In this document: piece by piece, positions 1-64,000 of the stretch | Numbering within the stretch: position 1 is the stretch's first letter | How the letters are laid out: each line of letters begins with the position of its first letter | Source of the DNA: a virus | Lineage: Duplodnaviria; Heunggongvirae; Uroviricota; Caudoviricetes | Virus record (IMG/VR): IMGVR_UViG_3300033072_001087 | Coordinates: 50,816-114,815 of that record | DNA: 64,000 nt | Strand: one strand, 5' to 3' | Position numbers and translations under genes: made by a program | Notes under the pieces: generated by a model | What the model was told of the DNA's origin: nothing | Database searches by the model: none | Seen by the model: only the letters and a program-made list of their open reading frames with translations

Positions 1-9
1 GGCGGGGCG

Positions 10-1020
10 GTGTTGTATGTCGTCAAGTTAGATGATGACAATACTGCTGGCACACTGCGTTGGGCGTGTACAAGAGCGTTCAAGCGACATATCAAGGTTG
101 CGGTAACGGGCATCATTACGCTGCTCTCTGACCTTAATTGTGAGCCGGAGATGAATCTTGAGCCTGAAGATGGCTACGCTTTCATGACGCGGGGCGAACA
201 GTTCAGCGTCGGCAGCGATACCATCGTCAAAAACTGCCGGTTCACCAACGGCATACCGACGAACAATTGGGGCTATGCCGATGCGTTCGCGCTGCGCTCG
301 GAGGCGGACGGCGTGGTCATGCTCAACTGCGAAGTTCTCGGCGGAGCAGATAGCTGCATCGAGCATCTGGGGCAAAACCTGCTGCTGTACCGGACGCTGG
401 TCGCCGACGCCTTCTACAACGAAAAGGGCATCAACGTGACGCAGGGCGGTGAGGGCTTCACGATGCTTGAGTGCGTGGTTGCCGATGTCAGCGACCGCCC
501 GCCGACGTTTTTCAGCGGAGGCAGGGTCGATCTGTTTCGCAACATCTTTGCCTTCAATGGCACGCCAACCAACTTTGAGGTACGTGACGGTTCTGTGCAA
601 GTGAATGCGAAAAACAACCTCATGATCCCGCGCCGTAATCCGAACCCAAACGTAACTTATCATATGTTCAATACCCCTGTCGGATCGCATATCGATCCTG
701 ACTTAGTTTCGGCATCGGGCATTTATCTAGAAGGCAATACTATTGATATTGACGCCGAAGCAACACAGGCAGACATGATTCAGCCAAGTGATCGCCCCTC
801 GGTCGGTCAAGTAATGACACCTTACACAGATCAATATTATCCATTGGCATCCGTTGGAGCGATGGATGAGGCTAGTGTTCTAGCAAATGTTGGCGCTATG
901 CCGCGCGACTCGTGGGCGCAGACGGTCATTGATGAAATCGCAAGTCGCTCATGGTCGGCGCAGGTTTTACATCAAGATGCGCGCGACGGGTATCCTGATT
1001 TAGAATCGTTGTTCGAGTGA
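10..1020 (+). CDS. Right-handed parallel beta-helix (pectate-lyase-fold) protein, C-terminal portion. Possibly a tail-spike/depolymerase-like protein. The 5' end may lie outside the window.
   Basis: Repeated NxxxxNG / N-C-x-V-x-G-G-x-D beta-helix rungs (NCRFTNG, NCEVLGGADSCIEH), Asn ladders. The ORF runs from the window edge. Confidence 0.4.
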   Translation: MLYVVKLDDDNTAGTLRWACTRAFKRHIKVAVTGIITLLSDLNCEPEMNLEPEDGYAFMTRGEQFSVGSDTIVKNCRFTNGIPTNNWGYADAFALRSEADGVVMLNCEVLGGADSCIEHLGQNLLLYRTLVADAFYNEKGINVTQGGEGFTMLECVVADVSDRPPTFFSGGRVDLFRNIFAFNGTPTNFEVRDGSVQVNAKNNLMIPRRNPNPNVTYHMFNTPVGSHIDPDLVSASGIYLEGNTIDIDAEATQADMIQPSDRPSVGQVMTPYTDQYYPLASVGAMDEASVLANVGAMPRDSWAQTVIDEIASRSWSAQVLHQDARDGYPDLESLFE

Positions 1021-1024
1021 TGAT

Positions 1025-1279
1025 TTATTCGTCCATTTCGCCCGTAATCCAGACGGCAACGATGGATATGCCGTGCGGAAAGAGTATGACAGCTTCGCCA
1101 CCATAAATCGGGATGCGCGGCGGCGTGTTGTCTTGCCCGACGATGTACGTCATGATTGTTTTTAGCGCTTCTTCCGCTTCTTCGTAGCTGTTCATCTCAA
1201 ATTCGAGTGTCGGGCGCTTTGCGGCGTCCGAATAGGCGATACAGAGTTTTGCGTCGGATGAATACTGTGAATTTGCCAC
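1025..1279 (-). CDS. Hypothetical protein (84 aa).
   Basis: ORF in a compact minus-strand gene array. No recognisable motifs. Confidence 0.3.
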   Translation of the reverse strand: MANSQYSSDAKLCIAYSDAAKRPTLEFEMNSYEEAEEALKTIMTYIVGQDNTPPRIPIYGGEAVILFPHGISIVAVWITGEMDE

Positions 1280-1280
1280 G

Positions 1281-1742
1281 TTAGCCTCGTGCTTTATCGA
1301 ACGCTTCTACTAGATCGGCGATACTGTCCCACACCAATTCGTCGTCAATGTATCCGGCGACGAGTTTTGTGTAGCTGATGCCCGGTTTTTCCGCGCGCTT
1401 CTCCAGAAAAAAGCGGTAGGTGTTGACAAACGGCAGGATAACCGATGTTGGCAGCACAACTCTCTCTCCTAGTTCGTGGCTTTCCAAGTAATCTGCGTGG
1501 TCATGCCCGAAAACAAGGCTGAACGCACGCCGAAAATCACCAATACGCGGTTGAGCATAGCCATTCCACACCGGGTCACTGTCTTTTTGCCACAAAAACG
1601 AGTCTGCGATGCTCGCAAATGGTCTCAGCGCGTCGATCAAGTCGCTAACTTTCGCTGCCAGCTGCAGCGAATCGTCGCTTCTGCGCTGTTTTTCAGCCGC
1701 CAATTCCGCTTTTAGCTGTTCGATTTCCTGTTCTTTAGTCAC
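1281..1742 (-). CDS. Hypothetical protein with N-terminal coiled coil.
   Basis: 153-aa ORF with a KEQEIEQLKAELAAEKQRR coiled-coil N-terminus. Stop/start-coupled with its neighbours. Confidence 0.35.
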   Translation of the reverse strand: MTKEQEIEQLKAELAAEKQRRSDDSLQLAAKVSDLIDALRPFASIADSFLWQKDSDPVWNGYAQPRIGDFRRAFSLVFGHDHADYLESHELGERVVLPTSVILPFVNTYRFFLEKRAEKPGISYTKLVAGYIDDELVWDSIADLVEAFDKARG

Positions 1743-2062
1743 GCGTTTTCCTCACTTTCCAACACAAGATACACGGGCATGTCTGCTAAAACCCCGTACG
1801 CAGTCGCCCATTTTATGTACAGATCGACTTTTTCGGGGTTGATTCTACCGATCCGAAATGGGTCCGGTTTCTCTTTCTTGATGATATTGCATCGCTGGCA
1901 CAAGAGCTGAAGATTTTCCAGCGTGTTTCCGCCGCCAGCGATTTTGGGGATGATATGATCGATGGTCAGATCTTCCACCTTTTTGCGGCGACGGCAATGC
2001 GCACAGCGATCGGAGTCTCGCGCGATCAGTTTTTGCCGTGTCGCGCGCGCGTCGAATGGCAT
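1739..2062 (-). CDS. HNH endonuclease.
   Basis: CAHCRRRK...DHIIPKIAGGGNTLENLQLLCQRCN is a canonical HNH motif (Cys pairs, His, Asn). Confidence 0.8.
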   Translation of the reverse strand: MPFDARATRQKLIARDSDRCAHCRRRKKVEDLTIDHIIPKIAGGGNTLENLQLLCQRCNIIKKEKPDPFRIGRINPEKVDLYIKWATAYGVLADMPVYLVLESEENA

Positions 2063-2073
2063 GAGAAAACCCC

Positions 2074-2427
2074 TTAGAGCTTTCTCGCAGTATCTACGAT
2101 CTTTGAGATCGCGGCCGAAACGATTAGCATGGCGGCATCGTCGTTTTTAGGCAGCCCAACATCGTCCTTCCTGAGTAGATTGAGGATAACCCGTGTCGAA
2201 TTTGGCGGGAGTGGTGTTCCATCTAAACGACGCTTCACAACCGCGCGCGCCGAAAGAACGCTTGGCAAGGCGCTAATTTCGGCGTCTGGATTGGAGATAA
2301 ACACCGCCAGTTCGAGTTCGTCGGTGAACATTCCGTACTTCATAATGTACTCCAATACACTGTGTCGATGTCTTTTGCATAGGCTAGCAAAACGCCAAAC
2401 CCTTTCGGATAACCGGCGCGCCCCCAC
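2074..2427 (-). CDS. Hypothetical protein.
   Basis: 117-aa ORF within the minus-strand operon. Confidence 0.3.
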   Translation of the reverse strand: MGARRLSERVWRFASLCKRHRHSVLEYIMKYGMFTDELELAVFISNPDAEISALPSVLSARAVVKRRLDGTPLPPNSTRVILNLLRKDDVGLPKNDDAAMLIVSAAISKIVDTARKL

Positions 2428-2849
2428 TCTTCGAATGTAGCCATTCCGGTTTTAGGTGTTACCCTAGAGATGTCATTTGTGTCCATAAAAAACTCTGTGA
2501 CTTGTGGCGCAAGGTAGTACATTTGCATGTCTTGTCCGACGTGGCGCACATACACAACCGCCGTCTTTGCGCTGATCTCTCGGTATTTGTCCTCATAGAG
2601 CGCACACAGATATTTGCCAATGATCTTCTCAAGCGCTTGGCACTTGCAAACGACGCGTTGAGATAAAATGGTTGAAAGCGACGTGATGAGTTCGGCGATC
2701 TGCGTCGGGTTAACGGCGATAAACGGTCTGTTTTCGCTGTGATCGCCAAGTCCGACCGATAGAAATAGCTGCTGCTCATCACCGTTGATGTACGTATATG
2801 CGGCTTCGACGTGAAGATCGCCTATAGCCCTGTTGTAGATTTTGTTCAT
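2340..2849 (-). CDS. Hypothetical protein. The start is probably downstream of the annotated one, because it overlaps the neighbouring ORF.
   Basis: 169-aa ORF, translationally coupled to the downstream gene. Confidence 0.3.
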   Translation of the reverse strand: MNKIYNRAIGDLHVEAAYTYINGDEQQLFLSVGLGDHSENRPFIAVNPTQIAELITSLSTILSQRVVCKCQALEKIIGKYLCALYEDKYREISAKTAVVYVRHVGQDMQMYYLAPQVTEFFMDTNDISRVTPKTGMATFEEWGRAGYPKGFGVLLAYAKDIDTVYWSTL

Positions 2850-3364
2850 TACAGTTTCCCCTTCGGTGCCTGTTCAAGCAAGTCCACCGCTTTTGCGATC
2901 TCTTCGTCCGTATGTGGTGTGCCGCCTGTGTTCATCTCGATGTACCATCTCACCACATCGCGATACGTCTTCAGATCGTTTACGTAGATGTCGAAATACG
3001 CCTCAAGTTGATTTAGGCTGTCTTCGTAGTCACGCAGCAGCGTTCCGAAAGCGGGGATTTCGTTGTGCAAAAAGCGCAGCACCGCATTTGTACGCTGTTT
3101 GCCGTCCACAAGATACATCGGCGCTTTAAATGCGCCCATCCAATCCGCTTGGTTGAAATAGATGGCGCGGCCGGATTTACCGCCGCGTAGAATATACTCG
3201 ATATAGGCGATTTGCTGCGCTTCCGTCCAAACATGAAGGCGTTGAAAATCCGCATCGACCAGCGTAGGACGCCGCGCAAGCCAATCTTCAAGGTAGAGCC
3301 AAGGCTGCGTGACGTGATAGCTTGGCGAACGGGTGAATTGGGGGATATTTTGGAATTTAGGCAT
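2849..3364 (-). CDS. DUF262 / ParB-like nuclease-domain protein.
   Basis: VDGKQRTNAV resembles the DGQQR motif of DUF262 (GmrSD N-terminal / ParB-Srx fold). Confidence 0.5.
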   Translation of the reverse strand: MPKFQNIPQFTRSPSYHVTQPWLYLEDWLARRPTLVDADFQRLHVWTEAQQIAYIEYILRGGKSGRAIYFNQADWMGAFKAPMYLVDGKQRTNAVLRFLHNEIPAFGTLLRDYEDSLNQLEAYFDIYVNDLKTYRDVVRWYIEMNTGGTPHTDEEIAKAVDLLEQAPKGKL

Positions 3365-3869
3365 GGTTAGGTGCGATCAAGTCGCAATCGACCCCATAAG
3401 CAGACAGAGCGGTCCGGTAGAATGGATTGTTGGCTATTGCGGCGACGAGTTCGGGTGGAAGCTTCTTGCTTGGCTGCTGCAGCCCTCTGACTTTGATCTC
3501 AGGAAGCCGAACGACGTTCTCAAATACGATCGTCGTTTCCATGCCGCAGAACCGTTCCCTCCAGTAATCTCTTACGACGAACTTACTCCGATCCGCTTCC
3601 GGCATTGTCAAGAACGTATCCCCGATCGCCGCAGCGTGCGCCAAACCATAGACCACGCCGCGCGGCATATTCTTGACATCCAAGTGTTTCGCCCAGTCAA
3701 GATAGCGCCAGCTGTTCCACAGCGCGACGCTGGCATGAAGAAAGACCAGATCGCCCGGTTGAATCCAGATGGCGTGTCTTGTTTTGGACGAAATCAGCCC
3801 ATTGATGACCGCCTCGGTCCACGGCTGCCGATTGCTCATAATCCAGATTGCCACAACCTTACTCCTCAA
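3357..3869 (-). CDS. Hypothetical protein.
   Basis: 170-aa ORF, coupled to its neighbours. Confidence 0.35.
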   Translation of the reverse strand: MRSKVVAIWIMSNRQPWTEAVINGLISSKTRHAIWIQPGDLVFLHASVALWNSWRYLDWAKHLDVKNMPRGVVYGLAHAAAIGDTFLTMPEADRSKFVVRDYWRERFCGMETTIVFENVVRLPEIKVRGLQQPSKKLPPELVAAIANNPFYRTALSAYGVDCDLIAPNHA

Positions 3870-4197
3870 TCAGATTGTCAGCGCGCAAGCGCAACGCGTC
3901 GGTATACTCGTACACTGCCTCTTTTACCTTTTCGCGTACCGGTTTGGAATTGATTGCATCGTTGAATCTGTCTATATTGAACGGAAACTCGATGTCTTTG
4001 ATGTAGCGCCCTCGTTTTCCACCGATTTTCATGCGCGTTGCCATAAAATAGTTCCACGTTATTGATCGATAACTCATACACTCGACTTTGTATTCAAATT
4101 CGTCCTTTTGGAACCTTACACTCTTTACCGATACATATCGAGGGTCCGCGAATATTTCCATTACAGTGTCGAGTAGGGCGATGTTGAACATCGACAT
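3859..4197 (-). CDS. Hypothetical protein.
   Basis: 112-aa ORF. Confidence 0.3.
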   Translation of the reverse strand: MSMFNIALLDTVMEIFADPRYVSVKSVRFQKDEFEYKVECMSYRSITWNYFMATRMKIGGKRGRYIKDIEFPFNIDRFNDAINSKPVREKVKEAVYEYTDALRLRADNLIEE

Positions 4198-4198
4198 G

Positions 4199-4894
4199 CT
4201 ATTTCCCCCTCCATGCTAATGCGTCGTATGTTTTCCCGAATAAAAGACGGTTGTTGCCGGGAAATCGATCGGAGCCTTGCTTGTGAAAAAACGCCGCCCC
4301 GTCTCTCATCGCGATTTGCCGAACATCTTCCGCCCATTGCGGATCGAATGGACGACGACTTGTACCGCTTTCAGCTCCGGTAATGACTCCATCGACGCCA
4401 TTCAGGTTGATTTCACCGAGCGATCCCAACAACGGCTCGATGCTCAAGTATTTGTGCTGTGCCGGAATTCGTCGTAACCAGTCGATGCGCCATGTATAGT
4501 CGGCGTTCTCAACCGATGTGCCGAGCCATATATTCGGCAACCAATTCAGATACGGGGATAAATAGTAGGCGCGTTCGATGCGCTTGGTCAACAGCAAAAA
4601 GGTTACATCCGGGCGCATTGCCAGCGCATTAAAGTGCCAGTGCAGGTAGCGCAACGGCATATCCTCGTGAAACAGGTCATACATATCTCCGACAAAAACC
4701 TCCGCGCTTTTCGGCAGTGCGCGCAGTTCGTTCATCGCTTTTTGCCGCCACACAAACGTATCCGCTGCCGCTTGCGGATAACGTGCAGACAGTTCCAGCA
4801 TGTAACAATGCTTGCAGCCGGGTGAAATGCGCGTGCAGTACCATTTCACGAAATTCAGCGAGTGCGTACACCACGCGATGCTTGTTTTGCCCAT
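4199..4894 (-). CDS. Phage Gp37/Gp68 family protein (DUF5131).
   Basis: N-terminus TSIAWCTHSLNFVKWYCTRISPGCKHCY matches the TKIEWT..WNP..GC..VSPGC.NCY signature of the Gp37/Gp68 family. Confidence 0.7.
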   Translation of the reverse strand: MGKTSIAWCTHSLNFVKWYCTRISPGCKHCYMLELSARYPQAAADTFVWRQKAMNELRALPKSAEVFVGDMYDLFHEDMPLRYLHWHFNALAMRPDVTFLLLTKRIERAYYLSPYLNWLPNIWLGTSVENADYTWRIDWLRRIPAQHKYLSIEPLLGSLGEINLNGVDGVITGAESGTSRRPFDPQWAEDVRQIAMRDGAAFFHKQGSDRFPGNNRLLFGKTYDALAWRGK

Positions 4895-4900
4895 CTTTGC

Positions 4901-5155
4901 TTACCTTCTTTTGATGTTAAACTCGGCGGCTTGCTCATCGCTTATGACCCACAAATGACGACGGTTTGTCTCATTGACCAAGTTGCTCGATGCAGGAAAT
5001 AGCTCAATCGCAAATGTCTCTTCGCCGACCATTTCGTTTTTGATTTGCTGTAATACGTCCCACTCGGCGACTATTGGCTGTCCATCACGCCGCTGAATGA
5101 CAATATGTTTGCCGTCCACGCTGCTTGCAGTATAGGTATCCCATATATCTTGCAT
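4901..5155 (-). CDS. Hypothetical protein.
   Basis: 84-aa ORF. Confidence 0.3.
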   Translation of the reverse strand: MQDIWDTYTASSVDGKHIVIQRRDGQPIVAEWDVLQQIKNEMVGEETFAIELFPASSNLVNETNRRHLWVISDEQAAEFNIKRR

Positions 5156-5194
5156 CGCCCACCTTCGTTCACATGGTATAAAATCTATCGAAAA

Positions 5195-5575
5195 CTACTT
5201 CGCAATCTCGTAGAGCGCAGCTAATAACGCCAATGCTGCGCGTTCTGCGATTGAGATGGCATAGTCCTGTCTGGAAACACCGTGATATTCGCCGTTCTTG
5301 CGATAGGTCAGAACGACTCGTCCGTCATCGTGGAATGTGATGTCGAACCCTTTTTCTTGGCATACTTCAACGACCACATTGAGATCGGAGTGGTAATCTG
5401 GAACCCTCACGCTTGCCATAACAATCTCAACGCCTTGCGCATCGCGAGTAATTCCATTTTCTTGAATCTGAGTTTTTAATGGGTGTTCGTACCAGTAATC
5501 GTTGTATTCCGCAACGTATACTGGCTTGAGTCCTAAGTGTACTGCGATTTCTATGTCGATGCTTCTGGCGTTCAT
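5195..5575 (-). CDS. Hypothetical protein. The start was moved to the internal ATG at 5575 (MNARSIDIEI...).
   Basis: The upstream part of the long ORF covers a GC-rich hairpin and is unlikely to be coding. Confidence 0.35.
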   Translation of the reverse strand: MNARSIDIEIAVHLGLKPVYVAEYNDYWYEHPLKTQIQENGITRDAQGVEIVMASVRVPDYHSDLNVVVEVCQEKGFDITFHDDGRVVLTYRKNGEYHGVSRQDYAISIAERAALALLAALYEIAK

Positions 5576-5614
5576 AGCGCTCCTGTGAACAATTGTTCTC
5601 ACCGTAGACGCGGC

Positions 5615-5646
5615 GGAGGGGCGGCCACGCACATAGCCGCCCCTCC
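5615..5646. promoter_or_regulatory. GC-rich stem-loop (11-bp perfect stem ggaggggcggc/gccgcccctcc, 10-nt loop) in the leader of the minus-strand operon.
   Basis: Inverted repeat read directly from the sequence. No flanking T-tract on either strand. Confidence 0.5.
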
Positions 5647-5806
5647 CGTAAGCCACACTTACACACAAGGAGTGGGGTGAAAGGAGTAAACCCCCCACAC
5701 AAAAATTTTACCACAAACATCTTGAGAAAGATATGCTAGAATTGCTTAAGATAGGATTGATAAACGCGCTGAGTTTACGCAACTGTTAACTAATGAGGTA
5801 GTAAGA

Positions 5807-7105
5807 GTGAAAAAATACAAAGTTACGGAACGCAAGATCACCGATTACCAGCCTGACCCAACAAATCCGAATTTGGGTTCTGAGGAGGGATTGGCATTCA
5901 TAGAAAAGAGCTTGCGTGAAGTCGGCGGTGGGAGATCGTTGGTTGCGGACGAGAAAGACATTCTTGTTGCCGGAAATAAGACGCAGGAAGCTGCGGTCAA
6001 TGCGGGGATTACCGATGTCATTGAGATCGAGACTGAAGGGGATGTACTGATCGTTCACAAGCGGCGCGATTGGGACGCAGAACAATTGAACGGCGAAGCG
6101 CGACGCTATACGTTTCTCGACAATCGCGCATCCGAATTGTCGATGCGTTGGAATCCCGAACAGGTCAAACTGAATCTCGACGCTGGTATGAAACTGACAG
6201 ATGTGTTTGATCCGTTGACGCTCAAAAAGCTCATGAATAGCATCACCGGCGAAAACAGCGGTGCGGATCCGAACCGCACATCGAAAGGGCAGGTGGATAA
6301 AGCCGAGCAGATCCGCGCAAAGTGGAATGTCGAGAGCGGACAGGTCTGGCAAATTCCAAGCAAGTTCCGCGATGGGGCAGTGCATCGCGTGATGTGCGGA
6401 GACAGTGCGCAAACGGCGGATGTAGAAAAACTGATGCAAGGGATTATCCCCGATTTGTCGGTCACGTCGCCGCCCTATGCGGTAGGCAAAGACTACGAAG
6501 GCGCAACGCTGCAGGACTGGCGCGCGATTATCGCCGGAGTCTTCGGGGTTATGAGCGCGTGGGGGAATATCTGGTTTGTCAATTTGGGCGATCAAAAGAT
6601 CGGCGATGATGGCTTTGAGCATCACACCTACGGTGAGATGGTCGATCATTTTGAACGATCTTACGGATACAAGATTCTCACCACGCGTATCTGGAAGAAG
6701 GATGCCGCGTGGCAAGCCGCGCCGTACTGGAATACGACCTACAAGGCGGTTGATGAATTTGAGTATCTTGGTGTCTTTGCCAAAGACAAACCTAAGCACA
6801 TCATTCGTGTCGAAGGGCAGGAATACAACGACTGGGCAATACGCGGCGTTTGGGATATTCCATCGGTCCGCGCCAATACGCTGCATTCCGCACAGTTCCC
6901 GGTTGAAATTCCAATCCGTGCTATCCGGTTGTACACCGATTTTGGGGGGACGGTTCACGATCCGTTTGGCGGAAGCGGGACGACATTGGAAGCCGCCGAA
7001 CGATTGGGAAGAACCGCCTATCTGATGGAAAAGCAGCCGCATTACGCGGCAGTCATTTTAGACCGTGCGGAGAGCATGGGACTGGAGCCGAAATGCGATG
7101 AGTGA
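5807..7105 (+). CDS. ParB-like nuclease domain fused to an N4/N6 DNA methyltransferase.
   Basis: N-terminal ParB-like region. Methyltransferase motif IV SPPY (VTSPPYAVGKDY) and motif I HDPFGGSGTT. GTG start with a gagg RBS. Confidence 0.8.
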   Translation: MKKYKVTERKITDYQPDPTNPNLGSEEGLAFIEKSLREVGGGRSLVADEKDILVAGNKTQEAAVNAGITDVIEIETEGDVLIVHKRRDWDAEQLNGEARRYTFLDNRASELSMRWNPEQVKLNLDAGMKLTDVFDPLTLKKLMNSITGENSGADPNRTSKGQVDKAEQIRAKWNVESGQVWQIPSKFRDGAVHRVMCGDSAQTADVEKLMQGIIPDLSVTSPPYAVGKDYEGATLQDWRAIIAGVFGVMSAWGNIWFVNLGDQKIGDDGFEHHTYGEMVDHFERSYGYKILTTRIWKKDAAWQAAPYWNTTYKAVDEFEYLGVFAKDKPKHIIRVEGQEYNDWAIRGVWDIPSVRANTLHSAQFPVEIPIRAIRLYTDFGGTVHDPFGGSGTTLEAAERLGRTAYLMEKQPHYAAVILDRAESMGLEPKCDE

Positions 7106-7691
7106 TACGACTTACGAATGGGAAAGACAGAGTAACGAGTCAGAAGATCAGTATCGCGCTTTTCTGATCTACCGTGATTTGGGGCTGAGTCGCTCACTCC
7201 AAAAGGCATGGAAACAATATTCGCCGGATGCAACAGATAATCCTTCATCCGCGTTTTCCGGGTGGTCTTCGCGGCATAAGTGGCGCGATCGCGCGCGCGA
7301 ATGGGATCGGCATCTACAGCGCCTTGAAGATGCGACACAGGAAAACGAGTTTAAGGCAGTTCGCCGTGCGGAGAAAAAGAATCGGCTGGAGATGCTCAAT
7401 GCCCTGCGTTTAACGGCGACATATCTAGCCAACATCACGATTGGCGATGACAAGAAGTTCACAAAGTCGGCTGACATTAAAAACGCGGCAGGCGTGATCG
7501 CCATGTATCTTGAGCAGTCGCGGATTGAGATGGGCGAGGCGGTCAAGGGCGGTCAAGAAATTACGGTAAACGCAAATACAAAGGTGGATGTCAGTGATGC
7601 AGTCGCAACAGCCAGAGAGCGGCTTCAATCTCTCGTTGCTGAAAAGCCTGCCAAAGCAGAAGCAGCAAGAGATAATAAGCTCGTTCAGTGA
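7098..7691 (+). CDS. Putative terminase small subunit.
   Basis: Position immediately upstream of, and overlapping, the large terminase. Helix-rich N-terminus. ATGAGTGA start/stop overlap with the upstream gene. Confidence 0.4.
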   Translation: MSDTTYEWERQSNESEDQYRAFLIYRDLGLSRSLQKAWKQYSPDATDNPSSAFSGWSSRHKWRDRAREWDRHLQRLEDATQENEFKAVRRAEKKNRLEMLNALRLTATYLANITIGDDKKFTKSADIKNAAGVIAMYLEQSRIEMGEAVKGGQEITVNANTKVDVSDAVATARERLQSLVAEKPAKAEAARDNKLVQ

Positions 7692-8973
7692 CGAGGAAAT
7701 CCTACAACTCCTATACTCGTGGGAGTTTATGGCGCGTCCAAACCAGCTGCCACCGAAAGGCGACTGGCGCATTTGGCTTTTGATGGCGGGCCGCGGGTTC
7801 GGGAAAACGCGAGTGCTGTCAGAGTGGGCGCGGCTCATGGCACACAAAATGCCGGGCAGTCGTGGAGCAATTATCGCAGCCACCGCCGCCGACTCGCGTG
7901 ATACCGTCGTTGAAGGGCATTCCGGTATTCTGAACGTGTGTCCGCCTTGGGACCGTCCTACGTATCAGCCGACTAAGCGTCTCGTGCTTTGGGGCAATGG
8001 ATCGCGCGCGACGTTATTCAGTGCGGATGAGCCGAACCGATTGCGTGGTCCGCAGTTTCATTGGGCGGTATGCGACGAGCTAGCGGCGTGGCGCTACCAG
8101 AGCGCTTGGGATATGTTGGAGTTCGGTTTGCGTTTGGGGCAAAACCCGCAGGTGGTTGTGGCGACGACTCCGAAACCCGTTGCGCACTTGCGACGTTTGG
8201 TTAAAGACTCTGAGGATCCCGAAAACAAGATCTTCATCACGACGGGATCGATGTACGAAAACATCGATAACCTTGCGCCGACGTTCATCCGCGCGATTCT
8301 GCGCAAATATGAAGGTACGCGGCTTGGGGAGCAAGAAATTCACGCTGTTCTTCATGAGGATGCCAAATATTCGCTCTGGAAAAGCACGATGTTCGAGCGC
8401 GAGGGCTTCCGTTTTACGGATATTCCGCCGCTGGAGCGCATTGTTGTGGCGGTGGATCCGGCGATCAAGTCTGGATCGGAACGCAATGATGATGAATTGG
8501 ACGACAAGGTAACAGAGACGGGAATCATCGTTGTTGGCGTTGATCGGCGCGATCACGGGTACGTCCTTGAAGACGCGACGATCGCCGGGTCGCCGAAAGA
8601 GTGGGCGGACGAAGCGGTGCGAATGTACAAGAAATACAAAGCGGATCGAATCGTTGTCGAAATCAACAACGGCGGTGAAATGGTGGCGCATACCATTCGC
8701 ACAAGTGATCCGAATGTAGCGATTGCCGAAGTAAGCGCTTCGCGTTCAAAGCAAACACGCGCCGAACCGGTTGTCGCGTTATACGAGCAATGGCGTATTC
8801 ATCATCGCGGTGTTTTAGCCGATTTAGAGACGCAGATGGTGCAGTGGGAGCCGGGCGCAAAGTCTCCCGATCGTATGGATGCGCTTGTATGGGGACTCAG
8901 CTACCTTCTGATTAATGATCAAGAGGAAGCCTTAGAAATGATGCAGGGGCATTATGAGCATGTTAGTCGATAA
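7588..8973 (+). CDS. Terminase large subunit.
   Basis: Walker A-like LMAGRGFGKT, Walker B VCDELAAW, and C-terminal nuclease-like acidic motifs (VVAVDPA...). Confidence 0.85.
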   Translation: MSVMQSQQPESGFNLSLLKSLPKQKQQEIISSFSDEEILQLLYSWEFMARPNQLPPKGDWRIWLLMAGRGFGKTRVLSEWARLMAHKMPGSRGAIIAATAADSRDTVVEGHSGILNVCPPWDRPTYQPTKRLVLWGNGSRATLFSADEPNRLRGPQFHWAVCDELAAWRYQSAWDMLEFGLRLGQNPQVVVATTPKPVAHLRRLVKDSEDPENKIFITTGSMYENIDNLAPTFIRAILRKYEGTRLGEQEIHAVLHEDAKYSLWKSTMFEREGFRFTDIPPLERIVVAVDPAIKSGSERNDDELDDKVTETGIIVVGVDRRDHGYVLEDATIAGSPKEWADEAVRMYKKYKADRIVVEINNGGEMVAHTIRTSDPNVAIAEVSASRSKQTRAEPVVALYEQWRIHHRGVLADLETQMVQWEPGAKSPDRMDALVWGLSYLLINDQEEALEMMQGHYEHVSR

Positions 8974-10375
8974 TATCCGCAAAGGGGCAGGGGGATTCCT
9001 GCGCAGCATGATCGGATCGGTCGGCGGCTTTGCCGTCTCGCGCTACGATTATCAAGCCTATTTTTCAACGCGCGATGTGTCGCGTTCTGATTACCAGACT
9101 TTTGATCGGATGCGCCGCGCTAAAGCGCGCGGTTTTGAGTTATCGGGGCTGTTCCTCAAGCCGATGGCATCGAAGGTTGCTTCGTGGGTCTTAGGTGCTC
9201 CGCCAGAATACAAGTTCCCTGATCGAAAGACTGAGATCGCGGTTGAAGACTGGTGGCGGCGTAATCATGCCGATGTATTGAGAGCCTACGAAGAGTCGGT
9301 CAATCTTGGCGATTGCTACGCAGTTATCAACGCCGATCTGACCGTAACCGTCGTGCCACCGCATGTAGTCAAAAAGATTGTTGACAAGAAGAATTTCAGC
9401 AAAATCATCGGCTATAAAATTACCGAGCGGTATCCCGATCCTGATAAACCGTCCAGCATTATGACCATCACCGACGAATATTACGCCACGCACCGTTGGC
9501 ATACGCGTGAGATCAATGGTAAACAAGTCTTCCGAAAAAGCTACAAAAACCTGATTGGCATCAATCCGGTGGTGCATATCAAGAATCAGTTGGGCGCGGA
9601 TGAGGAAAACGGCAGACCGGAAGGCGAAGCGCTGGTCGCGTTGTTACAAATCTACAATGAAACGTTGGTCGCAGCACTGAAGGGGAATATCCGGCAGGGC
9701 AGACCGACGCCCGTCATTCAGAAGATGGGAACCGCTTCGCAGCTTAAAGCGTTCTGGGAAAAGTTTGGCAAAACCGAAACCATTACGCTTCCAAACGGAA
9801 GAACAGAGACCATCACCACGATTCCGTTCGATCCCGATCAATTGTTGACAGTAGGCGGCGAGTCTGAGTTCAAGTACGAAGCACCCGGCTCTTTCAGCGC
9901 GGATACCGTTGCGCTGTTGCAAATCTTGTTTTATCTGATTGTGCAGTTCAGCGAAATCCCCGAATTTATTTGGGGCAATGCGATTGGCGCAAGCAAGGCG
10001 AGCGCCGAATCGCAGATCGAACCGTTCGTTAAGTGGTTGGGGAAAAAGCGATCGCGCGCCCATTCATGGCTCAATTCAATAGCGACAATTGTCTTAGCAT
10101 ACATTTCGCTATATGATGATAGTGTCAATCGAGATTCGCTTCCAAGTATTCAGTGGAAGCCGCTCACAAGCGCAGATGGACGCTTGACACTCGATACGGT
10201 TATCTGGGCATGGAGTCAGAATCTCTTTGACAACGAAACAGCAGTCGCTTTGCTGCCAGTCGGGATTAGCAATCCTAAAGCCGTTCTTGCCAAAGGATTA
10301 GCAGAACCACGACACATGCAAGCGCCAGTAACTACAGATAACAAGAGTGACGACACTGGTGGGAAACCTCAATGA
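8954..10375 (+). CDS. Putative portal protein.
   Basis: 473-aa ORF directly after the large terminase, of the size and position expected for a portal. No diagnostic motif recognised. Confidence 0.5.
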   Translation: MSMLVDNIRKGAGGFLRSMIGSVGGFAVSRYDYQAYFSTRDVSRSDYQTFDRMRRAKARGFELSGLFLKPMASKVASWVLGAPPEYKFPDRKTEIAVEDWWRRNHADVLRAYEESVNLGDCYAVINADLTVTVVPPHVVKKIVDKKNFSKIIGYKITERYPDPDKPSSIMTITDEYYATHRWHTREINGKQVFRKSYKNLIGINPVVHIKNQLGADEENGRPEGEALVALLQIYNETLVAALKGNIRQGRPTPVIQKMGTASQLKAFWEKFGKTETITLPNGRTETITTIPFDPDQLLTVGGESEFKYEAPGSFSADTVALLQILFYLIVQFSEIPEFIWGNAIGASKASAESQIEPFVKWLGKKRSRAHSWLNSIATIVLAYISLYDDSVNRDSLPSIQWKPLTSADGRLTLDTVIWAWSQNLFDNETAVALLPVGISNPKAVLAKGLAEPRHMQAPVTTDNKSDDTGGKPQ

Positions 10376-10926
10376 GTGCAAGCGCGTTAGAGCAGACATT
10401 CTCGTTGTACTGGCAGACGCATTATCCCGATGCGCCGCAGCCGCGACGAGAATACCTCTTCCATCCACAGATGGATTATCGTTTCGATTTTGCGTGGCGC
10501 GATCATTTGGTCGCGCTTGAGATTCAGGGCGGCGCGTTCACAGGCGGTAAGCACGGACGCGGCAACGGGCTAACTTCCGATTTCAAGAAAAATAATGCCG
10601 CTATTGCGTTGGGCTGGCGCATTATCTACGCCTCAAGCCCAATGCTGCGTGGCGTTGCAATTACCGAACTCGGCGAGATTATCGCAGATCTGGTTTGGAC
10701 TCCCTTCTCAATTGCTGATTTGGATCGTTCGCGTTGGACAGCCGTCATTCGCAATCTTAAGCCTAAAGACAGCGAGATGATGCGGGGAATTTGCGTTCAA
10801 CGCGTGAGTGCAGGTAAGTACACTGTTGAGAAAAATGGACTCAACCGGGTGTTTACCAAAAAGAAGCTCAAGCTGCACGAGCTTCAAAGCGGCGTATTGG
10901 ACTATATACTAGGCGATCAACCATGA
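10372..10926 (+). CDS. DUF559 / Vsr-like PD-(D/E)xK endonuclease-domain protein.
   Basis: YRFDFAWRDHLVALEIQGG resembles the DUF559 core (RxDF...LaIEvDG). Confidence 0.4.
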   Translation: MSASALEQTFSLYWQTHYPDAPQPRREYLFHPQMDYRFDFAWRDHLVALEIQGGAFTGGKHGRGNGLTSDFKKNNAAIALGWRIIYASSPMLRGVAITELGEIIADLVWTPFSIADLDRSRWTAVIRNLKPKDSEMMRGICVQRVSAGKYTVEKNGLNRVFTKKKLKLHELQSGVLDYILGDQP

Positions 10927-12122
10927 AAATCCTCTTCTACACCCCGACAGTCGGGCGCGGCGGCGTACATCGCGTCGTGGAAACCGTCTTGGCGCAAATT
11001 GTCAAACAGTATCCACAGCACACCTATCATGCTTTAGGGCAGCGCTACAACGAAGTTGGCGATAAAGTCAAATATCCGTGTGCGCTTACACAGATTCGCC
11101 CGGTCAAGAAGCTGCCAGATCACCCGGAACAATTCAAGTTCTTACTCGACAACGCGGACGTGTTTTATCAGCACTTAGCCGAAATTGCGCCCAAGTACGA
11201 TCTGATTTACGCGCCGTCGATCTGGTGGGGGCTTCCGAAAGGGGAGTGGGAGATCACTACGCCGTTGGTTGCGACTATCCCCGATTTCGCTTTCGACATC
11301 ATGAATATGGGGTCGATTGCGCAGCACTTTCGATCGGTGATCCGAAAACTTGGCGAATTCAGCAACACACTCGTCGTCCACAGCCGCTATTGGCAGCAGC
11401 ACGCGCAGCAAACCTACGGCACTCAAAACATCGAAGTTATCGAACATACGCGTGATTTCCTGAGTAAATCGTTCGATTACTCGTTCGCGGAAGGCGTACG
11501 GGTAAGAGAGAAATACGGGCTGCCGAACGAATATGTCTTGGCGTTTCATTGCTATGGACACAAAGACCCGATCACGATTTTGCACGGGCAGTTGTATGCG
11601 CGTTCGCGCTCGCCGTATGTGCCGCCATTGGTGATCGCCGGACTTGAAACCGAACAATACGTAGAGGGCGCGCCCATAAAAGGCGGAGCCGAGTCTCACG
11701 TACATGAGGTTCGACGAGCTATTCGCGAGATTAAGGCGACGCTTGGGCGCGACTTGTGGATCCTTGGCAAGTTACCGGATGAGGATATTGGCGGCTTATA
11801 CGCGATGGCGATGTGTGCGGTTTCCGCGTCGGTCTCGGAGGGCGACTTGCCGGGAACTGCGTTTGAGGCAATTGAGTCGCGCACGCCGTTCATTTGTTCC
11901 GATTTTCCGATTTTCACCGAAAAGCTGGGTGAAGACTGCGCGTGGATTTTCCCGCGCCGCAATGCGAACAAGTACGGGCAAGCGCTGATCGAGTGCGTCG
12001 AAAATCGCGAAGAAGCGCTTCGCCGTGTCAACAATGCACTAGAGCGTACCGGTAAGCGCTCGGTAAAAGACGTGGCAGCCGAGTACATGACTCTATTTGA
12101 AAAGGCGGTCAGTGATGTATAG
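10923..12122 (+). CDS. Glycosyltransferase family 1 (GT4-type).
   Basis: N-terminal MKILFYTPTVGRGGVHRVV (GT4 N-domain) and C-terminal E..GTAFEAIESRTPFICSD (E-x7-E-like) motif. Confidence 0.75.
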   Translation: MKILFYTPTVGRGGVHRVVETVLAQIVKQYPQHTYHALGQRYNEVGDKVKYPCALTQIRPVKKLPDHPEQFKFLLDNADVFYQHLAEIAPKYDLIYAPSIWWGLPKGEWEITTPLVATIPDFAFDIMNMGSIAQHFRSVIRKLGEFSNTLVVHSRYWQQHAQQTYGTQNIEVIEHTRDFLSKSFDYSFAEGVRVREKYGLPNEYVLAFHCYGHKDPITILHGQLYARSRSPYVPPLVIAGLETEQYVEGAPIKGGAESHVHEVRRAIREIKATLGRDLWILGKLPDEDIGGLYAMAMCAVSASVSEGDLPGTAFEAIESRTPFICSDFPIFTEKLGEDCAWIFPRRNANKYGQALIECVENREEALRRVNNALERTGKRSVKDVAAEYMTLFEKAVSDV

Positions 12123-13092
12123 GGTAGCGGTTACAGGCGTCGGCGGCGGCTGTGGACAGGCGATTGTCAAGGCGCTGCGCATGTCGAAACTCCCGTTGGA
12201 AATTTTTAAGGTAGACATCACCCCATTATCGGCTGGATTGTTTTTCAGTGATGCAGGTTTAAGCGCGGTGCTTCCCGCGCCGGAAAAGTCGCTGACGGAG
12301 TGGGAACAGTTCATCGACGAGTTCGGCATTGATGCGATCATTCCGGGTTCGGATCACGATTTGCTGCCGTTGTCGATCGCCTTCTCGCGGTCGGTCGCGT
12401 TGGTAGCAAAACCATCGTTTGTTCGGATCGCGAATGATAAGGCTGAAACATATCGTACCGGTATTTATGCAATTCCGTCGATTTACGCGGCCGCAAATAC
12501 CGATGACATCCTTGCCTTTGCCGAAGCGCACGGCTTTCCGCTGATCGTTAAACCGCGCAACGGAATGACATCGCGCGGTGTTTCGCTGGTCAACGATCTA
12601 GAGGAACTGCTGTTTTACTGGAAGCACACAGCCAATCCGATTGTACAAAAGTACATCGACGGCGATGAATACACTTGCGCGGTCTATTTTTCACGTAGAG
12701 GCGAACCGGTCGCATTCTTCCAGATGCGGCGCTGGTTATATGCAGGATCGACTTATCGCGCGGAAGTGACGCATCACCCCATTGTTGAAGAATTTATGCG
12801 CTGCACGGCGGTTGCTTTGCAGCGGTATCGTCCGACCGGCCCAGTGAATTTGCAAATGCGATTGGACGCCAATAACACACCACATCTACTGGAAATCAAT
12901 GCGCGTTGTTCGGGTTCGACCGCAATGCGCGCGCATTTTGGCTACAACGAGCCAGAGATGCTGCTGCGTGAATATTGCGCAGGTGAAGACATCGAAATGC
13001 CAAAAACGCGAGATGGGGTCGCGATGCGTTATTGGGATGAATTGTACGTTGATAACGCGACGATCGAGGACATCAAAGGATTCAACCGGTGA
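12115..13092 (+). CDS. ATP-grasp domain enzyme.
   Basis: FPLIVKPRNGMTSRGVSLV and LEINARCSGST are ATP-grasp signatures. The ATG at 12115 overlaps the GT stop codon. Confidence 0.7.
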   Translation: MYRVAVTGVGGGCGQAIVKALRMSKLPLEIFKVDITPLSAGLFFSDAGLSAVLPAPEKSLTEWEQFIDEFGIDAIIPGSDHDLLPLSIAFSRSVALVAKPSFVRIANDKAETYRTGIYAIPSIYAAANTDDILAFAEAHGFPLIVKPRNGMTSRGVSLVNDLEELLFYWKHTANPIVQKYIDGDEYTCAVYFSRRGEPVAFFQMRRWLYAGSTYRAEVTHHPIVEEFMRCTAVALQRYRPTGPVNLQMRLDANNTPHLLEINARCSGSTAMRAHFGYNEPEMLLREYCAGEDIEMPKTRDGVAMRYWDELYVDNATIEDIKGFNR

Positions 13093-13994
13093 AAATCTTA
13101 GTGACAGGCGGAGCCGGGTACGTTGGCTCTGTATTAATTGGGGATATGCTCAATCTTGGTTACTCGGTGGTCTGTTATGATCGACTTGATCACGGAATAT
13201 CCCCGATTGCGGGGTATCTAGAACACCCGAATTTTGCGCTAATTGTCGATGACATCCGGCGCGGCTACGCGCTGCAGCAAGCGCTTTTGAAAGCGGATGC
13301 GGTCATTCATTTGGCTGCGCTGGTGGGGTATCCGATTTGTGAGCAATCACCGAAGGAGGCCGAAGGCATTAACCTTTTCGGATCGATCATGCTCAATGAG
13401 TCGCGATCGAAACATCAGCGTGTAATCTACGCGAGTACCGAGAGCGTTTACGGTGGCGTCAAAAATGCCGATAATGGCATATTGCACGAGTGGATGCAGA
13501 CCGATCCGCATTCAGTGTATGCGCGCACGAAATTGGACTCGGAATCCCCATTTTTGGATAAGGGGAATGCGGTTGTGTTTCGTTTCGCCACCGGATATGG
13601 GTTATCACCAAGAATGCGCGCTGATACGATGGTCAATGATTTTACCCGCCAGATTGTAAGGTCTGGAACGCTGTCGTTGTATGAGCCAAATGTATTGCGG
13701 TCGTTTGTTCATGTGCGGCAAATGGCGCGTGTTCTCCTACATGGACTTGGTGCATTTGAGGGATTATACAACGTTAGCGAGATCGGACTGCGCAAAGAAG
13801 CGTTGGTCAAGAAAATAATCGATCAAGTCGGCTACGGGCATGTAACCTATGGAGAGGGTGCGGATCTAGAGATGCGCGACTACTTCATGGATTGCAGCAG
13901 ACTACGCGAAAGTGGATTTGAGTTTCAGCCGATCCACATGGAATCGGCGATTAAAGCGATGGCGAGGTACTTTACACATGATACCGCTTGCTAA
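13089..13994 (+). CDS. NAD-dependent epimerase/dehydratase (SDR family).
   Basis: MKILVTGGAGYVGSVL Rossmann motif plus a YxxxK-type region. GTGA overlap with the upstream gene. Confidence 0.8.
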   Translation: MKILVTGGAGYVGSVLIGDMLNLGYSVVCYDRLDHGISPIAGYLEHPNFALIVDDIRRGYALQQALLKADAVIHLAALVGYPICEQSPKEAEGINLFGSIMLNESRSKHQRVIYASTESVYGGVKNADNGILHEWMQTDPHSVYARTKLDSESPFLDKGNAVVFRFATGYGLSPRMRADTMVNDFTRQIVRSGTLSLYEPNVLRSFVHVRQMARVLLHGLGAFEGLYNVSEIGLRKEALVKKIIDQVGYGHVTYGEGADLEMRDYFMDCSRLRESGFEFQPIHMESAIKAMARYFTHDTAC

Positions 13995-15063
13995 TCCAGA
14001 CATCACCAAAGTCGAACGCCGTCATGTCCTGCAGGCGCTTTGGTCAAACACCATTTCCGGCACGGGTCCACAAATTCGTGAATTTGAGGCGGCATGGGAA
14101 CAGCGCAGCGGGCGCAAACGCGCTTTCGCGGTGAGCAATGGCACCGTAGCGCTGGAGATCGCACTGCAAGCCATCGGCATTGGACCGGGGGATGAAGTAA
14201 TTGTTCCAGCATTGACATTCGCCGCGCCTGCTGCGGCGGTGCGCAGACTTGGAGCGACTCCGGTGTTTGCGGATGTTGGGGTGGATGCTGTAATCAACGT
14301 GCTATCGGTCGCCGAGCGAATTACCGAAAAGACGCGCGCAATCATCGCCGTCGATACGCTTGGCAACATCCCTGACTACAATGCGTTGATGGATCTGGCC
14401 TTCTATTACGGACTGACCGTCATCGAAGACGCGGCTGAAGCACATGGATCGAGTCGTTTGGGAAAACTCAGCGGAACCTTCGGACACATCTCGACCTTTT
14501 CTTTCCACGCCAACAAAACCATCACGACGGGCGAGGGCGGCATGATTCTACTAGACGACGACGACACGATCGGAGTCATTGAATTGATCCGCAATCATGG
14601 CATGAGAAAGCCATATATCCATGAAGTCGTCGGAACAAACGGTCGAATGACGAGCCTGACTGCGGCCCTCGGTATCGGGCAAATGCAGCGCTGGGACGAA
14701 ATCATGCAGCGTCGCAAAGAGATCGATCGCGCTTATGATGCTGTGCTACCAAGCGTGTATTATTCACTGCCCATATCGCCTAATACTTCCAGAATTGTGT
14801 GGCTGAAAACGATTTGCGTTCGGGATGAACATCACGACGGATTGCGCGATCGAATCGTCCACCGACTGCGGGAAGCGCAAATCGACGCGCGCGCCATCTG
14901 GCCGCCGTTGACCGGGCTGAAACCGTATCAGTCGGAGCCGCTGCCGGTTGCTGAAATCGTGAGCGGGAATTCGTTCTGGCTGCCCACCTATAATACATTG
15001 GGTGATGATGATATTTACCGGATTGGAGAGGAATTGAGGATCGCTTATGAACGAGAGAATTGA
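13978..15063 (+). CDS. DegT/DnrJ/EryC1/StrS-family PLP-dependent sugar aminotransferase.
   Basis: Motifs VIEDAAEAHGS and FSFHANKTITTGEGG (the PLP lysine region) are typical of DegT aminotransferases. Confidence 0.8.
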   Translation: MIPLANPDITKVERRHVLQALWSNTISGTGPQIREFEAAWEQRSGRKRAFAVSNGTVALEIALQAIGIGPGDEVIVPALTFAAPAAAVRRLGATPVFADVGVDAVINVLSVAERITEKTRAIIAVDTLGNIPDYNALMDLAFYYGLTVIEDAAEAHGSSRLGKLSGTFGHISTFSFHANKTITTGEGGMILLDDDDTIGVIELIRNHGMRKPYIHEVVGTNGRMTSLTAALGIGQMQRWDEIMQRRKEIDRAYDAVLPSVYYSLPISPNTSRIVWLKTICVRDEHHDGLRDRIVHRLREAQIDARAIWPPLTGLKPYQSEPLPVAEIVSGNSFWLPTYNTLGDDDIYRIGEELRIAYEREN

Positions 15064-15232
15064 TGCGCCAATGCGTGAAGTTCGCTGTCCGACGTGCAAC
15101 CATCTGTTGTTTTACGCAGATTCGTTGTCAAAACCGTACATCGAAATCAAGTGTTCATCGTGCAAGCATATCATCGCCGTTAATGGCGAAAATCAGGTCG
15201 TCAAGGTTGTGACGAAAAGAGTTGCGGAGTAG
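15047..15232 (+). CDS. Mu Com-like zinc-ribbon protein.
   Basis: VRCPTCNHLLFYADSLSKPYIEIKCSSCKHIIAV closely parallels Mu Com (RCKNCNKLLFKADSFDHIEIRCPRCKRHII). Confidence 0.6.
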   Translation: MNERIDAPMREVRCPTCNHLLFYADSLSKPYIEIKCSSCKHIIAVNGENQVVKVVTKRVAE

Positions 15233-15281
15233 CCTATTGCTATTCTGCAAAATAGTCTTACAATTGAGAAAGAATTAATTA

Positions 15282-15320
15282 GACGCCGTGAGCGCAATTC
15301 GTCTCACGGCGTCTTTTATT
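15282..15320 (+). terminator. Rho-independent terminator.
   Basis: Perfect 11-bp stem gacgccgtgag/ctcacggcgtc with a 10-nt loop, followed by TTTTATTT. Confidence 0.7.
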
Positions 15321-15331
15321 TGGAGAAAAGG

Positions 15332-16837
15332 ATGGAAACCGTCTATCTCAAGCTACCGGATGCGCTTAAGGAAGCGCTTGGAAGCATCAGCGGTGTGAAT
15401 GCTGAGAATTTGACGCTTCCAATCGCGACCATCCTAGACGACGCAGACGAAAACGCCGTCAGCGAAGCGCTGGATTATTTTGCGCAAGTCAGTGGCAAAG
15501 TCACAGGCAAAATCTCGTCACTCAGTCGTAATTTTGGCGATGAACAAGATCGGGTTGTAGTTGAACTTTTTTCAGAGAACTATAACTTTGGATACTTAGA
15601 TTTTGTTTTCTGGCTCTACGACATTAATGGTGCGGTAAGCAATCGGTTAAGTATCGAACTGATGACCATCGCGAAATCAGAGAGTATGCCGGGTGCAAGC
15701 TTATCGACGGAAATGTACGAATTTCGCGAATTGGTCTATCGCGACACAACGCGTGATTTAGCGGTCAAGGTACTCGGAGTAGGGGAGATGGCGAACGCGA
15801 AGCCAATGCTGGTCACAGAGAATCTACAGAAAAAAGACGGGCGATTGATGGTTGAAATGCGCGTCCGTGCGCAGTATGACCCATCGGCGTATCCCAAAAT
15901 CGCGCTGCCGTCCGATATTGTCGAAGGCAGCGGCGAAATGTTCATTACGCTGCCGGTGGCGGCGTTCGATGCGGAGTCCTTGAACGGACACACGTACCTT
16001 GAAAGTTCCGTCCGCGACATGCTCAACCAAATTAACGATCGCCGACCGGAATCCAACTGGGGGCATATCCCCGATCACGAGTTCTCGACGCGTTACGGCG
16101 CGCCACCAGTTCGCTGGCTGGCAGCGGTTGAGCAGGGCGGGACGATTTTTGCGCGCGGTCGCGTGTTGACGGACGAAGCGCGAACCTACTATGCCCGCGC
16201 TGACATGGACAAGGCGCGTGTTGGCACGAGTTTGTTTGCGTGGGTCGAAATGGAAGATGACCGCGTAATGCACATGGATCTGATCACGATTGATCTGGCG
16301 GATCCGGCACGAGTGGGTGTTCCGTTGACGGCGGCGCGTGCGGCTGTCAATGTTACCGAGATGAGTAAAGTCAAACAAGAGGCAGGAGCGGAAGAAATGC
16401 TGGAAGCGAAAGTGCGCGAACTGCTTGCGATTGACGAGTCTGCCGATGTCGAAAAGGAATTGGCGGCTGTAATCGAGTCAAGCAAGCTGGCACAGGAACA
16501 CGAAAAGGCGTTGGTTGAACTTGAGAACGAAAAAGTCGAATTGCAGTCGCAAATTGACGCGCTGAAGGAACAGGGCGCGGAATGGGCGAAGCAGTTTGTG
16601 GCGCTTTCGATCCCGGTTGAATTGGCGCGACAAACAGTTCTCGATCTGATGGATTTTTCGAAGATCGAAAACGTCGAACAAGCAAAGGAACAGCTGAAGG
16701 CGATCAAATCGCGTGCAGATGTTATTGCGCTCATCAAGGCTGGCGTGGTTGAAGAGTCCGGCCCTCCACAAAAACGCGGCACTGACGATGGTAGTGCTGG
16801 CGGCAAGTTCTTCAAGATTCCAGAAAGAGAGGAATAG
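15332..16837 (+). CDS. Head morphogenesis protein with a long C-terminal coiled coil (putative scaffold or protease-scaffold fusion).
   Basis: Sits between the portal region and the decoration/capsid genes. C-terminal heptad-rich segment (VRELLAIDESADVEKELAAVIESSKLAQEHEKALVELENEKVELQSQIDALKEQ). ATG at 15332 with a ggagaaaagg RBS. Confidence 0.4.
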   Translation: METVYLKLPDALKEALGSISGVNAENLTLPIATILDDADENAVSEALDYFAQVSGKVTGKISSLSRNFGDEQDRVVVELFSENYNFGYLDFVFWLYDINGAVSNRLSIELMTIAKSESMPGASLSTEMYEFRELVYRDTTRDLAVKVLGVGEMANAKPMLVTENLQKKDGRLMVEMRVRAQYDPSAYPKIALPSDIVEGSGEMFITLPVAAFDAESLNGHTYLESSVRDMLNQINDRRPESNWGHIPDHEFSTRYGAPPVRWLAAVEQGGTIFARGRVLTDEARTYYARADMDKARVGTSLFAWVEMEDDRVMHMDLITIDLADPARVGVPLTAARAAVNVTEMSKVKQEAGAEEMLEAKVRELLAIDESADVEKELAAVIESSKLAQEHEKALVELENEKVELQSQIDALKEQGAEWAKQFVALSIPVELARQTVLDLMDFSKIENVEQAKEQLKAIKSRADVIALIKAGVVEESGPPQKRGTDDGSAGGKFFKIPEREE

Positions 16838-16840
16838 TTC

Positions 16841-17218
16841 ATGGCTGGAAATCTGACGTACTTTGAAAGCGACGGCAAGTCAGTCACGGTCGATCTGACC
16901 TCGACAGTGCCGAAAGATCAGATCGCTTATGTTAGCGGTTTCTTGGGCATCGCGCTTCAATCCGGCGACAGCGGCGACTCGATTGCGCTGAATGTCGATC
17001 ATCGCGAGTATCAGTTTGTCGTGCCATCGGGCTTGTCGGTGTCGAAGGGCGATATTGTCTACATTGACACCGCCGATCTCACCGGCCATCTTCCAGACGA
17101 CACGGCATGGTCAACATCGGCTGGCTCTGGGAAAATTCGTTTGTGCAAGGCGACCTCGGCGAAGGACGCCAACAACATCGTTACAGGCATTCTTCTTGCA
17201 GGAGAACACGCGTCATGA
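16841..17218 (+). CDS. DUF2190-like head decoration protein.
   Basis: 125 aa. Pattern Y..DGK.V...S.G...VSGF.GIAL.SGDSGDSIAL resembles DUF2190 proteins found between protease and capsid genes. Confidence 0.5.
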   Translation: MAGNLTYFESDGKSVTVDLTSTVPKDQIAYVSGFLGIALQSGDSGDSIALNVDHREYQFVVPSGLSVSKGDIVYIDTADLTGHLPDDTAWSTSAGSGKIRLCKATSAKDANNIVTGILLAGEHAS

Positions 17219-18231
17219 AGATTATTTCTAAAGAGCAACTGATCAAGAGCCGCGACGTTGCTGCCGTAAGCGGCGAAGTCGATCTGAGAAAAGAACTCAG
17301 AATCGTTGAAAATTCGCCGGGGCGGACGGTGGTCGAGTTTGTCGGCACCGACGACTTCCGCGCCGAATGGTATGATCGTCAGCGCTACGAAGTTGACGCC
17401 GGACGCGACAGCGAACCGCTGCTGTATCAGCCGCTCTACCAAGAGACGGTTGATGCGTCGCTCCCACGCAACGTCACGGTCTTTCGTATCGGGCCGGGCG
17501 CTGTGGTCTTCGAAGAAATCTACGAAGGCGGCGAAGTCAAGTTCGTGACTGTCAATCAGTCCAACTATTCGGTTCAGATGCACCACTATGCGGTCGGTCT
17601 CGAATACGGGAAAGACCTCGTGATGTACAACGAACTGTGGAACTTGCCGATCATCGAACGTCAGGCGGGGATCGCGTTTAACGCGCTCAAGAATCACATC
17701 CACCTGAATCCGTTCATCAGCTATTCCTATGGCGCTGCCAATCAGACCGCCGCCAACACAGGCGGGGATTCGATTGTCGAGAATTACCTGCGCACGCTGG
17801 AAGACGCTGTGACGAACGCGACGGAAGATACAACCAATCCGCGCCGTGGCCCGTACTGGATTTTGTGCAGTACCGCCAATTTGTTCACGCTAGAACGCGC
17901 TTTGACGCGTGTGCCGCAAGAAGGCTTCACGCTGCAGTCGTCAGTGATGAACATGGTTCAGGGCATCATCGCCTACAACGGCTGGAGCGGAATGCGCGGA
18001 CACAAGGCAACCAGCTACAGCGGCGTCAGCGCCAACAAGTTGTACCTGATCGATGCGTCGGACAAGCTGCGTAATCTGCGCTCATTCGTCAAGCAGGATC
18101 TTGCGCCGACGATGGGCAACGAAGACGTGAGCCGCTTCATTTTGGAACAGGTCGTGTGGGACACGTACTTCACGATGTACGCCGACATTCCGGCGACGAC
18201 GGAAGAAGTGACGCTGCCAACAACGGCGTAA
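17215..18231 (+). CDS. Major capsid protein (HK97-like).
   Basis: 339-aa ORF immediately after the decoration-like gene, at the canonical position. No motif-level proof. Confidence 0.55.
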   Translation: MKIISKEQLIKSRDVAAVSGEVDLRKELRIVENSPGRTVVEFVGTDDFRAEWYDRQRYEVDAGRDSEPLLYQPLYQETVDASLPRNVTVFRIGPGAVVFEEIYEGGEVKFVTVNQSNYSVQMHHYAVGLEYGKDLVMYNELWNLPIIERQAGIAFNALKNHIHLNPFISYSYGAANQTAANTGGDSIVENYLRTLEDAVTNATEDTTNPRRGPYWILCSTANLFTLERALTRVPQEGFTLQSSVMNMVQGIIAYNGWSGMRGHKATSYSGVSANKLYLIDASDKLRNLRSFVKQDLAPTMGNEDVSRFILEQVVWDTYFTMYADIPATTEEVTLPTTA

Positions 18232-18233
18232 TC

Positions 18234-19247
18234 ATGAACATCTTCGCGCACACATGGGAACTTGCCGACAGCTATGGAAGGCTTGCCATTGAAACCGCAG
18301 ACGCCATTGAGCGCGTCTGCGGCGTGCAGGTTAATCGGGTCGGCGAACACAAACTTAACAAGCCAATCAAGCCCATGTTTGGCGGGGTTCTGACGGCGTA
18401 TCCGACGCAGTTTTGGAAGTACGGCCCGTTGTCGGAATTTGGAACACGAGTTGCGCTGACGATGTTTGAGTCAGACGCGCTGCCGATGGATTGGATCGAT
18501 CCGTTAAATGGTTGCGATACGGTAATTGTGCCGTCTAAGTGGCTGGTGGACGTATTTAAGTCCAGCGGGGTAACGAAGCCGGTATACGCGGAATCCATCG
18601 GAGTGAGCAGCGCGTTTCGATATGTCAAACGCAAGTCGAGTCCGGTGTTTAAGTTCTTGGCGATCGGCGATCACGCGGGTCGTAAGGGCGTGCATGATGT
18701 CCTATTCGAGTTCGTCCGGGCTTTCGGGGATCGGGATGATGTGCATCTATTCATCAAGACGCGCCACGCAACAATGGCGGGGTTTATGAACAAAAACATC
18801 ACGTTGATCAACGAAGAACTGAACGACGCGGATATGGCACGGCTGTATTGGGAATGTGACTGCATGGTGTTCCCGACGAAAGGTGAAGGGTTCGGGCTTC
18901 CGCCGCGCGAGTTTGCGGCGACCGGTGGAATCGCGCTGGTCACGAATTGGGGCGGCACGGCAGATGACATCGAACGTTGGGGAATACCGTTGCCATACAC
19001 GCTGGAAAGCGCGTGGGCGGGCGGCAAATTCGAAGGTATTGGGCGTTGGGCGCAGGTAGATCGCGTCCATTTGCGCACGCTGATGCAGTGGGTAGCGGCA
19101 ATGCCGTATGCTGCACGAATGGCGCTTGGCGCGGCATACGCTGAGAATGTCGCAGAGATGTACACATGGGATCGGTTCGGCAAGCGCGTTTACGAGATAT
19201 GGAGTGAGGCAAATGCCAACAGCCACACAGTACGCGCGGGTGCGTAG
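18234..19247 (+). CDS. Glycosyltransferase family 1 (GT4-type), second copy.
   Basis: FPTKGEGFGLPPREFAATGGIALVTNWGG is the GT4 C-terminal EX7E-type motif. Starts 3 nt after the capsid gene stop. Confidence 0.65.
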   Translation: MNIFAHTWELADSYGRLAIETADAIERVCGVQVNRVGEHKLNKPIKPMFGGVLTAYPTQFWKYGPLSEFGTRVALTMFESDALPMDWIDPLNGCDTVIVPSKWLVDVFKSSGVTKPVYAESIGVSSAFRYVKRKSSPVFKFLAIGDHAGRKGVHDVLFEFVRAFGDRDDVHLFIKTRHATMAGFMNKNITLINEELNDADMARLYWECDCMVFPTKGEGFGLPPREFAATGGIALVTNWGGTADDIERWGIPLPYTLESAWAGGKFEGIGRWAQVDRVHLRTLMQWVAAMPYAARMALGAAYAENVAEMYTWDRFGKRVYEIWSEANANSHTVRAGA

Positions 19248-19623
19248 CGACCTCAAGTGGAGCGCCTTAACCGACGCGCAGATCGATGATTGGTATGCAC
19301 GCGCCGAAGCGCGTTATGACACGCTCACCGACGCGGTTGAGGCGCAGGTGCGAATTTACGGCGTCCGTGAACTTATCATGGAAGCCGCAAAGAATGTCGA
19401 TTACAAGCAGGGGCAAAGTTCGGAGAGCCTATCGCAGCAGGTAGTGAACCTGTCCAAATACGCGCTGCCGATCTTCAAAAACGACTTGCTTGAAGCGCTT
19501 GAAGCCGGGTATCCGAACGCGATGTGGGGAGCGCTGCGCCGTCCGCGTTCAACTATTGTCGAGTACCCGGAGGATATGTTCGATTATCTGACGGATCCGG
19601 TGTTGTTAACGAGTGTGTCATGA
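19213..19623 (+). CDS. Putative head-tail connector protein.
   Basis: Position in the structural operon. ggagtgagg RBS. Confidence 0.35.
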   Translation: MPTATQYARVRSDLKWSALTDAQIDDWYARAEARYDTLTDAVEAQVRIYGVRELIMEAAKNVDYKQGQSSESLSQQVVNLSKYALPIFKNDLLEALEAGYPNAMWGALRRPRSTIVEYPEDMFDYLTDPVLLTSVS

Positions 19624-19985
19624 GTCTGTCCGACTGGCGTTCTTCAGATGTTACGGCGATTAGCGAAACGGATCGCGCGGTTTCGATCTGGCGCATGATC
19701 TCGCGTAAGCCGACTGTGATTTCAATTCAGCGGCGCGACGGGACTGCAGTAGCGGATCAGACCGTGAGAATCGAGTACGAGCAGCGCCAGATCGAACGCG
19801 GCGGAATGCTGACGACGGCGGAACGAAACAAGACGACGGTGTTTGGAGTGCGTAATCATCCGACGATCGCCGACACGGATATTCAGGAAGGGGATGTGTT
19901 CGCGTATCAGAACGCGGATTATGTGGTGATGTCAATCTCGTGGTATTCCGGCGAGGTACAGGCGCTATGCGAACAAAGGAACTAG
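19620..19985 (+). CDS. Putative head closure / head-tail adaptor protein.
   Basis: Position in the operon. ATGA overlap with the upstream gene. Confidence 0.35.
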   Translation: MSLSDWRSSDVTAISETDRAVSIWRMISRKPTVISIQRRDGTAVADQTVRIEYEQRQIERGGMLTTAERNKTTVFGVRNHPTIADTDIQEGDVFAYQNADYVVMSISWYSGEVQALCEQRN

Positions 19986-20407
19986 TTTCCATCAAGTGGA
20001 AGTTCAAAGGGGGTAACAAATATTCTACCAGACTGAGTTCTGCGTTGAGGTTCTATGATTACGACGATCTTTTTCACAATACAGTGGAAAGCATACTCAC
20101 ACGGGCTGCGGATGATATTACGGATTGGATGAAAGCAAACGCGCCGTGGACCGATCGCACAGGAAAAGCGCGCGCTTCGTTGAAAGCGCAAATGGGTGAC
20201 TTTTGGCTTGCAGGAACAGATTACGAGTCGAACTACAAGAGTTCGACGCAAGTAATCATCGGTTATGTTGCCACCGCAGATCCGGTATGGTACGCGTGGT
20301 ATCTGGAAACTATACAGGCTGGTAAGTGGGCAATTGTTGGTCCTGCGTTGGATGAATGGGGTCCAATTATTTGGCAGCGCGTGAAGACTGCATTGGGGAT
20401 GCTCTGA
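19967..20407 (+). CDS. HK97 gp10-family tail-component protein.
   Basis: APWTDRTGKARASL matches the TG.LR.S motif of the HK97 gp10 family. Confidence 0.5.
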   Translation: MRTKELVSIKWKFKGGNKYSTRLSSALRFYDYDDLFHNTVESILTRAADDITDWMKANAPWTDRTGKARASLKAQMGDFWLAGTDYESNYKSSTQVIIGYVATADPVWYAWYLETIQAGKWAIVGPALDEWGPIIWQRVKTALGML

Positions 20408-20414
20408 GGCGAAC

Positions 20415-20858
20415 ATGAGTCTTGAAAATAATGTCAGGGATTTTTTAAAAAGTGATGCAACGTTGGTTGCGCTGCTCACAGGCGGTATCTATTCATTCAG
20501 CGATGATGCCAAAACTAATGGTATCAATCGAAATGATACGCCGGGAGCGTATGGCACGAGTGGGCTAAAGCCGTGTGCGGTTGTGAAGTGTCCACAAGAG
20601 CGTATTTGGGGCGGAATTAACGACGGCAAAGTTCATTCACGAAGCGCGCGTTGCGAAATATATCTTTACGACGACGGCAAGCGCAAACGAGACGATGCGA
20701 TCGAAGCGGCCAAGACGAGACTGGAAGCCATTTTCGACGCTGAGTTTCATACCACTATCGGGCATAGCCGATTGCTTGGCTATGTGGAGGGGCGAGACAT
20801 AGAAATGTTGAACGCGCTTTTTTCACGCGCGGACTTTCAAATAGTAGGAGTAAGGTAA
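20415..20858 (+). CDS. Putative tail completion/terminator protein (DUF3168-like).
   Basis: Position plus an N-terminal ATLVALLTGGIY-type segment. Confidence 0.35.
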   Translation: MSLENNVRDFLKSDATLVALLTGGIYSFSDDAKTNGINRNDTPGAYGTSGLKPCAVVKCPQERIWGGINDGKVHSRSARCEIYLYDDGKRKRDDAIEAAKTRLEAIFDAEFHTTIGHSRLLGYVEGRDIEMLNALFSRADFQIVGVR

Positions 20859-21440
20859 ATGGCTAACATTTTTGGATTTGGCGGTCCACAGTACGACGTA
20901 GACGATGTGAAGATCGCTGTCAACAATGGCGATGGCACGTTCGGCCCACTTGTCGATGTCCCTTCGGTTGACTTGTTCCAAGTCGGTATTCGTATGAAGT
21001 CGGCAGAAATGCGCGGCGATGCCAGAATCACGGCGGTCGCGTCGCAAATCGAAGCGGTCGAGTTCCAGATGCGCATGGGTTCGTTCGGGCTGGATGTTTA
21101 CGAGATTTTGTTCGGCGTATCGAACAGTGAATCTGGAACGACGCCGGATCGCTACAAGGAGATCGAGCTTGGCGCTGGCACCAGAATGCCGTACTTCGCG
21201 ATTGTCGGACGTTCGTTGGCGGGTGAAACGAGCGGTGGCACGATGATCTTTGTGCCTTACGTCAAGATCATGCAGACGGTATCGGTGCGCGTTGAGTACA
21301 ACTCGTTCTCGATGCCAGAAGTGACGGCACTTGCACTTGGAGATCCGGTCTTGGAAGATAACTCCAGTAGACCGCTGGTGCTGAAGATCAAGGAATACGA
21401 AACGCTGCCTGCGATCACGATCCCGCTGCCGGGTGGTTGA
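20859..21440 (+). CDS. Putative major tail protein.
   Basis: 193-aa ORF directly upstream of the chaperone pair and tape measure. Confidence 0.5.
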   Translation: MANIFGFGGPQYDVDDVKIAVNNGDGTFGPLVDVPSVDLFQVGIRMKSAEMRGDARITAVASQIEAVEFQMRMGSFGLDVYEILFGVSNSESGTTPDRYKEIELGAGTRMPYFAIVGRSLAGETSGGTMIFVPYVKIMQTVSVRVEYNSFSMPEVTALALGDPVLEDNSSRPLVLKIKEYETLPAITIPLPGG

Positions 21441-21473
21441 TCATCAAATTGACGAATGGAGTAGGGAGTTAAC

Positions 21474-22019
21474 ATGGCTGAACACACGTATACGATTGAC
21501 GGAAAATGGCGGCTTGGGTGGGAGTTCAAACTCCCATCCGAGAACGTGGTGTTAATTCGCCCATTGGACGTGGCGCAGTTGCTTAAAAAACGTAAGACAC
21601 TGCCGCAAAATCTGATGCTGGTGGTTGAGCGGCTGTTCGACAACAAGCCGGTGGCTGAGAACGAGGATGAGGCAAATCAGATGGCGGCGGATGCGCTTGA
21701 GGGCATTGACCGCTTTGATCTGATGACGCACGACCGGCAGTATTGCGAGGCGCTGACATCGCTCATGTGGGTGTATCCGCGTATTGGCGAAGAAACGGAT
21801 TTGGAAAAGGGGGTGATCGCTCTCGATGACGTTCCGCTCGACGACTTGCGTTTTACGAGAGATCTCGCGTTCAAGACAGTGCAGGAGCTTCGATTTCTCT
21901 CTGACCAGCAAAGCAGTGGTGTGGAACTTGTACTCGGTCGCCAAAGCCAGCAATCGCCCGCCGTCACAGGTGATCAACCTGACGGAGACGGCGCGACATC
22001 TGACGGGGATGGATCGTGA
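21474..22019 (+). CDS. Tail assembly chaperone.
   Basis: Acidic 181-aa protein immediately upstream of the tape measure, overlapped by a second ORF in another frame. Confidence 0.45.
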   Translation: MAEHTYTIDGKWRLGWEFKLPSENVVLIRPLDVAQLLKKRKTLPQNLMLVVERLFDNKPVAENEDEANQMAADALEGIDRFDLMTHDRQYCEALTSLMWVYPRIGEETDLEKGVIALDDVPLDDLRFTRDLAFKTVQELRFLSDQQSSGVELVLGRQSQQSPAVTGDQPDGDGATSDGDGS

Positions 22020-22242
22020 CGATTTAGCCGCGTATCTGTTTGACGAGGCGGTATTGTGGTTTGGCTCTAAAATTGAAGCCAAACTCCACGTTCTCGACAA
22101 GAAGGGGAATCCAGTGTACAAGCTGGAATACCTACTGGCAGAACGCAAAATAAATCCGACCGCAAGAGAGGTTAAACAAGCGTTTGCGCAAGCATCCGGT
22201 GTAGGGGCAAACGGGTTCTTAAGCGGTGTCGAAATAGGCTAA
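21826..22242 (+). CDS. Overlapping out-of-frame ORF, a candidate frameshift extension of the tail chaperone.
   Basis: The ORF overlaps the chaperone's 3' end in the +1 frame, conserving the G/GT architecture. No slippery heptamer identified. Confidence 0.3.
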   Translation: MTFRSTTCVLREISRSRQCRSFDFSLTSKAVVWNLYSVAKASNRPPSQVINLTETARHLTGMDRDDLAAYLFDEAVLWFGSKIEAKLHVLDKKGNPVYKLEYLLAERKINPTAREVKQAFAQASGVGANGFLSGVEIG

Positions 22243-22244
22243 AT

Positions 22245-22267
22245 GAGGGCGATCATTGATCGCCCTC
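22245..22267 (+). promoter_or_regulatory. Stem-loop (10-bp stem gagggcgatc/gatcgccctc) between the chaperone ORFs and the tape measure.
   Basis: Inverted repeat read from the sequence, followed by ttcgtgtt. Confidence 0.4.
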
Positions 22268-22314
22268 TTCGTGTTATACTTAAGCCGTAAACTATTTAAA
22301 TTAAGGCGACAACT

Positions 22315-25300
22315 GTGGAGTTTAGAAGCGGGTATAACTTAGGCAGCGCGACCGCCGAAATTCGGGTTGATACGTCACAATTGACAACCGCGTTGTATCG
22401 CGCCCGTGACGCCGCAGACGACATTCAAGCGGCATTGACGCGTGTTGTTGCGTCGATTAACCAGCTGTACGCTGCTGGAGATACCGGCATGGCGGAATCG
22501 CTGCAAGCGCAAACCCAAGCGCTGAAGGCGATGACCGAGCAAATTAAAGCAGCGAACGCGGCCACAAAGCAAGCACAGGCGCAAGAACACAAAGAGCGCA
22601 TGGCGATGCTCGCCAATGAGTCGATGATGCTTGAGGCTGTCCACAAGCTGCAGATGGACAACATTCGAGAGGAAAGCTCGGCGTACAGTAGTCTCGCTAA
22701 AGCAATTACGTCGGCGCGGCGTCAGGCTGAAAACCGAGATAAAGTTCCGGCTTCGCTGCAGCGGGATCGCACAAACGCACAAGCCGAGTCGCGGCTTACC
22801 GCACTCAGAAATCAACTAGAGAAATACAACTCCGCTTTCATTGAAATGGCGCGTATTGAAGCGCAAATCGGGCAAACGTCAAATCAAAGAACAAAACAAA
22901 AGCTAGAGCAACAGCTTCAGGCGTACAAAGATTTTACCCAAAAGTTCGAGGCTGAAGTTCGGACGATTAACGCGCTGCGTTCGCAAATTAACAAAGATGC
23001 AGTTGGGTATGACTTATTAACCAGTAGGGAAAGAACTCGACTTAGAAAAGACATCTCTGTTGACAAAGCGGCTAGCGATATTGGGTTATCTACTGGCGAT
23101 CAAAGATTTAACACGCTAAGAGATGCGGAGTTCAAGAAGCAAGCTGCAGAACAAAAAGCAGCCATAGAGGAAATTGCAAGGATTAAGAAGGAAGCTGCCG
23201 CAGAGCGTGAGCGAATCGATACTAGTATTGCGCAAAACGCGAAAAAATCCGCTGCTGAACAACTTGCCGCTGATAAAGCTGCCGCCAAAGAGAAAGAGCG
23301 CGTTGAAAACGAGAAAGCTGCAATTAAGGCAAAAGTCCTAAAAGAAATTAGTGATTTTGAGCATTCCGCCCGCGTTGCTCAATTATCGGCGGATAAGTCC
23401 GCAGAAAAAGAAAGAGAGCGTATTGATAAAGAGCGGCTTGCAACCAGAAAGAAAGTCCTGAATGAAATAAGCGATTTTGAGGAATCTGTACGGGATGCAC
23501 AAAGACAAAAAGATGCGGAAACACGGAAGTTTCAAGGCCAAGAGTCTGTTGATAAAGATAAGCGCGCAGAGCGTTTTGTAAACACTTTACATAAAGAGCG
23601 ACAGCTACAGGACAAGGAGCAGGTTGAAAGCCAAAGAGCTATCGCCAAACTCAAAGCCGATATTGCCGCCAAATCTGCCGCTGACGCCGAAGCCGCATTG
23701 AGGAGGGAAATCGCTGCTGAGAAAGAAGCGAATAAAGAGCGCGCCGCTGCTCTCAGAAAGGCAAATGCTGACAAAAAGGCACAACTCGCGGAGGAAAAGA
23801 GACTCGCGGCTGAAAGCAAGTCTGTTGCCGAATCAAAAGTTGCTAACGCCACAAGATCCGTAGACGACGCGATGCGACGCGCTCGCGCATCCATGCGCAT
23901 GAGCGGCGAACAAATCTCGATCACGCGTTCCTACGATCGCGAATCACCGGATATTTCACAAGACACATCGCGGCTTATTCAGCTTAAAGCACGCCTGTCG
24001 GAATTGGATGCAGAAGCGATTGCGCTCAAACAACAGTTGCGCGCCGCGTTTGATGATCCGGCAACGCTCGATCAGCTCATTACCAAGATGAATGCGTTGC
24101 AAGCGGAAATCGACCAAACAACCAAAGACTCGCAACAAATGTACACCGCCATCAAGGGGCGCAACGATGCACTGATGGCGCGTAGTACTGTGTCTACCGA
24201 TTCTGATAAGCCGGTGATTGTTTCGCCGCTTGTCAAGCGTGAGGCGACGCGCGCGGCTATCGGCGAAGTCAATGCAACGATCAAGGAACTGCAGGCGCGA
24301 TTCAAAGCTGCGCGCGTCGGGCTGCCCATCACTGTCGATACGACACAGATGGAACGCTCGCTTGAAGACGCGATGGTGCCAATCCGCCAACTGCAATCCG
24401 CCTTTGCTGAACTCAAGCGTCAATTCAAAGACCTGACAAACGATCCCGAAGCACAGGGGCTTTTGATCCATCAATTTGAAGCGCTGGAAGCCGAAGCCCT
24501 ACGCCTGAAAGGGCAGATGGGTGCGCTGGATAACAGCATGGATCGCTTCGAGGCTTCGGCGCGGCGCGCAACCACCGGCGTACGGGGGTATTTCAACAAC
24601 CTACGCATCGAACTAGAGCGCATCAACCAAACATCGATCGGCGCAAATGTTCAACAGCTTGGGTATCAGTTGTTCCCGGCCGGGCTTGTCGCGACTGCGG
24701 GGGTTGCGCGTGGCGTCCAGACAGCGCAGACGCTTGAGGAAACCGAGATCGCGTTTCGCGGGATTGTCGGCGACCAAAAAGAGGCGTTGGCGCTCATGGA
24801 GTCGTTGGCGGACGAAGCGCGACGCTTTGGGCTGCCGGTTATTTCATCGGTGCCTGAATTTGCCAAGCTGCTGCCCATTGTCAGGAACTTGGGCTACGAC
24901 ATGGAGCAGTTTGTCGGTTTAGCCGCTAGACTGGCAACATTGAACCCGGCACAGGGGCTTGAAGGCGCTGTGCGCGCGATTTCGGAATTGGCGTCCGGCT
25001 CCGGTAATGACTTTGTTTCGATCGCGGAACGATTCAATATCGCGCGTTCCGCTTTGCGTCAGGCGATGGAAGAAACCGGACGCAACGTCCCTGAAGCGTT
25101 GGATCGCGTGCTGACCGCCTACGGACGCACCAACGAAGTGGCACTCGAATTTGGAGCCACCAGCCGCGCGTCGATGAACCGCGCGCGCGATGCGGTCGAT
25201 CAATTCCTTGCGGAATCGATGGAACCGCTGTTGGAAGCGTTCGTGCCGCTGTTGGAAAATGCGACCGGGTTGTTTAATGCGATTAACGAAGGCGGGGGCT

Positions 25301-27624
25301 TCCTACAGGGCTTTACTGGAATTGCGATGGCTGCAACCGCTGGCGCGGTGACACTAACCATCGCGCTGGGTCAGCTTATCATCGCGCTGGAAGCGATCAA
25401 GGCGGTCGGAACGGCGGGACTGTTATCTGCACTTGCCTCACCGGTTGGGTTGGCGATTGGCGGTGGGATTGCAGCGATCGCAGGTATTGTTGCGCTGAGT
25501 TCGGCGATTGATTCTCTAAATCAGGCGTCGCAAAATGCACTTAATCAGTCCATACGCCCGTTTGTTGACGAACTTGAACGCGCTGCTGCTCAACAACCGA
25601 CGACGACGACGGAACCCGTCGCGATGTCGGATGAGGACCGGACATTTGATTTTGGCGGCGTGGTGTCGCGTGGAAGAGAAATAGGCAGACCGCAATTTGA
25701 GGCTTTTGAACTTCCGAATGTCCCATCGCGCTTTACGCCCGAAATCTACACGCGCTTAAACGATGAAATTGAACGTCAATTCCAAATCGCAGCGCGAAAC
25801 TACGGGCGCGCATCACAATATATACGAAGCGAACAACTCGGCGTTCTTGGAAACTTTGCAACAGGGTTGAATGATCCAGCCTTGCGCGCGCAAACGAGAG
25901 GCGGCGAATTGGAGACCGCGCTTAGAGGCATGGTATTGACAGGTTCAGTAACCAGCCAATATGGACGCGGATTGATTGATTTACTAACCAGCAACGAAGA
26001 TATACCTATATCGCCAGAGCTGCTTCAAAATGTTCCGGTCGAAGAACTTCAAGCTATTTTACAAATTCTACCGGGCGTTAATCAAGAATACATCGCGCAA
26101 CTTCAGGCGACAATCGATCTGCAGCGGCAAGCAAATGAGGTTTGGGGTCAAAATGTTGACGCGGTAAATGAATCAAGAGAAGCGTTGCAAGCCGCATCAG
26201 AAGCCTATCGGCAGATAGCACAATCCGCACAGCTTCAGAGCGACGCTCTTGACGCCATTTACGCCGGTGCCGCTACGCGAGTTGGCGCAATGCTTAACGA
26301 AATACCGGGAGGCATTAGTCAAGAGACTCGCACCGGCATTTTGCAAGGGGTTTATGGCGCTAAACCGCAAGACCTTGCGGCGCTTGAAGAGGCGCTGCAA
26401 AGCTACGCCGATATGTACACCGACTTCATGCTGGACTCTATTCGCACCGCTGAAGACCGTGCGCGTTCGCAACTGCTAGAAATGGAAGACTTCTCGATTG
26501 GGCGGCTTCGTGCGCTAAATGATTTCGCGAGGGATGCACAGCGTGCGGAAGAGGATTATCAACGTTCGCGCCAACAGGCAATTGATGATTATTACGAACA
26601 AGAAGCAAAGGCGCAGGAGGAATACGAAAAGCAGGTCGCTGAAATCAATGGTAACTACGAAGAAGAGCGGCTGAAAGCGCTTGAAAATCATCTCATCGAC
26701 ATGCAGCGGATAGCGGCGGATGTCGATGAATCGATTGCGGCGCGTGATTTCCTTGCGGCGCAAAAACAGATTCGCTCGATGCGTGAACGTCAAGAGGACT
26801 TTGATCGCGAACAGGCGGAACGCAAAGAAGATCTCGATAAGCAGCTCGAAGATCTGATAGACAATCTTGAGGAACAACGCGCCGAACGCGAAAAGTCCTT
26901 CCGTGAACAGATGGCTGATACTGAGGCGCAGTACCGCCTACAGCGTCAACGCGCCGAAGAAGACTTCCGCCTATCGCTGCAGCGCGAGGACGAGGATCGC
27001 GCGCTGCGCCTACGTCGTCAGCAAGAGGAATACAATATTGTTGATCGGCGACGCGTTGAAGACTTTAATCGTCAAGTCGAACAGCTAATCGCGCACAATG
27101 AGGTCATGCGCTTTAATCAAGACTATTGGTTTGGTATTCTCGAAATGGATTATGGCGAACACATGGCGCGAATTCACGCGATGATGTCTCCAGCGGATTA
27201 TGTGGGATATGGCGGCGCAGCAGGGGGAATGGGCGGCACTGGTGGGCTGCCAGCGGATGTGTATCAAGCGCTGATTGACTTTTACAACTCCGCAGACCCG
27301 AATGCTGGCGCAGCGCGTCCGGGCGGCTGGATCCCGCAGTACGCGGATGGAGTAGACTTCATTACCAAAGAGGGGTTGGCGTACTTGCATTTTGGCGAAC
27401 GCGTGTCAAAGAGCGCAGACGGAGTTAGAGAGCGCACGGGCGTCATTGGGAACATCCCGAATATGTTTGCGCCAGTAGCGAATGTGAACGTGAAAGTGGA
27501 GTCGGGCGGGAAAATGTCGAAACGCGAAGAAATGGAATATGCGCGCAGACTCTCGAAACAGATCACGAGTGACGTGATGAATGCGTTTAACGGAGTCATT
27601 GATAATACACGGAGATCATCGTGA
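22315..27624 (+). CDS. Tape measure protein (1769 aa).
   Basis: Very long ORF at the TMP position with extensive coiled coil, internal tandem repeats, and hydrophobic Gly/Ala-rich TM-like segments (AMAATAGAVTLTIALGQLIIALEAIKAVGTAGLL). Confidence 0.85.
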   Translation: MEFRSGYNLGSATAEIRVDTSQLTTALYRARDAADDIQAALTRVVASINQLYAAGDTGMAESLQAQTQALKAMTEQIKAANAATKQAQAQEHKERMAMLANESMMLEAVHKLQMDNIREESSAYSSLAKAITSARRQAENRDKVPASLQRDRTNAQAESRLTALRNQLEKYNSAFIEMARIEAQIGQTSNQRTKQKLEQQLQAYKDFTQKFEAEVRTINALRSQINKDAVGYDLLTSRERTRLRKDISVDKAASDIGLSTGDQRFNTLRDAEFKKQAAEQKAAIEEIARIKKEAAAERERIDTSIAQNAKKSAAEQLAADKAAAKEKERVENEKAAIKAKVLKEISDFEHSARVAQLSADKSAEKERERIDKERLATRKKVLNEISDFEESVRDAQRQKDAETRKFQGQESVDKDKRAERFVNTLHKERQLQDKEQVESQRAIAKLKADIAAKSAADAEAALRREIAAEKEANKERAAALRKANADKKAQLAEEKRLAAESKSVAESKVANATRSVDDAMRRARASMRMSGEQISITRSYDRESPDISQDTSRLIQLKARLSELDAEAIALKQQLRAAFDDPATLDQLITKMNALQAEIDQTTKDSQQMYTAIKGRNDALMARSTVSTDSDKPVIVSPLVKREATRAAIGEVNATIKELQARFKAARVGLPITVDTTQMERSLEDAMVPIRQLQSAFAELKRQFKDLTNDPEAQGLLIHQFEALEAEALRLKGQMGALDNSMDRFEASARRATTGVRGYFNNLRIELERINQTSIGANVQQLGYQLFPAGLVATAGVARGVQTAQTLEETEIAFRGIVGDQKEALALMESLADEARRFGLPVISSVPEFAKLLPIVRNLGYDMEQFVGLAARLATLNPAQGLEGAVRAISELASGSGNDFVSIAERFNIARSALRQAMEETGRNVPEALDRVLTAYGRTNEVALEFGATSRASMNRARDAVDQFLAESMEPLLEAFVPLLENATGLFNAINEGGGFLQGFTGIAMAATAGAVTLTIALGQLIIALEAIKAVGTAGLLSALASPVGLAIGGGIAAIAGIVALSSAIDSLNQASQNALNQSIRPFVDELERAAAQQPTTTTEPVAMSDEDRTFDFGGVVSRGREIGRPQFEAFELPNVPSRFTPEIYTRLNDEIERQFQIAARNYGRASQYIRSEQLGVLGNFATGLNDPALRAQTRGGELETALRGMVLTGSVTSQYGRGLIDLLTSNEDIPISPELLQNVPVEELQAILQILPGVNQEYIAQLQATIDLQRQANEVWGQNVDAVNESREALQAASEAYRQIAQSAQLQSDALDAIYAGAATRVGAMLNEIPGGISQETRTGILQGVYGAKPQDLAALEEALQSYADMYTDFMLDSIRTAEDRARSQLLEMEDFSIGRLRALNDFARDAQRAEEDYQRSRQQAIDDYYEQEAKAQEEYEKQVAEINGNYEEERLKALENHLIDMQRIAADVDESIAARDFLAAQKQIRSMRERQEDFDREQAERKEDLDKQLEDLIDNLEEQRAEREKSFREQMADTEAQYRLQRQRAEEDFRLSLQREDEDRALRLRRQQEEYNIVDRRRVEDFNRQVEQLIAHNEVMRFNQDYWFGILEMDYGEHMARIHAMMSPADYVGYGGAAGGMGGTGGLPADVYQALIDFYNSADPNAGAARPGGWIPQYADGVDFITKEGLAYLHFGERVSKSADGVRERTGVIGNIPNMFAPVANVNVKVESGGKMSKREEMEYARRLSKQITSDVMNAFNGVIDNTRRSS

Positions 27625-28031
27625 GTAGTGTGCGAATTGCCAATGGACATGACAACGAAGCGAGTCTTGAGGAACTTCAGGATATTTTTTCAGGCACCGA
27701 TCCGCTGTTGTTTGCGGAATACACGGCGTATGACGCTGTTGAGACGGAATGGCACGACGCCGAAGCCGTCGAAATCGATGGTGATGGTAATCCGAAATTG
27801 ATCGGCTTGCCGTGGTGCGTCTGGAAATTCGGGCGGCTAACCGCTGCCGAAGTTGTGATGCTGAAGACGCTGGGGCCGAACGTAACCATTAATACGTATA
27901 ACAAGTCAGCAGGCGGATATACAGACTTCAACGCAGTCATGGACTATATTGAGGTTGGAGAATTGGATTGGGATATGGGCGGTTATGATGATGTCAATAT
28001 CACATTCCGCCGACTGGAAGAGATTTTCTGA
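27621..28031 (+). CDS. Putative tail protein.
   Basis: Position immediately after the TMP. No motifs. Confidence 0.35.
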   Translation: MSSVRIANGHDNEASLEELQDIFSGTDPLLFAEYTAYDAVETEWHDAEAVEIDGDGNPKLIGLPWCVWKFGRLTAAEVVMLKTLGPNVTINTYNKSAGGYTDFNAVMDYIEVGELDWDMGGYDDVNITFRRLEEIF

Positions 28032-31000
28032 TGAGCATTACAGTCTACGATCACGGATTGATACGGTCTGGCAAGCAGGTTGTTAAGCGTCGTATCTCTA
28101 TACCGACGCGCGAGTCCGTTTTCAGCGCCGTCGTAACCGGCATCGTACGCGATGATGTCAGCAATGCGATTATCGCCATCGAGTATGACACCGCAACCGG
28201 AGATTACGCCGACATTGAACCCGGCATGACATTGGATGTCGGTACGACAGCCGGGGCTTACGATGTTGGCATGGTCAGAATTAGGGGCTTTGCGACTTCC
28301 GATACCATCCTGATTGCGGAAACGGGGTTCTCTCTGCTTCCGGTTGAAGTTGGCGATCATCTGACGGCGCGCATGGAATTTCGGCTGCATCGCGTTTTGC
28401 CGCGCGGGGTAGGGGAGCGCACAGACGGCGCGACCTACACCAACGACTTCACGCTGTACATGGATTATGACGACGCCTACAGCGACCAAAATGACAGTCC
28501 GCCGCCTAAAGCCAACATCACGCGTTCCGCGACCAGTCAACTTGCGCCGAAACCGGCTGGATGGACAGATGACACGGATTATCGGCTTGTCACGGTCAGT
28601 TCGGCGAAAAGCGAAGCCTACAATGGGAAAACCATCACATCGCGGTTATGGGCGATCGGCGACTGCACGCTGGATACCGGCTACGCACTCACCGATACGA
28701 CGGTGGTGTTGAAAGTACCGGCTGGTTTTCGCTACATCAAGCTGGAAGTCACAGACAGCGATGGCAAGACCGGGTTGATGCGTTATCCCTTGTGGGCGCA
28801 TGATGATGCGTATTTGCCGCTGACAAGTTTTTCGGTGGTGAGTGACGACAGCGATACACTTGGCACCACCATGAATTTCGAGTTTTACGGAGAAGACGAC
28901 TCGGTAGACGAGTCGGTGCTGCCGCCCGGAACACTGCTTTGCTATTGGGAAGAGGCAAAATTCTTTAACACAGCGCCGCCAGATTTGTATCGCGACAGCT
29001 ATCTTGGCTGGGTGAATCGCGTCGCCACGACGCTTAAAATCGGAAAGCGCAGCACGCATCGCGTCGAAACCGCTGGTGTGGGCTGGTGGCTGAATGCGAT
29101 GGGCGGATCTTCGCTCTACATCTACGATCCGGGCGAAACACCGGACAAGTGGTATGAGATGCAGACCATTACCTGTGATAAAGTGGCCTATTTCATTCTG
29201 AAATGGTTTTCAAACGCGCTGGAGCTGTGCAATTTCTACGGCGGCTCAAACACCTATCGGAGCAAGGGCGAAGAAATCAGCATGGGAACCGTCTGGCAGC
29301 AACTTAATTACATGCTGGACGGCTATAAGGGAATTGCGGTGCCGGACTCTCTGAACGGCATTTGGGTCACGCGGCAGTATATGTACAAAAACGACGTTGA
29401 GCGCGGCATAACTGATGATGCCGCCAGCATGACGAGTGCCGATCTGGAAGGCGACACCGGCTTCGTTTGGGCGCAGAATTTTGTTCAGACGGTACAGGCA
29501 ATTGGCGGCGGATCGACCTACGACGGAACAACGCAGATGCTTTTTGCCAGCGCCGCGCCGTTAGCGCCGGGTTATGGCGCGTCGATTGATAATTCGCTTG
29601 CTGTGCGCTTGAATACGAGCGATCCGCAGTTGGAATTGAATGAGCTTACGGGACAACGCCGTGCTGAACTGGACAATCCAAATCGCGATCTCACCATCGA
29701 TACACTCTTGAACTTCGACGTGTTCGAGATGGCGTATGGCGAACCGATCGCCTTTACCTATGCGCATCCAAATATCGCCGGATTGTCGATTTTGACAAAA
29801 CTCGTCATCCGCAGCATTTCTCGTTCGCACAGCTCGGATTTCCGCGAACAACCAAAGCGGCTCTCAATCCGCGTCGATGCGGTGCCTGCGTGGACAGTTG
29901 GGGACACAAAGCCGGTTGAGGACGACAGTATTGACGATTGGGGTGGCGGTGGCGGCGATCCGCCGGTAATTGTTTTGCCACCGCCAGTCGATTGGAGCGG
30001 CGATGGGATACCGAGCGGGGCGGTTGTTCTCGCTTATTTCGGCACTGACAATTACGTGTATATCACGCGCAACTATCGCGCCACAAACCCAACGTGGTCG
30101 CGTTATGCCTTATCACTTGATGGGACGTTGATTGCGTTTGTCGTAGACGCGCGTTCGCCGTTGTATATGGGCAGCGGCACAGCAGTTCATGGCTGGATCG
30201 CTACAACGACTAAGATTTACAAGATCGAAGACATCTTCGGCGCGCGGACGCTGACGGCTTCCTTTACGTTCCGTTCCACTTCCAGTCTGCGCAGTATGGA
30301 TTTCTCGTATGGCGCAGCCAATCGCGGGCTTGTCGTAACAAATTACAACGACGGAGTCTACGAGACGCATACCAGTGATGGTAGTTCGTGGAGCAGCGAA
30401 GCATTAATCAGCGGGCATTTAGGAAACTCGAAAACGCTAGTGGCAACAGGCGGCGCACTTGGAATTGCGGTCAATCCATGCGGAACGGTCTTGTCGTATG
30501 AAGGAAGTGGGGAGTGGGTAGTTCAAGGAGAAAGCAACGGTGGCGGTTATTACAGTTTTGTTGGCGCATTAAGCGATAGTTCTTGTTTCGATTTTCAAAC
30601 GAGGGCGTGGAGTATTCCATTTGGTTTTGGAGGAGGGCATAGCTACATTAATTGCAGCGGGACACCAGTCGGTTCCGGCTCTTTTCATAACAACACATCA
30701 TTTGGTTTTATTACCAGCGGATTAATGTTCAGAATCGATTGGAACGCCTATTATCCGCCAACATTCCGAGTGCGAGTTGACGGATGGGTGGACGACGATG
30801 GCAGCGCGTATCAACCCGGCGCATTTTTGGGAAGCTCGCTTGTCGGGCTTGCCTATACGACTGCGAAAAACTCCACTGTGCAGGGCGGATACAAAGACGC
30901 ATCGGCATATGGCGCATCTTTTTCGCTTGATAGTACGGCGTGGGGGCATGGTGGTCATGCGGCAGGTGATATTTATGCAGGGTATGGTGGGGAAACGACC

Positions 31001-31435
31001 CTGTTTTATGGAGCGACTGTAAGTGGCGAAAGACGCCTGTATCGACGCAGATCGGGGATTGACTCGGACGTAAGTCCATCTTACGGTGGCACGAAATACG
31101 GACCGTGGCAATCGCGCCACCAAATCTATGTTTATCCACTTAATTCAAGCATCGTCATCTGCGTTGGCGGCAATGCCGATCAAAGCCTGTGCGGAGTCTG
31201 GGTGTCTCGAAATGAGGGTGCGACTTGGACAAACATCGTCACGCCTTCTAGTAGTAGTGACAGAATTGAACGCGCCGCATTTTCAGGTGACGATCCCGAT
31301 GTCATCTACCTGTATGGCAAAACGGGAAAGAATTATATTTCCACCGATTTTGGTGTAACATTGAAAGAGCGCACGGGGAATATTGCGCAAATGGCAAGCG
31401 TCGGAACTTTCGTCAATCTGTGCGGCGGTGCGTGA
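28031..31435 (+). CDS. Large tail/baseplate protein with BNR/Asp-box repeats (putative host-specificity protein).
   Basis: 1134 aa. Asp-box-like SRNEGATWTNI and SDGSSWSSE. Confidence 0.5.
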   Translation: MSITVYDHGLIRSGKQVVKRRISIPTRESVFSAVVTGIVRDDVSNAIIAIEYDTATGDYADIEPGMTLDVGTTAGAYDVGMVRIRGFATSDTILIAETGFSLLPVEVGDHLTARMEFRLHRVLPRGVGERTDGATYTNDFTLYMDYDDAYSDQNDSPPPKANITRSATSQLAPKPAGWTDDTDYRLVTVSSAKSEAYNGKTITSRLWAIGDCTLDTGYALTDTTVVLKVPAGFRYIKLEVTDSDGKTGLMRYPLWAHDDAYLPLTSFSVVSDDSDTLGTTMNFEFYGEDDSVDESVLPPGTLLCYWEEAKFFNTAPPDLYRDSYLGWVNRVATTLKIGKRSTHRVETAGVGWWLNAMGGSSLYIYDPGETPDKWYEMQTITCDKVAYFILKWFSNALELCNFYGGSNTYRSKGEEISMGTVWQQLNYMLDGYKGIAVPDSLNGIWVTRQYMYKNDVERGITDDAASMTSADLEGDTGFVWAQNFVQTVQAIGGGSTYDGTTQMLFASAAPLAPGYGASIDNSLAVRLNTSDPQLELNELTGQRRAELDNPNRDLTIDTLLNFDVFEMAYGEPIAFTYAHPNIAGLSILTKLVIRSISRSHSSDFREQPKRLSIRVDAVPAWTVGDTKPVEDDSIDDWGGGGGDPPVIVLPPPVDWSGDGIPSGAVVLAYFGTDNYVYITRNYRATNPTWSRYALSLDGTLIAFVVDARSPLYMGSGTAVHGWIATTTKIYKIEDIFGARTLTASFTFRSTSSLRSMDFSYGAANRGLVVTNYNDGVYETHTSDGSSWSSEALISGHLGNSKTLVATGGALGIAVNPCGTVLSYEGSGEWVVQGESNGGGYYSFVGALSDSSCFDFQTRAWSIPFGFGGGHSYINCSGTPVGSGSFHNNTSFGFITSGLMFRIDWNAYYPPTFRVRVDGWVDDDGSAYQPGAFLGSSLVGLAYTTAKNSTVQGGYKDASAYGASFSLDSTAWGHGGHAAGDIYAGYGGETTLFYGATVSGERRLYRRRSGIDSDVSPSYGGTKYGPWQSRHQIYVYPLNSSIVICVGGNADQSLCGVWVSRNEGATWTNIVTPSSSSDRIERAAFSGDDPDVIYLYGKTGKNYISTDFGVTLKERTGNIAQMASVGTFVNLCGGA

Positions 31436-32778
31436 TGAACGGGATTAAGCGTCGGTTTAGAGATAATGTAGCCTCCATTGTTAGTGGGCAAATCAAGCCC
31501 GATCCTTCAGGGATCGCACAATTGGGTTACACGATACGCGGCAAATATATGGTGGTAGACGACACCGACTCACGCTATATGTTTGCTCGGTTTATCGACG
31601 GCGGATTTGTGCGCGCGCGTCATGAGGGATTGATCGTCCCCAAGCCGGACAAGTATGTGCGCGTGGTCACAACCAATAGCATTACTTACTTAAAGCCGCT
31701 GACGAAAGAAGAGGAATTCTATTACGAAGGCGGCAACTCAACAACCGCGCAGGTCGGGATTCATTCACACAAACGCGGAACGCCTTACGAATTTGAGATC
31801 GACCCGTATTTGTTGGGCAACGGGCGAACTACGGTCTATGAAGATCTGAAGGTCAAAACGACACAAGCATGGTTTTGGGACAACGGCGCGTTCGATGGCA
31901 TGACAGAAGTTATCACCGATTTGTCCGTCTCGTTGCCCGGAGCCGCAAGTACGTGGTATTACGTGACACTTTCGATAGACCCCGCAACCAACGCGATTGA
32001 GATTGAAGAAGGCACAGAAAAATCGATTGCTATACCATTGCTTATGTCGGATATTCCCGTGCCAGATGCGGAAAACATTTGCTTATGTGCCATCAAATTG
32101 CGTTACGGCCAAACCGAGATTTACCCCGCTGACATTATTGACTTGCGCGGATCGCTGATTTCGCAAGCCATCGCGACGCTGCAGATCGGTGAAATGACCG
32201 GCGCGACATCTGGATATGACGGGGAAAGCGGCTTAGTGCCGCAGCCAGTAGCAGGGGAACAGGACAAGGCGCTGCTTGGCGATGGCACATTCGCATTTCG
32301 CCATCTGACATCTACGGCTTCAGAAACGCTCACCATTGCGTCTGGCGTGGTCACAGGTACTAGCACAGCCTCATACTTCAAAATAGCGGCTGAAAGCGGC
32401 ACGGCGGGCGATCTAGATACATTGACATTGACGGGTGCGCCGCGTCTAATCGTGCTGCAAGCGGATACAGGCGACACCATTACAGTCAAGCACAGCACGG
32501 ACAACATCGAACTGAACGGCGCTGTGGATTTTGAATTGAGCGGCGACAAGACGCTTGCGCTGTTCTGGGACGGCACGAATTTAGCGGATGTCGGCGCTGG
32601 TGGCGGTGGAGCAGGTGGCAGTTTCGCAACACTCTCTGATGTTGACGTATCAACACCGCCGACCGATGGGCAGGTGCCGGTTTGGGATGATGGCGACTCA
32701 AAATGGAAACCCGGAACAGTTTCCGGTGGCGATGAAAGCACAGCCGAAAAAGTATACGCGTATACCGTGTTTAGATAG
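31420..32778 (+). CDS. Tail fibre protein.
   Basis: 452 aa. Gly-rich C-terminal region GAGGGGAGGSFATLSDVDVSTP and a beta-rich repeat-like middle. Confidence 0.5.
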   Translation: MRRCVMNGIKRRFRDNVASIVSGQIKPDPSGIAQLGYTIRGKYMVVDDTDSRYMFARFIDGGFVRARHEGLIVPKPDKYVRVVTTNSITYLKPLTKEEEFYYEGGNSTTAQVGIHSHKRGTPYEFEIDPYLLGNGRTTVYEDLKVKTTQAWFWDNGAFDGMTEVITDLSVSLPGAASTWYYVTLSIDPATNAIEIEEGTEKSIAIPLLMSDIPVPDAENICLCAIKLRYGQTEIYPADIIDLRGSLISQAIATLQIGEMTGATSGYDGESGLVPQPVAGEQDKALLGDGTFAFRHLTSTASETLTIASGVVTGTSTASYFKIAAESGTAGDLDTLTLTGAPRLIVLQADTGDTITVKHSTDNIELNGAVDFELSGDKTLALFWDGTNLADVGAGGGGAGGSFATLSDVDVSTPPTDGQVPVWDDGDSKWKPGTVSGGDESTAEKVYAYTVFR

Positions 32779-32787
32779 GAGCTACAA

Positions 32788-33180
32788 ATGGCAGCAAGTC
32801 CAGAATTCGCAACCAATCCGGTTGTCGGAATGGCGCAGGTATCCACCGCCAATACGAACCGTGATGGAACGGGAACAGTCGTAGATGTACTGACTGGCGG
32901 CAGTAATGGGACGCTGATCAACAAGGTCAGAATTCAAGCGGTGGGAACGACGACCGCTGGCGTAATTCGTTTGTACCTGTATGATGGAACAAACACGCGA
33001 CTGATGAAAGAAATTCTTGTGACTGCGAAAACACCAAGCACGACAGTGGAAGCGTGGTCTACAACAGTCATGTTCAGCGGATATGACTTGCTTGTTTTGC
33101 CGAGCGCCTCGTGGGTCTTGAAGGCTTCTACCCACAACGCGGAAACCTTTAATATCTTCGCGGTAGGGGCTGAGCTGTGA
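32788..33180 (+). CDS. Hypothetical tail-fibre-associated protein.
   Basis: Position. Gly/Thr-rich. Confidence 0.3.
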   Translation: MAASPEFATNPVVGMAQVSTANTNRDGTGTVVDVLTGGSNGTLINKVRIQAVGTTTAGVIRLYLYDGTNTRLMKEILVTAKTPSTTVEAWSTTVMFSGYDLLVLPSASWVLKASTHNAETFNIFAVGAEL

Positions 33181-33602
33181 ACGGCGGGGTGATGGGATTT
33201 CCGAGCGGATTGGGGGGCGATATTCCAATCTCGTTCATGGCGCTCTTTTCAGGCACGCCAAACCTAAGCGCTTCAGTTCAACGGATGAACTTTCAAACCG
33301 TCATTCACGACGTTTACGGCGTCTATGACGCCGCGAATTCGCGTTTCAATGTGACACTGAGTGGTGTGTACTACATTTTCTTTAACGTCGCATCGAACAG
33401 CGGACCGGGAAAATACATTCGCTTTTATATCAATGGCGTTGATATTTTCCCAGCCATGATTGCTTTCGGCACGGTGGGAAATTTCAATCTCGGCATTTTA
33501 CACTATCTCCAAGCAGGGGATTACGTAGAGGTTTGGGGCGCTGCTGACAGCAACGCAGCAATGATCGGTTGGGGTAATTTTGGCGCGTTTATGGTGAGGT
33601 AG
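33177..33602 (+). CDS. C1q/TNF-like domain protein (putative receptor-binding tip).
   Basis: FSGT...FNVTLSGVYYIFFNVAS...YIRFYINGV...LQAGDYVEVW follows the C1q jelly-roll consensus (F.A.....G.Y.F.........L..GD.V.v). Confidence 0.45.
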   Translation: MNGGVMGFPSGLGGDIPISFMALFSGTPNLSASVQRMNFQTVIHDVYGVYDAANSRFNVTLSGVYYIFFNVASNSGPGKYIRFYINGVDIFPAMIAFGTVGNFNLGILHYLQAGDYVEVWGAADSNAAMIGWGNFGAFMVR

Positions 33603-33608
33603 CTATCT

Positions 33609-34538
33609 ATGACAGCACGGCGGCAGAACACAATCGCAATATTTTACGCATTGGCGCTCGGCGTCTTCGTCTTGATTCAGTACATCCGAATTTCACTTCC
33701 CGCTTGCACTACCTACTGTGTCGGATTGCACAACGCGATCCTCGATAACACGCTGACAAGCCCATTCGTCTACCGCGTGCTGTCACCCTTCGCGGTGAAT
33801 GTGCTGGTCGGGGGCGCGCGAGATTTCCAGACGGTTTCGATGGGCTATATCATTGCACACGCGATTGTATTCCCCGTGCTGTTTGTGCTGCTCTATCTGT
33901 GGCTACGGCGATGGTTGTCGTTGCCCGCGTCGGTCGCCGGTATCTCGATTGCGGCAGCGCTGTTCAACGTCATGTTGCCATTGTGGGCGGTCGCGCTCTA
34001 CAACGCGGTCGAAGCGGCGCTGTTGTGTGCTGCGCTCCTGCTTATCACGGATCAGCGGCGCTTGCGCTTCGGTTTGTTGTGCGCGATCACGGCACTGGCG
34101 GCACTCAATCGGGAAACATCGGTGCTGATTCCACTGGCATTCGCGGCATATACACTGCCAGTAAACCGGGATCGCCGATCATTGTTGCGATCTGCTGTGC
34201 TGTTAGGTATTTGGGGCGCGATCTTCGTCGGGATACGCATAATTCGAGGCTCCGCGCCGGACGATACTCCCATCGCGGTCGCGTGGAATATGAACACAAA
34301 CGGCGGGTGGTGGACAATCTCAGCGATTGAAAACAACCTGCCATTTATGTTCGTGTGGATTGCGGCGTTGGCATTTTACGGACGCGCTGCACCGGGGCTG
34401 AAAAGGATCGCGCTGGTAGCGCCGGTCTATGCCGGATTATTCCTAGTGTTCGCGCTTTGGAATGAGGTACGGCTCCTCTTGCCGCTACTGATTTTGCTTT
34501 TGCCAATCTCTCTGTTTCCAATCGATCAGAATCGTTAA
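33609..34538 (+). CDS. Polytopic integral membrane protein (about 8-9 TM helices). Possible GT-C-like or O-antigen-modifying enzyme.
   Basis: Hydrophobicity pattern only. Confidence 0.4.
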   Translation: MTARRQNTIAIFYALALGVFVLIQYIRISLPACTTYCVGLHNAILDNTLTSPFVYRVLSPFAVNVLVGGARDFQTVSMGYIIAHAIVFPVLFVLLYLWLRRWLSLPASVAGISIAAALFNVMLPLWAVALYNAVEAALLCAALLLITDQRRLRFGLLCAITALAALNRETSVLIPLAFAAYTLPVNRDRRSLLRSAVLLGIWGAIFVGIRIIRGSAPDDTPIAVAWNMNTNGGWWTISAIENNLPFMFVWIAALAFYGRAAPGLKRIALVAPVYAGLFLVFALWNEVRLLLPLLILLLPISLFPIDQNR

Positions 34539-34623
34539 CACAATAATTGAGATCGCGCAACCCCGATTGCCAATATTTGTGTTATAATCATTGTTGTGAA
34601 TGGGATAACACTGGTGGTCGGGA

Positions 34624-34986
34624 TTGGAAACTAACGGAACGAAGCGCGCGATTGCAACTATCTTTGGGTTGGCGATGGCACTTTTTGGTGCTTACATGCT
34701 CTCCATTCCGGAGTCATTAAAGCTCGGATCGCTGGCGCTGATTGTATCGCTGATCGGCGCGACTGGATATACGCTCATTGCCTTAGTGTTTATGCTGTAC
34801 GGGGTTATCTTAATTTTGCGTCGTCCGGCAAGGACGCCGATGTTCCTTCTTCTTACTACGCCTTATTCGCTTTACATCCTTTTCACAATCTTTGGTACTC
34901 TCCTCAACAATGGGCCGCTGCATGTGGGCTATTGGTTCGGGGCGCTTTACTTCGCGATTTGCATAGCATATTGGATGGCAGATTAA
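34624..34986 (+). CDS. Small 4-TM membrane protein (possible holin).
   Basis: Four hydrophobic segments in 120 aa. Confidence 0.3.
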   Translation: METNGTKRAIATIFGLAMALFGAYMLSIPESLKLGSLALIVSLIGATGYTLIALVFMLYGVILILRRPARTPMFLLLTTPYSLYILFTIFGTLLNNGPLHVGYWFGALYFAICIAYWMAD

Positions 34987-35619
34987 ATGACACCAGATCA
35001 ACTATTGCTTTTACTTTTTACAACGCTCGCCTCAATTATTACCTTCTTTTTGAGCCGCACGCGCAATTCAGCGCGTGCGCAAGAGTTCGTGCAAAAGTAT
35101 GCCGAAGAGAGCGATCGAAAGATCGAGGCGTTAGGGGCGGCGCTTGAAGACCAGCGCAAAGAGAATGTACGTCTGAAGGCGGAAGTCGAACACTTGAAAG
35201 ATGACAAAACGTTATCCGAAGGCATCATTGAGGACTTGCGTAAAGGCAAAGAGTCGCAAGAGGCGCGTATCGTCACACTAGAAAAGCAATTTGTAGATGT
35301 TCAAAACGAACGTGAAATCGAAAAAGCTAACTACAAACGGGACATCGACGCGCTGCGTCAAAAACTGGAAAAAACCGAGCGTGACTTGGCAGTTGTGCAA
35401 TCTGAGCGTAAGCAGCTGGCAACCGAGCGCGATGAACTGCTCAAGCGTGTTTCTGAGATCGAAACATTGGCGGAACGGCGCGCGGTCGAATTGGACGACA
35501 TGAAAAAGCGCCTTGAGACCGAACGCGTTGTGTTCAAAGAGTTCATTGAGCCGACCATCAATGACCTCTTTAAAACCATGAAAGACGCCGTAAATTCGGC
35601 AGTTAGGAATGAGGAATGA
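34987..35619 (+). CDS. N-terminal TM plus coiled-coil protein.
   Basis: TM segment followed by a long heptad coiled coil. Confidence 0.3.
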   Translation: MTPDQLLLLLFTTLASIITFFLSRTRNSARAQEFVQKYAEESDRKIEALGAALEDQRKENVRLKAEVEHLKDDKTLSEGIIEDLRKGKESQEARIVTLEKQFVDVQNEREIEKANYKRDIDALRQKLEKTERDLAVVQSERKQLATERDELLKRVSEIETLAERRAVELDDMKKRLETERVVFKEFIEPTINDLFKTMKDAVNSAVRNEE

Positions 35620-35963
35620 ATACCGAAACCCTGCTCATCATCATCACGATCGTCGTCGTTGGCGCGATCTTGGCGTATCTCCAGCGCAAGGCGCTGACGG
35701 ATGCGATTATCGAAATTGTCGAGAATCAGGACTTGGTGTCGAACATCGAGACCGTTGTCGAACAACAGCCGCAGGCAACACAAGATTTGGTCGCCGTCCT
35801 TCAACGTCAGCTTACCTTGATCGAAGGACTGGTTCGCGGTGCAGGCTTAATCGATACTCCTATTGGACGCGTCATTGATAAGATTGAGGACTCGGCACGC
35901 GAAATTACGGACGCCAATGGAGCCGAAAAGCCAAAAGAAGATCCTGAGACTCCGGCTGGTTAG
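35616..35963 (+). CDS. N-terminal TM plus helical protein.
   Basis: LLIIITIVVVGAILAYL TM segment, then helical. Confidence 0.3.
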   Translation: MNTETLLIIITIVVVGAILAYLQRKALTDAIIEIVENQDLVSNIETVVEQQPQATQDLVAVLQRQLTLIEGLVRGAGLIDTPIGRVIDKIEDSAREITDANGAEKPKEDPETPAG

Positions 35964-35974
35964 TATCTAGACAC

Positions 35975-35998
35975 AACAAGGGGCATACGCCCCTTGTT
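35975..35998. terminator. Strong stem-loop (10-bp stem aacaaggggc/gccccttgtt, 4-nt loop) at the end of the plus-strand late block.
   Basis: Perfect inverted repeat. No T-tract, so terminator status is uncertain. Confidence 0.45.
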
Positions 35999-36010
35999 AC
36001 TGGAAAGAAC

Positions 36011-37078
36011 ATGCCACCAACACGCGAAATCTACAAAGAATATACCCGCTTGCTCGAAGAACTGTCACTCTCGAAAAGGAGCGCGGCGCGCATGATAGCG
36101 GACAAGTACGGACTATCGCTCGATCCAACGCGGCGTCGGCTGCATCAATATGATGTGCGGCTTAAAGACGATCTCAGTAAATGGAAAGACGCGCTTTCAG
36201 ACCTTCGTCGGCAGAACCATTTTGTTGTCGGTCACGCCAGCGATATTCACGCCCCATTTCACGACCAACAAGCCCTCAACCTGTCTTATCAGACCACACA
36301 TCATCTACAACCCAATATCGTTGTCGTCGGCTCTGACTTCGCCGATTTTCCAACGATCAGCGCCTACGCGCCCGACCCGGACTTGGGCAACGAAGATATT
36401 CTCGAAACCATCCAACAGGCTTGGTGGCGGCACATTGACGACATTCGTAAAGCCGCGCCGAACGCGGTACTCGTCTGGATACGCGGGAACCACGAAGAAC
36501 GGCTTTGGCGTTTCATCAATGAAAGCGCACCGCAAATTCGTAATACGACGCGCGACGCCTTTATCAACCTCATCCGCTATCAAGGGAATGTCCTCTATCT
36601 AGGCGACATACCGGAAATCGAGATCGGCCCACTGACGGTGCTGCATGGCGACAACACTTGCATCGGCGACATGGCGGCGCGCAAGCTGCTGACGCATCGC
36701 CGTTTTCAAGGATTCTATATGTTCGGGCATAATCACAAGATTACCGAATACACCACGCAGGGCAATAATCGGTTGTCTGGCGCAGCGGGCGGCGGGCATC
36801 TTGGGCAGCGCATCCCGCATTACCAGCGCAACTCAAAATTCAATCACTGGATTCAAGGCACTTGCTACGGAATCGTAGATTGGAAAGCCGATTACGTGGC
36901 ATTTGAAAATCTCAAGTTTCAAGTGGATAATAAAGGCACGCTGCACACAAGCATCGGCAGCACTCACTTTACGGAGAGGAAATGTACATCTTCGCGCCAA
37001 ACTACCCAATGGCACAACGTTATGCAGAACTCCATCGAATCAAGTCCTTCGTCTACGTCACAGATGAATGCCAAGTAA
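36011..37078 (+). CDS. Metallophosphoesterase (calcineurin-like phosphatase) with N-terminal HTH-like segment.
   Basis: VVGHASDIHAPFHD (DxH), VVVVGSDFADF (GD), WIRGNHEE (GNH[DE]), FMFGHNH. Confidence 0.7.
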   Translation: MPPTREIYKEYTRLLEELSLSKRSAARMIADKYGLSLDPTRRRLHQYDVRLKDDLSKWKDALSDLRRQNHFVVGHASDIHAPFHDQQALNLSYQTTHHLQPNIVVVGSDFADFPTISAYAPDPDLGNEDILETIQQAWWRHIDDIRKAAPNAVLVWIRGNHEERLWRFINESAPQIRNTTRDAFINLIRYQGNVLYLGDIPEIEIGPLTVLHGDNTCIGDMAARKLLTHRRFQGFYMFGHNHKITEYTTQGNNRLSGAAGGGHLGQRIPHYQRNSKFNHWIQGTCYGIVDWKADYVAFENLKFQVDNKGTLHTSIGSTHFTERKCTSSRQTTQWHNVMQNSIESSPSSTSQMNAK

Positions 37079-37215
37079 CCAATGGCGACAAAATCCTCGC
37101 CATTGTCAAGGACAATCGTGGTGGTATTCCGCTCCCAAAACCCAAAGCCGAACTCCTCAAACGCCTTGAAAGCGCCTACCGACACCGCGTCGAGTATGTC
37201 GAACAATCGCAGTGA
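36982..37215 (+). CDS. Hypothetical small protein.
   Basis: 77-aa ORF overlapping the 3' end of the phosphoesterase gene. Weak support. Confidence 0.2.
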   Translation: MYIFAPNYPMAQRYAELHRIKSFVYVTDECQVTNGDKILAIVKDNRGGIPLPKPKAELLKRLESAYRHRVEYVEQSQ

Positions 37216-37225
37216 ACAATTGTTC
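37214..37225. promoter_or_regulatory. Cheo-box-like palindrome GAACAATTGTTC (GAAC-N4-GTTC), a candidate LexA/SOS operator.
   Basis: Perfect 12-bp palindrome matching the Gram-positive-type LexA box core, about 90 bp upstream of the ATG at 37312. Confidence 0.45.
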
Positions 37226-37265
37226 GCATTCTTTGGGCTTTACTATCTAAAAATCTTGTGCTAAA

Positions 37266-37300
37266 ATTACTGTACATTAGTAAGTCTAATGTACAGTAAT
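37266..37300. promoter_or_regulatory. Perfect inverted repeat with 15-bp arms and a 5-nt spacer (attactgtacattag taagt ctaatgtacagtaat), an operator-like site adjacent to the RBS.
   Basis: Read directly. Ends 5 nt before the aggag RBS of the ORF starting at 37312. Confidence 0.6.
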
Positions 37301-37311
37301 TAGGAGCTGTC

Positions 37312-37815
37312 ATGATTTCAACCAAAGACCTGAACAACTATAATCTAATCGGCGTATTTTCCGTCCGCGATCTGGCGACGATGTTCAATCCGCCAACCGG
37401 CACATATGTATATTTTAAGCGGTCTGATTTGGTTTGCTGTGGATTCGACGCGATCGTTATCGAAAGAGTCCTGCGCGAGAAGATGCACACAAAAGCCGCA
37501 TATGGGCTGGTATTTACCAACGAGGATCGAAAGGATCTACTTCTCGTAGACGGAAACGATATGATTTTCGCTTATGAGCCAAGAATGGCTGTTGAGTCAA
37601 CGAGCGGCTTGACGGAAGACGAACGCGCGGTACTCGACAACCTCGTCGCGGCTTGGGACGCGCACGCAAAACTGCCGGTGCAGCACCCGACGCACATGAA
37701 TGAATTTATGCAAGCCATTCACGCCGCACAACGGATTGTCATGTCGCGTCCAGTGGCACGCGCCGAAGGCTGGATAAAAGAAACCGCAAATACTCGTATC
37801 AATCTACCGGAGTAA
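37312..37815 (+). CDS. Hypothetical protein.
   Basis: 167-aa ORF with a good RBS (taggag). Confidence 0.4.
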   Translation: MISTKDLNNYNLIGVFSVRDLATMFNPPTGTYVYFKRSDLVCCGFDAIVIERVLREKMHTKAAYGLVFTNEDRKDLLLVDGNDMIFAYEPRMAVESTSGLTEDERAVLDNLVAAWDAHAKLPVQHPTHMNEFMQAIHAAQRIVMSRPVARAEGWIKETANTRINLPE

Positions 37816-37818
37816 GCA

Positions 37819-38325
37819 GTGACAAACCTAAAAGGCTATACGCTGAAGTTCGTAGTAACGGCTGGGGCGATTTCGTCCAGCTTTCCATCTGTAGATGTTG
37901 TCAAGTTTTTTCAGACGGAGAACGGGGTGATTATCGCGTATGAGTTAACAGACCCAAAGCAATATGACACGTCGCGGATCTCATTTCTCGATAAAACGTC
38001 GAACAAGCGCATTGTGCTGCACGTCAACGACATCGTGTTTGTGTTTGCAAGTCCCGATACGGCACAGAATCGGTATGTTGGCGAGCCGACGACGCAAGCT
38101 GAACGCTTTATGGATTCCGATTCGACCAAAAAGCGCAAGGCAATTATGGCTGCGCTTGACGTTTTAGCCGATGAGCGTGGGTTTGAGCATAATAAGGAAA
38201 TGGCGCGAGCGATGTTTGATCCGCACGGCATGACCGATCCATCGAAGGCGTACATGAAAAAGCTGGCTTCAGGAATTCTATCCATCGCGTTCGAGGAGCT
38301 TTACGAGGAGACCGGGCTGGCATGA
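37819..38325 (+). CDS. Hypothetical protein.
   Basis: 168-aa ORF in the operon. Confidence 0.35.
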   Translation: MTNLKGYTLKFVVTAGAISSSFPSVDVVKFFQTENGVIIAYELTDPKQYDTSRISFLDKTSNKRIVLHVNDIVFVFASPDTAQNRYVGEPTTQAERFMDSDSTKKRKAIMAALDVLADERGFEHNKEMARAMFDPHGMTDPSKAYMKKLASGILSIAFEELYEETGLA

Positions 38326-38816
38326 CAACGACATTCTTCCGTGATGTTCTGGACATGCAGGTGTGGCGGTTCACGGAAAAGACCGGAGTCGTCTTCGTAA
38401 ACGGCGCTCCGCGCTACATCAGCGAGCACCAAGACGTTGAACTGCGATTTGTCGGTTCAGTCGGCGATTCGGGCGTATTTCTTTGGGTAAACGGTAGTGG
38501 ATATAAGCCCGGAGATTGCGATCTATTCTCGATGCCTCTGAGTTATGCCGAGCCGGTCAATATCATCCGGTCGAAGATTTACATTGCCGGGTGTGATGAG
38601 CCGGTTTTGATCTACGAGTACGACAACGCGCCGTCGCGCTGGAAGAAGCTGCTTCACAGCGATGACGGGTACTATATCGCGCTTGTGCCGTTTGACATCG
38701 CGAAATACGGACTCAAGCAAGAACTTGGGTTCTTGCTAGGCAACAGCTGGTTTGGCGATACAGTCGTCATGTTCATCGAAAGACCTTATCAAATCTACAT
38801 TGGAGTCAAAGCGTGA
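38322..38816 (+). CDS. Hypothetical protein.
   Basis: 164-aa ORF, coupled. Confidence 0.35.
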   Translation: MTTTFFRDVLDMQVWRFTEKTGVVFVNGAPRYISEHQDVELRFVGSVGDSGVFLWVNGSGYKPGDCDLFSMPLSYAEPVNIIRSKIYIAGCDEPVLIYEYDNAPSRWKKLLHSDDGYYIALVPFDIAKYGLKQELGFLLGNSWFGDTVVMFIERPYQIYIGVKA

Positions 38817-39061
38817 ACGAGCAAGTCATCCTTACACTTTTGCTCATCGGGCTAATCGCGTTTGTCGTGCTGCGGTCGATTCCGCGAACTAATACCAACG
38901 GCGACGGGGCATTTAAACTGCGTGGCGGTTCTGGAGAGTATGAGGTTTGCATTGGTGGCAGGCGCGAACGCTATATCGTCAAAGCCACGAGCGGACGTGA
39001 GGCGATCCAGAAAGTCAGGATGTTCATAGAGACGAAAGGCGTTAAGCGTGTCGATCCATGA
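38813..39061 (+). CDS. Small protein with N-terminal TM segment.
   Basis: ILTLLLIGLIAFVVL TM segment. Confidence 0.3.
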   Translation: MNEQVILTLLLIGLIAFVVLRSIPRTNTNGDGAFKLRGGSGEYEVCIGGRRERYIVKATSGREAIQKVRMFIETKGVKRVDP

Positions 39062-39476
39062 TTTGATGAACGAGGCCATGAAGTGGCTTCGAACCTATAG
39101 CGTGAAAAGAGATGAGACCATTCCACATCTGGGATATTTTGTCGATCTCAACCTTGTGCGCGTGTTCTTTGTGCCGGTGCTTTTGCCACAGGAAGCACCG
39201 GCACTTGTGTTTCGGTGTATGCCAGAAGTGTTTGATAATGGTGAAATAAATACGTTTTCAGAAGACAATATCACCGAGATCGAAAACCTCTTTGAGTGGC
39301 TTGGTGAACCGATACTATCCGAATTTACAAACAACGAGCGGACAACGCATACGGTCGTTCTAGGCATCAACAGCCGCGCCGAAGTACGAGATGCGCTGGA
39401 TCGCTATATTGCACAGGGGATTTGGGATAACCTGTCAACGGCTGAAGCGCCGAATGGTTGGATGCAATATGTTTAA
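39048..39476 (+). CDS. Hypothetical protein.
   Basis: 142-aa ORF. Confidence 0.35.
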   Translation: MSIHDLMNEAMKWLRTYSVKRDETIPHLGYFVDLNLVRVFFVPVLLPQEAPALVFRCMPEVFDNGEINTFSEDNITEIENLFEWLGEPILSEFTNNERTTHTVVLGINSRAEVRDALDRYIAQGIWDNLSTAEAPNGWMQYV

Positions 39477-39621
39477 CAAGCTTAAGGGCGCAGCGCTTTT
39501 TCTATTCACGCGCTTTGCATATACGCAAAAATCTGCGGAAGACGTTATTTTTGTCGTTATTGCTATCGCACTGATCGTCATCATGGCATCTTGTGGTATC
39601 ATTATCCTCATCGCACGATGA
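39469..39621 (+). CDS. Small hydrophobic peptide (about 50 aa).
   Basis: FVVIAIALIVIMASCGIIILIA TM segment. Could be a membrane-active or lysis-related peptide. Confidence 0.25.
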   Translation: MFNKLKGAALFLFTRFAYTQKSAEDVIFVVIAIALIVIMASCGIIILIAR

Positions 39622-39636
39622 GGATAATCAATCTAG

Positions 39637-40170
39637 ATGAAAAGGTTCATGCAGCGTTACGCCGAAGGACGCACTTGGTTCGCTTTGTTTACGCGTGATA
39701 GCGACAGCCCACAGCCCTTTGCCATTGTTGATATACGCGACTCTGCGCTCTTGCGTAACTTCTTTTCGCGTGCATTTTCGCAGTATAACCACCGACTGAT
39801 TTCAGATTCGCTGATGCACTACATTGAACAGAGTGAATGGGATCGGCAAGGCTATTTTGACGCCATTATCCGCGTCGGTCGCCGCCACCCAAGTCGATCA
39901 CAAATGTTCCTACTGTCCTATGCGGCAACCCATACGGGATGGTTTCGCTTTCCCGAAGAAATGCGCGCCGACGTTTCCACTAAGAGCCTGTTTGTCTGCA
40001 CGGAACGGGGTTGGATGGCATGGAACGATGGCAACTATCGCATTACATCGGAAGGGCGTCGCGTCCTAAGAAATGCAATCCTAGATGAACGAGATCGAGA
40101 AAAATCAAGCCGGGATAAACGCCGCGCTCGGCAAAATCGCCAACGCGGCGGCGCAGGCGACAGCACTTGA
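39637..40170 (+). CDS. Hypothetical protein with basic C-terminal tail.
   Basis: 177-aa ORF. C-terminus RDKRRARQNRQRGG. Confidence 0.35.
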   Translation: MKRFMQRYAEGRTWFALFTRDSDSPQPFAIVDIRDSALLRNFFSRAFSQYNHRLISDSLMHYIEQSEWDRQGYFDAIIRVGRRHPSRSQMFLLSYAATHTGWFRFPEEMRADVSTKSLFVCTERGWMAWNDGNYRITSEGRRVLRNAILDERDREKSSRDKRRARQNRQRGGAGDST

Positions 40171-41080
40171 CACCTACAAATTAGACCTTGCCCCAAATAC
40201 ATTGGATCGTCAACGGCGCGATTTGTCGCTCTTTGCGGATTACTTGATGGGAAAAGGGATGCGCGTCGGCGATCTGTTCAACAGCGCCGAGGCGTGGCGT
40301 GGTATTACGTGGGGATTGGTCAAGGGGTTCGGGTTGTGGATGCAGCACAAGGGATACGCGTTGGGTTCGGTTGCGGTTAGATTTGCAACCGTCAAGCGCT
40401 ATGCCGCGCTTGCTGTACAATCTGGAATAATCGACGCAAATGAGGGCGCATTGATTAAATCCTTGCGCCCCTTTACGAACACACGCAATGTCGATGCAAA
40501 ACGCGCCAGAACACGTCTGGGCGCGAAAAAAGCCCATTCTACAGACTTGACGTTAGAGCAGCGAAAAACCCTCAAAGAACGCGCCTCCTCTACCCCACAA
40601 AGCGCGTGTTACGCCCTGCTCATGTGTTTACTTCTTGATCACGGTCTTAGAGTATCGGAGGTCATTCTGCTTACTGACGCGAACGTAGACACTACCCTGT
40701 GGACTCTCAGTTTCTATCGTCCAAAGGTTGATCGTCACGATATTCACCGCATGACGCAAGACACAATCCATGCTTACTTAGCCTACAAACCGTTTATAAT
40801 AGAAGGCGAGAAGCTGCTGCGTCAATCAGAACGCGGCGGCGCATTAGGCAAGCCCGGATTAACGCGTGGCGGCGTCGAACAAATCGTCAAACGACTTGGG
40901 AAAAACATCGGGGTCCCATCGCTCTCGCCCCATGATTGTCGGCATTCTTGGGCAACAGAATACGAGAAGAAACACACGCCGTTTGAACTGCGCGACGCAG
41001 GGGGCTGGAACAGCTTGGATATGCCAAATCGCTATGTCAACCGAAAACGAATCAGCAATCAAGGAGAGGACTTGGAATAA
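40085..41080 (+). CDS. Tyrosine recombinase / phage integrase.
   Basis: C-terminal catalytic region HDCRHSWATEY...GGWNSLDMPNRYV (R..H..R..Y). N-terminal SAM-like core-binding region. The true start may be downstream of 40085. Confidence 0.8.
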   Translation: MNEIEKNQAGINAALGKIANAAAQATALDTYKLDLAPNTLDRQRRDLSLFADYLMGKGMRVGDLFNSAEAWRGITWGLVKGFGLWMQHKGYALGSVAVRFATVKRYAALAVQSGIIDANEGALIKSLRPFTNTRNVDAKRARTRLGAKKAHSTDLTLEQRKTLKERASSTPQSACYALLMCLLLDHGLRVSEVILLTDANVDTTLWTLSFYRPKVDRHDIHRMTQDTIHAYLAYKPFIIEGEKLLRQSERGGALGKPGLTRGGVEQIVKRLGKNIGVPSLSPHDCRHSWATEYEKKHTPFELRDAGGWNSLDMPNRYVNRKRISNQGEDLE

Positions 41081-42285
41081 TGTTTGGCGTGAATATACTG
41101 GCGCAATTCCTCAAAGATCGAAATCGCGCCATTGACTTTGTGTACGATCTCAAGCCCAATGCGCTGTTGGTGATGGACGATCGACAGCTGGCATTAGATT
41201 TAGCGTTTTCGCCAAAACTGCCAACGACGACGGTTGTTTACCGCGCCTACGATCCACACGACGATTCGTGGCATCTAAGAAACAGCGCGAGCGAGATATG
41301 GAACTGGCACAAACGCTTCGCGCATCCGAAACTCGTCATGCAGATCTGGAACGAGCCGTCTGGATACGTGAACGTCGAAGCGTTGGTCGAAAAAGCGGTT
41401 GACATTGTGCATATGGCTTCTGCAGACAACTTAAGAGTGGTCATGCCGATGTGGGGCGTCGGACATCCCGATAACAAGTTGATCAGCAGTGGGGTTTTAG
41501 ATCCGCTGATCGAAACGCTCTACCAACACCCGGAACAGTATTACGGCGTTCATGAATACGCCAGAACATCCATTGCAGAAGCGATTGACGAAGACCATGT
41601 ACTGCGCTGTGTCGCTTTCTTGGAACGCGCAAAAAAGATCGGCTGCCCGATTGCGGCTCAGCGCATCATCGTCGGCGAATTTGGGCGTGACTACATGGGG
41701 CGCTATGAAGATGGCTATCGCGATAACATGACCAGCGAGGGCTATGCTGTCATGCACCGGAGTGCTGAAGAAGCATACCGCGCCTACGGCATCAACAAGG
41801 TTATTACGTTTTGCATGGGCAACGGCGGCGGCAATCGGTGGGAGAAGTTCAATATCGAAGGAGACGAGATCGTGCAAGACGCGCTTATCGACATCAACAC
41901 AAAATCAATCACGGAGCCCCCACCTGCGGTCGAACCGCCGGTTGAATCAAAGAAGTATTACGGCATCATTCAAACCACTGCTCTACGCGTGAATGTCAGA
42001 GAAGCCCCTTCCCTCAACGCGAAGGTTGTAACAACAGTCACGGGCGGAAATGTTGTCGAATACATGCCGGACTCGGTTGTGATGGATGAGAATGGGCGCG
42101 CATGGTTCATGCTGATTGAACCGCGCGGCTATCTTGCGTCATGGGCGGCTTGGGTTCAAAGCATTACAAGCGATCAAGGTTCTATCGATCGGATTGCCAA
42201 ACTTAACGATGACATCACGGATGCGCTGACACGCGCCGCAAGCGCTGTTGGCGAGATAAAAGACATACTGAACTCGATCAAGTAG
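41080..42285 (+). CDS. GH5-like glycoside hydrolase domain fused to a C-terminal SH3b domain (candidate lysin or depolymerase).
   Basis: QIWNEPSGY (GH5 NEP acid/base) and IIVGEFGR (GEFG nucleophile-like). C-terminal YYGIIQTTALRVNVREAPSLNAKVVTTVTGGNVVEY...DENGRAWFMLIE resembles bacterial SH3b. Confidence 0.5.
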   Translation: MFGVNILAQFLKDRNRAIDFVYDLKPNALLVMDDRQLALDLAFSPKLPTTTVVYRAYDPHDDSWHLRNSASEIWNWHKRFAHPKLVMQIWNEPSGYVNVEALVEKAVDIVHMASADNLRVVMPMWGVGHPDNKLISSGVLDPLIETLYQHPEQYYGVHEYARTSIAEAIDEDHVLRCVAFLERAKKIGCPIAAQRIIVGEFGRDYMGRYEDGYRDNMTSEGYAVMHRSAEEAYRAYGINKVITFCMGNGGGNRWEKFNIEGDEIVQDALIDINTKSITEPPPAVEPPVESKKYYGIIQTTALRVNVREAPSLNAKVVTTVTGGNVVEYMPDSVVMDENGRAWFMLIEPRGYLASWAAWVQSITSDQGSIDRIAKLNDDITDALTRAASAVGEIKDILNSIK

Positions 42286-42286
42286 C

Positions 42287-42326
42287 GATAGTCCCGGTCA
42301 TGACCGGGACTATCTAATTTTGTTGG
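42287..42326 (+). terminator. Rho-independent terminator.
   Basis: 13-bp perfect stem gatagtcccggtc/gaccgggactatc with a 2-nt loop, followed by taattttgttgg. Confidence 0.75.
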
Positions 42327-42483
42327 TTGAGATGATCCGCGTTCTATGTCCCGTCCCGTTTCTTAAACGCATCCATATCACCAGCCGCAAAATCTCGGTT
42401 AGCTTGAGGCACTTTATCAAGCGGGATTTCACGGGGTCTGTGCGGCACATATTCAAGATCGGAAGGCTTCAAAACTAAGCTGA

Positions 42484-43257
42484 TCAAGCAAAGTTATCTG
42501 CGAACATTGGCAGCGTGTAGGCAACGGATAGCCGCTTACGTGCTGTTACCGAGTGAACTGGCGAATTATCCCCAAGAATGTACCGTCGTCCCGTGTTCCG
42601 CGCAGCGACGCCGGTAGTGCCGCTGCCGCACGTTGGGTCTAAGACGACATCGCCAGATAGCGTATAGGTTCGTATAAGATACTCGATCAAGCTAACAGGC
42701 TTTTGCGTCGGATGCAGCCCGGTTTCGTTCGCAAATTGATGAACGGTCTTCGGGTATCTCCACCCCTCGTTGACTGTACCGAGCAAATCGAACTTGCCGT
42801 AGTTGGTCGTCTTGCCTTTCGTCTTTGCCTTGTACGGCGTTCCAGCTTCCATTTGCGGGAAATATACCGGTTCTTTCCGAGAGAAAATCAGAATGTTCTC
42901 GTGTGAGCGAAGCGGACGGCGGTTCGCATCCAAGAAGCCGCTTCCGCGCGGCTTCTCCCAAATCATCTCGTAGCGAAATAAGTCGAGTGCGCTCATAACC
43001 AACATACTCGTGAATGGTTGAGATCCGGTGAGCGCAATTACGCCGTCCGACTTGATGATGCGGCGGAAACGCCGCCACATCGGTTCAAGCGGAATCAGCG
43101 TATCCCAACTGTTTTGCGTTACCGCGTAGGGTAAATCTGCGAAGATGAAATCGACAACGACTCCCGCCTCGTAAATCCAGTCGCACAGCGAGAACAGGTC
43201 CAGAAAATGAACCGCGTTGAATAGATCTGAGGCCGTCCGCGCTGGCAGCAGGTTCAC
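42484..43257 (-). CDS. DNA methyltransferase (N4/N6 class).
   Basis: FADLPY-type motif IV and VLDPTCGSGTTGVAA motif I. Confidence 0.7.
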   Translation of the reverse strand: MNLLPARTASDLFNAVHFLDLFSLCDWIYEAGVVVDFIFADLPYAVTQNSWDTLIPLEPMWRRFRRIIKSDGVIALTGSQPFTSMLVMSALDLFRYEMIWEKPRGSGFLDANRRPLRSHENILIFSRKEPVYFPQMEAGTPYKAKTKGKTTNYGKFDLLGTVNEGWRYPKTVHQFANETGLHPTQKPVSLIEYLIRTYTLSGDVVLDPTCGSGTTGVAARNTGRRYILGDNSPVHSVTARKRLSVAYTLPMFADNFA

Positions 43258-43266
43258 GATAGCGTC

Positions 43267-44397
43267 CTAACGGTTGAGGCTCATCGGCATGATCACGCAA
43301 ACGAGTCCGTCATAGCTTTCTGGGCGAATCACCACCGGATGCGCCGCGCCGTGAGTCTCCAGAATAATGCGCTCGCTGTCGATGATATTCAGCACGTCGA
43401 TCAAGTAGCGAATGTTATACGCCACTTCCAGCGCTTCCCCTTCGACTCCGGCGTCGATCATGCCCTCACTATCACCGCGTTCGGCGCTGCGTCCCAAGAT
43501 CGATAACTGTCCCGGTTCACTGGGGCTGGCAGGCGGTTGTGCGATGAATCGCGCGCTGAAGTTGTTGTCGCGCGCAAAAATTTCGGCTCGCTTGCATTGA
43601 TTGAGCAGTTCATCGGCATATACCGTTATCGATGTACTGTAGGTTTTTGGAACAATAGCGTTGAAGTCTGGGAATTTACCGCTGATCAATTGCGACGTAA
43701 TGATCGTGCTTTCGTAATAAAACGCCACACCCTCTCGTTCATCGAGCATGGATAGTCCAAGCGGCCGCTCTTCATCGGTAATCACACGCGCTACTTCCGC
43801 TAACGTTCTTGCGGGAATGATCATCGGTTCACTTTCAGCGGACTCGTCAATTTGACTTGTCCGAACTGACAGACGATACCCATCCGCTGAAGTCATTGTC
43901 AGCGCGTTATTGCCGAACTGAGTATAGATGCCACCCAAAACAGGGCGAGAGTCTTCCTTCGCCGCAGCAAAGACTGTTTGCGTAATCATCTGCTTGAATA
44001 CGCCGGATGGTAGTTGTACGGACGCCCCTTTTGTTTCAGGAATCGGAGGGAATTCTGACGCCGCAATGCCCTTGATGTTCGATTTGGTCGTACCACAGCG
44101 GACATTAACCGTTTGCGTTTGCGCGTCAAGTATTAGATCGACTCGTTCAGATGACAGGTTATTGACTAATTCAGCGAATGTCTTAGCGGGAAGCGTAATC
44201 GCGCCGGGAACATCGATTTTCGCACCGACATAGGTTGTGATGCTCATTTCGAGGTTCGTTGCGACGAGTTTGAGGCGGGCATCTTCGGTCATCAACAGCA
44301 CGTTCGCCAAGACCGGCAGAGTCGGACGCGACTCGACAGCTTTGGCGACAATACTTAATCCTCTGGCGAGCTGATCTTGCAAGATTGAAACACGCAT
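43267..44397 (-). CDS. dnaN: DNA polymerase III beta subunit (sliding clamp).
   Basis: 376 aa. N-terminus MRVSILQDQLARGLSIVAKAV...PVLANVLL and the three-domain clamp pattern. Confidence 0.8.
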   Translation of the reverse strand: MRVSILQDQLARGLSIVAKAVESRPTLPVLANVLLMTEDARLKLVATNLEMSITTYVGAKIDVPGAITLPAKTFAELVNNLSSERVDLILDAQTQTVNVRCGTTKSNIKGIAASEFPPIPETKGASVQLPSGVFKQMITQTVFAAAKEDSRPVLGGIYTQFGNNALTMTSADGYRLSVRTSQIDESAESEPMIIPARTLAEVARVITDEERPLGLSMLDEREGVAFYYESTIITSQLISGKFPDFNAIVPKTYSTSITVYADELLNQCKRAEIFARDNNFSARFIAQPPASPSEPGQLSILGRSAERGDSEGMIDAGVEGEALEVAYNIRYLIDVLNIIDSERIILETHGAAHPVVIRPESYDGLVCVIMPMSLNR

Positions 44398-45242
44398 TAC
44401 GTTGACTCCTCATTGATTGTTAGGTTCGCGAACATCGGTAGTGTTCGGATTGGATCGTAATTCATCCACAGCGATTCCATCTTCTGCTTTGGCGTCCCTG
44501 TGCCGCTAACTGTATTTACGGCAAAGTCCCTGCGCGTATACCCGTTTAAAGCGGAATACAACGCATTATCGTAGCCGCTCAAAATGACATATGCCTTCTT
44601 GATCGCGTTTAAAGCGGCGACCAACCGTTCGTGATGCGCATCATCAACATCATTTTCATACCGCGCTTCGGTCCGCGTCGATAAAACATATGGCGGATCA
44701 AGATAAATCAACGTCCGTTCGCGGTCAAATTCGCCGATCAGTTCCAGTGCGTCGCGGTTGGTCACAATGACCGTCGATAGCCGCGCGTGTAATTCCGGCA
44801 TTTCATCGACCGATGACAGGAAATCGCTGACCGACTTGCTCGTATTACGGCGAACGGTTGTGTTGATTGAGAACCCCCCAATGCCATTATGCCGTGTCCG
44901 ATTGACGTACCAGAAACGGAATGCGCGCTCAACATCATCCAATTCGCCGCGCAGCGATACGCGGTACTCGTTCGATGTGCTTTCGTCATAGAGCGCTAAC
45001 TGACACAGGCGATAAAATTCCGCGAACAACGCCTCATCGCGCAGCACTTTGAATAAGGCGTAGACATTCCGATTCACGTCGTTGTAGAGTTCAATCGGAA
45101 CGCGCGGCTTGTTGAGCAGAACAACGCCGCTTCCGCCATACGCATCCACGAACGTGTCGTATAAGGACTCGTCAGGGAAATAAGACAACAATTGCGCGAT
45201 CATGCCGCCTTTTCCGCCAAAATACTTGACCGGTGCGTTCAT
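44397..45242 (-). CDS. dam: DNA adenine methyltransferase (Dam-like).
   Basis: KYFGGKGGM (motif I region), DAYGGSG, YLDPPYVLSTR (DPPY). Start placed at MNAPVKYFGGKG. Confidence 0.75.
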   Translation of the reverse strand: MNAPVKYFGGKGGMIAQLLSYFPDESLYDTFVDAYGGSGVVLLNKPRVPIELYNDVNRNVYALFKVLRDEALFAEFYRLCQLALYDESTSNEYRVSLRGELDDVERAFRFWYVNRTRHNGIGGFSINTTVRRNTSKSVSDFLSSVDEMPELHARLSTVIVTNRDALELIGEFDRERTLIYLDPPYVLSTRTEARYENDVDDAHHERLVAALNAIKKAYVILSGYDNALYSALNGYTRRDFAVNTVSGTGTPKQKMESLWMNYDPIRTLPMFANLTINEEST

Positions 45243-45562
45243 TTTGTATCTAGTAATTTTGGCATGTACAGCGCGTGTTTGCCCATCACCCATCCATCCG
45301 GCATCGCGAAGATTTTTATCTTAATCGCCCAATCCGCAAACGCTTTTGCCTCAAGCAGCATCTTGATCTTGCCATCATCAAGGTTGGTTGCAGTTTGTGC
45401 TGCAAACAAGAGAAGCAAGCAGTACGATGCGCGCCAATAGACCATTTCGCGCCACGCTTTAAACCAGCGGTAAAGCAAGTACAATGGCACAAGAAATATC
45501 GCGAAGAACCACCCAACATCCGCGTTCATGAAGGCTGTCCAATCGATAATGCTGGCGTTCAC
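45239..45562 (-). CDS. Small membrane protein.
   Basis: Hydrophobic segment DVGWFFAIFLVPLYLLY. Confidence 0.3.
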   Translation of the reverse strand: MNASIIDWTAFMNADVGWFFAIFLVPLYLLYRWFKAWREMVYWRASYCLLLLFAAQTATNLDDGKIKMLLEAKAFADWAIKIKIFAMPDGWVMGKHALYMPKLLDTK

Positions 45563-45960
45563 TCGATCGATTCCTTTGCGTAATAGCGTGCGATCATCGC
45601 GTCCGTCTTACCAGTCTCATCGATGATACCGGCGCGTTTGCCGTATATCATGTGATATGGCTTACGCGTACTCAAATCAAGATAGACCGGTGTATTCCGC
45701 GCGCCGAAATAGTCGCCGTAGCCGATAATCGGACCTTGCTCATGTTTCTTGAATCGCTTCGCCGCTGGCTGCGTCGATGCTTCAATGGCCACCTGCTTGA
45801 CCGCCTCGATAAAATCGGGGTGTCGTAATGTGCGATAGACCGACTCGATGACGTTTTCCCAGACAATCGGGATTTGTTCGCCCCGCTCATCGTATGCCGC
45901 ACCGACAATACCCAATCCGATCGCCAATTTCATTGTGTTTACAGCGTCATGATGCTTCAT
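45559..45960 (-). CDS. Hypothetical protein. Start moved to MKHHD to avoid overlap with the ligase.
   Basis: ORF. A possible H..HD..D HD-like motif, but too weak to call. Confidence 0.25.
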   Translation of the reverse strand: MKHHDAVNTMKLAIGLGIVGAAYDERGEQIPIVWENVIESVYRTLRHPDFIEAVKQVAIEASTQPAAKRFKKHEQGPIIGYGDYFGARNTPVYLDLSTRKPYHMIYGKRAGIIDETGKTDAMIARYYAKESIE

Positions 45961-47029
45961 CGTTACCCTCTGTGCGTTCCTTGAAAGCATTGCGGTAGAT
46001 AATAGGTTCAATCGACTTTCCCGACTTAAGCGCAAACAAATACCCATGTACATCTTTCGGGTAATTTGCTTGTACCCACAGCGCGAAGTCCCGTTGAGTT
46101 CCGCTCGGCGCAATTGATATTGCGTCCACGCACTCGTTTGTGATGCGTGTTACTGTTTCATCTATCTCTCTTTTCCAAGCACGAATTTGATCAAGGAACT
46201 CGTCTGGTACGCCATCAATTAGCTGCTCGTATTTGTCTTGCGCAACCGCATCAAGGATTCGGTTAAAGCTGCATCCCGTCAAAATGCGATGAGCCATTAC
46301 ATACGCATCCCCCTTGACTTTAAGACGCATATTGTCCGAATAGCGCAGCACCCAGCCCTCCTCATTCGCACTTAAAGATTGCGCCGCATTCAAAATGTCA
46401 TCTATACTATCGAAGGTGTAGGTTCGCGGACGCATAAACCCATACGCATTTGCTATAACATCTAATTCAGCCGCATAAAGCTCGTGACCTAATTGAATAT
46501 TGCGCCCGCCAAGCAGCACAACACCCTCGTAATCGCCGTAATTTACGACGATGCGGTTTTCTGGATAGATGATTTCAAATAACAGCGTAACCCTGCTGTC
46601 AAATGCGAAATTGGGATGATGTTGTTGAAACCATGCGCTCGCCCATTGTGCTTGAGCGCCGGTGAACGATCCGCGCGTTGCCATTTTCCATTGATCGTTG
46701 TGGAAATACAAAATACCAAGCGAACCATCCATCTTTTCCGTTATCTCGATCAAACGAGCGCCCGGCATAGGAAAGATTTGTCCGTAATTCCAGAACTTTG
46801 AGAACGGACGGGCTATGCACTCGCCGTTCTGAGTGTTAAAAATCAGCCCTCGTGAATTCGCTTCGAACCAGTTCCATCCTGACGGCGGCTTAAATTGTGC
46901 TGCTTGGGTGTAGTTGAATAACACTAACCCGTCGTGGTATGTAGCTGATACCTCTCCATACTGGCTCCAATCTTGTTCGCCGCGCTGGATTAACGACTGT
47001 ATATCGCCCAAGGACCGGATACTATTCAT
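45947..47029 (-). CDS. ATP-dependent RNA/DNA ligase-family nucleotidyltransferase.
   Basis: ITEKMDGSLG is the KxDG lysine-adenylylation motif I. 360 aa. Confidence 0.5.
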   Translation of the reverse strand: MNSIRSLGDIQSLIQRGEQDWSQYGEVSATYHDGLVLFNYTQAAQFKPPSGWNWFEANSRGLIFNTQNGECIARPFSKFWNYGQIFPMPGARLIEITEKMDGSLGILYFHNDQWKMATRGSFTGAQAQWASAWFQQHHPNFAFDSRVTLLFEIIYPENRIVVNYGDYEGVVLLGGRNIQLGHELYAAELDVIANAYGFMRPRTYTFDSIDDILNAAQSLSANEEGWVLRYSDNMRLKVKGDAYVMAHRILTGCSFNRILDAVAQDKYEQLIDGVPDEFLDQIRAWKREIDETVTRITNECVDAISIAPSGTQRDFALWVQANYPKDVHGYLFALKSGKSIEPIIYRNAFKERTEGNDEAS

Positions 47030-47820
47030 GATGCTCCCCCAAATAAGCTCAATTGCACAACGCCGTCTTTAAGCGGCTTATCCGTAGGAAATTCGGCGAT
47101 GCGCCGGTTTGCCATTTCGACATATTTTCCAGAACGATCGCAGCCTAAGAAACAACGCTTGTGTTTAAGCGCGGCTTCAGCAACCGTTCCGGATCCCATA
47201 TACGGATCAAGGATAACTTGCGCATTCGTCGTGCGAATGCAGCGGCTTGCCAATTCCAGCGGAAATGGCGCGGGATGTTCGGTACCAGAGGCTTGTGGAA
47301 TATCCCACACATCCGTCAACCCGGACGATCCTTCGACAAACGTAAAATCAGCCATCGCGATGATGTAAATGACCTCATAGCTAGGCAAGAAATAACCACG
47401 ATTGTGATTGACTCCACCAGATCGCCGCCAAATAATAATCTGACGCAGCGGCGCATCACCGATGATCTTTTCAGCGTGACGTTGGTATAACCCATTCTGC
47501 ACGCGCCACTTGTGGTTGTAGAATATGACCCCTGTTTTCGGGTTAATCACACGCAGCAGTTCGCGCATCACCTGCCGCTGCCAGTCAATGTACTCATCTT
47601 CCGGCAAATCGTCTGCGTAGCCGTCGTAGCCATTTGTGACTAATTCGCCATGCCATCCCGAAAGCGGCGGATGCTTGAATGAATTGCCGCTGCTGTTGCG
47701 GATATTGTATGGCGGCGAAGTCACGACCGAGTCAACAAAACCATCGGGAATTCGCTTAAGGTAATCTAAATCTTTCTCAACAGAAATTGTATTAAGTTGC
47801 GGTGGGAGTACCATCAGCAT
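47026..47820 (-). CDS. DNA methyltransferase (N4/N6 class, ParB-less).
   Basis: VVTSPPYNIRN motif IV and DPYMGSGTVAEAA motif I. Confidence 0.8.
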   Translation of the reverse strand: MLMVLPPQLNTISVEKDLDYLKRIPDGFVDSVVTSPPYNIRNSSGNSFKHPPLSGWHGELVTNGYDGYADDLPEDEYIDWQRQVMRELLRVINPKTGVIFYNHKWRVQNGLYQRHAEKIIGDAPLRQIIIWRRSGGVNHNRGYFLPSYEVIYIIAMADFTFVEGSSGLTDVWDIPQASGTEHPAPFPLELASRCIRTTNAQVILDPYMGSGTVAEAALKHKRCFLGCDRSGKYVEMANRRIAEFPTDKPLKDGVVQLSLFGGAS

Positions 47821-48421
47821 CGATCCGTCTTAGCTTGTACGTCGGGTAAGTACGTGTACATTCTGGAAAGCGAATATACGCTACATCGTCATCAACTCTA
47901 AAGATTTCACCGCTTGCGCCATCGAACGGCGCTACGCGGACCACATCCCCCACCATCACATGGGACTCAAGGTTATTCTTCACAGTCAGCGTTTCTAGTG
48001 GCAAATCAACTGCCGAACCGGACACCGAGACTAACGCCGATGTGCCGCGCACATCAAGTACACGGCACAAAATCCTTGCCGACTTGCCTTCAATCAAAGA
48101 ATCCGCGTACACATAAGCCCCGATCTCGATAAAGCCGATTTTGGGGTTGATGTCGCGCTCCACGAAATCGCGCAGCATCGCCTCGATCCGAAGCAGTTCC
48201 CCTTCTTTTCGGGTGTATACGCCAAGTCCGACCATCTTCACCAGCGCGCGAATGCGCCCGATCAAATATCCGCGCCGAAACGACTGCCCATCGTGTCTGC
48301 TTAACTTTACCTTATTTTTGCGCTGCCAGAGCGTTAATATCCGCTCTGGCGTCATCTCGCGCGCATTTCTGACAAACATCTCGCCGATGTCTTCGGCGAT
48401 TTTTTGGTACGTCTTCCGCAT
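47792..48421 (-). CDS. Hypothetical protein.
   Basis: 209-aa ORF. Confidence 0.35.
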   Translation of the reverse strand: MRKTYQKIAEDIGEMFVRNAREMTPERILTLWQRKNKVKLSRHDGQSFRRGYLIGRIRALVKMVGLGVYTRKEGELLRIEAMLRDFVERDINPKIGFIEIGAYVYADSLIEGKSARILCRVLDVRGTSALVSVSGSAVDLPLETLTVKNNLESHVMVGDVVRVAPFDGASGEIFRVDDDVAYIRFPECTRTYPTYKLRRIDADGTPTAT

Positions 48422-48428
48422 CGGTCAG

Positions 48429-48803
48429 CTAGTTCGTATACTTCGGCTTGGGCGCATTTTGCGCCATCTGCGCGCCTGTGACTGACGTGACCGCCTGTGC
48501 CAACGCAAACTCGACCTCGGTCTCGTAAATCATCTGCAGTAGCTCAAAGAGCGCTGACACGCGTGTCGCTTCCATGTCGTATTCGGCGATCGGCTCCCAT
48601 TCCACTTCATCGTTGAACACGAATGGAAGATACTCCCCGTCTCGTTCGACAAAGTTCACGTAACGGAACTTGTCTCCGTCCCGCTGTTCCACGATGTCAA
48701 TAAACTCGTCTGCGACTGGTACGCGCGCGATCAACAACCCGTGCGGGAATGTGTTTGGCGCTACCGGATTTCCAAGTTCTCCGCTTGCGTTCTGGTTATC
48801 CAC
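48429..48803 (-). CDS. Hypothetical protein, paralog A of a tandem pair.
   Basis: GELGNPVAPNTFPHGLLIARVPVADEFIDIVEQRDGDKFRYVNFVERDGEYL is a paralog of the next ORF. Confidence 0.4.
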   Translation of the reverse strand: MDNQNASGELGNPVAPNTFPHGLLIARVPVADEFIDIVEQRDGDKFRYVNFVERDGEYLPFVFNDEVEWEPIAEYDMEATRVSALFELLQMIYETEVEFALAQAVTSVTGAQMAQNAPKPKYTN

Positions 48804-49138
48804 TATGCACCAAACCCCTTGAGAATTTTTGCCATGCCCATCACAACGCTGTTCGCTTCATTGACCGACTTGCTCACAACCGACGCCATCGCCGCGTCCA
48901 GCATATGCCGATCCATCTTCTCAACCAGTTCTTGTGGGATGTCCATCGCTTGTTCTGTACGAATGTACTTGCCGTCTCGACCGCACACATAAACGTGGTA
49001 AGCCGGTTCGTTTTCGTCACCCTCGTCGATCAGATCGATAAATCCGGTGAATACGCTCTGGATTCTCGCTACCAATCTACCGCAGGGGTGCGTTTCGCGC
49101 TGCGCCGGTGTACCGATTTCGCCTATGTCAAAGTTCAT
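48803..49138 (-). CDS. Hypothetical protein, paralog B of a tandem pair.
   Basis: GEIGTPAQRETHPCGRLVARIQSVFTGFIDLIDEGDENEPAYHVYVCGRDGKYI aligns with the previous ORF. Confidence 0.4.
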   Translation of the reverse strand: MNFDIGEIGTPAQRETHPCGRLVARIQSVFTGFIDLIDEGDENEPAYHVYVCGRDGKYIRTEQAMDIPQELVEKMDRHMLDAAMASVVSKSVNEANSVVMGMAKILKGFGA

Positions 49139-49575
49139 TGCGTTTTCTCCTGTGTGAATATATCGTCAATTGACTCGCCGCATAACCGGATCGCCGCATA
49201 TAAGATCAACATTCCGGGTACGTACTTCCTGCGTTTGCCTAGTCCGATGGCGGAGGCTGTCTCTCTCAATCGCTTTCCCATCTGCGCCTGCAGCCCACGA
49301 ATGACACGCTTGTCTTCCGGTTCCATCCGCACGGATAAACGCCTGTAATCGTAGGCTGCACGGCTGTAATCCAGAAACAAGCCCGTGATCACGTCGCTAT
49401 CGGCGGTGAGAAACAGATTACGCTTGTCGCACTCAATCAGACAACGGCGAATGATCGCCTCTTTAGGAACAAGCCGCATCCCAATCGCCTCGAATTGAGG
49501 GCGAATTGCAGTGCCAACTTTCTCTAACGCCTCGTCGATCTTGGAATCGACGTAGTACCACGTTTTACTTACCAT
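49135..49575 (-). CDS. Hypothetical protein.
   Basis: 146-aa ORF. Confidence 0.35.
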   Translation of the reverse strand: MVSKTWYYVDSKIDEALEKVGTAIRPQFEAIGMRLVPKEAIIRRCLIECDKRNLFLTADSDVITGLFLDYSRAAYDYRRLSVRMEPEDKRVIRGLQAQMGKRLRETASAIGLGKRRKYVPGMLILYAAIRLCGESIDDIFTQEKTQ

Positions 49576-49624
49576 ACCTTACCCTACTGTTTAGAGGGAA
49601 TTATAGCACACGGTAGCATGAATT

Positions 49625-50143
49625 TCAAGGGTGAGGTTGATTGAATGTCAAGGCAAAAAAGGCGTCGGCGTCAATGTAGTTCGTTCCACCATTTTCTGCG
49701 GCTAGCTTATCCTCAATGCGATCACCGATGTAGACCGTTTCTTTGAGGTCGTACCCCAGCTTCTTTGCCAGAAAATGCAGCATTCCCGGCATTGGCTTCC
49801 GCCACTGCGGATCGAGCGAGAATCCATGTTCAGGGTGGTTGAGAGCGTACTGCATCTGTCGCGTATAAGCAACGGATGGATGCCACAGCGCCGCAGCGAA
49901 AGCATCAGCGTTCACCAATACGGATAGCGCCGATAGCTTGAGCAAGACATCGCCAAGCGTGACATAGCCGAGCGAAACCCCTGCTTGGTTCGTCGCAATG
50001 GCGATGGCGTTTCGCTTTGAGAGCCGACGGACCGCGCCTACGCGGTTGTAGTAGATGCTTTCCCCGAAAGACTTACCCGTGAGCGGCTTTGCGTTTTTCG
50101 AGTGTGCTAACGTGCCATCGAGATCAAAGATGTAAAGCATGGT
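49625..50143 (-). CDS. HAD-superfamily phosphatase.
   Basis: MLYIFDLDGTL (motif I DxDGT), and a late IGDRIEDKL...D motif. The N-terminal 150 aa of the track ORF are judged non-coding. Confidence 0.6.
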   Translation of the reverse strand, partial: TMLYIFDLDGTLAHSKNAKPLTGKSFGESIYYNRVGAVRRLSKRNAIAIATNQAGVSLGYVTLGDVLLKLSALSVLVNADAFAAALWHPSVAYTRQMQYALNHPEHGFSLDPQWRKPMPGMLHFLAKKLGYDLKETVYIGDRIEDKLAAENGGTNYIDADAFFALTFNQPHP

Positions 50144-50190
50144 GCCTCGTTTCTGGCGGATGCGTAGTGCATCCGCCAGTGCGTGTGTTC

Positions 50191-50391
50191 TTATTTCTTG
50201 ATACTGACTGAAACAAGCGGCTTTGATAGGCGGATGATGAGTAGCCATGCGATGAGCGCAATAGCACCCCAAAGCGGATTGACGCCAAATGTCCAGATCA
50301 CGATCGCCCATCCGATGATCCCGATAGACAGCATCACGCCAAGAAAAATCACGAATAGCGCCACGAATAACAACCCAAACAGCGTCTTCAT
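50191..50391 (-). CDS. Small two-TM membrane protein.
   Basis: 66 aa, two clear hydrophobic helices. Immediately downstream of the SPFH gene. Confidence 0.4.
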   Translation of the reverse strand: MKTLFGLLFVALFVIFLGVMLSIGIIGWAIVIWTFGVNPLWGAIALIAWLLIIRLSKPLVSVSIKK

Positions 50392-50402
50392 GACAGACTC
50401 CT

Positions 50403-51695
50403 TTAAGCCGGAGGTGTTGGCGAGACAGGAACGGCGGTCGGTGCAACAGGCGGAATGAACGGCATGACGCTATCGCTGTCCATGATGTCCGGCAGCTGTC
50501 CGTCCCATCGGCGCACAGCTTCCAGATAGATCGAGTCTGGGTTCTCTGCAAGCGCTTCGGCTTGTGCGCGCTGGACTTCGGCATTCGCCTGCCCAGCAAT
50601 CACAGTCGCGGTTGCTGCGGCTTGACCACTGACAACGAGCGCATTGTTATAGATCGCAGTCTGTGTCGCACCAGCAATCGCTGCATTTTGTTGTTCCTCG
50701 CGGATGTAGGACTCGTCAATCGCCTCTTGGATGCGAACATTGTCATAAACCAACCCATTCATGCCGCCCAAGACTTCAATGGTAATGCCGTCCTGTGCAA
50801 ATGCGGCCGCCACTTCTGTGCGTGCGATTTCCCAAATCATCGATTTTTCACGCTGTGCCTGATCGACCGTGCGCTGCCCAAACTCGCGATCCAGAACCAC
50901 CTGCACGCGATCACGCACAACCGAGTCCAGCACCGAACCGAGATCGCGCGCATAGCGAACAGTCGCAAGCGGATCGCTAACCGCAATCGTCCCGTAGTGC
51001 GCCAGATACAGCGCGGCGTCTTCGGCGGCAATACGCGCGGTAATCACCGCGCCCACTGCGATCCCTTGACTATCGACGCTCTCAACCATCAACGCTTCGA
51101 CGGAGTCGGCGTCTTGACCGGGCAGGATTTGTGTCCACTCGCGCGATACTTCGGTTAGCGGCACAAGAATAACCGTGTGACTCGGACGCCAGACGCCCGG
51201 CAGATCAAGGAATCCGCCTGTCTTTACCCATGAACGCGTGATCGGAATCTGTGGACGAAGATCGCTCAAGTTTTCCCAATACTGTTCATTATGTTCGATT
51301 TCGCTGGCGTCATCAATGCCAGCCGTCAGACTTACCGTAAATGCAGCATAATTCGACTCGACCGCCACAAATTCGCGCGGCGGCGAACATGCGCCAGCAC
51401 CAATCGCGACAATCAATACCACCGCAGACAACACGACCGATTTGGCGAACCGCTTGATCAGCGGCACCAGCACATCGATCGCTTGAAATAGAAACGCCAC
51501 AATCACCGACAGCCCAACGATATTGAGCAGCACGTTTTGAATGGCATAACGCGATGCTTCGACTTCACTGTAATTCCCTCGCGCACCTTCGATGGTGAGC
51601 CGCGCCGCCGCTTCCGTCATGCTTGGCATCACAATGCCGTAGATGATGAGCATGACCAAAAGTAACACTGCCAGAATTCCCGCTTTGCGCATCAT
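50403..51695 (-). CDS. SPFH/band-7 (stomatin/HflKC-like) membrane protein.
   Basis: N-terminal TM ILAVLLLVMLIIYGIV, then an SPFH-like core and an Ala/Gln-rich C-terminal coiled coil (AIAGATQTAIYNNALVVSGQAAATATVIAGQANAEVQRAQAEALAENPD). ATGA coupling to the upstream gene. Confidence 0.45.
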   Translation of the reverse strand: MMRKAGILAVLLLVMLIIYGIVMPSMTEAAARLTIEGARGNYSEVEASRYAIQNVLLNIVGLSVIVAFLFQAIDVLVPLIKRFAKSVVLSAVVLIVAIGAGACSPPREFVAVESNYAAFTVSLTAGIDDASEIEHNEQYWENLSDLRPQIPITRSWVKTGGFLDLPGVWRPSHTVILVPLTEVSREWTQILPGQDADSVEALMVESVDSQGIAVGAVITARIAAEDAALYLAHYGTIAVSDPLATVRYARDLGSVLDSVVRDRVQVVLDREFGQRTVDQAQREKSMIWEIARTEVAAAFAQDGITIEVLGGMNGLVYDNVRIQEAIDESYIREEQQNAAIAGATQTAIYNNALVVSGQAAATATVIAGQANAEVQRAQAEALAENPDSIYLEAVRRWDGQLPDIMDSDSVMPFIPPVAPTAVPVSPTPPA

Positions 51696-52188
51696 TCGAT
51701 TATCTCCAGACCTTTTCTCTTGTACAAGTCGATACGTTGTTCGGTCCACGCGTGCCGATCCAGCACGCGGCATACCCTATTTCGGATGTCATCGGCGTAA
51801 TACGACCACAATGACCATTCGTCCCGTTCATCCAGCACCAGCACACATGATGAGGCGGACAAGTCCGGTGTCAGCAGTAATTCAGCCTCACAGGATTGCG
51901 CCGGATGAATGATTTGCCACGCATCCCCCCGGAAATTGAGGTTGGTTCCGCGCTTGTAGTGCGTGATTTCGCCTGTTTCGTGCAGCGCGCACAAGCGCTT
52001 GTGCCAGCGGAAATACGCCGTCCAATCCTTCGCATATAGGTCAATATCGCCATAGAAGTCCGCTTGCCCTGTCAGCCACAGCGGATAGCCCCCTGCGATC
52101 ATCAAGCCGCTGCCGACCATTTCGCGCAGCAGCGGCTCGTGTCGAATGGCGCGGCGCAATTCAAGGCGTTCGATCTGTCCGTTCGCCA
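51692..52188 (-). CDS. Minimal nucleotidyltransferase-fold protein.
   Basis: GGYPLWLTGQADFYGDIDLY is a G[GS]-x9-13-DxD NTase motif. Start at 52188 with a ggag RBS. Confidence 0.4.
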
Positions 52189-52487
52189 TTGCATTCTCCG
52201 TAGTACAGCACTTGGTATTCCCGCGCTCTCCACGCGTTTTGCATGATATACGCCCCGTCATTCCGCTTGTACACGATGTATTGACGATTGAACGACGAAT
52301 CGACGCTGATAATTTGCGGGACTCCGTTTTCAATGCACACATCGTCAAGAATTGGCGTTCCGCGACTATCGCCGCTATTAGGCGGAAGCAAGATAATAAC
52401 CGTGATAAACACGGCGACCGCAAGAACTACCCCAACAAGAGCAGGGAATAGATCGTGCGCGATTAGACGCCGCAGCATTTTTCTCAT
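52161..52487 (-). CDS. Small protein with N-terminal TM anchor.
   Basis: ALVGVVLAVAVFITVIILL. Confidence 0.3.
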   Translation of the reverse strand: MRKMLRRLIAHDLFPALVGVVLAVAVFITVIILLPPNSGDSRGTPILDDVCIENGVPQIISVDSSFNRQYIVYKRNDGAYIMQNAWRAREYQVLYYGECNGERTDRTP

Positions 52488-53536
52488 TGCCACCACTTCC
52501 AATCGACGCGCGTGATGTTCAGCGGCACAAATTCGCGCTGCCAACCGAGTTCGTCGTACATCACGCGGTCAAAAAGCGCGAACAATTGTTCAGGCTTGTA
52601 CAGCCGCGCGTGCTTGTCCGCCAACGTACATGCCCTGAAGTATTTGACCATCGGTTCGGGCATATCCTGACACGCCCAAAGCATACACTTCGCCGCCATG
52701 TAAATATCGCTGGCAGGTACGGTATCGGTACTCCCAAGCAGCGTTTCGGTCGGATAAAAGTTCTCCCACCGGTCGATCATGTACGAGAACTTCGCGCCCG
52801 CCTCGACCGCGCATGTCCAGTCGATCAGGTAGCCGCGATGCTGTCCGCCGCCACCGATGCCACCGGGTTTGAGCAGGATGTTATCCGGCACTACCGCCCC
52901 GTGCAAGTAGCCAAAGGCGTGCGGGATGGTCAGCGCAGCCAGAACCCGCCGCCAGATCCACGAAATCGCTTTCACAGGAACATGACGATCATAGATGTCA
53001 GCAAGCGTTGTCAGCGAAATCAGTTCATCGCCCTTCACATCATCGCTGTAGGCGAGAATGTGATAGTAGCCGTCGTCGTCCATGTCGCTTTCGACGAGGC
53101 GCGGAATGTACTTGAACGCTTCGCCTTCGTACAACGGCAGCGCGTTGATCCGGTTTAGGATGGCTTCTTCGCGGTCGAACAAGTCTTTGTCGCCGGTGAG
53201 AAGCCGTTTTGTGACCGTCCCATCCGCATTCAACGTGACGGACGCGATTTCGCCGACGCCGAGCATGTGTGAATCATCTTCGACCCACAGCTCATATTTC
53301 GCGTTCAAGTCGGCGATGAAGTCCTCCGCCAGCCCGTACACTTCCTTGTCGCCCATGTGTGCATCGGGGTGATAGGACTTCACAAGCCGCCGCCGAACGT
53401 CGTCAATTTGCGCTTCGACGTTCCCAAAAACCATCGCCGGTGTCGATTGGCGCATCTGTGCGTGCAGTGAACGCAGTTGATCGCGTACGGGCAATTGCTG
53501 AAAAGTTTGCAGGTTCATGTGCGACTCCATTCGCAT
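52484..53536 (-). CDS. J-domain (DnaJ-like) fused to a protein-kinase-like fold.
   Basis: RRRLVKSYHPDAHMGD carries the HPD tripeptide of J-domains. YLHGAVVPDNILL resembles the kinase catalytic loop (HRDLKPENILL, with the Asp replaced), and YLIDWT is DFG-like. Confidence 0.4.
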   Translation of the reverse strand: MRMESHMNLQTFQQLPVRDQLRSLHAQMRQSTPAMVFGNVEAQIDDVRRRLVKSYHPDAHMGDKEVYGLAEDFIADLNAKYELWVEDDSHMLGVGEIASVTLNADGTVTKRLLTGDKDLFDREEAILNRINALPLYEGEAFKYIPRLVESDMDDDGYYHILAYSDDVKGDELISLTTLADIYDRHVPVKAISWIWRRVLAALTIPHAFGYLHGAVVPDNILLKPGGIGGGGQHRGYLIDWTCAVEAGAKFSYMIDRWENFYPTETLLGSTDTVPASDIYMAAKCMLWACQDMPEPMVKYFRACTLADKHARLYKPEQLFALFDRVMYDELGWQREFVPLNITRVDWKWWQ

Positions 53537-54663
53537 ACGCGCCGTCCATGCCCCATGATTTTCACGGGAGCGAATGCGGCGACTTCGATTAGCTCAACCA
53601 ATGACTTCAGCGAGTGTACTTCGATGTAGTCTTTCATTCCGATTCGATCTGTTCCGCGCAAATCGATAACATTCCATAGCTGTTCTGGATTGAATCGATC
53701 AACATGCGACAATGCGATTTCGTGAATGCCGCCCAGAATGTTGTCTGCGGCGTAACGCAGCAGCTTGCGGTCAAGCCAGCCAACGCGCCATGCTCCTTGT
53801 AGTTCCGGTAGTCCGTCGTGATTGTGTCGCTCGACTATTGCCTTACGATCGAGCATATGACTCTCTGACGGGAACGGTCCAACGCCATGCCGCGTGGCAT
53901 AGATGCGGGTTACGCCAACCCGCTTGACCTGTGTGCCGGACGGAATCATCTCCAGAGCGCCTGAAAATGTCGTATCGCTCGACGTGACATATGGGCGATA
54001 GCCGCGATCGCAATCCAACAGCGCTCCTTGTGCGCCTTCAAAGATAACGTGATCAAAGCCGCCGAGTACACTTTCGTCCGAAACGGCGGTCACGACGTTA
54101 TTCAATGCGTCGATCAAATCATCGCCGATTTCCCGATAGAAACTCTCCACCGGACAAATGCGCGCTTCAAGGTACTGCAGCTTCTCATAGACTCTTTGCG
54201 GATCGTTGATCAGATCGCATACGCGCAGCGCCATATCGGGATGGGTTTCTGCCCAGCGCTTCGTGGTGCCTACCCCATTCGCCGTCGTACCGCGCTTGTG
54301 TATGCTGGCGTTGATCAGCGACGTGTACTTGTGATACTCTGTCACGACCAACGCTTGCGGATGAACGATCAGCGCCGGATTTTCACCTAATAGGCGCAGC
54401 CGTTTGTATTCTGCCCACGCCTCGATCGGATCGAAACACACATGCCGACCAAGATACGTGGAAGCGCCCTCAAACGTGCCGCTTCCGAATTGACGGAAGG
54501 TGTGATGGCGAAAATCGTCCGATGTGACGTTGTGCGCAGCGTTCGCGCCACCGTTGTACCGCGCTACCATCTTAGCAGCGTGCTGGCGCGTCAAAAACGC
54601 GGTCGTCATGCCTTTACCTTCGTCGCCGAACCCAAGTCCGGCGACTACCGTTGCGCTTTTCAT
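53515..54663 (-). CDS. Adenylosuccinate synthetase homolog (PurA-like / possibly PurZ-like).
   Basis: GFGDEGKGMTTAFL (GDEGKGK P-loop), YNGGANAAHN (GGxNAGH), IFEGAQGALLDCDRGYRPYVTSSDTT (very close to PurA [25 protein letters not shown]), ATRHGVGPFPSE. At 382 aa it is shorter than bacterial PurA. Confidence 0.75.
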   Translation of the reverse strand: MKSATVVAGLGFGDEGKGMTTAFLTRQHAAKMVARYNGGANAAHNVTSDDFRHHTFRQFGSGTFEGASTYLGRHVCFDPIEAWAEYKRLRLLGENPALIVHPQALVVTEYHKYTSLINASIHKRGTTANGVGTTKRWAETHPDMALRVCDLINDPQRVYEKLQYLEARICPVESFYREIGDDLIDALNNVVTAVSDESVLGGFDHVIFEGAQGALLDCDRGYRPYVTSSDTTFSGALEMIPSGTQVKRVGVTRIYATRHGVGPFPSESHMLDRKAIVERHNHDGLPELQGAWRVGWLDRKLLRYAADNILGGIHEIALSHVDRFNPEQLWNVIDLRGTDRIGMKDYIEVHSLKSLVELIEVAAFAPVKIMGHGRRVCEWSRT

Positions 54664-55722
54664 TTACAGCCTGCGAAGTGTGTGTGATTGATCAGCGGTG
54701 ACGATCGAACCCGCGCCGAACAGCGTCAGCGCGCGATCGATGACTTGCAGCCCATTGCTCGTCGCGGTGTTGCCATTCGACAGGGCTTCCATGATTTGCT
54801 TCTTGCTTGCGCCTGCCGTGCGCGCGATCAACGCGGTTGTAAGTTCCGACATATCGGAAGCGTCCGCCATCTTGATCGTGCGTTCCGCGCCCAACAAGCC
54901 GCTCCAACGCGCAAAACAGTTGTCGCGGAAATCAGACCCGTAGCCGTCGCTTTCCGAACAAAGCACGCCAAACACATCATATTTCTTCTTGACTTCAGCG
55001 ACTAATTCTTCGATCTCCATATCCCGAAACGCCTCCTTTGGAAGCTCGCCGACAGTCGAACGCTGCATTTTGTCGCTCATCTCACCGTTACTGATAGTGC
55101 CGATGGGCTTGTCCCGATACAGACTGCGCAAGCGCGAGGCGTAGATTCGATCGTAAGGAAGCTCGTCGAACATGATGACAAGGATGCCTTTGCGCCCGTC
55201 TTTCCAGATTTCAAGATCGTTCTGGTAAGCAGCCGCCCACAACGCGGCTTCATAGGCTTCGTGCCCATTGCCGTAGCCGCGTCCCGCTGGCCACAGACGC
55301 TCAAGCCACTTGGTCATCACCGACAGATCGGCTTCGAATTGCGACAACTGCAGCGCCCCATCCGCATTATCGCCGTAATAATCGTCAACCGCGCCGATTT
55401 GGAGGTTTGGATGAAACTCCTCCGGGATAAGGTATTCCCACAGCCCGTGAATCTGCGGCATGTCGTCCATGATCTTCCGCGCTGCCTCCGCGTTCGATCC
55501 GGTCACGTCAACAATCAGACTCGCCGAAATCAACGTCTTGTCCGACCGATCTTTCGGCTTGAGCGAATAGCGTTTGCCGCCGAACGCCGGATCCAACGCT
55601 GGATGCAGGCTGCTGCCAGTCTGTACGGTTTTGCCGTTATAGCTGAAGACCGTGCCTCCCGTTGACCGATACGCCGAAACCGCTTGCGCGGTTTGCTGCG
55701 CGTTACCGCGTGATGCTCCCAT
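54664..55722 (-). CDS. von Willebrand factor A-like domain protein.
   Basis: LIVDVTGSN is a MIDAS-like DxSxS variant. Weak. Confidence 0.35.
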   Translation of the reverse strand: MGASRGNAQQTAQAVSAYRSTGGTVFSYNGKTVQTGSSLHPALDPAFGGKRYSLKPKDRSDKTLISASLIVDVTGSNAEAARKIMDDMPQIHGLWEYLIPEEFHPNLQIGAVDDYYGDNADGALQLSQFEADLSVMTKWLERLWPAGRGYGNGHEAYEAALWAAAYQNDLEIWKDGRKGILVIMFDELPYDRIYASRLRSLYRDKPIGTISNGEMSDKMQRSTVGELPKEAFRDMEIEELVAEVKKKYDVFGVLCSESDGYGSDFRDNCFARWSGLLGAERTIKMADASDMSELTTALIARTAGASKKQIMEALSNGNTATSNGLQVIDRALTLFGAGSIVTADQSHTLRRL

Positions 55723-55778
55723 GTGATCGTCCTTTCATATCCTATATTGAACTATTATAACACACCGCGCTTGTTAGT

Positions 55779-57404
55779 TCAAGCCCCAAGTGTGCCACTT
55801 AAGAGTTCCAGCACTTGTGCTTTTTCCGCCACCCATTCTAGAATACTCTCTGGTAATTCAGAGAGAATTTCATCGATAGAGCGCAAGCGTAGGTGCGCTG
55901 CCATCAATAATAAATCCTGTGGGGTGATTGTGTCATCCCCTACAAAATCGGGGTAATATTGTGTAACATACTCCAATGGCTCTAGCGCATCCTGATCGAT
56001 CGCCTGTTCAACGACGGAAAAGAGCGTCGGATCATGAAAATCGCCGCGATCAAGCAAGCGTAGGTTGTGACTGCGAAACTCGCGTTTCAAGTACCAGTGA
56101 TGCGTGAGGTATCCATAAGCAACCGACTGCTCCAGCATGTGTGAGTCGGGAACGGGCGCAACAATGGTGACGGGCTGTTTTATGGACGGCGTTTCGCGAA
56201 TAGAATCGATCGGCAATGACAGCGACAGCGCGATCTTCTGCTGTGCGTCGATTCGTTCCAAGTGATTAGAAGAGGAAAGCAGTTCAATCAGCCGCAGCGC
56301 CGCGTTTTTGCGTTCTTGAAACGATTGTGGATTGCCGCGCAGTTCATGGGCGATCATGTAATCCACAACTGGAATCGCCTGCGCGATCGCGCTTGCCCAT
56401 GTCCCCGCCTTCACTAGATCGTCCGGATCCGCGCCCTGCGGAAGTTCTGCTACCCACAAGTCATAAGCTGTCTTCGCCAACTGCGCGATCCCACCGACCG
56501 TCGCGCTCTCCCCCGCCTTGTCACCATCCAGCGCGAGAATGGTTTTGCTCTTGCCGATGAGTTTTGCCTGTGCGTCGGTCAGTTGTGTACCCATCTGCGC
56601 GACGACATCCCGATACCCCGCCAAATGACACTGAATGACATCGAAATAGCCTTCTACCAGCACCATTGAACGTGTTGAGCGAATGACGGATTTGCCCTGC
56701 ACGTAGCCGTACAGGATGGAGCCACGATCAAAGATTTCGGTGCGTGGCGTATTTAAGAATTTCGGCTGCACATCATCGCTCAATGAGCGCCCGGAAAAGC
56801 CGACGATCGCGCCACTTGCATCGAATAACGGAATAATCAACCGTCCGCGAAACAATTCCGTAATTCCGTGTTCGCCTTTATGCAGCAACCCGATTGCCAA
56901 CAATTCGCTTTCCTTGAAGCCCCGCTTTTCGAGTGTTTTTGCGACGCCCCAACGCGGTGAATAGCCCAAGCGAAATTCGCTCATGAGCGCTTCGCCAAGC
57001 CCACGCGCTTCAAGGTGATCGCGCGCTGGATTAGATGTTTCGACAAGCGACTGACTGTACAATTCAGCCGCCGCCGCCAACGCGTCGTAAAGCCGCTGCT
57101 TGTGCCGCGATCCCTGCCGTTGAATTTCGACTCCCGCTTCTTTCGCAAGATTCTCAATCGCGGTTGCCAGATCCCAACCGTGTTTGAGCCGCGCGAAATC
57201 AATGACATCGCCGCCCGTTGCGCACGCCCCAAAACAGCGCCATTTCCCCGTATCCGCGTTGAGAACAAAAGAAGGCGTCGAATCGTCGTGCAGCGGACAG
57301 CGGCATTTGTAGCGATTGGTTCCGGTTTGCTTGACGTCTGGCGCGAACTGCCGTACATACGACAGCAGATCGATTTTGTTCTTAATATCTTCGATTGTGG
57401 ACAA
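55779..57404 (-). CDS. dnaG: DNA primase.
   Basis: Zinc-binding CHC2 region YKCRCPLHDDSTPSF...WRCFGAC, TOPRIM LVEGYFDVI...DGDKAG. Confidence 0.85.
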   Translation of the reverse strand: MSTIEDIKNKIDLLSYVRQFAPDVKQTGTNRYKCRCPLHDDSTPSFVLNADTGKWRCFGACATGGDVIDFARLKHGWDLATAIENLAKEAGVEIQRQGSRHKQRLYDALAAAAELYSQSLVETSNPARDHLEARGLGEALMSEFRLGYSPRWGVAKTLEKRGFKESELLAIGLLHKGEHGITELFRGRLIIPLFDASGAIVGFSGRSLSDDVQPKFLNTPRTEIFDRGSILYGYVQGKSVIRSTRSMVLVEGYFDVIQCHLAGYRDVVAQMGTQLTDAQAKLIGKSKTILALDGDKAGESATVGGIAQLAKTAYDLWVAELPQGADPDDLVKAGTWASAIAQAIPVVDYMIAHELRGNPQSFQERKNAALRLIELLSSSNHLERIDAQQKIALSLSLPIDSIRETPSIKQPVTIVAPVPDSHMLEQSVAYGYLTHHWYLKREFRSHNLRLLDRGDFHDPTLFSVVEQAIDQDALEPLEYVTQYYPDFVGDDTITPQDLLLMAAHLRLRSIDEILSELPESILEWVAEKAQVLELLSGTLGA

Positions 57405-57612
57405 GCCGTATCCCTCGTGTGACGCGCGGCGTATAATGAATACGCCCCTGCTTCGCCAGTTTCAAAACGTGCCAACGCGCCGTACCTACATTCATATCGA
57501 ATTTCTCGGCAATATCGTACAGCGATGGCGAACAATCTTGGTCATAGATGAAATCGCGAATAAAGATCTCCATCTCTTGCCGTAATTGCCGTCCTTCTAA
57601 CCCCTTACGCAT
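57382..57612 (-). CDS. LexA-like winged-helix DNA-binding protein (DBD only, no protease domain).
   Basis: QEMEIFIRDFIYDQDCSPSLYDIAEKFDMNVGTARWHVLKLAKQGRI follows the LexA N-terminal domain pattern. 76 aa. Confidence 0.45.
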   Translation of the reverse strand: MRKGLEGRQLRQEMEIFIRDFIYDQDCSPSLYDIAEKFDMNVGTARWHVLKLAKQGRIHYTPRVTRGIRLVHNRRY

Positions 57613-57624
57613 GGCGATACCAAC

Positions 57625-58242
57625 CTACCCTATATCGAACAACTGCATCTGTTTTACCATATCCAACGCCTCTGGAATTGACTCCATTGGCATTTGTTTG
57701 CGTTTGCTAATTTTCGCGAAGGTAAACGGTCGTCCGATTCCCAATCTCCACGTAAACCAGACCGATGCGAATTGACTACTGCTGCCCTCAAAGCCGATGT
57801 TTGGCATTCCGTAGTCGATACGCTTATTCATGAACACGAACTCGAACCCGTAGCGATCAAAGAGCGCCTGCGCCTGCCCGGATCCCAATACATCGAGTGG
57901 CATGATCAGCGCAAATGGCTTATCCAGCAAATAGGCGCGTGTCAGCCATTTATACTTTATGCTGAACGGCGGATTTGTGACCATGACATCGTAGTGATCA
58001 GGAACGCTTTCACTCAGAAAGTAGTTCTGTCCGGTCAAAAGATCGCCGCTAATGACCTTATGTCCGTTTGTCAAGAGCGTCCGTTCAATATAACCACCCC
58101 CTCGCGCTGGTTCCCAAATCACCCACTCCGGCTTCAAGTACGGAAGAATCGGATCGAGCGCGTAATCAGGAGTTTGGCACTGATCGCGTCGATTTACGGT
58201 CGATCCGTTCGACTGCTTGTCGTTGCGCTTGGGCTTGCTCAT
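57625..58242 (-). CDS. N6-adenine DNA methyltransferase.
   Basis: MVTNPPF (NPPF motif IV) and an upstream EPARGGG motif-I-like region. Confidence 0.7.
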   Translation of the reverse strand: MSKPKRNDKQSNGSTVNRRDQCQTPDYALDPILPYLKPEWVIWEPARGGGYIERTLLTNGHKVISGDLLTGQNYFLSESVPDHYDVMVTNPPFSIKYKWLTRAYLLDKPFALIMPLDVLGSGQAQALFDRYGFEFVFMNKRIDYGMPNIGFEGSSSQFASVWFTWRLGIGRPFTFAKISKRKQMPMESIPEALDMVKQMQLFDIG

Positions 58243-59702
58243 ATCCCGCTACCGGCATACTCATCGGCGTCAAAGATCTTCATGTAAGACGTGTCGATGC
58301 GGAACAAAATATCATCATGCGTATCGACATTGCGCCCTTTGGCGATGATAAGTTCCGCTTCGTGCGGATCGCCATATCCCTTGTTCTTTTGTAGCTTCGA
58401 TGGACGCCACAGAAACAGGACGCCATCGGCATTGTCCTGCGCGGCTGAAGTGCCAAACAGATCATTCATGTTGAATTTGTCGTCTTCGCTGCGCCCTTCG
58501 TAATTTCGGTTCATTTGCGTGGCGCAGATCAACGGCGCGTGTGCAAAATCTTTCTTTGACCACTTGTCGATTCGCGTGAACATCGCCGCCATTTCCGATG
58601 GCGTATCCGTTCCGCCAGCAAACTTGGTCGTCTTCGCGTAGTCAAGGAATAGAATGTCAAAGCCCGGATTATAGAATGCGCTGTAAATCTCGCTCTCCAA
58701 TTCATCCAGCGTCGGGCTTACCTTGCGTAGAATCGTGAATTGTCCGCTGCCGACCAGCGTTGCGACGCGCTGCTGCGCTTCCGCCAGCCGCTCCAGTTCG
58801 TCTCCCTGAAAATCGCGTTTTTGATAGTGCGTGTAATCTATGCGTCCAAGATTGCAAATCAGGCGATCGATAAACTCGTTGGGGTCCATTTCCAGTGTCA
58901 CGTACAGAACGCGATACCCCGCCATCGCGGCGTTGAGCGCCCAATTCATCATGACTACCGTCTTCCCCCAGCCTTGCGGCGCAGAGAAGATATAGAGTCG
59001 CCCGCGCTGCCAGCCCAACAACGCCTCATCCATCGCTTTGAGTCCGGTTGTGATGCCCGGCTTAAACGACGGATCGGCGATCTCGGCTTTGACCTGTTCG
59101 ATACGCTTTTGTACTGTATCCACAGCGTCATACAACGATTGCCCGCTCATGCTGTCAAGCCGCATTTGCAGTTGACGTTCGGCGGAGCGAATTTCTGCCA
59201 GCGCGGATGGCAAATCGCGCTGCGAATCGTCAAGAATACTAAGCGCATGTTGGCTCAAATACATAAACCCACGACGGACGGATAAACGCATCAAAGCGTC
59301 CGCGTAGGATTGCACAGAAAGCCCCTTTACAGACGCGATCAGCGTGTTTAGGTAGCTATCCCCCCCAACGTAATCCAGAACCGATCTAGCCCCATTTTTG
59401 ACCGATTCCAAGCGTGTTCTGAGAGTTGTTAGATCGACGTGCTGCCCATCGCGTGCGATTGCTTGCATCGCCTTGTAAATCGTGCCGTTTTGCACGAAAT
59501 AGAAATCTCTGTAATCGAGTCCGCCGATGCTTTTCATCAGCGCCGATGTATCAGCGCTTGGCGACTGCCCCTTGAGCAGAATCGCGCCTAACAGCGATTG
59601 TTCAAGTGTGCGATCGGACGGATAATCAGGATCCTTTTTGTTGCCGACAACGACTTTCGTTGGCGTCGAAATCTGGTTGTTGACCCAAATATCGATGGTC
59701 AT
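58239..59702 (-). CDS. dnaB: Replicative DNA helicase (DnaB family).
   Basis: N-terminal EQSLLGAILLKG, Walker A IFSAPQGWGKT, RecA-like core. Confidence 0.85.
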   Translation of the reverse strand: MTIDIWVNNQISTPTKVVVGNKKDPDYPSDRTLEQSLLGAILLKGQSPSADTSALMKSIGGLDYRDFYFVQNGTIYKAMQAIARDGQHVDLTTLRTRLESVKNGARSVLDYVGGDSYLNTLIASVKGLSVQSYADALMRLSVRRGFMYLSQHALSILDDSQRDLPSALAEIRSAERQLQMRLDSMSGQSLYDAVDTVQKRIEQVKAEIADPSFKPGITTGLKAMDEALLGWQRGRLYIFSAPQGWGKTVVMMNWALNAAMAGYRVLYVTLEMDPNEFIDRLICNLGRIDYTHYQKRDFQGDELERLAEAQQRVATLVGSGQFTILRKVSPTLDELESEIYSAFYNPGFDILFLDYAKTTKFAGGTDTPSEMAAMFTRIDKWSKKDFAHAPLICATQMNRNYEGRSEDDKFNMNDLFGTSAAQDNADGVLFLWRPSKLQKNKGYGDPHEAELIIAKGRNVDTHDDILFRIDTSYMKIFDADEYAGSGI

Positions 59703-59704
59703 GT

Positions 59705-60703
59705 TCAGCCTCGCGGGGTTGATGCAAGACGCGCGATCTCGTCACGCTTCCTGAAAAACTCGGCGATTTTCTCTGGATCGGCTGGTGCCATTTTCGTCTC
59801 CTGTGCTGGTTTGATGCGCTTGAGCAGTCGTTCGCGCGCAACCCGGACCGCCGTGTCGCTGCGTTCGTGCGCCAAAAACGCCTCAAAGTGATGTTGGATG
59901 GTTTCGGGCTTGGTCGGAATCGGTGTATCACCGTACATCATGCGCCAATATGCGCCGAATGCCTCGACGTGTGGTGCTGTTACTTCGCCGTCGATCTTAA
60001 AATCACCCCATTTTCCCGTACCCCGCCCTTGAAAATAAGCGATCAACTTGCCCGGAAACGGCCCGGCCTTGAGCCGGTAAGCAACGCAAACCGCATCCAT
60101 CCACGCACGATGACTCGCGAGTATTTCGTCGTCGCTTTGCGACGACAGATCTTTTAAATCTTTTTTCTTTTCTTTGTCTTTATCTTTGTCTTTAGGTCCT
60201 ATAGGCCCCGGGACTTTAGCCTTAAGAGACAAGAGAAGAGAGTCTAGGATCCGCGCGCGCGCGTCCGAAGGCAGCACCGCTAAATCTGGCTGTGCTTCAA
60301 GGTTTTCCCTCAACTGTTCAGCAAGCACCGCTAAATCTGGCTGTGCTTCTTCGACGGTTTCGGGCAGCACCGCTAAATCTGACGATGCTTTCGCTGCGAC
60401 ATATTCAAGGTTATCGACGTGACGATCTTGCAGTTCGATGCGGGTTGAAATGCCCCGCGCGGCTTCTGATTTGGTGGGTGTTGTGCATTTAAGATAGCCA
60501 AGCCGTTCAAGCGACTCGCGTGCTTCGCGTGTTTTGCTGACACTCATCTTACAGGCTGCGGCGGTTGTCTCAAGGGACTCGTCGCTGTTTGCGCCGAGCG
60601 ATAGATAATGACCGAGAAGCCGATGCTCGTATGGGTCAAGCTCTTCCGCCAGCATCGGCATGGTGTAGTCGTAGCGGGGAGCGGTTGAAATAATGGTTTG
60701 CAT
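59705..60703 (-). CDS. Replication initiation protein (HTH N-terminus) containing internal repeats.
   Basis: Position upstream of dnaB. wHTH-like N-terminus. Repeated peptide (Q)PDLAVL(AEQ) three times. Confidence 0.45.
   Translation of the reverse strand: MQTIISTAPRYDYTMPMLAEELDPYEHRLLGHYLSLGANSDESLETTAAACKMSVSKTREARESLERLGYLKCTTPTKSEAARGISTRIELQDRHVDNLEYVAAKASSDLAVLPETVEEAQPDLAVLAEQLRENLEAQPDLAVLPSDARARILDSLLLSLKAKVPGPIGPKDKDKDKEKKKDLKDLSSQSDDEILASHRAWMDAVCVAYRLKAGPFPGKLIAYFQGRGTGKWGDFKIDGEVTAPHVEAFGAYWRMMYGDTPIPTKPETIQHHFEAFLAHERSDTAVRVARERLLKRIKPAQETKMAPADPEKIAEFFRKRDEIARLASTPRG
60273..60391. repeat. Three direct repeats of about 26 bp (agcaccgctaaatctggctgtgcttc), a candidate origin with iterons inside the initiator gene.
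   Basis: Copies at 60273-60298 and 60324-60349 are identical. The third, at 60366-60391, has a few mismatches. Confidence 0.5.
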
Positions 60704-60762
60704 GAGTTGTTCTCAATAGACCATAGAGGGACACAGAGTCCCTCTATGGCGCTTGCTTTTGG

Positions 60763-62163
60763 TTAGAACGGGATGTCTGCCATCGAGAGGCTGACGCCGA
60801 CAACTTCCATGTAGGCGCGATCCGCTTCGCCGCGCTTTTCCCATGTCAGCAGTACCAGCTTGTCGAGTGACAGCTTGCTTTTCAGACCTTCGTCCTGTAG
60901 GTTTTGCAGTCCGGTCTCGTCGATTTCGGCAAAGATTTCACGCAGCTTTGTGCGTCCGGCGTGATAGCTCAGATCGCCGATAACCGTGTGGAACACGATC
61001 GGTTTGCCCTTGCCTGCATAACTGACATCACGCGCTGTCACCGGGAGAAGGCGCTTGACAACTTCGGCGATAATCCCTGCCCGCGCCGCTTCTTCCGATG
61101 CAAAGCCTCTTACGTCGGATACCGGAGCGCTGATGAGGATGAGTTCGGCGGGAGTTTCAAAGTTTGCCTGACACCACGCGTCAAGATGCGCGATGGACTG
61201 TTCGTCCCATGTGAATTTCGGCTTTGGCTTGTTGTTTGCCGCAAGCGATTGCAGGTGCGCATCCATCGCCGCCAAGAACGAATCGACGGTTGGATAAGTC
61301 TTGAGATCAAGTTCGCTAAAGCCCTTGATCGGATGTCCAAGCATTTCGCCCGTTTCCTTGAGTGCCGCTTCCCAATCGACGTTCTTCGGCTTGCCCTTTT
61401 CGGTGAACTCGTGTTTGCGCCAGTATGCGGCGAAGGCTTGCTTGGCGGTGTCGTCCGTAATCCAATGCTTGATTTCAGCGGAGCCGCCGTTCCCGCTGGC
61501 TGCGCCCGCTGCCGAGTCTGGCGCGGGTGTTGCTGACTCCCCGTGTTTCGGGAGCGCGCGTAAAGGGGGCGTTGTCGATCTAACCTCCTCAACTTCGCCG
61601 ACTACCGTCATGTTGCCTTCGGCGTCTACATCTACGTCCGCTCCTAATTCATCTGGCGTGTACAAGCCTAAGATGACATCGGGGAACACGACACGGGCGC
61701 AAGCAGCGACCGCGCGCCATTTGAGCATTGTCTTCGGCTGTTTCTTGTAGTTCTCTTTGGCAGCCAGCCCCAATTTCTGAGCATCGTCCATCGAGAAACT
61801 TTCGGTGTGCGCCGCGCGCCCTGAGCGCTTCATGGTGACGATGGCGACCGTATCGCTGCAGTCAAATTCGATGTTTTCCAGAAGCCCGCTAGCGTTGATC
61901 ATCGCCAACATCAACTGCGGCGACGCCGCAGGCTTGCCATTGATGACGTTGATGTTGTTGATGCTCGTCCAGTAGGATAAGCCATATTCAGCGCCCATCA
62001 TGATAATGGCGGCTGCTTGCTGTTCGCTGCGGATGTGGGATGGCATGAACCCGCTCCGCACAAGCACCGACGAGATTTGGATAATGGTGTTGAGGTCATT
62101 CATGTCGCGTGGCACGCCAACAATACCCTTCGGCTGTGTCGTCGTTATTGCCATGTCTACCAT
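60763..62163 (-). CDS. RecT-like single-strand annealing protein with a C-terminal extension.
   Basis: N-terminal 200 aa (SQLLMAMINASGLLENIEFDCSDTVAIVTMKR...YKKQPKTMLKWRAVA) fits the RecT-family pattern. The C-terminal 250 aa are unassigned. Confidence 0.5.
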   Translation of the reverse strand: MVDMAITTTQPKGIVGVPRDMNDLNTIIQISSVLVRSGFMPSHIRSEQQAAAIIMMGAEYGLSYWTSINNINVINGKPAASPQLMLAMINASGLLENIEFDCSDTVAIVTMKRSGRAAHTESFSMDDAQKLGLAAKENYKKQPKTMLKWRAVAACARVVFPDVILGLYTPDELGADVDVDAEGNMTVVGEVEEVRSTTPPLRALPKHGESATPAPDSAAGAASGNGGSAEIKHWITDDTAKQAFAAYWRKHEFTEKGKPKNVDWEAALKETGEMLGHPIKGFSELDLKTYPTVDSFLAAMDAHLQSLAANNKPKPKFTWDEQSIAHLDAWCQANFETPAELILISAPVSDVRGFASEEAARAGIIAEVVKRLLPVTARDVSYAGKGKPIVFHTVIGDLSYHAGRTKLREIFAEIDETGLQNLQDEGLKSKLSLDKLVLLTWEKRGEADRAYMEVVGVSLSMADIPF

Positions 62164-62354
62164 ACTGCGTCTCCCGCAATAATTAATTTGGCGATTACGA
62201 AAGAATAAGGCGCAATGCTCGTAAGCCGTGCGCCCTTAGTTTTTCTCAATATTGTATCGGGTTTGTTTGCCATTGACCATTGAGACTTGTTTTGCTCTTT
62301 TATCCCTGCTATCATTTATTCTATCACCTTAAATCTCTCAAGGCAAGGGTCAAA

Positions 62355-62594
62355 ATGTCAAGGAAAATAGGATCGGGATTTATAAAAGAAGGCGAAACAG
62401 CAGTGCATGTTCGTCTTAAATCTGACGTTCACGGCGCTGCGGCGTTGTTGATCGAAACCAACACGGCGCATAAGGGCAAGACGGTTGAAATGGTACTGGA
62501 CGAAATGCTGCGCGAAGAATTACGGCTGCATATCGAAGCGTACCAAAAAATAGAAAATGCAAAGCAGAAGGCTTTAGCGCATCTGGTCGAGTAG
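62355..62594 (+). CDS. Small protein (about 80 aa) at the start of a plus-strand unit divergent from recT.
   Basis: ORF following a 190-bp AT-richer intergenic region. Confidence 0.3.
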   Translation: MSRKIGSGFIKEGETAVHVRLKSDVHGAAALLIETNTAHKGKTVEMVLDEMLREELRLHIEAYQKIENAKQKALAHLVE

Positions 62595-62671
62595 GTGGTA
62601 TAATAGACGGCATCAGTGATGTCCGTTTATGTGTGGGAAAATGACCACAACAACCTCTCAAGGATAAGCCA

Positions 62672-63586
62672 ATGAGCCTAGCAGTACGAACGGCGGATGG
62701 TCTTGACGACCAGACCGCTATTACGAGTCGGTCGGAACGGTTAAAGGCGCTTGAGGCGCGAATCGAAACCAACAAGCGTGCGTTCATTCAGGTCGGCATG
62801 GATCTAGCCGAGATCCATGCCGATCGTTTGTATAAAGAGTCGGGTTATGCCAACTGGAACCAATACTGCCGCGATCGGTGGGGCTTCAGCGGACGCAAGG
62901 GTTATTTCCAGATCGGTGCGGCATTGATTGCGATGGAAATTGAAACCGATACCCCCGCCACCAGCGAATCACAGGTGCGCCCTTTGACGCTTGACGGCTT
63001 GAGCGATGACGCGCGCAGCATCATCTGGAATCGCGCCGCCCAAGACGAACGCACGACCGGAGACGCGCCAACCGCTAAAGTCGTGACTGAACACCGCGAT
63101 CGCTTTATTGTCGAAGCCTGCCCCTACGAATACATCAAAGAGTCTGTGAACAATTGTTCACTTCAACCAAAAGACGCCGCCGCCTTGATCGTTGCTTTGG
63201 ATTCCGCCCCGAATCGCGTTGTGCGCGATGCGTTGGCCAGTGCCAAAATCCAAGACAAGTCTTTGGCGTTGGAATTGGTTCGACTCTACAACGATAATTC
63301 ATCGACGTTCGGCGAAGTCATGGCTTCCCGTCACATTCAAGTCGAAGATACCGCGATTCCGCTTGAGAAAGCGCGTGTCGGCGATCTGCGCGTACTCTTG
63401 GATGCAAAGGCAAAAGAGCATCGCGCAGCCGCGCAAGCCGAACGCGATGCTGACAAGCGGGTGACGCCGATCTCGTTGGTGATTTACCGTAACGATCCGC
63501 GCGCCACGTACCGCGAACTGCAGCGCGCGTTGACGACCGACGATCTTCGCGGACTAAAAACCATCCTAAACGCGGCGGATGTTTGA
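62672..63586 (+). CDS. Hypothetical protein.
   Basis: 304-aa ORF. Confidence 0.35.
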   Translation: MSLAVRTADGLDDQTAITSRSERLKALEARIETNKRAFIQVGMDLAEIHADRLYKESGYANWNQYCRDRWGFSGRKGYFQIGAALIAMEIETDTPATSESQVRPLTLDGLSDDARSIIWNRAAQDERTTGDAPTAKVVTEHRDRFIVEACPYEYIKESVNNCSLQPKDAAALIVALDSAPNRVVRDALASAKIQDKSLALELVRLYNDNSSTFGEVMASRHIQVEDTAIPLEKARVGDLRVLLDAKAKEHRAAAQAERDADKRVTPISLVIYRNDPRATYRELQRALTTDDLRGLKTILNAADV

Positions 63587-63760
63587 GCCTAGTAGATAGA
63601 GCAGGTTGCAAAGCTGTAGAAACACAAGGGAAGCCACGCCGGTGAATACAACAGCGGGGTTTTCCTTGTGGGTGTCAGCCACAAGCATAGTTACGCCGTA
63701 GGCGATCATGATTCCGATGGTGAATAGGATGTACTTGATCGCTCTGATGTCTTTTTCCAT
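63566..63760 (-). CDS. Small membrane protein.
   Basis: YILFTIGIMIAYGVTMLVA TM segment. Confidence 0.3.
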   Translation of the reverse strand: MEKDIRAIKYILFTIGIMIAYGVTMLVADTHKENPAVVFTGVASLVFLQLCNLLYLLGSNIRRV

Positions 63761-64000
63761 GTTCTTATTCCTCTGTCATTTCGTGATATGATTTTGCCAG
63801 CCCGTACTTGCGTGCGATGTTCCACAAATCATCAGCAATCGCATCGATTTGTGTTGCATTGGCGTAACGCAAATAGCGGTCGATGTCTTCAACCGCATAC
63901 CGCGCTTTGCCGATACGCCAACCACGAAAGAAGTCCCGTTTTTCCCGACCAGTCAGCTTTCGACCGATTTCTTGTTCGCGTTCGGCAAGCGCTTCGTGTA

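What the first reader, a model, noticed from the sequence alone, without database searches (positions are those of the whole stretch)
45947..50143. Possible RNA-repair gene set: KxDG ligase plus HAD phosphatase
The ligase-family nucleotidyltransferase (ITEKMDGS motif I) and a DxDGT HAD phosphatase are the two non-kinase activities of T4-type Pnkp/Rnl tRNA repair. That system counters host anticodon nucleases (PrrC/RloC-like defence). The kinase partner is not identified.
Basis: inference. Interest (0 to 1): 0.55.

Follow-up and report, generated by a model that had tools for sequence, protein, structure and literature searches.

The report
Phage RNA ligase beside unrelated phosphatase
This phage carries a genuine T4-type RNA-repair ligase, but the nearby phosphatase matches none of the phosphatase families known to work with such ligases, and no kinase was found, so a T4-style three-enzyme tRNA-repair set is not supported.

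Summary

The proposed link between them is weak. The genes are 2.6 kb and five genes apart, with the best promoter-like site of the region between them.

In a neighbour-joining tree of 85 ligase loci (80 viral contigs plus other fetched loci), 53 of 69 loci outside the window's clade have a P-loop polynucleotide kinase within 3 kb, often fused to a T4-type phosphatase domain. The window's ligase falls in a 16-member clade with none.

The HAD fails HAD_PNKP and gives no HAD_SAK hit. Its closest solved relatives are heptose-bisphosphate phosphatases (GmhB), with mammalian PNKP somewhat further away. Its PNK3P hit does not discriminate, because E. coli GmhB also hits that model. Fourteen other loci with this HAD family (10 viral, 4 cellular) have no RNA ligase or kinase.

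Verdict: a new member of a known ligase family, plus an orphan phosphatase with an unresolved substrate.

The parts
45947..47029 (-). Rnl1-family (T4 RnlA-like) ATP-dependent RNA ligase, 360 aa. Motif I is K99 (ITEKMDGS, 46721-46744), motif III E152, motif IV E224-G225, motif V K237/K239. The C-terminal part (about aa 241-354) is all helical.
49625..50140 (-). Stand-alone capless HAD-IIIA phosphatase, 171 aa. Motif I is FDLDGT, motif II TNQAG, motif III RKPxPGM, motif IV GDxxxD. It lacks the Cys/His Zn-binding loop of GmhB.
47026..47820 (-). N4/N6 DNA methyltransferase. Its TGA stop overlaps the ligase ATG (ATGA), so the two are probably co-translated.
   Evidence: PF01555 has E 1.9e-32. The overlap was read.
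47792..49575 (-). Four ORFs of unknown function (209, 124, 111 and 146 aa) between the HAD and the methyltransferase. The 124-aa and 111-aa products are paralogues. Three of the four ORFs, together with the HAD and the methyltransferase, recur in the same order in contig L007; the 111-aa ORF has no match there.
   Evidence: No Pfam or PHROG hits. Paralogy: 39% identity over 54 aa, E 3e-9. Synteny with L007.
49600..49628 (-). Best sigma-70-like site in 42-54 kb (TTGAAA-17-TATAAT with an upstream TG, 11 of 12 matches). It lies just after the HAD stop codon and ahead of the block that ends with the ligase.
   Evidence: This is a consensus match only, and the total number of sites in the region is not above the shuffled controls.
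45559..45960 (-). 133-aa ORF of unknown function. Its start overlaps the ligase stop by 14 nt. It is not conserved next to related ligases.
   Evidence: Gene call. No Pfam hit at E <= 10. No homologue in the loci of the closest ligase relatives.

Best explanation
These are two independently acquired accessory genes in the early (minus-strand) region of a temperate phage. The nearest cellular homologues of both proteins come mainly from Chloroflexota/Anaerolineae assemblies, so the host is probably from that lineage.

(1) The ligase is an active Rnl1-type RNA ligase. By analogy with T4 Rnl1, Lys99 is adenylylated by ATP, AMP is passed to an RNA 5'-phosphate, and a 3'-OH attacks to seal the break. 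The most likely substrate is a nicked tRNA or another structured RNA. The ligase belongs to a subclade that never has a neighbouring polynucleotide kinase in the loci sampled. It therefore most likely seals breaks that already carry 3'-OH and 5'-phosphate ends, or relies on end-healing enzymes encoded elsewhere. It is co-translated with a DNA methyltransferase, inside a block that carries several DNA methyltransferase genes, which are typically phage anti-restriction functions.

(2) The HAD is a magnesium-dependent phosphomonoesterase of an orphan HAD-IIIA subfamily. Its substrate cannot be assigned. It is not a dedicated partner of the ligase.

Shown here: family membership, conserved catalytic residues, folds, and the neighbourhood statistics. 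Inferred: enzymatic activity, the RNA substrate, and the counter-defence role.
For: Ligase identity:
- Pfam, PHROG and PDB matches.
- Catalytic residues invariant in 37 homologues.

RNA-repair context of the wider family:
- 52 related viral loci have a P-loop kinase within 4 kb of the ligase, usually within about 700 bp and always on the same strand.
- Two representatives were confirmed by Pfam as AAA_33 + HAD_PNKP.
- 12 loci have a metallophosphoesterase nearby.

Kinase-less clade:
- 0 of 16 loci have a kinase, against 53 of 69 elsewhere; Fisher p = 7.6e-9, not corrected for phylogeny.
- The closest relative (74% identity, locus L002) has no HAD and no kinase.
- Chromosomal relatives L092 and L093 also lack a kinase.

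HAD not a dedicated partner:
- HAD_PNKP scores 14.5 bits against a 27.6 cut-off, and there is no HAD_SAK hit.
- An HMM built from 20 phage Pnkp proteins finds nothing in the window at E <= 1e-3.
- GmhB is the closest solved relative by profile and by fold.
- None of the 80 viral ligase loci has this HAD family.
- None of 14 HAD-family loci has an Rnl1 ligase, a Pnk kinase or a metallophosphoesterase within 10 kb.
- Five genes and the best promoter-like site of the region lie between the two genes.
Against: - Four of the 16 kinase-less ligase loci carry some phosphoesterase or RNA-repair accessory gene: HAD_SAK_2 in L019, a metallophosphoesterase in L093 and L016, and RlaP plus Ro60 in L002. 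A pairing of phosphatase and ligase without a kinase may therefore be a real theme.
- Chloroflexota homologues of the HAD lie in a conserved cluster with RNA-related genes: a PIN-domain protein, cysS and a SpoU methylase.
- About 38 kb of the 114.8-kb source contig could not be examined.
Confidence: 0.55

Rival explanations
1. The HAD is the 3'-phosphatase (end-healing) partner of the Rnl1 ligase in a T4-like tRNA repair pathway that counters anticodon nucleases. The 5'-kinase would be encoded in the unseen part of the genome, supplied by the host, or not needed.
For: - Rnl1 relatives in phages usually sit next to end-healing enzymes.
- Stand-alone HAD phosphatases are described as components of phage RNA-repair systems (PMC7824862, read). 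One of these, HAD_SAK_2, lies 222 bp from a related ligase in L064 and 5.6 kb from one in L019.
- PNK3P is the HAD's best Pfam hit, and PNKP is a close structural match.
- The two genes are on the same strand, 2.6 kb apart, in the same early region.
Against: - The HAD belongs to neither RNA-repair HAD family (HAD_PNKP, HAD_SAK).
- The PNK3P model is also hit by a genuine GmhB.
- Co-occurrence is zero when tested from either gene.
- No kinase is present in the window or in 12 kb of flanks.
- A strong promoter-like site separates the two genes.
- Without a kinase, the 5'-OH ends left by PrrC- or RloC-type nucleases cannot be sealed. This follows from the established biochemistry of ATP-dependent ligases.
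Confidence: 0.25
2. The HAD is a small-molecule phosphatase that reprogrammes host metabolism and has nothing to do with nucleic-acid ends. Candidates are a GmhB-like sugar-bisphosphate phosphatase, a histidinol-phosphate-like phosphatase, or a nucleotide phosphatase. It could be linked to the phage's PurA-like nucleotide enzyme or to the glycosyltransferase in the structural module.
For: - Motif IV (GDxxxD) and the RKPxPGM motif resemble those of GmhB and HisB-N.
- Source databases label homologues as GmhB or histidinol-phosphatase-like.
- The phage also encodes a PurA-like enzyme and a glycosyltransferase.
Against: - All GmhB and HisB equivalog models score far below their cut-offs: 40.5 against 178, 24.4 against 149.6, and 12.1 against 443.
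- The Zn-binding Cys/His loop of GmhB is absent.
- No sugar-nucleotide pathway genes lie next to the HAD in any locus examined.
Confidence: 0.3
3. The ligase does not act in RNA repair here. It could have a non-catalytic morphogenetic role like the tail-fibre attachment function of T4 gp63, or it could act on DNA ends.
For: PHROG labels the family 'RNA ligase and tail fiber protein attachment catalyst'. No DNA ligase gene was recognised among the window's annotated proteins.
Against: - All catalytic residues are strictly conserved across the family, which indicates selection for enzymatic activity.
- The gene lies in the early and replication block, not in the structural block.
- Chromosomal homologues exist in bacteria that have no tail fibres.
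Confidence: 0.05

Closest known systems
Bacteriophage T4 RNA ligase 1 (Rnl1 / RnlA / gp63)
T4 polynucleotide kinase-phosphatase (Pnkp; Pfam AAA_33 + HAD_PNKP)
   Same: The window HAD has the same DxDxT acyl-phosphatase chemistry and HAD Rossmannoid core. Pnkp is the usual neighbour of related phage Rnl1 genes, for example Arthrobacter phage Seahorse gp81/gp82.
D-glycero-D-manno-heptose-1,7-bisphosphate phosphatase GmhB (HAD-IIIA)
   Different: The window HAD lacks the Cys/His Zn-binding loop. It scores far below the GmhB equivalog cut-offs. No heptose pathway genes are nearby.
Eukaryotic-type polynucleotide 3'-phosphatase (mammalian PNKP phosphatase domain; Pfam PNK3P, TIGR01664)
   Different: TIGR01664 scores 46.7 bits against a 107.65 cut-off. 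The profile alignment to PNKP covers only the N-terminal half. E. coli GmhB also passes the PNK3P threshold. There is no fused kinase or FHA domain.
'Swiss-army-knife' HAD phosphatases of RNA-repair systems (Pfam HAD_SAK_1/2)
   Same: These are stand-alone HAD phosphatases found near RNA ligases in phages (PMC7824862; L064 and L019).
   Different: The window HAD gave no hit to these models at E <= 0.1.

Membership tests
Rnl1 (T4 RnlA-type) RNA ligase | Covalent nucleotidyl-transferase motifs I (KxDG), III, IV and V, with the lysine nucleophile | tested here: met
   K99-x-D101-G102, E152, E224-G225 and K237-x-K239 align to T4 K99, E159, E227/G228 and K240/K242. They are invariant in 37 homologues.
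Rnl1 (T4 RnlA-type) RNA ligase | Family profile match above the curated threshold | tested here: met
   PF09511 scores 60.2 bits against 28.3, and phrog_562 has E 6.9e-54. The strict NCBIfam equivalog TIGR02308 is not reached (68 bits against 242), so this is a family member and not a T4 RnlA equivalog.
Rnl1 (T4 RnlA-type) RNA ligase | Fold closest to Rnl1/Trl1 ligases and not to DNA ligases or Rnl2 | tested here: met
Rnl1 (T4 RnlA-type) RNA ligase | Rnl1-specific C-terminal helical domain that confers tRNA specificity | tested here: inconclusive
Rnl1 (T4 RnlA-type) RNA ligase | ATP-dependent sealing of 3'-OH/5'-PO4 RNA ends | not testable with these tools
   This needs a biochemical assay.
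T4-type Pnkp/Rnl1 tRNA repair system | Polynucleotide 5'-kinase (P-loop, AAA_33-type) encoded with the ligase | tested here: not met
   The only P-loops in the window are in the terminase and DnaB. Kinase and Pnkp HMMs find nothing in the window or flanks. The protein-kinase-like ORF at 52484-53536 lacks the catalytic Asp. About 38 kb of the source contig was not seen.
T4-type Pnkp/Rnl1 tRNA repair system | T4-type HAD 3'-phosphatase domain (Pfam HAD_PNKP) | tested here: not met
   14.5 bits against a 27.6 cut-off, matching motif I only. No hit with an HMM of 20 phage Pnkp proteins.
T4-type Pnkp/Rnl1 tRNA repair system | Healing and sealing genes adjacent, or co-occurring across relatives | tested here: not met
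   The genes are 2.6 kb and five genes apart. None of the 80 viral ligase loci has this HAD. None of 14 HAD loci has an Rnl1 ligase.
HAD superfamily, subfamily IIIA | Motifs I-IV (DxDxT, S/T, K, GDxxxD) and the capless Rossmannoid fold | tested here: met
GmhB / histidinol-phosphatase (HisB-N) clade | Equivalog-level profile score and the Zn-binding CxH...CxC loop | tested here: not met
   NF006506 scores 40.5 against 178, TIGR00213 24.4 against 149.6, and TIGR01656 50.9 against 84.15. The cysteines of the YCPHH...CDCRKP segment are replaced, giving YALNHPEHGFSLDPQWRKP.
Eukaryotic-type polynucleotide 3'-phosphatase (PNK3P / TIGR01664) | A specific profile match that separates it from other HAD-IIIA enzymes | tested here: inconclusive
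   PF08645 is passed (42.1 bits against 22), but E. coli GmhB also passes it at 32.2 bits. TIGR01664 scores 46.7 against 107.65.
HAD_SAK (RNA-repair 'Swiss army knife' HAD) | Match to Pfam HAD_SAK_1 or HAD_SAK_2 | tested here: not met
   No hit at E <= 0.1. The positive controls L019 and L064 score 94 and 74 bits.

The most novel reading that the evidence does not exclude
The window's ligase may represent a kinase-independent branch of Rnl1 RNA repair. This clade has 0 of 16 loci with a Pnk kinase. In different genomes it would be paired with interchangeable, unrelated 3'-end phosphoesterases or end-processing enzymes: this orphan HAD-IIIA here, HAD_SAK_2 in L019, metallophosphoesterases in L093 and L016, and RlaP plus Ro60 in L002. 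That would imply a class of RNA damage, or of host defence nuclease, that leaves 5'-phosphate ends. Metal-dependent tRNA nucleases would be one example, and breaks with both 3'-phosphate and 5'-phosphate ends another. This differs from the 5'-OH / 2',3'-cyclic phosphate ends that T4 Pnkp and Rnl1 deal with.
Probability: 0.17. Interest if true: 0.6.

Novelty: new member of a known kind. Interest (0 to 1): 0.3.

Why it matters
Phage RNA ligases mark the arms race over tRNA cleavage by bacterial defence nucleases. Two results here are practically useful.

First, an Rnl1 gene next to any HAD gene should not be read as a Pnkp-type repair set. The Pfam PNK3P model is also hit by sugar-phosphate phosphatases, while the specific models HAD_PNKP and HAD_SAK do discriminate.

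Second, the data point to a sizeable Rnl1 clade in Chloroflexota-associated phages and genomes that never has a neighbouring kinase in the loci sampled. If that holds up, it raises a testable question: what kind of RNA ends do these ligases meet? The finding as originally stated, a T4-like repair module, is mostly ordinary and only half correct.

Tried and rejected
- Close relatives among isolated phages: megablast of 12 kb found none. The HAD has one weak tblastn hit in 50,697 phage records.
- Kinase search: P-loop regex, an HMM of 33 stand-alone phage kinases and an HMM of 20 Pnkp proteins were run over the window and the flanking loci L008, L009 and L010. The only P-loop matches in recognised proteins were in the terminase, DnaB and the PurA-like protein.
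- The J-domain-like / protein-kinase-like ORF at 52484-53536 was considered as the missing kinase and rejected. It has only weak similarity to Ser/Thr kinases (E 0.0017), and its catalytic loop reads HGAVVPDN, with the catalytic Asp replaced by Ala.
- ORF 51692-52189 was suspected to be a CCA-adding or RlaP-like nucleotidyl-transferase because of a GG...GDIDL motif. There is no support from Pfam at E <= 10, from the PDB, or from comparison with the RlaP of L002.
- The SPFH/Band-7 protein next to the HAD was considered as an RNA-repair scaffold. This idea rests on my recollection of Burroughs & Aravind 2016, which could not be opened. No SPFH homologue occurs in any other ligase locus, and no tRNA or tRNA-like RNA was found.
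- Attempts to reach the rest of the 114.8-kb source contig failed. Two exact-match scans of metagenome contigs found nothing.
- The genome-contig scan for the HAD family returned only nine loci, of which one was full length.
Full report
**Setting.** The window looks like a temperate tailed-phage genome.
- Terminase, portal and structural genes lie on the plus strand from about 5.8 to 42 kb. An integrase is at 40085-41080.
- A minus-strand early and replication block runs from 42 to 62 kb. It encodes three DNA methyltransferases, a DnaN clamp, the ligase, the HAD, an SPFH protein, a PurA-like enzyme, DnaG, DnaB and a RecT-like protein.
- There is no near-identical isolated phage.
- The same sequence occurs on a 63,988-bp Logan contig and on a 114.8-kb JGI contig.
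- The cellular homologues of both focal proteins that carry organism names come mainly from Anaerolineae and other Chloroflexota assemblies.

**Observation.** Both ORFs are real.
- The ligase (45947-47029, minus strand, 360 aa) carries ITEKMDGS at aa 96-103.
- The HAD ends at 49625.
- Five genes lie between them: an N4/N6 DNA methyltransferase whose stop overlaps the ligase start (ATGA), and four ORFs of unknown function, two of which are paralogues.
- The best sigma-70-like site in the region (11 of 12 matches, with an extended -10) falls just after the HAD stop. This is a consensus match only. It hints that the ligase block can be transcribed on its own.

**The ligase is an Rnl1-type RNA ligase.**
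- It passes Pfam RNA_lig_T4_1 (60.2 bits against 28.3) and matches PHROG 562 at E 6.9e-54.
- phmmer aligns it to T4 Rnl1 structures (E 4.7e-9). The alignment places K99/D101/G102 on motif I, E152 on motif III, E224/G225 on motif IV and K237/K239 on motif V, together with equivalents of T4 R54, K75 and F77.
- All of these residues are invariant or nearly invariant in 37 homologues.
The ligase call stands.
- The protein is not a T4 RnlA equivalog by NCBIfam's strict cut-off (68 bits against 242).

**What related ligases keep as neighbours.**
- A degenerate-pattern scan of IMG/VR found at least 570 viral relatives. The best 80 were fetched with 10-kb flanks.
- After naive ORF calling and all-against-all clustering, the commonest neighbour within 4 kb is a P-loop kinase, present in 52 loci. 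It is either a stand-alone protein of about 140 aa or a kinase-phosphatase fusion of about 285-345 aa. It is usually within about 700 bp of the ligase and always on the same strand.
- Pfam confirmed two representatives as AAA_33 + HAD_PNKP (157-160 bits). One is Arthrobacter phage Seahorse gp82, immediately downstream of its RNA ligase gp81.
- Other recurrent neighbours are metallophosphoesterases (12 loci), RlaP-like and CCA-adding nucleotidyl-transferases, and HAD_SAK_2 phosphatases.
- This matches the published description of phage RNA-repair systems: a ligase plus a kinase plus a phosphoesterase, where the phosphoesterase is a kinase-fused HAD or a stand-alone 'Swiss-army-knife' HAD (PMC7824862).
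- At the family level, the RNA-repair reading is therefore well founded.

**The window's ligase belongs to a clade without a kinase.**
- In a neighbour-joining tree of 85 ligases, the window groups with L002 (74% identity), L011-L020, L028, L045 and the chromosomal copies L092 and L093.
- Kinases were detected by the union of three methods. None of these 16 loci has a Pnk-type kinase anywhere in the fetched 10-kb flanks. Elsewhere, 53 of 69 loci have one within 3 kb (Fisher p = 7.6e-9).
- Caveats: the test is not corrected for phylogeny, the tree has no support values, and some flanks are truncated.
- No conserved partner replaces the kinase. Accessory genes appear sporadically: RlaP plus Ro60 in L002, HAD_SAK_2 in L019, and metallophosphoesterases in L093 and L016.
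- In the window itself, only the terminase and DnaB have P-loops within called genes.
- About 8 kb to the left and 4 kb to the right of the window add no candidate kinase.
- The protein-kinase-like ORF at 52484-53536 lacks the catalytic Asp.

**The HAD.**
- All four HAD motifs are present and invariant in its family.
- It passes the generic HAD-IIIA model (51.7 bits against 44.6). It fails every specific model: histidinol-phosphatase domain 50.9 against 84.15, DNA 3'-phosphatase 46.7 against 107.65, and GmhB 40.5 against 178.
- Its best Pfam hit is PNK3P at 42.1 bits. That model is not specific, because E. coli GmhB scores 32.2 bits, also above the threshold.
- The two Pfam families built for RNA-repair HADs do not recognise it. 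HAD_PNKP scores 14.5 bits against 27.6, and HAD_SAK gives no hit. Positive controls for both score strongly.
- A profile of the HAD family hits GmhB structures first (E 3.8e-13, full length). Mouse PNKP follows at E 1.2e-8, over the N-terminal half only.
- The GmhB zinc loop is absent.
- The HAD is therefore an orphan HAD-IIIA subfamily with more than 1,000 members at E <= 1e-5; the named members are mostly from Anaerolineae assemblies. Its substrate cannot be read from sequence or fold.

**Co-occurrence tested from the HAD side.**
- Fourteen other loci encode this subfamily: ten viral and four cellular.
- None has an Rnl1 ligase, a Pnk kinase, a Pnkp or a metallophosphoesterase within the fetched flanks.
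- None of the 80 viral ligase loci has this HAD.
- Only the 3.1-kb contig L007 repeats the order from the HAD to the methyltransferase. It ends before the position where a ligase would lie.
- In three Chloroflexota genomes the HAD follows a PIN-domain gene, cysS and a SpoU-type methylase. This is a housekeeping, RNA-flavoured context and is a hint only.

**Conclusion.**
- The ligase plausibly serves RNA, probably tRNA, break sealing.
- The evidence does not support a T4-like Pnkp/Rnl1 set. There is no kinase, the phosphatase is of the wrong HAD family, the pairing is not conserved, and the genes are not adjacent.
- I put about 0.55 on 'independent genes: a kinase-less Rnl1 that seals 3'-OH/5'-P breaks, plus an orphan phosphatase'.
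- I put about 0.25 on a genuine functional link between the HAD and the ligase.
- The small-molecule reading of the HAD overlaps with the first of these, so the confidences do not sum to one.
- The most interesting residue of the analysis is the kinase-less Rnl1 clade itself.

Noticed in passing
window 53515-54663 (-): A short (382 aa) PurA-like adenylosuccinate-synthetase homologue lies in the replication block. It scores 153 bits on the PurA model and 64.5 bits on the NCBIfam PurZ model, both below their cut-offs. Its best phage hits are the 'PurA-like / 2-aminooxy adenylosuccinate synthetase' genes of mycobacteriophage cluster C (36.6% identity). Whether it makes 2-aminoadenine (Z) DNA precursors was not resolved. 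No HD-type dATPase (DatZ) or MazG-type (MazZ) enzyme, the usual companions of PurZ, was seen among the annotated neighbours.
   Followed up: partly
window 52484-53536 (-): This 350-aa protein has an N-terminal J-domain-like segment (YHPD) fused to a protein-kinase-like domain. Its catalytic loop reads HGAVVPDNILL, with Ala in place of the catalytic Asp, so it may be a pseudokinase. It has weak hits to DMPK/MRCK kinases (E 0.0017) and to the MADS6 defence kinase model (E 3.9e-4). A DnaJ-domain protein also occurs in the HAD-bearing phage contig L006.
   Followed up: partly
window 50403-51773 (-) and 50191-50391 (-): A membrane-anchored SPFH/Band-7 protein (PF01145; phrog_200 'lipoprotein') is followed by a 66-aa membrane protein, directly upstream of the HAD. 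The small protein and the HAD recur together in L007. No SPFH homologue occurs in any other ligase locus.
   Followed up: partly
window 50155-50177 (-): A perfect 9-bp hairpin (GGCGGATGC-ACTAC-GCATCCGCC) lies in the 48-nt gap between the small membrane gene and the HAD start. No T-run follows it, so it is not a typical intrinsic terminator.
   Followed up: no
window 5807-7105 (+), 42484-43257 (-), 44397-45293 (-), 47026-47820 (-): The phage encodes four DNA methyltransferases: three of the N4/N6 type (PF01555) and one Dam-like D12 type. This suggests heavy investment in evading restriction.
   Followed up: partly
window 43267-44397 (-): The phage encodes its own DNA polymerase III beta sliding clamp (DnaN) alongside DnaB and DnaG, but no DNA polymerase gene was recognised in the window.
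   Followed up: no
window 10923-12122 (+): A glycosyltransferase (Glycos_transf_1, 399 aa) is embedded in the structural gene block just after the terminase and portal region. It may glycosylate virion proteins.
   Followed up: no
window 51692-52189 (-): This 165-aa ORF has a GG-x13-GDIDL motif reminiscent of Pol-beta/CCA-adding nucleotidyl-transferases. It has no support from Pfam, from the PDB, or from comparison with RlaP.
   Followed up: yes
L002 3949-7440 (contig Ga0558716_01072): The phage contig that carries the closest ligase homologue (74% identity) encodes an RlaP nucleotidyl-transferase and a Ro60/TROVE protein 2-5 kb upstream of the ligase. These are RNA-repair or RNA quality-control accessory genes, and they are absent from the window.
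   Followed up: partly
L094, L096, L105 (Chloroflexota genomes): Cellular homologues of the HAD sit in a conserved cluster: a PIN-domain membrane protein, cysS, a SpoU-type RNA methylase and then the HAD, with an acetyltransferase on the opposite strand.
   Followed up: partly
window 1739-3364 (-): An HNH endonuclease (1739-2062) and a GmrSD_N/DUF262-like protein (2849-3364) lie in the left-arm minus-strand block. A DUF5131 protein (4199-4894) there also recurs near related ligases in L002, L018 and L045.
   Followed up: no

What the first reader, a model, noticed from the sequence alone, without database searches (positions are those of the whole stretch)
50191..55722. Unusual accessory gene block inside the replication module: vWA, PurA-like, J-domain/kinase-like, TM protein, minimal NTase, SPFH plus small membrane protein
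Seven consecutive, translationally coupled minus-strand genes between dnaG and the HAD phosphatase combine signalling/chaperone domains, a minimal nucleotidyltransferase (GDIDLY) and a membrane SPFH scaffold with a small 2-TM partner. The NTase and SPFH genes overlap by ATGA. None belongs to a canonical phage replication set. The combination looks like a host-takeover, anti-defence or abortive-infection-type module that has not been described as a unit.
Basis: inference. Interest (0 to 1): 0.75.

Follow-up and report, generated by a model that had tools for sequence, protein, structure and literature searches.

The report
Conserved vWA, PurA-like, J-pseudokinase cassette
The seven-gene phage block is real but composite: its first three genes (a vWA protein, an unusual adenylosuccinate-synthetase-like enzyme and a J-domain kinase-like protein) form a cassette that recurs in hundreds of phages and bacteria and has no described function, while the other four genes are add-ons of this phage lineage.

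Summary
The block is not one co-conserved seven-gene unit. Only the first three genes travel together widely. In 160 loci found through the vWA protein alone, a PurA-like gene lies downstream on the same strand in 141 of 148 loci with enough sequence, and a J-domain kinase-like gene is present in 118 of 160. This holds in uncultured large phages, all Bixzunavirus mycobacteriophages, Rhizobium and Vibrio jumbo phages, and bacterial chromosomes. The PurA-like enzyme is not PurZ, despite the PHROG label. It keeps Asp13, whereas the three PurZ/PurZ0 sequences I aligned have Ser. It is not a canonical PurA either, because the aspartate-binding loop and Arg143 are replaced. The kinase domain lacks the catalytic Asp. 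The NTase and SPFH genes are kept only in this phage's own clade. The two small membrane genes are absent from the most distant relative examined; one has a homologue in a closer relative. I found no paper on the trio. My inferred mechanism is a GTP-dependent purine-nucleotide ligase with a non-aspartate acceptor, controlled or targeted by a vWA partner and an Hsp70-recruiting adaptor. Its role (host takeover, counter-defence or defence) is unresolved.

The parts
55754..55782 (-). Promoter-like site (TTGAAC, 17 nt with TG, TATAAT) in the 56-nt dnaG/vWA gap, followed by AAGGA and the vWA ATG
   Evidence: This is a consensus match only. The total number of such sites in the region is not above the shuffled expectation.
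54664..55722 (-). vWA-domain protein (352 aa) with a MIDAS-like DVTGS motif. Family features are a downstream GDE, an invariant Met-Gly N-terminus and a conserved N-terminal extension, which AF2 models at low confidence (pLDDT below 50 for residues 1-39). First gene of the conserved trio.
   Evidence: AF2 pLDDT 72.8; the top Foldseek PDB hits are all integrin I or vWF A domains; phrog_2971
53515..54663 (-). Divergent PurA-like enzyme (382 aa). The P-loop with Asp13, His41 and Gln224 are kept. The Asp-binding loop TTGRRRR is replaced by LPELQGAWR, Arg143 is lost, and the protein has the TRHG signature of the vWA-linked clade.
52484..53536 (-). J-domain (HPD motif) fused to a protein-kinase-like domain whose catalytic loop reads HGA instead of HRD/HGD. 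It is a predicted pseudokinase or atypical enzyme. The likely start is 53518 (ATGA overlap).
52161..52487 (-). 108-aa single-pass membrane protein; lineage-specific
   Evidence: a homologue only in the close relative L186
51692..52189 (-). 165-aa minimal Pol-beta-type nucleotidyltransferase candidate (GGYPLWLTGQADFYGDIDLY plus invariant Asp109). It belongs to a rare family of about 27 clusters at 50% identity.
   Evidence: The AF2 single-sequence model is unusable.
50403..51695 (-). 430-aa SPFH/Band-7 membrane protein with three N-terminal hydrophobic segments
50191..50391 (-). 66-aa very hydrophobic protein with AGGAG 7 nt upstream of the ATG. It is not an NfeD-type partner, being too short for an OB domain.
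50153..50179 (-). 11-bp G+C-rich RNA hairpin just after the small membrane gene, without a U tract
   Evidence: -22.5 kcal/mol, z = -7.1, 0 of 200 shuffles fold as well
49625..50140 (-). HAD-IIIA / PNK 3'-phosphatase-type hydrolase (171 aa).

Best explanation
The block is a composite operon of a novel siphovirus-like phage of about 115 kb. SHOWN: its first three genes form a widespread, self-contained cassette made of a MIDAS-bearing vWA protein, a PurA-superfamily enzyme and a J-domain protein with a kinase-like domain. The usual order is J-V-P; here it is V-P-J. The enzyme belongs to a distinct, vWA-linked clade of the PurA superfamily. That clade keeps the GTP P-loop, the catalytic base Asp13, the catalytic acid His41, Gln224, Thr239 and mostly Asp333. 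It has lost the L-aspartate loop (Thr300/301, Arg303/305) and Arg143, and it has gained Gln38 and His273. The kinase-like domain lacks the catalytic Asp in most members. INFERRED: the enzyme still carries out the first PurA half-reaction, GTP-dependent phosphoryl activation of C6 of a 6-oxopurine nucleotide. The substrate would be hypoxanthine-type rather than guanine-type, because Asp13 is kept rather than the Ser of PurZ. The enzyme then passes the activated nucleotide to an amine other than free aspartate. The vWA partner binds or presents the target or regulator through its MIDAS site and its conserved N-terminal extension. The J-domain pseudokinase couples the pair to host Hsp70 (DnaK). 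In the phage the cassette is an accessory host-manipulation or counter-defence function expressed with the replication genes. It is not part of replication itself and not a Z-base pathway. The TM protein, NTase, SPFH and small membrane protein are additions of this lineage with no demonstrated link to the trio.
For: Linkage: in loci retrieved with the vWA profile only, a PurA-like gene lies downstream in 72 of 75 viral loci and 69 of 73 bacterial loci with at least 1.3 kb downstream. A J-kinase-like gene is present in 55 of 80 viral and 63 of 80 bacterial loci. All-against-all clustering finds only these three families recurring, in 180, 167 and 122 loci; the other large clusters look like antisense shadow ORFs of these three genes, judged from a few example coordinates. 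Gene orders are JVP 102, VP 52, VPJ 5 and VJP 4, all on one strand. The flanks vary across phyla. Cultured carriers are about 200 Bixzunavirus phages (phage I3 gp270, gp271 and gp273), 10 Rhizobium jumbo phages and Vibrio phage phiKT1024. Enzyme: residue conservation in 162 family members; signature comparison with E. coli PurA and three genuine PurZ/PurZ0 sequences; HMM scores far below both equivalog cut-offs. PMC8342488 describes Arg303 and the TT loop as aspartate contacts. J-domain plus kinase fold and loss of the catalytic Asp. vWA fold and MIDAS. Lineage-level status of NTase and SPFH.
Against: No biochemical or genetic data exist for any member. The acceptor substrate and the Hsp70 link are inferred from sequence alone. 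The window's own copy is atypical for its clade, since it keeps Asn38 and Thr128/Thr129 like a true PurA, so it could retain IMP binding and ordinary activity. Alignment of the Asp loop is gapped. No fusions or predicted complexes tie the three proteins together physically. The loci were sampled as the best 80 hits per collection and include near-duplicates, so the percentages are not phylogenetically independent. The NTase and SPFH genes do stay adjacent to the trio at 40-50% identity, and SPFH-like genes lie within 7 kb of the pair in about five other viral lineages. A looser functional tie therefore cannot be excluded.
Confidence: 0.5

Rival explanations
1. Plain auxiliary metabolic gene. 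The PurA-like protein is a working adenylosuccinate synthetase that boosts AMP and dATP supply for phage replication. The vWA and J-domain proteins only fold, stabilise or regulate it.
For: The catalytic residues are fully conserved. The window copy keeps Asn38 and Thr128/129. The gene lies in the replication and nucleotide region, and in other phages it lies near NAMPT, NUDIX, dCMP deaminase and PRTase genes.
Against: Thr300/301, Arg303/305 and Arg143 are not conserved. The score is 153 bits against a PurA equivalog cut-off of 402. A simple metabolic enzyme would not need an obligate vWA partner. The cassette also occurs in 80 bacterial genomes sampled here, which would normally carry a housekeeping purA of their own (general knowledge; not checked here).
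Confidence: 0.2
2. One reading: all seven genes act as one anti-defence, host-takeover or abortive-infection system that combines a cytosolic sensor/enzyme part with an NTase and an SPFH membrane scaffold.
For: The genes have one promoter-like site, tight coupling and a terminal hairpin. Five of the seven genes keep their order in a relative whose DnaB is only 40% identical. SPFH-like genes lie near the pair in about five other viral lineages.
Against: The NTase and the two small membrane genes are absent from all 180 other loci, and no bacterial locus has an SPFH gene. The synteny in the relative extends to the flanking core genes, so it is not specific to the block. The NTase family has no relatives in IMG/VR or in the metagenome scan.
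Confidence: 0.1
3. The trio is a bacterial defence or stress cassette that phages carry for competition between phages or for superinfection exclusion. The PurA-like enzyme would be an effector that depletes or alters purine nucleotides, and the vWA and J-pseudokinase proteins would be the sensor.
For: The cassette is compact, sporadically distributed, and has variable flanks. It has neighbours typical of defence islands: toxin-antitoxin genes, BrxC/BrxD-domain genes and a helicase gene in Desulfamplus, PIN and NTase genes in Electrothrix, and CRISPR-associated genes in L020. The kinase domain weakly resembles kinases of the MkoA, PD-T4-6 and MADS6 defence systems.
Against: There is no PADLOC hit for the vWA or PurA-like proteins. 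The Rhodococcus copy lies among ordinary metabolic genes. The cassette is stably kept in about 200 lytic Bixzunavirus genomes.
Confidence: 0.15
4. PurZ: the gene makes 2-aminoadenine (Z) DNA, as the PHROG and RefSeq label '2-aminooxy adenylosuccinate synthetase' implies.
For: phrog_1211 at E=1e-60, and the same label on relatives in RefSeq.
Against: The P-loop reads GDEGKG, while PurZ/PurZ0 of VP5, AbaSI_2 and BigMack read FGS. PMC12884076 reports Ser in 100% of 147 phage PurZ sequences. The PurZ model scores 64.5 bits against a cut-off of 300. No DatZ, MazZ or PolA gene was found among the neighbours scanned, whereas genuine purZ genes lie next to them. The phage encodes several adenine or N4/N6 DNA methyltransferases.
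Confidence: 0.02

Closest known systems
PurA (adenylosuccinate synthetase) and phage PurZ/PurZ0
   Same: Same superfamily (PF00709). The GTP P-loop, Asp13 (as in PurA), His41, Gln224 and Thr239 are conserved. The protein is a short form like archaeal PurA and PurZ.
   Different: The aspartate loop and Arg143 are replaced. The clade has its own signatures: Gln38, Ser-Cys at 128/129 (not in the window copy), His273 and a xQGxxR loop. It is obligately paired with a vWA gene and has no DatZ, MazZ or DpoZ neighbours. It scores below both equivalog cut-offs.
TerY-P triad (vWA + Ser/Thr kinase + PP2C phosphatase; recalled from Anantharaman, Iyer and Aravind 2012, not re-read here)
   Same: A vWA protein encoded next to a protein-kinase-fold protein in a small mobile operon of bacteria.
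   Different: There is no phosphatase. The kinase fold lacks the catalytic Asp and carries a J domain. The third partner is a PurA-like enzyme.
vWA-MoxR chaperone pairs
   Same: A MIDAS vWA protein coupled to a chaperone system and acting on a specific enzyme or complex.
   Different: The chaperone link here would be a J domain recruiting Hsp70, not an AAA+ MoxR ATPase.
Phage J-domain protein Rki of RB43 (recalled from Perrody et al. 2012)
   Same: A phage-encoded J domain that can hijack host DnaK.
   Different: Here the J domain is fused to a kinase-like domain and genetically tied to two other proteins.
SPFH-NfeD operons and poxvirus VP55 / minimal nucleotidyltransferases
   Same: An SPFH gene followed by a small membrane gene. 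The NTase shares the G[GS]-x-DxD catalytic motif, best matched by the vaccinia poly(A) polymerase catalytic subunit (E=0.002).
   Different: The 66-aa partner is too short for an NfeD OB-fold domain. The NTase is only 165 aa, its fold is unconfirmed and its substrate is unknown.

Membership tests
PurZ / PurZ0 (2-aminoadenine pathway) | Ser (rarely Gly) in place of PurA Asp13 in the P-loop | tested here: not met
   The window reads GFGDEGKG. Asp is present in all 159 aligned family members. PurZ/PurZ0 of VP5, AbaSI_2 and BigMack read FGS in the same alignment. Literature criterion.
PurZ / PurZ0 (2-aminoadenine pathway) | Score above the NCBIfam NF038379 cut-off (300 bits) | tested here: not met
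   64.5 bits
PurZ / PurZ0 (2-aminoadenine pathway) | Neighbouring DatZ / MazZ / DUF550 / Dut-like and PolA (DpoZ) genes | tested here: inconclusive
   None was found among the 18 proteins scanned between 42.4 and 63.6 kb. The rest of the window and the roughly 50 kb of genome outside it were not scanned.
Canonical PurA (adenylosuccinate synthetase) | Catalytic and GTP-binding residues: P-loop, Asp13, His41, Gln224, Asp333 | tested here: met
Canonical PurA (adenylosuccinate synthetase) | L-aspartate loop Thr300-Thr301-Gly-Arg303...Arg305, and Arg143 for the IMP phosphate | tested here: not met
   The window has E-L-Q-G-A-W at those positions and Asp at position 143. The positions are not conserved in the family. 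Their roles are described in PMC8342488.
Canonical PurA (adenylosuccinate synthetase) | Score above the equivalog cut-offs (NF002223 402 bits; TIGR00184 395 bits) | tested here: not met
   152.9 and 140.8 bits
Canonical PurA (adenylosuccinate synthetase) | Catalysis of IMP + Asp + GTP to adenylosuccinate | not testable with these tools
   Needs an enzyme assay or purA complementation.
vWA domain | vWA alpha/beta fold | tested here: met
   AF2 model with pLDDT 72.8 and pTM 0.75. The Foldseek PDB hits with E below 1e-3 are almost all integrin I, integrin beta-I or von Willebrand A domains; the exceptions are the pilus adhesin SpaC and collagen VI, which I take to match through A-type domains.
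vWA domain | MIDAS metal site (DxSxS plus distal acidic residue) | tested here: met
   Invariant D72-x-T74-G-S76 and G-D186-E187 in 123 sequences. Thr replaces the first Ser.
J-domain (Hsp40) proteins | HPD tripeptide and J-domain profile similarity | tested here: met
   HPD is present in 112-114 of 122 members. The family profile hits DnaJ J domains at E from 1e-10 to 1e-8. Single-sequence Pfam missed it.
Active eukaryote-like protein kinases | Kinase fold | tested here: met
   The profile hits CDPK, PAK and StkP kinase domains at E from 6e-12 to 1e-8. phrog_3043 is annotated 'kinase'.
Active eukaryote-like protein kinases | Catalytic Asp of the HRD/HGD loop and Asp of DFG | tested here: not met
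   The loop reads H-G-A in the window and in the family consensus. The DFG position is Asp in the window but Gly in the consensus.
Pol-beta-type (minimal) nucleotidyltransferases | hG[GS]-x(9-13)-DxD motif plus a third carboxylate | tested here: met
   GG...YGDIDLY and invariant Asp109 in 28 family members
Pol-beta-type (minimal) nucleotidyltransferases | Significant profile or fold match to a known NTase | tested here: inconclusive
   The profile hits vaccinia VP55 at E=0.002 over the motif only. Five of 28 members hit PF03296, best E 0.002. The AF2 model has pLDDT 43 and is unusable.
SPFH / Band 7 | Pfam PF01145 above the gathering score, and a membrane anchor | tested here: met
   32.4 bits against 23.6; three N-terminal hydrophobic windows
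SPFH-NfeD operon | Partner with NfeD membrane segments plus an OB-fold domain | tested here: not met
   The partner is 66 aa, almost entirely hydrophobic, and has no family hit.
TerY-P triad | PP2C phosphatase encoded with the vWA and kinase genes | tested here: not met
   Only three recurrent families were found in 180 loci. No phosphatase is among them.
Catalogued anti-phage defence systems (PADLOC-DB 2.0) | Match of the component proteins to a system model | tested here: not met
   No hit for the vWA, PurA-like, NTase or SPFH proteins. There are only weak kinase-domain matches (MkoA 2.6e-11, PD-T4-6).

The most novel reading that the evidence does not exclude
The vWA / PurA-like / J-pseudokinase trio is a new kind of Hsp70-coupled conflict or stress system. 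In it, a PurA-derived enzyme uses GTP to attach a purine nucleotide through C6 to a non-aspartate amine on a macromolecule, which would be a previously unknown N6-linked nucleotidylation. One candidate acceptor is the near-invariant N-terminal Gly of its vWA partner; another protein or an RNA is also possible.
Probability: 0.15. Interest if true: 0.85.

Novelty: new variant of a known kind. Interest (0 to 1): 0.62.

Why it matters
About two thirds of phage PurA homologues fall outside the PurZ clade (PMC12884076: 147 PurZ-group sequences among 481 viral PF00709 homologues). Many are nonetheless labelled PurZ-like or PurA-like in databases. This work shows that a large share of them form a separate clade that is genetically locked to a vWA protein and usually to a J-domain pseudokinase. 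That corrects a misleading annotation: these phages should not be predicted to have Z-DNA. It also defines a three-gene cassette present in at least several hundred phage and bacterial genomes whose chemistry probably differs from both known PurA-type reactions. Cultivable carriers exist (Bixzunavirus on M. smegmatis, Rhizobium and Vibrio jumbo phages, Rhodococcus, Nocardia, Lentzea), so the function can be tested directly.

Tried and rejected
- **DNA similarity to known phages:** no match; the phage is novel.
- **PurZ / Z-genome reading:** rejected.
- **Sequence-profile search of the vWA family against PDB:** nothing found; fold search was needed.
- **The search for homologous proteins with single sequences:** only 3 hits for the vWA protein and 2 for the NTase. 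The vWA family only opened up with an alignment built from loci.
- **NTase:** the single-sequence AF2 model was too poor for fold search. Scans of IMG/VR and the metagenomes with the NTase family found no relatives.
- **afdb50 fold library:** not available.
- **PADLOC:** no system match.
- **Literature searches** for PurA with vWA, kinase, defence or mycobacteriophage: nothing on the trio.
- **Link to RNA-repair genes** (RNA ligase, PNK phosphatase, Thg1, Metallophos): these are seen in the window, phage I3, L021, L189 and L193, but in only 9 of 97 viral loci within 7 kb. I judged this too weak to build on.
- **Gene fusions among the three families:** none.
- **SPFH association:** 11 viral loci in about five lineages and no bacterial locus. 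I left it as a loose observation because no control set was available.

Full report
**1. The observation**

After correcting starts with external gene calls on public contigs that carry the same sequence, the genes are:
- vWA, 54664-55722
- PurA-like, 53515-54663
- J-domain/kinase-like, 52484-53518 (or 53536)
- a 108-aa single-pass membrane protein, 52161-52487
- a 165-aa NTase candidate, 51692-52189
- a 430-aa SPFH protein, 50403-51695
- a 66-aa hydrophobic protein, 50191-50391

The junctions are 0, -4, -4, -29, -4 and +11 nt, and three of them are ATGA overlaps. The 56-nt gap after dnaG holds the best promoter-like match of the region (TTGAAC, 17 nt with TG, TATAAT) followed by a ribosome-binding site. 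An 11-bp hairpin without a U tract follows the last gene (-22.5 kcal/mol, z = -7.1). A second strong promoter-like site follows the HAD phosphatase gene. In this phage the genes therefore look like one transcription unit. The promoter calls are consensus matches only, and their total number is not above chance.

**2. What the proteins are**

- **vWA.** Pfam finds nothing for the vWA protein. An alignment of homologues shows an invariant D-x-T-G-S motif, a G-D-E motif and a conserved N-terminal extension that starts Met-Gly. An AF2 model (pLDDT 72.8) matches integrin and von Willebrand A domains.
- **PurA-like.** The second protein hits PF00709 at 1e-49.
- **J-domain/kinase-like.** The third protein gives only faint kinase hits on its own. 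A 61-sequence family profile hits J domains (E about 1e-10) with its first 80 positions and Ser/Thr kinase domains (E=6e-12) with the rest. The HPD motif is present in more than 90% of 122 members. The catalytic loop reads H-G-A, and the DFG Asp is Gly in the consensus, although it is Asp in the window copy. The domain is therefore predicted to be a pseudokinase or an atypical enzyme.
- **NTase.** The NTase candidate has no library hit. An exhaustive search finds a rare family of about 27 clusters. The family has invariant GG...DxD plus a third Asp. Its profile weakly matches the catalytic motif of vaccinia poly(A) polymerase (E=0.002), and 5 of 28 members touch PF03296. The single-sequence structure model was unusable.
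- **SPFH.** SPFH passes the Pfam threshold.

**3. Not PurZ, not a standard PurA**

PHROGs and RefSeq label this family '2-aminooxy adenylosuccinate synthetase'. That label would imply a Z-DNA phage. Several results argue against it:
- The diagnostic residue says otherwise. PMC12884076 reports Ser at the Asp13 position in all 147 phage PurZ/PurZ0 sequences, and Asp in 99% of the PurA clade.
- In my alignment, genuine PurZ/PurZ0 from Vibrio phage VP5, Acinetobacter phage vB_AbaSI_2 and Arthrobacter phage BigMack read FGS. The window reads FGDEGKG.
- The real purZ genes lie beside PolA/DpoZ, YfbR-like and pyrophosphohydrolase or Dut-like genes. None of these was found among the 18 neighbours scanned here.
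- The NCBIfam PurZ model gives 64.5 bits against a cut-off of 300. The PurA equivalog models give 153 and 141 bits against cut-offs of about 400.

Across 162 members of the clade:
- Conserved: Gly12, Asp13, Lys16, Gly17, His41 and Gln224 are essentially invariant, Thr239 is 97% conserved and Asp333 is 90% conserved.
- Lost or changed: Arg131, Arg143, Thr300/301 and Arg303-305 are not conserved, position 38 is Gln in 97% and position 273 is His in 98%.

Arg303 and the Thr-rich loop contact the aspartate substrate in PurA and PurZ (PMC8342488). The window copy shares the clade signatures TRHG and xQGxxR, but unusually keeps Asn38 and Thr128/129.

**4.

No related DNA exists among deposited phages. 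Loci retrieved with the PurA-like protein had a homologue of the vWA protein immediately upstream in 13 of the 17 IMG/VR loci. Mycobacterium phage I3 has kinase gp270, vWA gp271 and PurA-like gp273 in a row.

I then retrieved loci with the vWA profile alone, taking 80 loci from IMG/VR and 80 from species-representative bacterial genomes:
- A PurA-like gene lies downstream on the same strand in 72 of 75 viral loci and 69 of 73 bacterial loci that have enough sequence.
- The J-domain kinase-like gene is present in 55 of 80 viral and 63 of 80 bacterial loci.
- All-against-all clustering of 8,792 ORFs finds just these three families recurring, in 180, 167 and 122 loci. The other large clusters appear to be antisense shadows of these genes; I judged this from a few example coordinates, not systematically.
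- Gene orders are J-V-P in 102 loci, V-P in 52, V-P-J in 5 (the window's order) and V-J-P in 4, always on one strand and never fused.
- In 19 loci that lack the J-kinase, an unrelated protein of about 200 aa takes the upstream position.

The vWA family has more than 4,000 members in the protein collection. Cultured carriers are about 200 Bixzunavirus phages, ten Rhizobium jumbo phages and Vibrio phage phiKT1024.

Bacterial carriers include Rhodococcus, Nocardia, Lentzea, Actinoplanes, Chloroflexota, Abditibacteriota and Competibacter. In them the three genes form a compact operon with unrelated flanks. Some copies lie next to toxin-antitoxin, BrxC/BrxD-domain, helicase or CRISPR-associated genes. 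The Rhodococcus erythropolis copy lies among dehydrogenase, regulator and transporter genes.

**5. The other four genes**

None of the roughly 180 loci contains a relative of the TM protein, the NTase or the small membrane protein. Two contigs from the same phage clade do keep the arrangement:
- L186 (NTase 64% identical) has PurA-like, J-kinase, TM, NTase and the start of SPFH.
- L196 (DnaB 40%, DnaG 45% identical) has vWA (40%), PurA-like (45%), J-kinase (39%), NTase (44%) and SPFH (50%) in the same order, but lacks both small membrane genes.

In L196 the flanking DnaB, DnaG, HAD and Dam genes are syntenic as well. This shows stable inheritance in the lineage rather than a specific functional tie. 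A different NTase homologue (L195) is not followed by an SPFH gene. SPFH-like genes lie within 7 kb of the pair in 11 viral loci from about five lineages, and in no bacterial locus. This is suggestive, but I had no control set.

**6. How it most likely works**

Shown:
- There is a three-gene cassette.
- Its enzyme keeps the residues for GTP binding and for phosphoryl activation of a 6-oxopurine, but has a remodelled acceptor site.
- Its partner is a vWA protein with an intact MIDAS site.
- Its third member joins a J domain to a catalytically impaired kinase fold.

Inferred:
- The enzyme activates a hypoxanthine-type nucleotide and transfers it to an amine other than free aspartate.
- The vWA protein presents or regulates the target.
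- The J domain brings in host DnaK.

I rate this overall model at about 0.5. Rivals:
- An ordinary AMP-boosting PurA with helper proteins: 0.2.
- A defence cassette carried by phages: 0.15.
- A true seven-gene system: 0.1.
- PurZ: 0.02.

The biological role in this phage (host takeover, counter-defence or exclusion) remains open.

**7. Novelty**

Four full-text searches found no paper on the trio. The PurZ papers treat the non-PurZ phage homologues only as an outgroup. The components belong to known superfamilies, so I class this as a new variant of a known kind. Specifically, it is a third clade of phage PurA-type enzymes with dedicated partners. It also has a practical consequence: the database label suggesting Z-DNA synthesis is wrong for this clade.

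Noticed in passing
window 45947-47029 and 49625-50140: A T4 Rnl1-type RNA ligase (PF09511) and a PNK 3'-phosphatase-type HAD hydrolase lie just downstream of the block. Together they look like a tRNA-repair pair. RNA ligase, PNK, Metallophos or Thg1 genes also lie near the vWA/PurA-like pair in phage I3, L021, L189 and L193, but in only 9 of 97 viral loci overall.
   Followed up: partly
window 42484-43257, 44397-45293, 47026-47820, 57625-58242: The replication arm has an unusually high number of DNA methyltransferase genes. By Pfam there is one N6_N4_Mtase gene (42484-43257) and one D12 Dam-class gene (44397-45293). Another N6_N4_Mtase gene (47026-47820) rests on the precomputed annotation of the matching public contig. 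A 205-aa protein has an NPPF motif but no Pfam hit.
   Followed up: no
window 43267-44397; 58239-59702; 55779-57404; 60763-62163: The phage encodes its own Pol III beta sliding clamp, DnaB, DnaG and a RecT-like protein. No DNA polymerase gene was found among the 18 ORFs scanned between 42.4 and 63.6 kb.
   Followed up: no
L001, L006, L031, L047, L057, L058, L064, L071, L085, L086, L089, L091, L099, L102-L104, L139, L147, L168 (ORF just upstream of the vWA gene): In loci without the J-domain kinase-like gene, an unrelated protein of about 200 aa with an acidic tail takes the same upstream position. It may be an alternative third component.
   Followed up: no
L001, L006, L013, L014, L064, L093, L095-L098, L104: SPFH-like proteins of about 317 aa lie within 7 kb of the vWA/PurA-like pair in about five independent viral lineages, and never in the 80 bacterial loci. 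This may be a loose association with the SPFH gene of the window.
   Followed up: partly
phage records such as NC_054717.1 (CharlieB), MK359336.1 and NC_013650.1: In some Bixzunavirus genomes only residues 1-179 of the vWA protein match, and in one record the region is annotated as an HNH endonuclease. This suggests a homing-endonuclease or intein-type interruption of the gene.
   Followed up: no
L023 (Ca. Electrothrix scaldis CP138355.1) 13313-14947; L188 (Desulfamplus) 11107-11813: In Electrothrix a separate 544-aa DnaJ-domain protein without a kinase domain lies next to the PurA-like gene. In Desulfamplus a PIN toxin-antitoxin pair is inserted between the vWA and PurA-like genes.
   Followed up: no
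L200 (Vibrio phage phiKT1024) 7403-8911 and 1038-1682: A TROVE (Ro60-like) protein gene and a NADAR-family gene lie within a few kb of the vWA/PurA-like pair of this cultured jumbo phage.
   Followed up: no
window 50153-50179: A very stable hairpin (z = -7.1) without a U tract lies between the small membrane gene and the HAD gene. It could be a processing or stability element rather than a terminator.
   Followed up: partly

Follow-up and report, generated by a model that had tools for sequence, protein, structure and literature searches.

A J-domain fused to a kinase-like fold without the catalytic aspartate, in a gene block shared by phages and actinomycetes

The gene and the operon around it

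The window analysed here is a stretch of 64,000 nucleotides from a virus of the Caudoviricetes (IMG/VR record IMGVR_UViG_3300033072_001087, positions 50,816 to 114,815). Its minus strand carries a block of three genes that overlap or abut, encoding in order a vWA-fold protein, a PurA-like protein with the fold of adenylosuccinate synthetase, and a protein in which an N-terminal J-domain is followed by a bilobal protein-kinase-like domain (the J-pseudokinase; table 1). The open reading frame of the last gene, as listed, spans positions 52484 to 53536 of the minus strand; judging from the sequence around it, the true start is most likely the third ATG. Together with the stop codon of the PurA-like gene upstream, this codon forms an ATGA overlap, GGAG lies 6 nt 5′ of it, and the JGI gene call P0001 (344 amino acids, 100% identical) begins at the methionine that it encodes. 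The primase and vWA genes are separated by 56 nt, and this gap contains a sigma-70-like promoter match, a possible, weak candidate for the operon promoter in a region where such matches are no more frequent than in shuffled sequence.

Table 1. Positions of the three-gene block and of the domains and motifs of the J-pseudokinase in the window.
Feature	Position	Strand	Remarks
Sigma-70-like promoter match	55754..55782	-	TTGAAC-17-TATAAT with upstream TG
vWA-fold protein gene	54664..55722	-	352 amino acids; first of the three-gene block; MIDAS-like D72-x-T74-G-S76
PurA-like (adenylosuccinate-synthetase-fold) gene	53515..54663	-	382 amino acids; translationally coupled to the J-pseudokinase gene
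J-domain/pseudokinase gene	52484..53518	-	344 amino acids plus stop; start most likely
J-domain core, residues 27-77	53288..53440	-	helix I (VFG), helix II (VRRRLVKSY), HPD loop, helix III
HPD motif, residues 50-52	53363..53371	-	
Bilobal protein-kinase-like domain, residues 85-344	52487..53266	-	AlphaFold2, Foldseek, phrog_3043
Beta3 Lys K104	53207..53209	-	VAIK equivalent
AlphaC Glu E117	53168..53170	-	
HGAVVPDNILL	52871..52903	-	catalytic-loop equivalent; HRD-Asp position is Ala208; Asn213 kept
IDW	52817..52825	-	DFG equivalent; Asp233 kept

Two folds in one chain

Searches of Pfam, NCBIfam and PDB sequences with the single protein return only sub-threshold kinase and DnaJ matches; family profiles are needed. 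The first-pass annotation of this DNA had placed an HPD-containing J-domain at the N-terminus, and the profiles bear this out. The Pfam DnaJ threshold is not reached by the window protein alone but is reached by two of ten relatives (2.6e-7); a profile of the N-terminal region of the family matches E. coli DnaJ at 5.4e-9, and among the matches listed 60 of 60 are J-domain proteins. The HPD motif is present in approximately 95% of the 157 relatives over which residue conservation was counted (H in 150, P in 147 and D in 149). Conservation extends to the basic helix II, VRRRLVKSYHPD, which contains VRRRLVKSY and which, together with the Phe/Leu pattern of helix III, agrees with the DnaJ consensus. 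In the AlphaFold2 model, DSSP assigns helices to residues 27-31, 35-49 and 58-77, corresponding to J-domain helices I-III, with the HPD motif between the second and the third. A four-helix J-domain had been expected; helices I-III are predicted, but a separate helix IV is not evident in the model, and helix III leads almost straight into the N-lobe of the kinase fold. Two extra helices, at residues 3-7 and 11-24, precede the J-domain.

For the remainder of the chain, the fold is that of a protein kinase. The AlphaFold2 model (pLDDT 88.4, pTM 0.87) confirms the bilobal architecture, and Foldseek matches it to Pim1, CASK, CK1, Wee1 and Syk (E approximately 1e-8, probability 1.0); kinase matches in both PDB and BFVD have a probability of 1.0 and a TM-score of approximately 0.6-0.7 on the target. 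The phrog_3043 'kinase' profile is matched at 1.3e-16. Pfam Pkinase scores 13.5 bits against a cut-off of 31.7, placing the window protein below threshold, and is matched by six of ten relatives, with E-values down to 5e-9. The protein had previously been read as 'protein-kinase/APH-like', of which the first half stands: the closest structures are eukaryotic-type protein kinases, and the APH reading is rejected because these structural neighbours are Hanks-type kinases. The Pfam APH model gives the protein 14.5 bits, short of its cut-off of 23.2, and the Asp of the Brenner HxDxxxxN motif is missing.

The two motifs on which the kinase reading was originally based, HGAVVPDNILL and IDW, are both present and are conserved, not chance tripeptides: of the 157 relatives, 155 retain His206 and 151 retain Trp234. 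The absence of the HRD Asp extends to all of these relatives. Position 208 is occupied by Ala in 124 relatives, Gly in 20, Ser in five, Asn in four, Cys in two and His in two, and by Asp in none. No acidic residue has taken the place of the catalytic base, as Asp or Glu never occurs at positions 207-210 among the 157 relatives, and position 212 is poorly conserved (D45, E38, P20, S19). A pseudokinase is defined by the loss of at least one of the VAIK Lys, the HRD Asp and the DFG Asp; here the HRD Asp is Ala, so the protein should not be listed among the active Ser/Thr kinases, and its earlier description as a pseudokinase or atypical kinase is upheld. The loss has parallels: MLKL ('HGK'), ILK and HER3 ('HRN') have lost the catalytic base, keep the Lys, the Glu and mostly the DFG Asp, and act as scaffolds or switches. 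These proteins have no specific sequence relation to the window protein, whose best structural matches are generic eukaryotic protein kinases (Pim1, CASK, CK1).

The residues that surround an ATP site are largely retained. The equivalent of K104 is Lys in 144 of the 157 relatives (in the aligned or an adjacent column) and that of E117 is Glu in 154; position 213 is His in 105 and Asn in 42 (147 together), and position 233, that of the DFG Asp, is Asp in 124, Gly in 19 and Asn in 13. With Lys104, Glu117, Asn213 and Asp233 all present, the window protein might still bind ATP and Mg, or even catalyse a reaction slowly or in an atypical way. PKA reportedly keeps residual activity when its HRD Asp is mutated, and SelO and SidJ are pseudokinases that carry out other reactions. 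It is conceivable, if on balance unlikely, that the domain is a non-canonical enzyme, either one that transfers phosphate slowly although it lacks the HRD base, or one that AMPylates its substrate or transfers another nucleotidyl group, as SelO and SidJ do. DnaK, on which the J-domain docks, would then be the substrate, and Hsp70 would be covalently modified; alternatively, the vWA or PurA-like partner would be. The counts given above are the pattern expected under selection for nucleotide and metal binding, and the modelled fold is compact and confident. The bacterial effectors LegK4 and HopBF1 are said to phosphorylate Hsp70 and Hsp90, and FICD is said to AMPylate BiP. Against such an enzyme stand the absence of Asp or Glu at positions 207-210, the lack of conservation of Asp212, and the approximately 20% of relatives in which the DFG Asp has become Gly or Asn while the HPD motif is kept, which argues that selection acts more strongly on the J-domain than on the chemistry of phosphotransfer. 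Furthermore, neither a phosphatase nor any other enzyme that would reverse a modification was noticed among the genes of the module. The kinase fold without its catalytic base would most likely serve as a nucleotide- or protein-binding module and not as a phosphotransferase.

Relatives, names and a conserved three-gene module

An exhaustive HMMER search (E<=1e-10) places 1,242 cluster representatives in the family, whose members number 1,704 in all. Homologues with the same architecture are found in 204 GenBank phage records, nearly all from Mycobacterium phages of the genus Bixzunavirus, where they are labelled 'serine/threonine kinase' and grouped as phrog_3043 'kinase'; chromosomal copies in approximately 500 actinomycete species are labelled 'molecular chaperone DnaJ'. 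The suggestion that J-domain fusions to kinase folds are not a described phage protein class therefore needs qualification: more than 200 Bixzunavirus homologues are annotated, yet the fusion itself was not found in the literature. In the literature searched, we found no paper on the J-domain/kinase fusion, on the missing catalytic Asp or on the operon, nothing relevant on the three-gene combination, and no functional study of the Bixzunavirus homologue. J-domain-like ORFs in mycobacteriophages were mentioned already in 2012 (PMC3486835), and a 2026 review still lists no further known domain for 48 of the 49 unique class C J-proteins of phages (PMC13254874).

Among the Bixzunavirus proteins, gp251 of phage Colt (QAY14165.1; cluster C) is a true homologue (BLASTP 1e-24, with 33% identity in the kinase-like domain), although identity to the window protein is only approximately 32%. 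The two proteins are equally long, gp251 has an N-terminal HPD motif (AVHPDR), HGAITPDNILI and LIDW, and its neighbours match those in the window, gp252 being vWA-like and gp253 PurA-like. The gene order differs, being J>vWA>PurA in Bixzunavirus and vWA>PurA>J in the window. The Bixzunavirus name implies an active kinase, but the sequences do not support activity. The same family and architecture are seen in the Nocardiopsis 'molecular chaperone DnaJ' WP_378780842.1 (E 3.6e-24), which has HPD, HGAVVPEHVLI and LVDW and is followed by vWA and PurA-like genes. The actinomycete copies differ from the phage copies in being chromosomal, in having a gene for an NrtR-like Nudix-wHTH protein ahead of them, in being named after the J-domain alone, and in carrying His instead of Asn at the Mg-binding position.

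Outside this family, the one well-known single chain with both a protein-kinase domain and a J-domain is, to our knowledge, GAK (auxilin-2, DNAJC26) of animals. In GAK, an active kinase lies at the N-terminus and the J-domain at the C-terminus, with PTEN-like and clathrin-binding regions between them; GAK is eukaryotic, and its fusion arose independently of that in the window family. The one characterised phage J-domain protein is Rki (RB43 gp057w), a class C J-protein with a functional HPD motif that acts on host DnaK (PMC3486835). Rki and the window protein are both phage-encoded class C J-proteins, but Rki is small, lacks a kinase-like domain and has no reported vWA or PurA-like partners, and no homology between the two was detected outside the J-domain.

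The gene context is the new result of this analysis. Targeted tblastn across 96 loci, covering actinomycetes, an Anaerolineae MAG, IMG/VR phages and Bixzunavirus, finds the J-pseudokinase, vWA/MIDAS and PurA-like genes adjacent and co-oriented in 92, in two gene orders; a 39%-identical relative has the same order as the window. The surroundings vary with the taxon, the module being flanked by ruvCAB in Nocardiopsis, by an amino-acid permease and GGT in Actinomadura, and by a replication module in phages, which indicates that the cassette is self-contained. No Hsp70 gene was found in the window or in the flanks of any related locus (tblastn with E. coli DnaK as query), so the J-domain would have to use host DnaK; given also the conserved HPD motif and basic helix II, recruitment of host DnaK by the J-pseudokinase can reasonably be inferred.

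The two partner proteins are each unusual. The PurA-like protein matches Pfam Adenylsucc_synt at 1.4e-49. Its nearest solved structures are canonical adenylosuccinate synthetases (9e-29), compared with 4.8e-6 for PurZ of PhiVC8 (6fm1), and a PurZ/Z-genome (2-aminoadenine) reading of the gene is not supported by these values. The P-loop, the Asn38/His41 motif and the Gln224 motif are kept, but the L-aspartate loop TTGRxRR is replaced by PELQGAWR, and none of 91 PurA-like relatives has the canonical form. The vWA protein has no Pfam or PDB sequence match, even as a profile, and its identity came from the predicted structure only (pLDDT 80.8), which Foldseek matches to integrin beta-I, the CD11b I-domain, vWF A3 and NorD. 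It also matches phrog_2971, and the residues D72, T74, S76, D186 and E187 are invariant. Similarity to DUF444/YeaH is negligible (one of 22 members, E 0.04).

This combination of genes would be compatible with a nucleotide-based conflict module, acting in defence or anti-defence, although we regard that as distinctly improbable. The PurA-like enzyme would convert or make a purine nucleotide, for example by re-aminating IMP-type products of deaminase defences or by producing a signal; the pseudokinase would sense the nucleotide and the J-domain would couple it to DnaK. The sharing of the three genes between phages and bacteria fits such a role, as do the NrtR-type nucleotide-sensing Nudix regulator upstream in 73 of 80 bacterial loci, the nucleotide-binding residues of the pseudokinase, and a PurA-like enzyme whose motifs are kept while its second-substrate loop is altered in 91 of 91 relatives. 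However, PADLOC, which was used to search for known anti-phage defence systems, leaves the vWA and PurA-like proteins without a match and matches the J-pseudokinase only through its generic kinase domain (MkoA 2.5e-11, PD-T4-6); the bacterial loci examined lie among housekeeping genes with no obvious defence islands, neither of the two annotated loci (Nocardiopsis, Actinomadura) having a prophage or defence-island setting, and literature support was not found.

A possible adaptor for host DnaK

The reading that we tentatively prefer, at somewhat below even chances, is that of a class C J-protein in which the kinase fold, no longer catalytic, serves for binding and so delivers host DnaK to the vWA and PurA-like proteins. 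The N-terminal J-domain would dock on host DnaK (Hsp70), and its HPD loop would trigger ATP hydrolysis by DnaK. The J-pseudokinase would be one subunit of a module with the co-transcribed vWA/MIDAS protein and the non-canonical PurA-like enzyme. Pseudokinase and vWA protein would act as adaptors, bringing the ATP-driven remodelling activity of DnaK to the PurA-like enzyme or to its target, either of which may be the client.

A parallel, and only an analogy, may be drawn with the MoxR AAA+ ATPases, which together with vWA co-chaperones activate Rubisco (CbbQO) or NO reductase (NorQD). In these pairs, in the TerY-P triad and in PrkA-YeaH, a vWA/MIDAS gene lies beside a gene for an NTP-driven chaperone or a kinase fold, as it does here, and NorD is among the structural matches of the window vWA protein. 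There is documented precedent for chaperone ATPases and vWA co-chaperones acting together: vWA/MIDAS proteins in such pairs are adaptors to the target enzyme, and other NTPases, including Hsp70, can replace MoxR (PMC7159879). The window module differs from these systems in having no AAA+ ATPase, and the J-domain, hence Hsp70, would supply the motor. It also differs in that no PP2C phosphatase is seen and the kinase fold appears from its residues to be non-catalytic.

A bolder form of this proposal, to which we give little credence, is a hitherto unrecognised Hsp70-dependent nucleotide-transforming machine of three proteins, common to actinomycetes (with an ADP-ribose-type NrtR switch) and large phages. 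The PurA-like enzyme, without its L-aspartate loop, would attach a different amine, perhaps that of another metabolite or of a protein side chain, to an activated 6-oxopurine nucleotide. The pseudokinase would read the nucleotide state, and the J-domain, via DnaK, would load, release or reset the PurA-like enzyme. Were this true, the machine would let phages reshape the purine pool of the host or counteract immunity that deaminates or depletes purines.

Equally hard to credit is a heat-shock manipulator of the Rki type, in which the J-domain titrates or redirects DnaK from the heat-shock regulator of the host, sigma32 (HspR in actinomycetes), raising chaperones for virion assembly, while the kinase-like domain only stabilises or targets the protein and the linkage in the operon is incidental: the precedent of Rki in RB43 (PMC3486835), the conserved HPD motif and the position of the gene in an early/replication-type module beside primase and helicase genes speak for it, but Rki has no kinase-like domain, and both the chromosomal copies under an NrtR-like regulator in some 500 actinomycete species and the linkage to the genes of the vWA and PurA-like proteins, seen in two gene orders and in 92 of 96 loci, are left unexplained.

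J-domain proteins decide the clients of Hsp70, and pseudokinases form an expanding class of switches and scaffolds; a large family of prokaryotes and phages that combines the two is not described in the literature searched, and its two current names, 'DnaJ' and 'Ser/Thr kinase', are both misleading. Genetic work is feasible in Bixzunavirus phages such as Bxz1, I3 and Colt with M. smegmatis as host, which makes the question directly testable. The near-obligate link with a vWA/MIDAS protein and a rebuilt adenylosuccinate-synthetase paralogue points to a self-contained pathway kept by phages and actinomycetes.

Gene context of the J-pseudokinase

The main new finding is the gene context of the J-pseudokinase, a protein in which an N-terminal J-domain is followed by a kinase fold without the catalytic Asp. 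The window derives from a tailed phage; its plus strand encodes the large terminase, portal and major head protein, while its minus strand carries a replication module with DnaB, DnaG, a RecT-like protein and methyltransferases. The J-pseudokinase gene closes a compact run of three minus-strand genes, after those for a vWA protein and a PurA-like protein (see table). For comparison, 80 chromosomal loci were fetched from 508 confirmed matches in GTDB species genomes (Actinomadura, Spirillospora, Thermomonospora, Streptomyces, Micromonospora, Nocardiopsis and others, with one Anaerolineae MAG), together with 13 phage contigs from IMG/VR whose lengths run from 21 to 417 kb (97-417 kb with a single exception), and all loci were searched with window and Nocardiopsis proteins as queries. 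The order Nudix, J-pseudokinase, vWA, PurA-like is found in 72 of 96 loci and J-pseudokinase, vWA, PurA-like in 17; three have Nudix, vWA, PurA-like, J-pseudokinase, the final three genes being in the window's order. The four exceptions comprise two loci truncated by contig ends, one without the vWA gene and one without the PurA-like gene. Module genes share a strand in every locus. In Mycobacterium phage Colt the order is gp251 (J-pseudokinase), gp252 (vWA-like) and gp253 ('PurA-like'), and a 39%-identical relative matches the window exactly, with DnaB, DnaG, vWA, PurA-like and J-pseudokinase followed by more genes and PNK3P.

The flanking genes vary by taxon (ruvCAB/yajC/apt/relA in Nocardiopsis; gamma-glutamyltranspeptidase and an amino-acid permease in Actinomadura), and the cassette is therefore self-contained. 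No obvious prophage or defence island was seen around it in the annotated Nocardiopsis and Actinomadura loci. The upstream gene in bacteria encodes a Nudix domain fused to an NrtR winged-helix domain (73 of 80 bacterial loci), and its position directly upstream suggests that a nucleotide ligand of the ADP-ribose type controls the bacterial cassette. This gene was not found in the window; two phage loci (L091 and L092) have a Nudix homologue a few kb off.

Several neighbouring features were recorded. The 56 nt that separate the primase gene from the vWA gene include a sigma-70-like promoter match, in a region where such matches are no more numerous than in shuffled sequence. The small ORF that starts 8 nt past the J-pseudokinase stop (MLRRLIAHDLFPALVGVVLAVAVFITVIILLPP...) has a product that looks like a single-pass membrane protein. 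Downstream of the J-pseudokinase gene lie genes for an SPFH/Band-7 protein and a PNK3P phosphatase, the latter listed ORF being probably over-extended, with its true start near MLYIFDLDG; both genes likewise follow the module in the related contig L097, and Colt has a polynucleotide kinase gene two genes upstream of its J-pseudokinase gene. One of the three DNA-methyltransferase-like genes in the window joins an N-terminal ParB-like domain to an N6/N4 methyltransferase. Two very long ORFs in the structural module have no PHROG match at 1e-5; their products are presumably tape-measure or tail proteins from a phage lineage with little sampling. The related phage contig L096 (115 kb), which carries the module, also encodes a Ro60/TROVE protein that includes a vWA domain, and a sigma-70-family factor.

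Features of the window and of related loci (window coordinates unless a locus is named)
Feature	Position	Strand	Remarks
vWA protein gene	54664-55722	-	352 aa; phrog_2971, unknown function
PurA-like gene	53515-54663	-	Pfam Adenylsucc_synt 1.4e-49; phrog_1211
J-pseudokinase ORF as listed	52484-53536	-	window ORF call
HPD	53363-53371	-	residues 50-52
HGAVVPDNILL	52871-52903	-	residues 206-216
IDW	52817-52825	-	residues 232-234
D-N-D-L motif	53180-53191		residues 110-113
His227	52838-52840		
Sigma-70-like promoter match	55754-55782	-	TTGAAC-17-TATAAT with upstream TG
Small ORF	52161-52477	-	
SPFH/Band-7 protein gene	50403-51773	-	hydrophobic N-terminal segments; phrog_200 'lipoprotein'
PNK3P/HAD-type polynucleotide 3'-phosphatase gene	49625-50599	-	
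Methyltransferase-like gene	5807-7105	+	
Methyltransferase-like gene	47026-47820	-	
Methyltransferase-like gene	57625-58242	-	
Very long ORF	22315-27624	+	1,769 aa
Very long ORF	28031-31435	+	1,134 aa
Nudix-NrtR gene	L095 9105-9941; L002 5021-5854		directly upstream of J-pseudokinase gene, actinomycetes
Ro60/TROVE and sigma-70-family factor genes	L096 1-1526, 4634-5470		

Partner proteins of the module

The product of the vWA gene finds no sequence match in Pfam or the PDB, profile searches included, and its assignment as a vWA protein is based on its AlphaFold2 model (pLDDT 80.8), for which the structural matches are integrin beta-I domains, the CD11b I-domain, vWF A3, a pilus-adhesin vWA domain and NorD. 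Its invariant residues D72-x-T74-G-S76, D186 and E187 fit a MIDAS site. Homologues begin with a near-invariant Met-Gly.

The PurA-like protein is much nearer to canonical adenylosuccinate synthetases (AdSS; 4m0g at 9e-29, E. coli 1ade at 7.5e-28) than to PhiVC8 PurZ (6fm1, 4.8e-6), and retains the GDEGKG P-loop, NGGxNAAH (Asn38/His41), FEGAQG (Gln224) and YVTSS. In E. coli AdSS the L-aspartate-binding loop is GATTGRRRR (with Thr300, Thr301, Arg303 and Arg305), which corresponds to GLPELQGAWR in the window protein, where PELQGAWR replaces TTGRxRR; most relatives have QGA[FW]R. Across 91 module-linked PurA-like genes the P-loop and EGAQG are universal and the canonical TTGRxRR is never present. 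Activation of a 6-oxopurine nucleotide is probably retained, but binding of the second substrate in the PurA manner is unlikely.

J-domain and kinase fold

The 5' end of the J-pseudokinase ORF contains three in-frame ATGs. The third (53518) shares ATGA with the TGA of the preceding gene and has GGAG 6 nt upstream, and JGI gene call P0001, from a 114,815-bp contig and 100% identical, begins at the same Met; because all of these fit ATG 53518, the protein is numbered as 344 residues. The HPD, HGAVVPDNILL and IDW motifs reported by the first-pass annotation were all found where it had placed them.

On its own, the window protein gives weak search results: DnaJ is reached at 0.35 in the PDB, the Pfam families APH, Pkinase and Kdo are all sub-threshold, DMPK and MRCK lead the PDB matches at about 1e-3, and the sole clear match is phrog_3043 'kinase' at 1.3e-16. 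Family-level evidence is decisive. A profile built from 40 family N-termini matches the J-domain of E. coli DnaJ (5.4e-9), and 60 of 60 among the matches listed are J-domain proteins, including DnaJ, DNAJA/B/C, auxilin, CbpA, Sec63, HscB and SV40 large T antigen; some relatives attain Pfam DnaJ (2.6e-7) and Pkinase (5.1e-9). In an alignment of 157 relatives, HPD is conserved at H 150, P 147 and D 149. By sequence and motif, the N-terminal region qualifies as the J-domain originally proposed.

Structure prediction and a fold search, as the first-pass annotation had suggested, return a bilobal kinase fold. The AlphaFold2 model, built from ten sequences, is confident (pLDDT 88.4, pTM 0.87). Helices 27-31, 35-49 and 58-77, corresponding to J-domain helices I-III, surround the HPD loop; a separate helix IV is not predicted, which is the model's sole departure from a textbook J-domain. 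The rest consists of an N-lobe rich in beta structure and a C-lobe of helices. Foldseek matches the model to Pim1, CASK, CK1, Wee1, Syk and JAK2 at probability 1.0, and in BFVD to viral Ser/Thr kinases.

The same alignment keeps the glycine-loop Gly89 (143/157), beta3 Lys104 (144), alphaC Glu117 (154), His206 of HRD (155), Pro211 (156) and Trp234 (151), with a YPxE (APE-like) motif, Asp271 and Arg305 near-invariant. Position 208, the HRD Asp, is Ala in 124 relatives, as in the window protein (otherwise G20, S5, N4, C2, H2), and Asp in none; no acidic residue occurs at positions 207-210. The Mg-binding Asn213 is His in 105 and Asn in 42, and the DFG Asp233 is retained in 124 (Gly in 19, Asn in 13); about one-fifth of the members lack it as well but retain HPD. 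The window protein belongs with the better-preserved members: K104, E117, N213 and D233 are present and the catalytic base alone is missing. Since none of the 157 has Asp at position 208, the whole family counts as pseudokinases under the usual definition. Lacking the HRD Asp of an active Hanks-type kinase, the protein should not be called a Ser/Thr kinase. The observation is therefore real and the fold assignment right. Two motifs lie outside the kinase canon: D-N-D-L just before helix alphaC (D109, N116, D128 and L133 of 157; DKDL in the window protein), and a near-invariant His227 that precedes the DFG-type Asp by six residues.

Possible role and distribution

Our tentative preference, quite possibly correct, is that the J-pseudokinase belongs to the class C J-proteins, that its kinase-fold domain would serve as a binding module, and that it would direct host DnaK either to the vWA/PurA-like pair or to that pair's target. 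Its gene is nearly always linked to vWA/MIDAS and non-canonical PurA-like genes, and tblastn with an approximate E. coli DnaK query found no Hsp70 gene in the window or any locus. A parallel exists in MoxR AAA+/vWA chaperone pairs, in which the ATPase serves as motor and the vWA protein as adaptor. This chaperone ATPase/vWA adaptor logic is documented by Kaur et al., who report that other NTPases, Hsp70 included, can substitute for MoxR, and that vWA-associated components include inactive kinase domains (PMC7159879).

Atypical catalysis by the kinase-like domain, aimed at DnaK or a partner, would accord with the retained Lys, Glu, Asn/His and Asp, but is unlikely; the fifth of relatives devoid of the DFG Asp speak against it. 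Rather improbable is a nucleotide-based conflict or signalling module, which the Nudix-NrtR regulator and the occurrence in both phages and bacteria suggest, but for which PADLOC gives no support. To our knowledge, Rki (RB43 gp057w) is the only characterised phage J-protein and, unlike the J-pseudokinase, it has no kinase-like domain; a similar manipulation of a heat-shock regulator is very doubtful, as it would leave both the chromosomal copies and the operon unexplained. The only familiar protein we know to join a kinase and a J-domain is animal GAK/auxilin-2, which has the reverse domain order and an active kinase, and arose independently.

Nine relatives came from two word-seeded searches. 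HMMER, run exhaustively on 1.84 billion cluster representatives, gave 1,704 matches at E<=1e-3, of which 1,242 reach E<=1e-10; almost all have 320-390 aa. By tblastn, 204 of 50,697 phage records have a match, all except two being Bixzunavirus-type (cluster C) Mycobacterium phages, and in these records the gene is annotated 'serine/threonine kinase' or 'kinase'. Colt gp251 (357 aa) has 33% identity to the window protein over the kinase-like domain (1e-24) and shares its motifs as N-terminal AVHPDR, HGAITPDNILI and LIDW. The family is named 'molecular chaperone DnaJ' in bacterial genomes (Nocardiopsis) and 'serine/threonine protein kinase' in IMG; each domain has thus been recognised separately before. 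The Rki paper mentions J-domain-like ORFs in mycobacteriophages (PMC3486835), and according to a 2026 review that draws on a 2020 census, 48 of the 49 unique class C J-proteins of phages 'had no other known domain' (PMC13254874). The claim that such fusions are not a described phage class stands in that our literature search found no paper on the fusion, on the lost catalytic Asp or on the gene neighbourhood, and falls short in that homologues occur in those 204 records, where they are annotated as kinases. The J-pseudokinase is a member of a large family, sequenced already but wrongly or incompletely annotated. With no description found in the literature searched, the conserved three- or four-gene module gives this family added interest.
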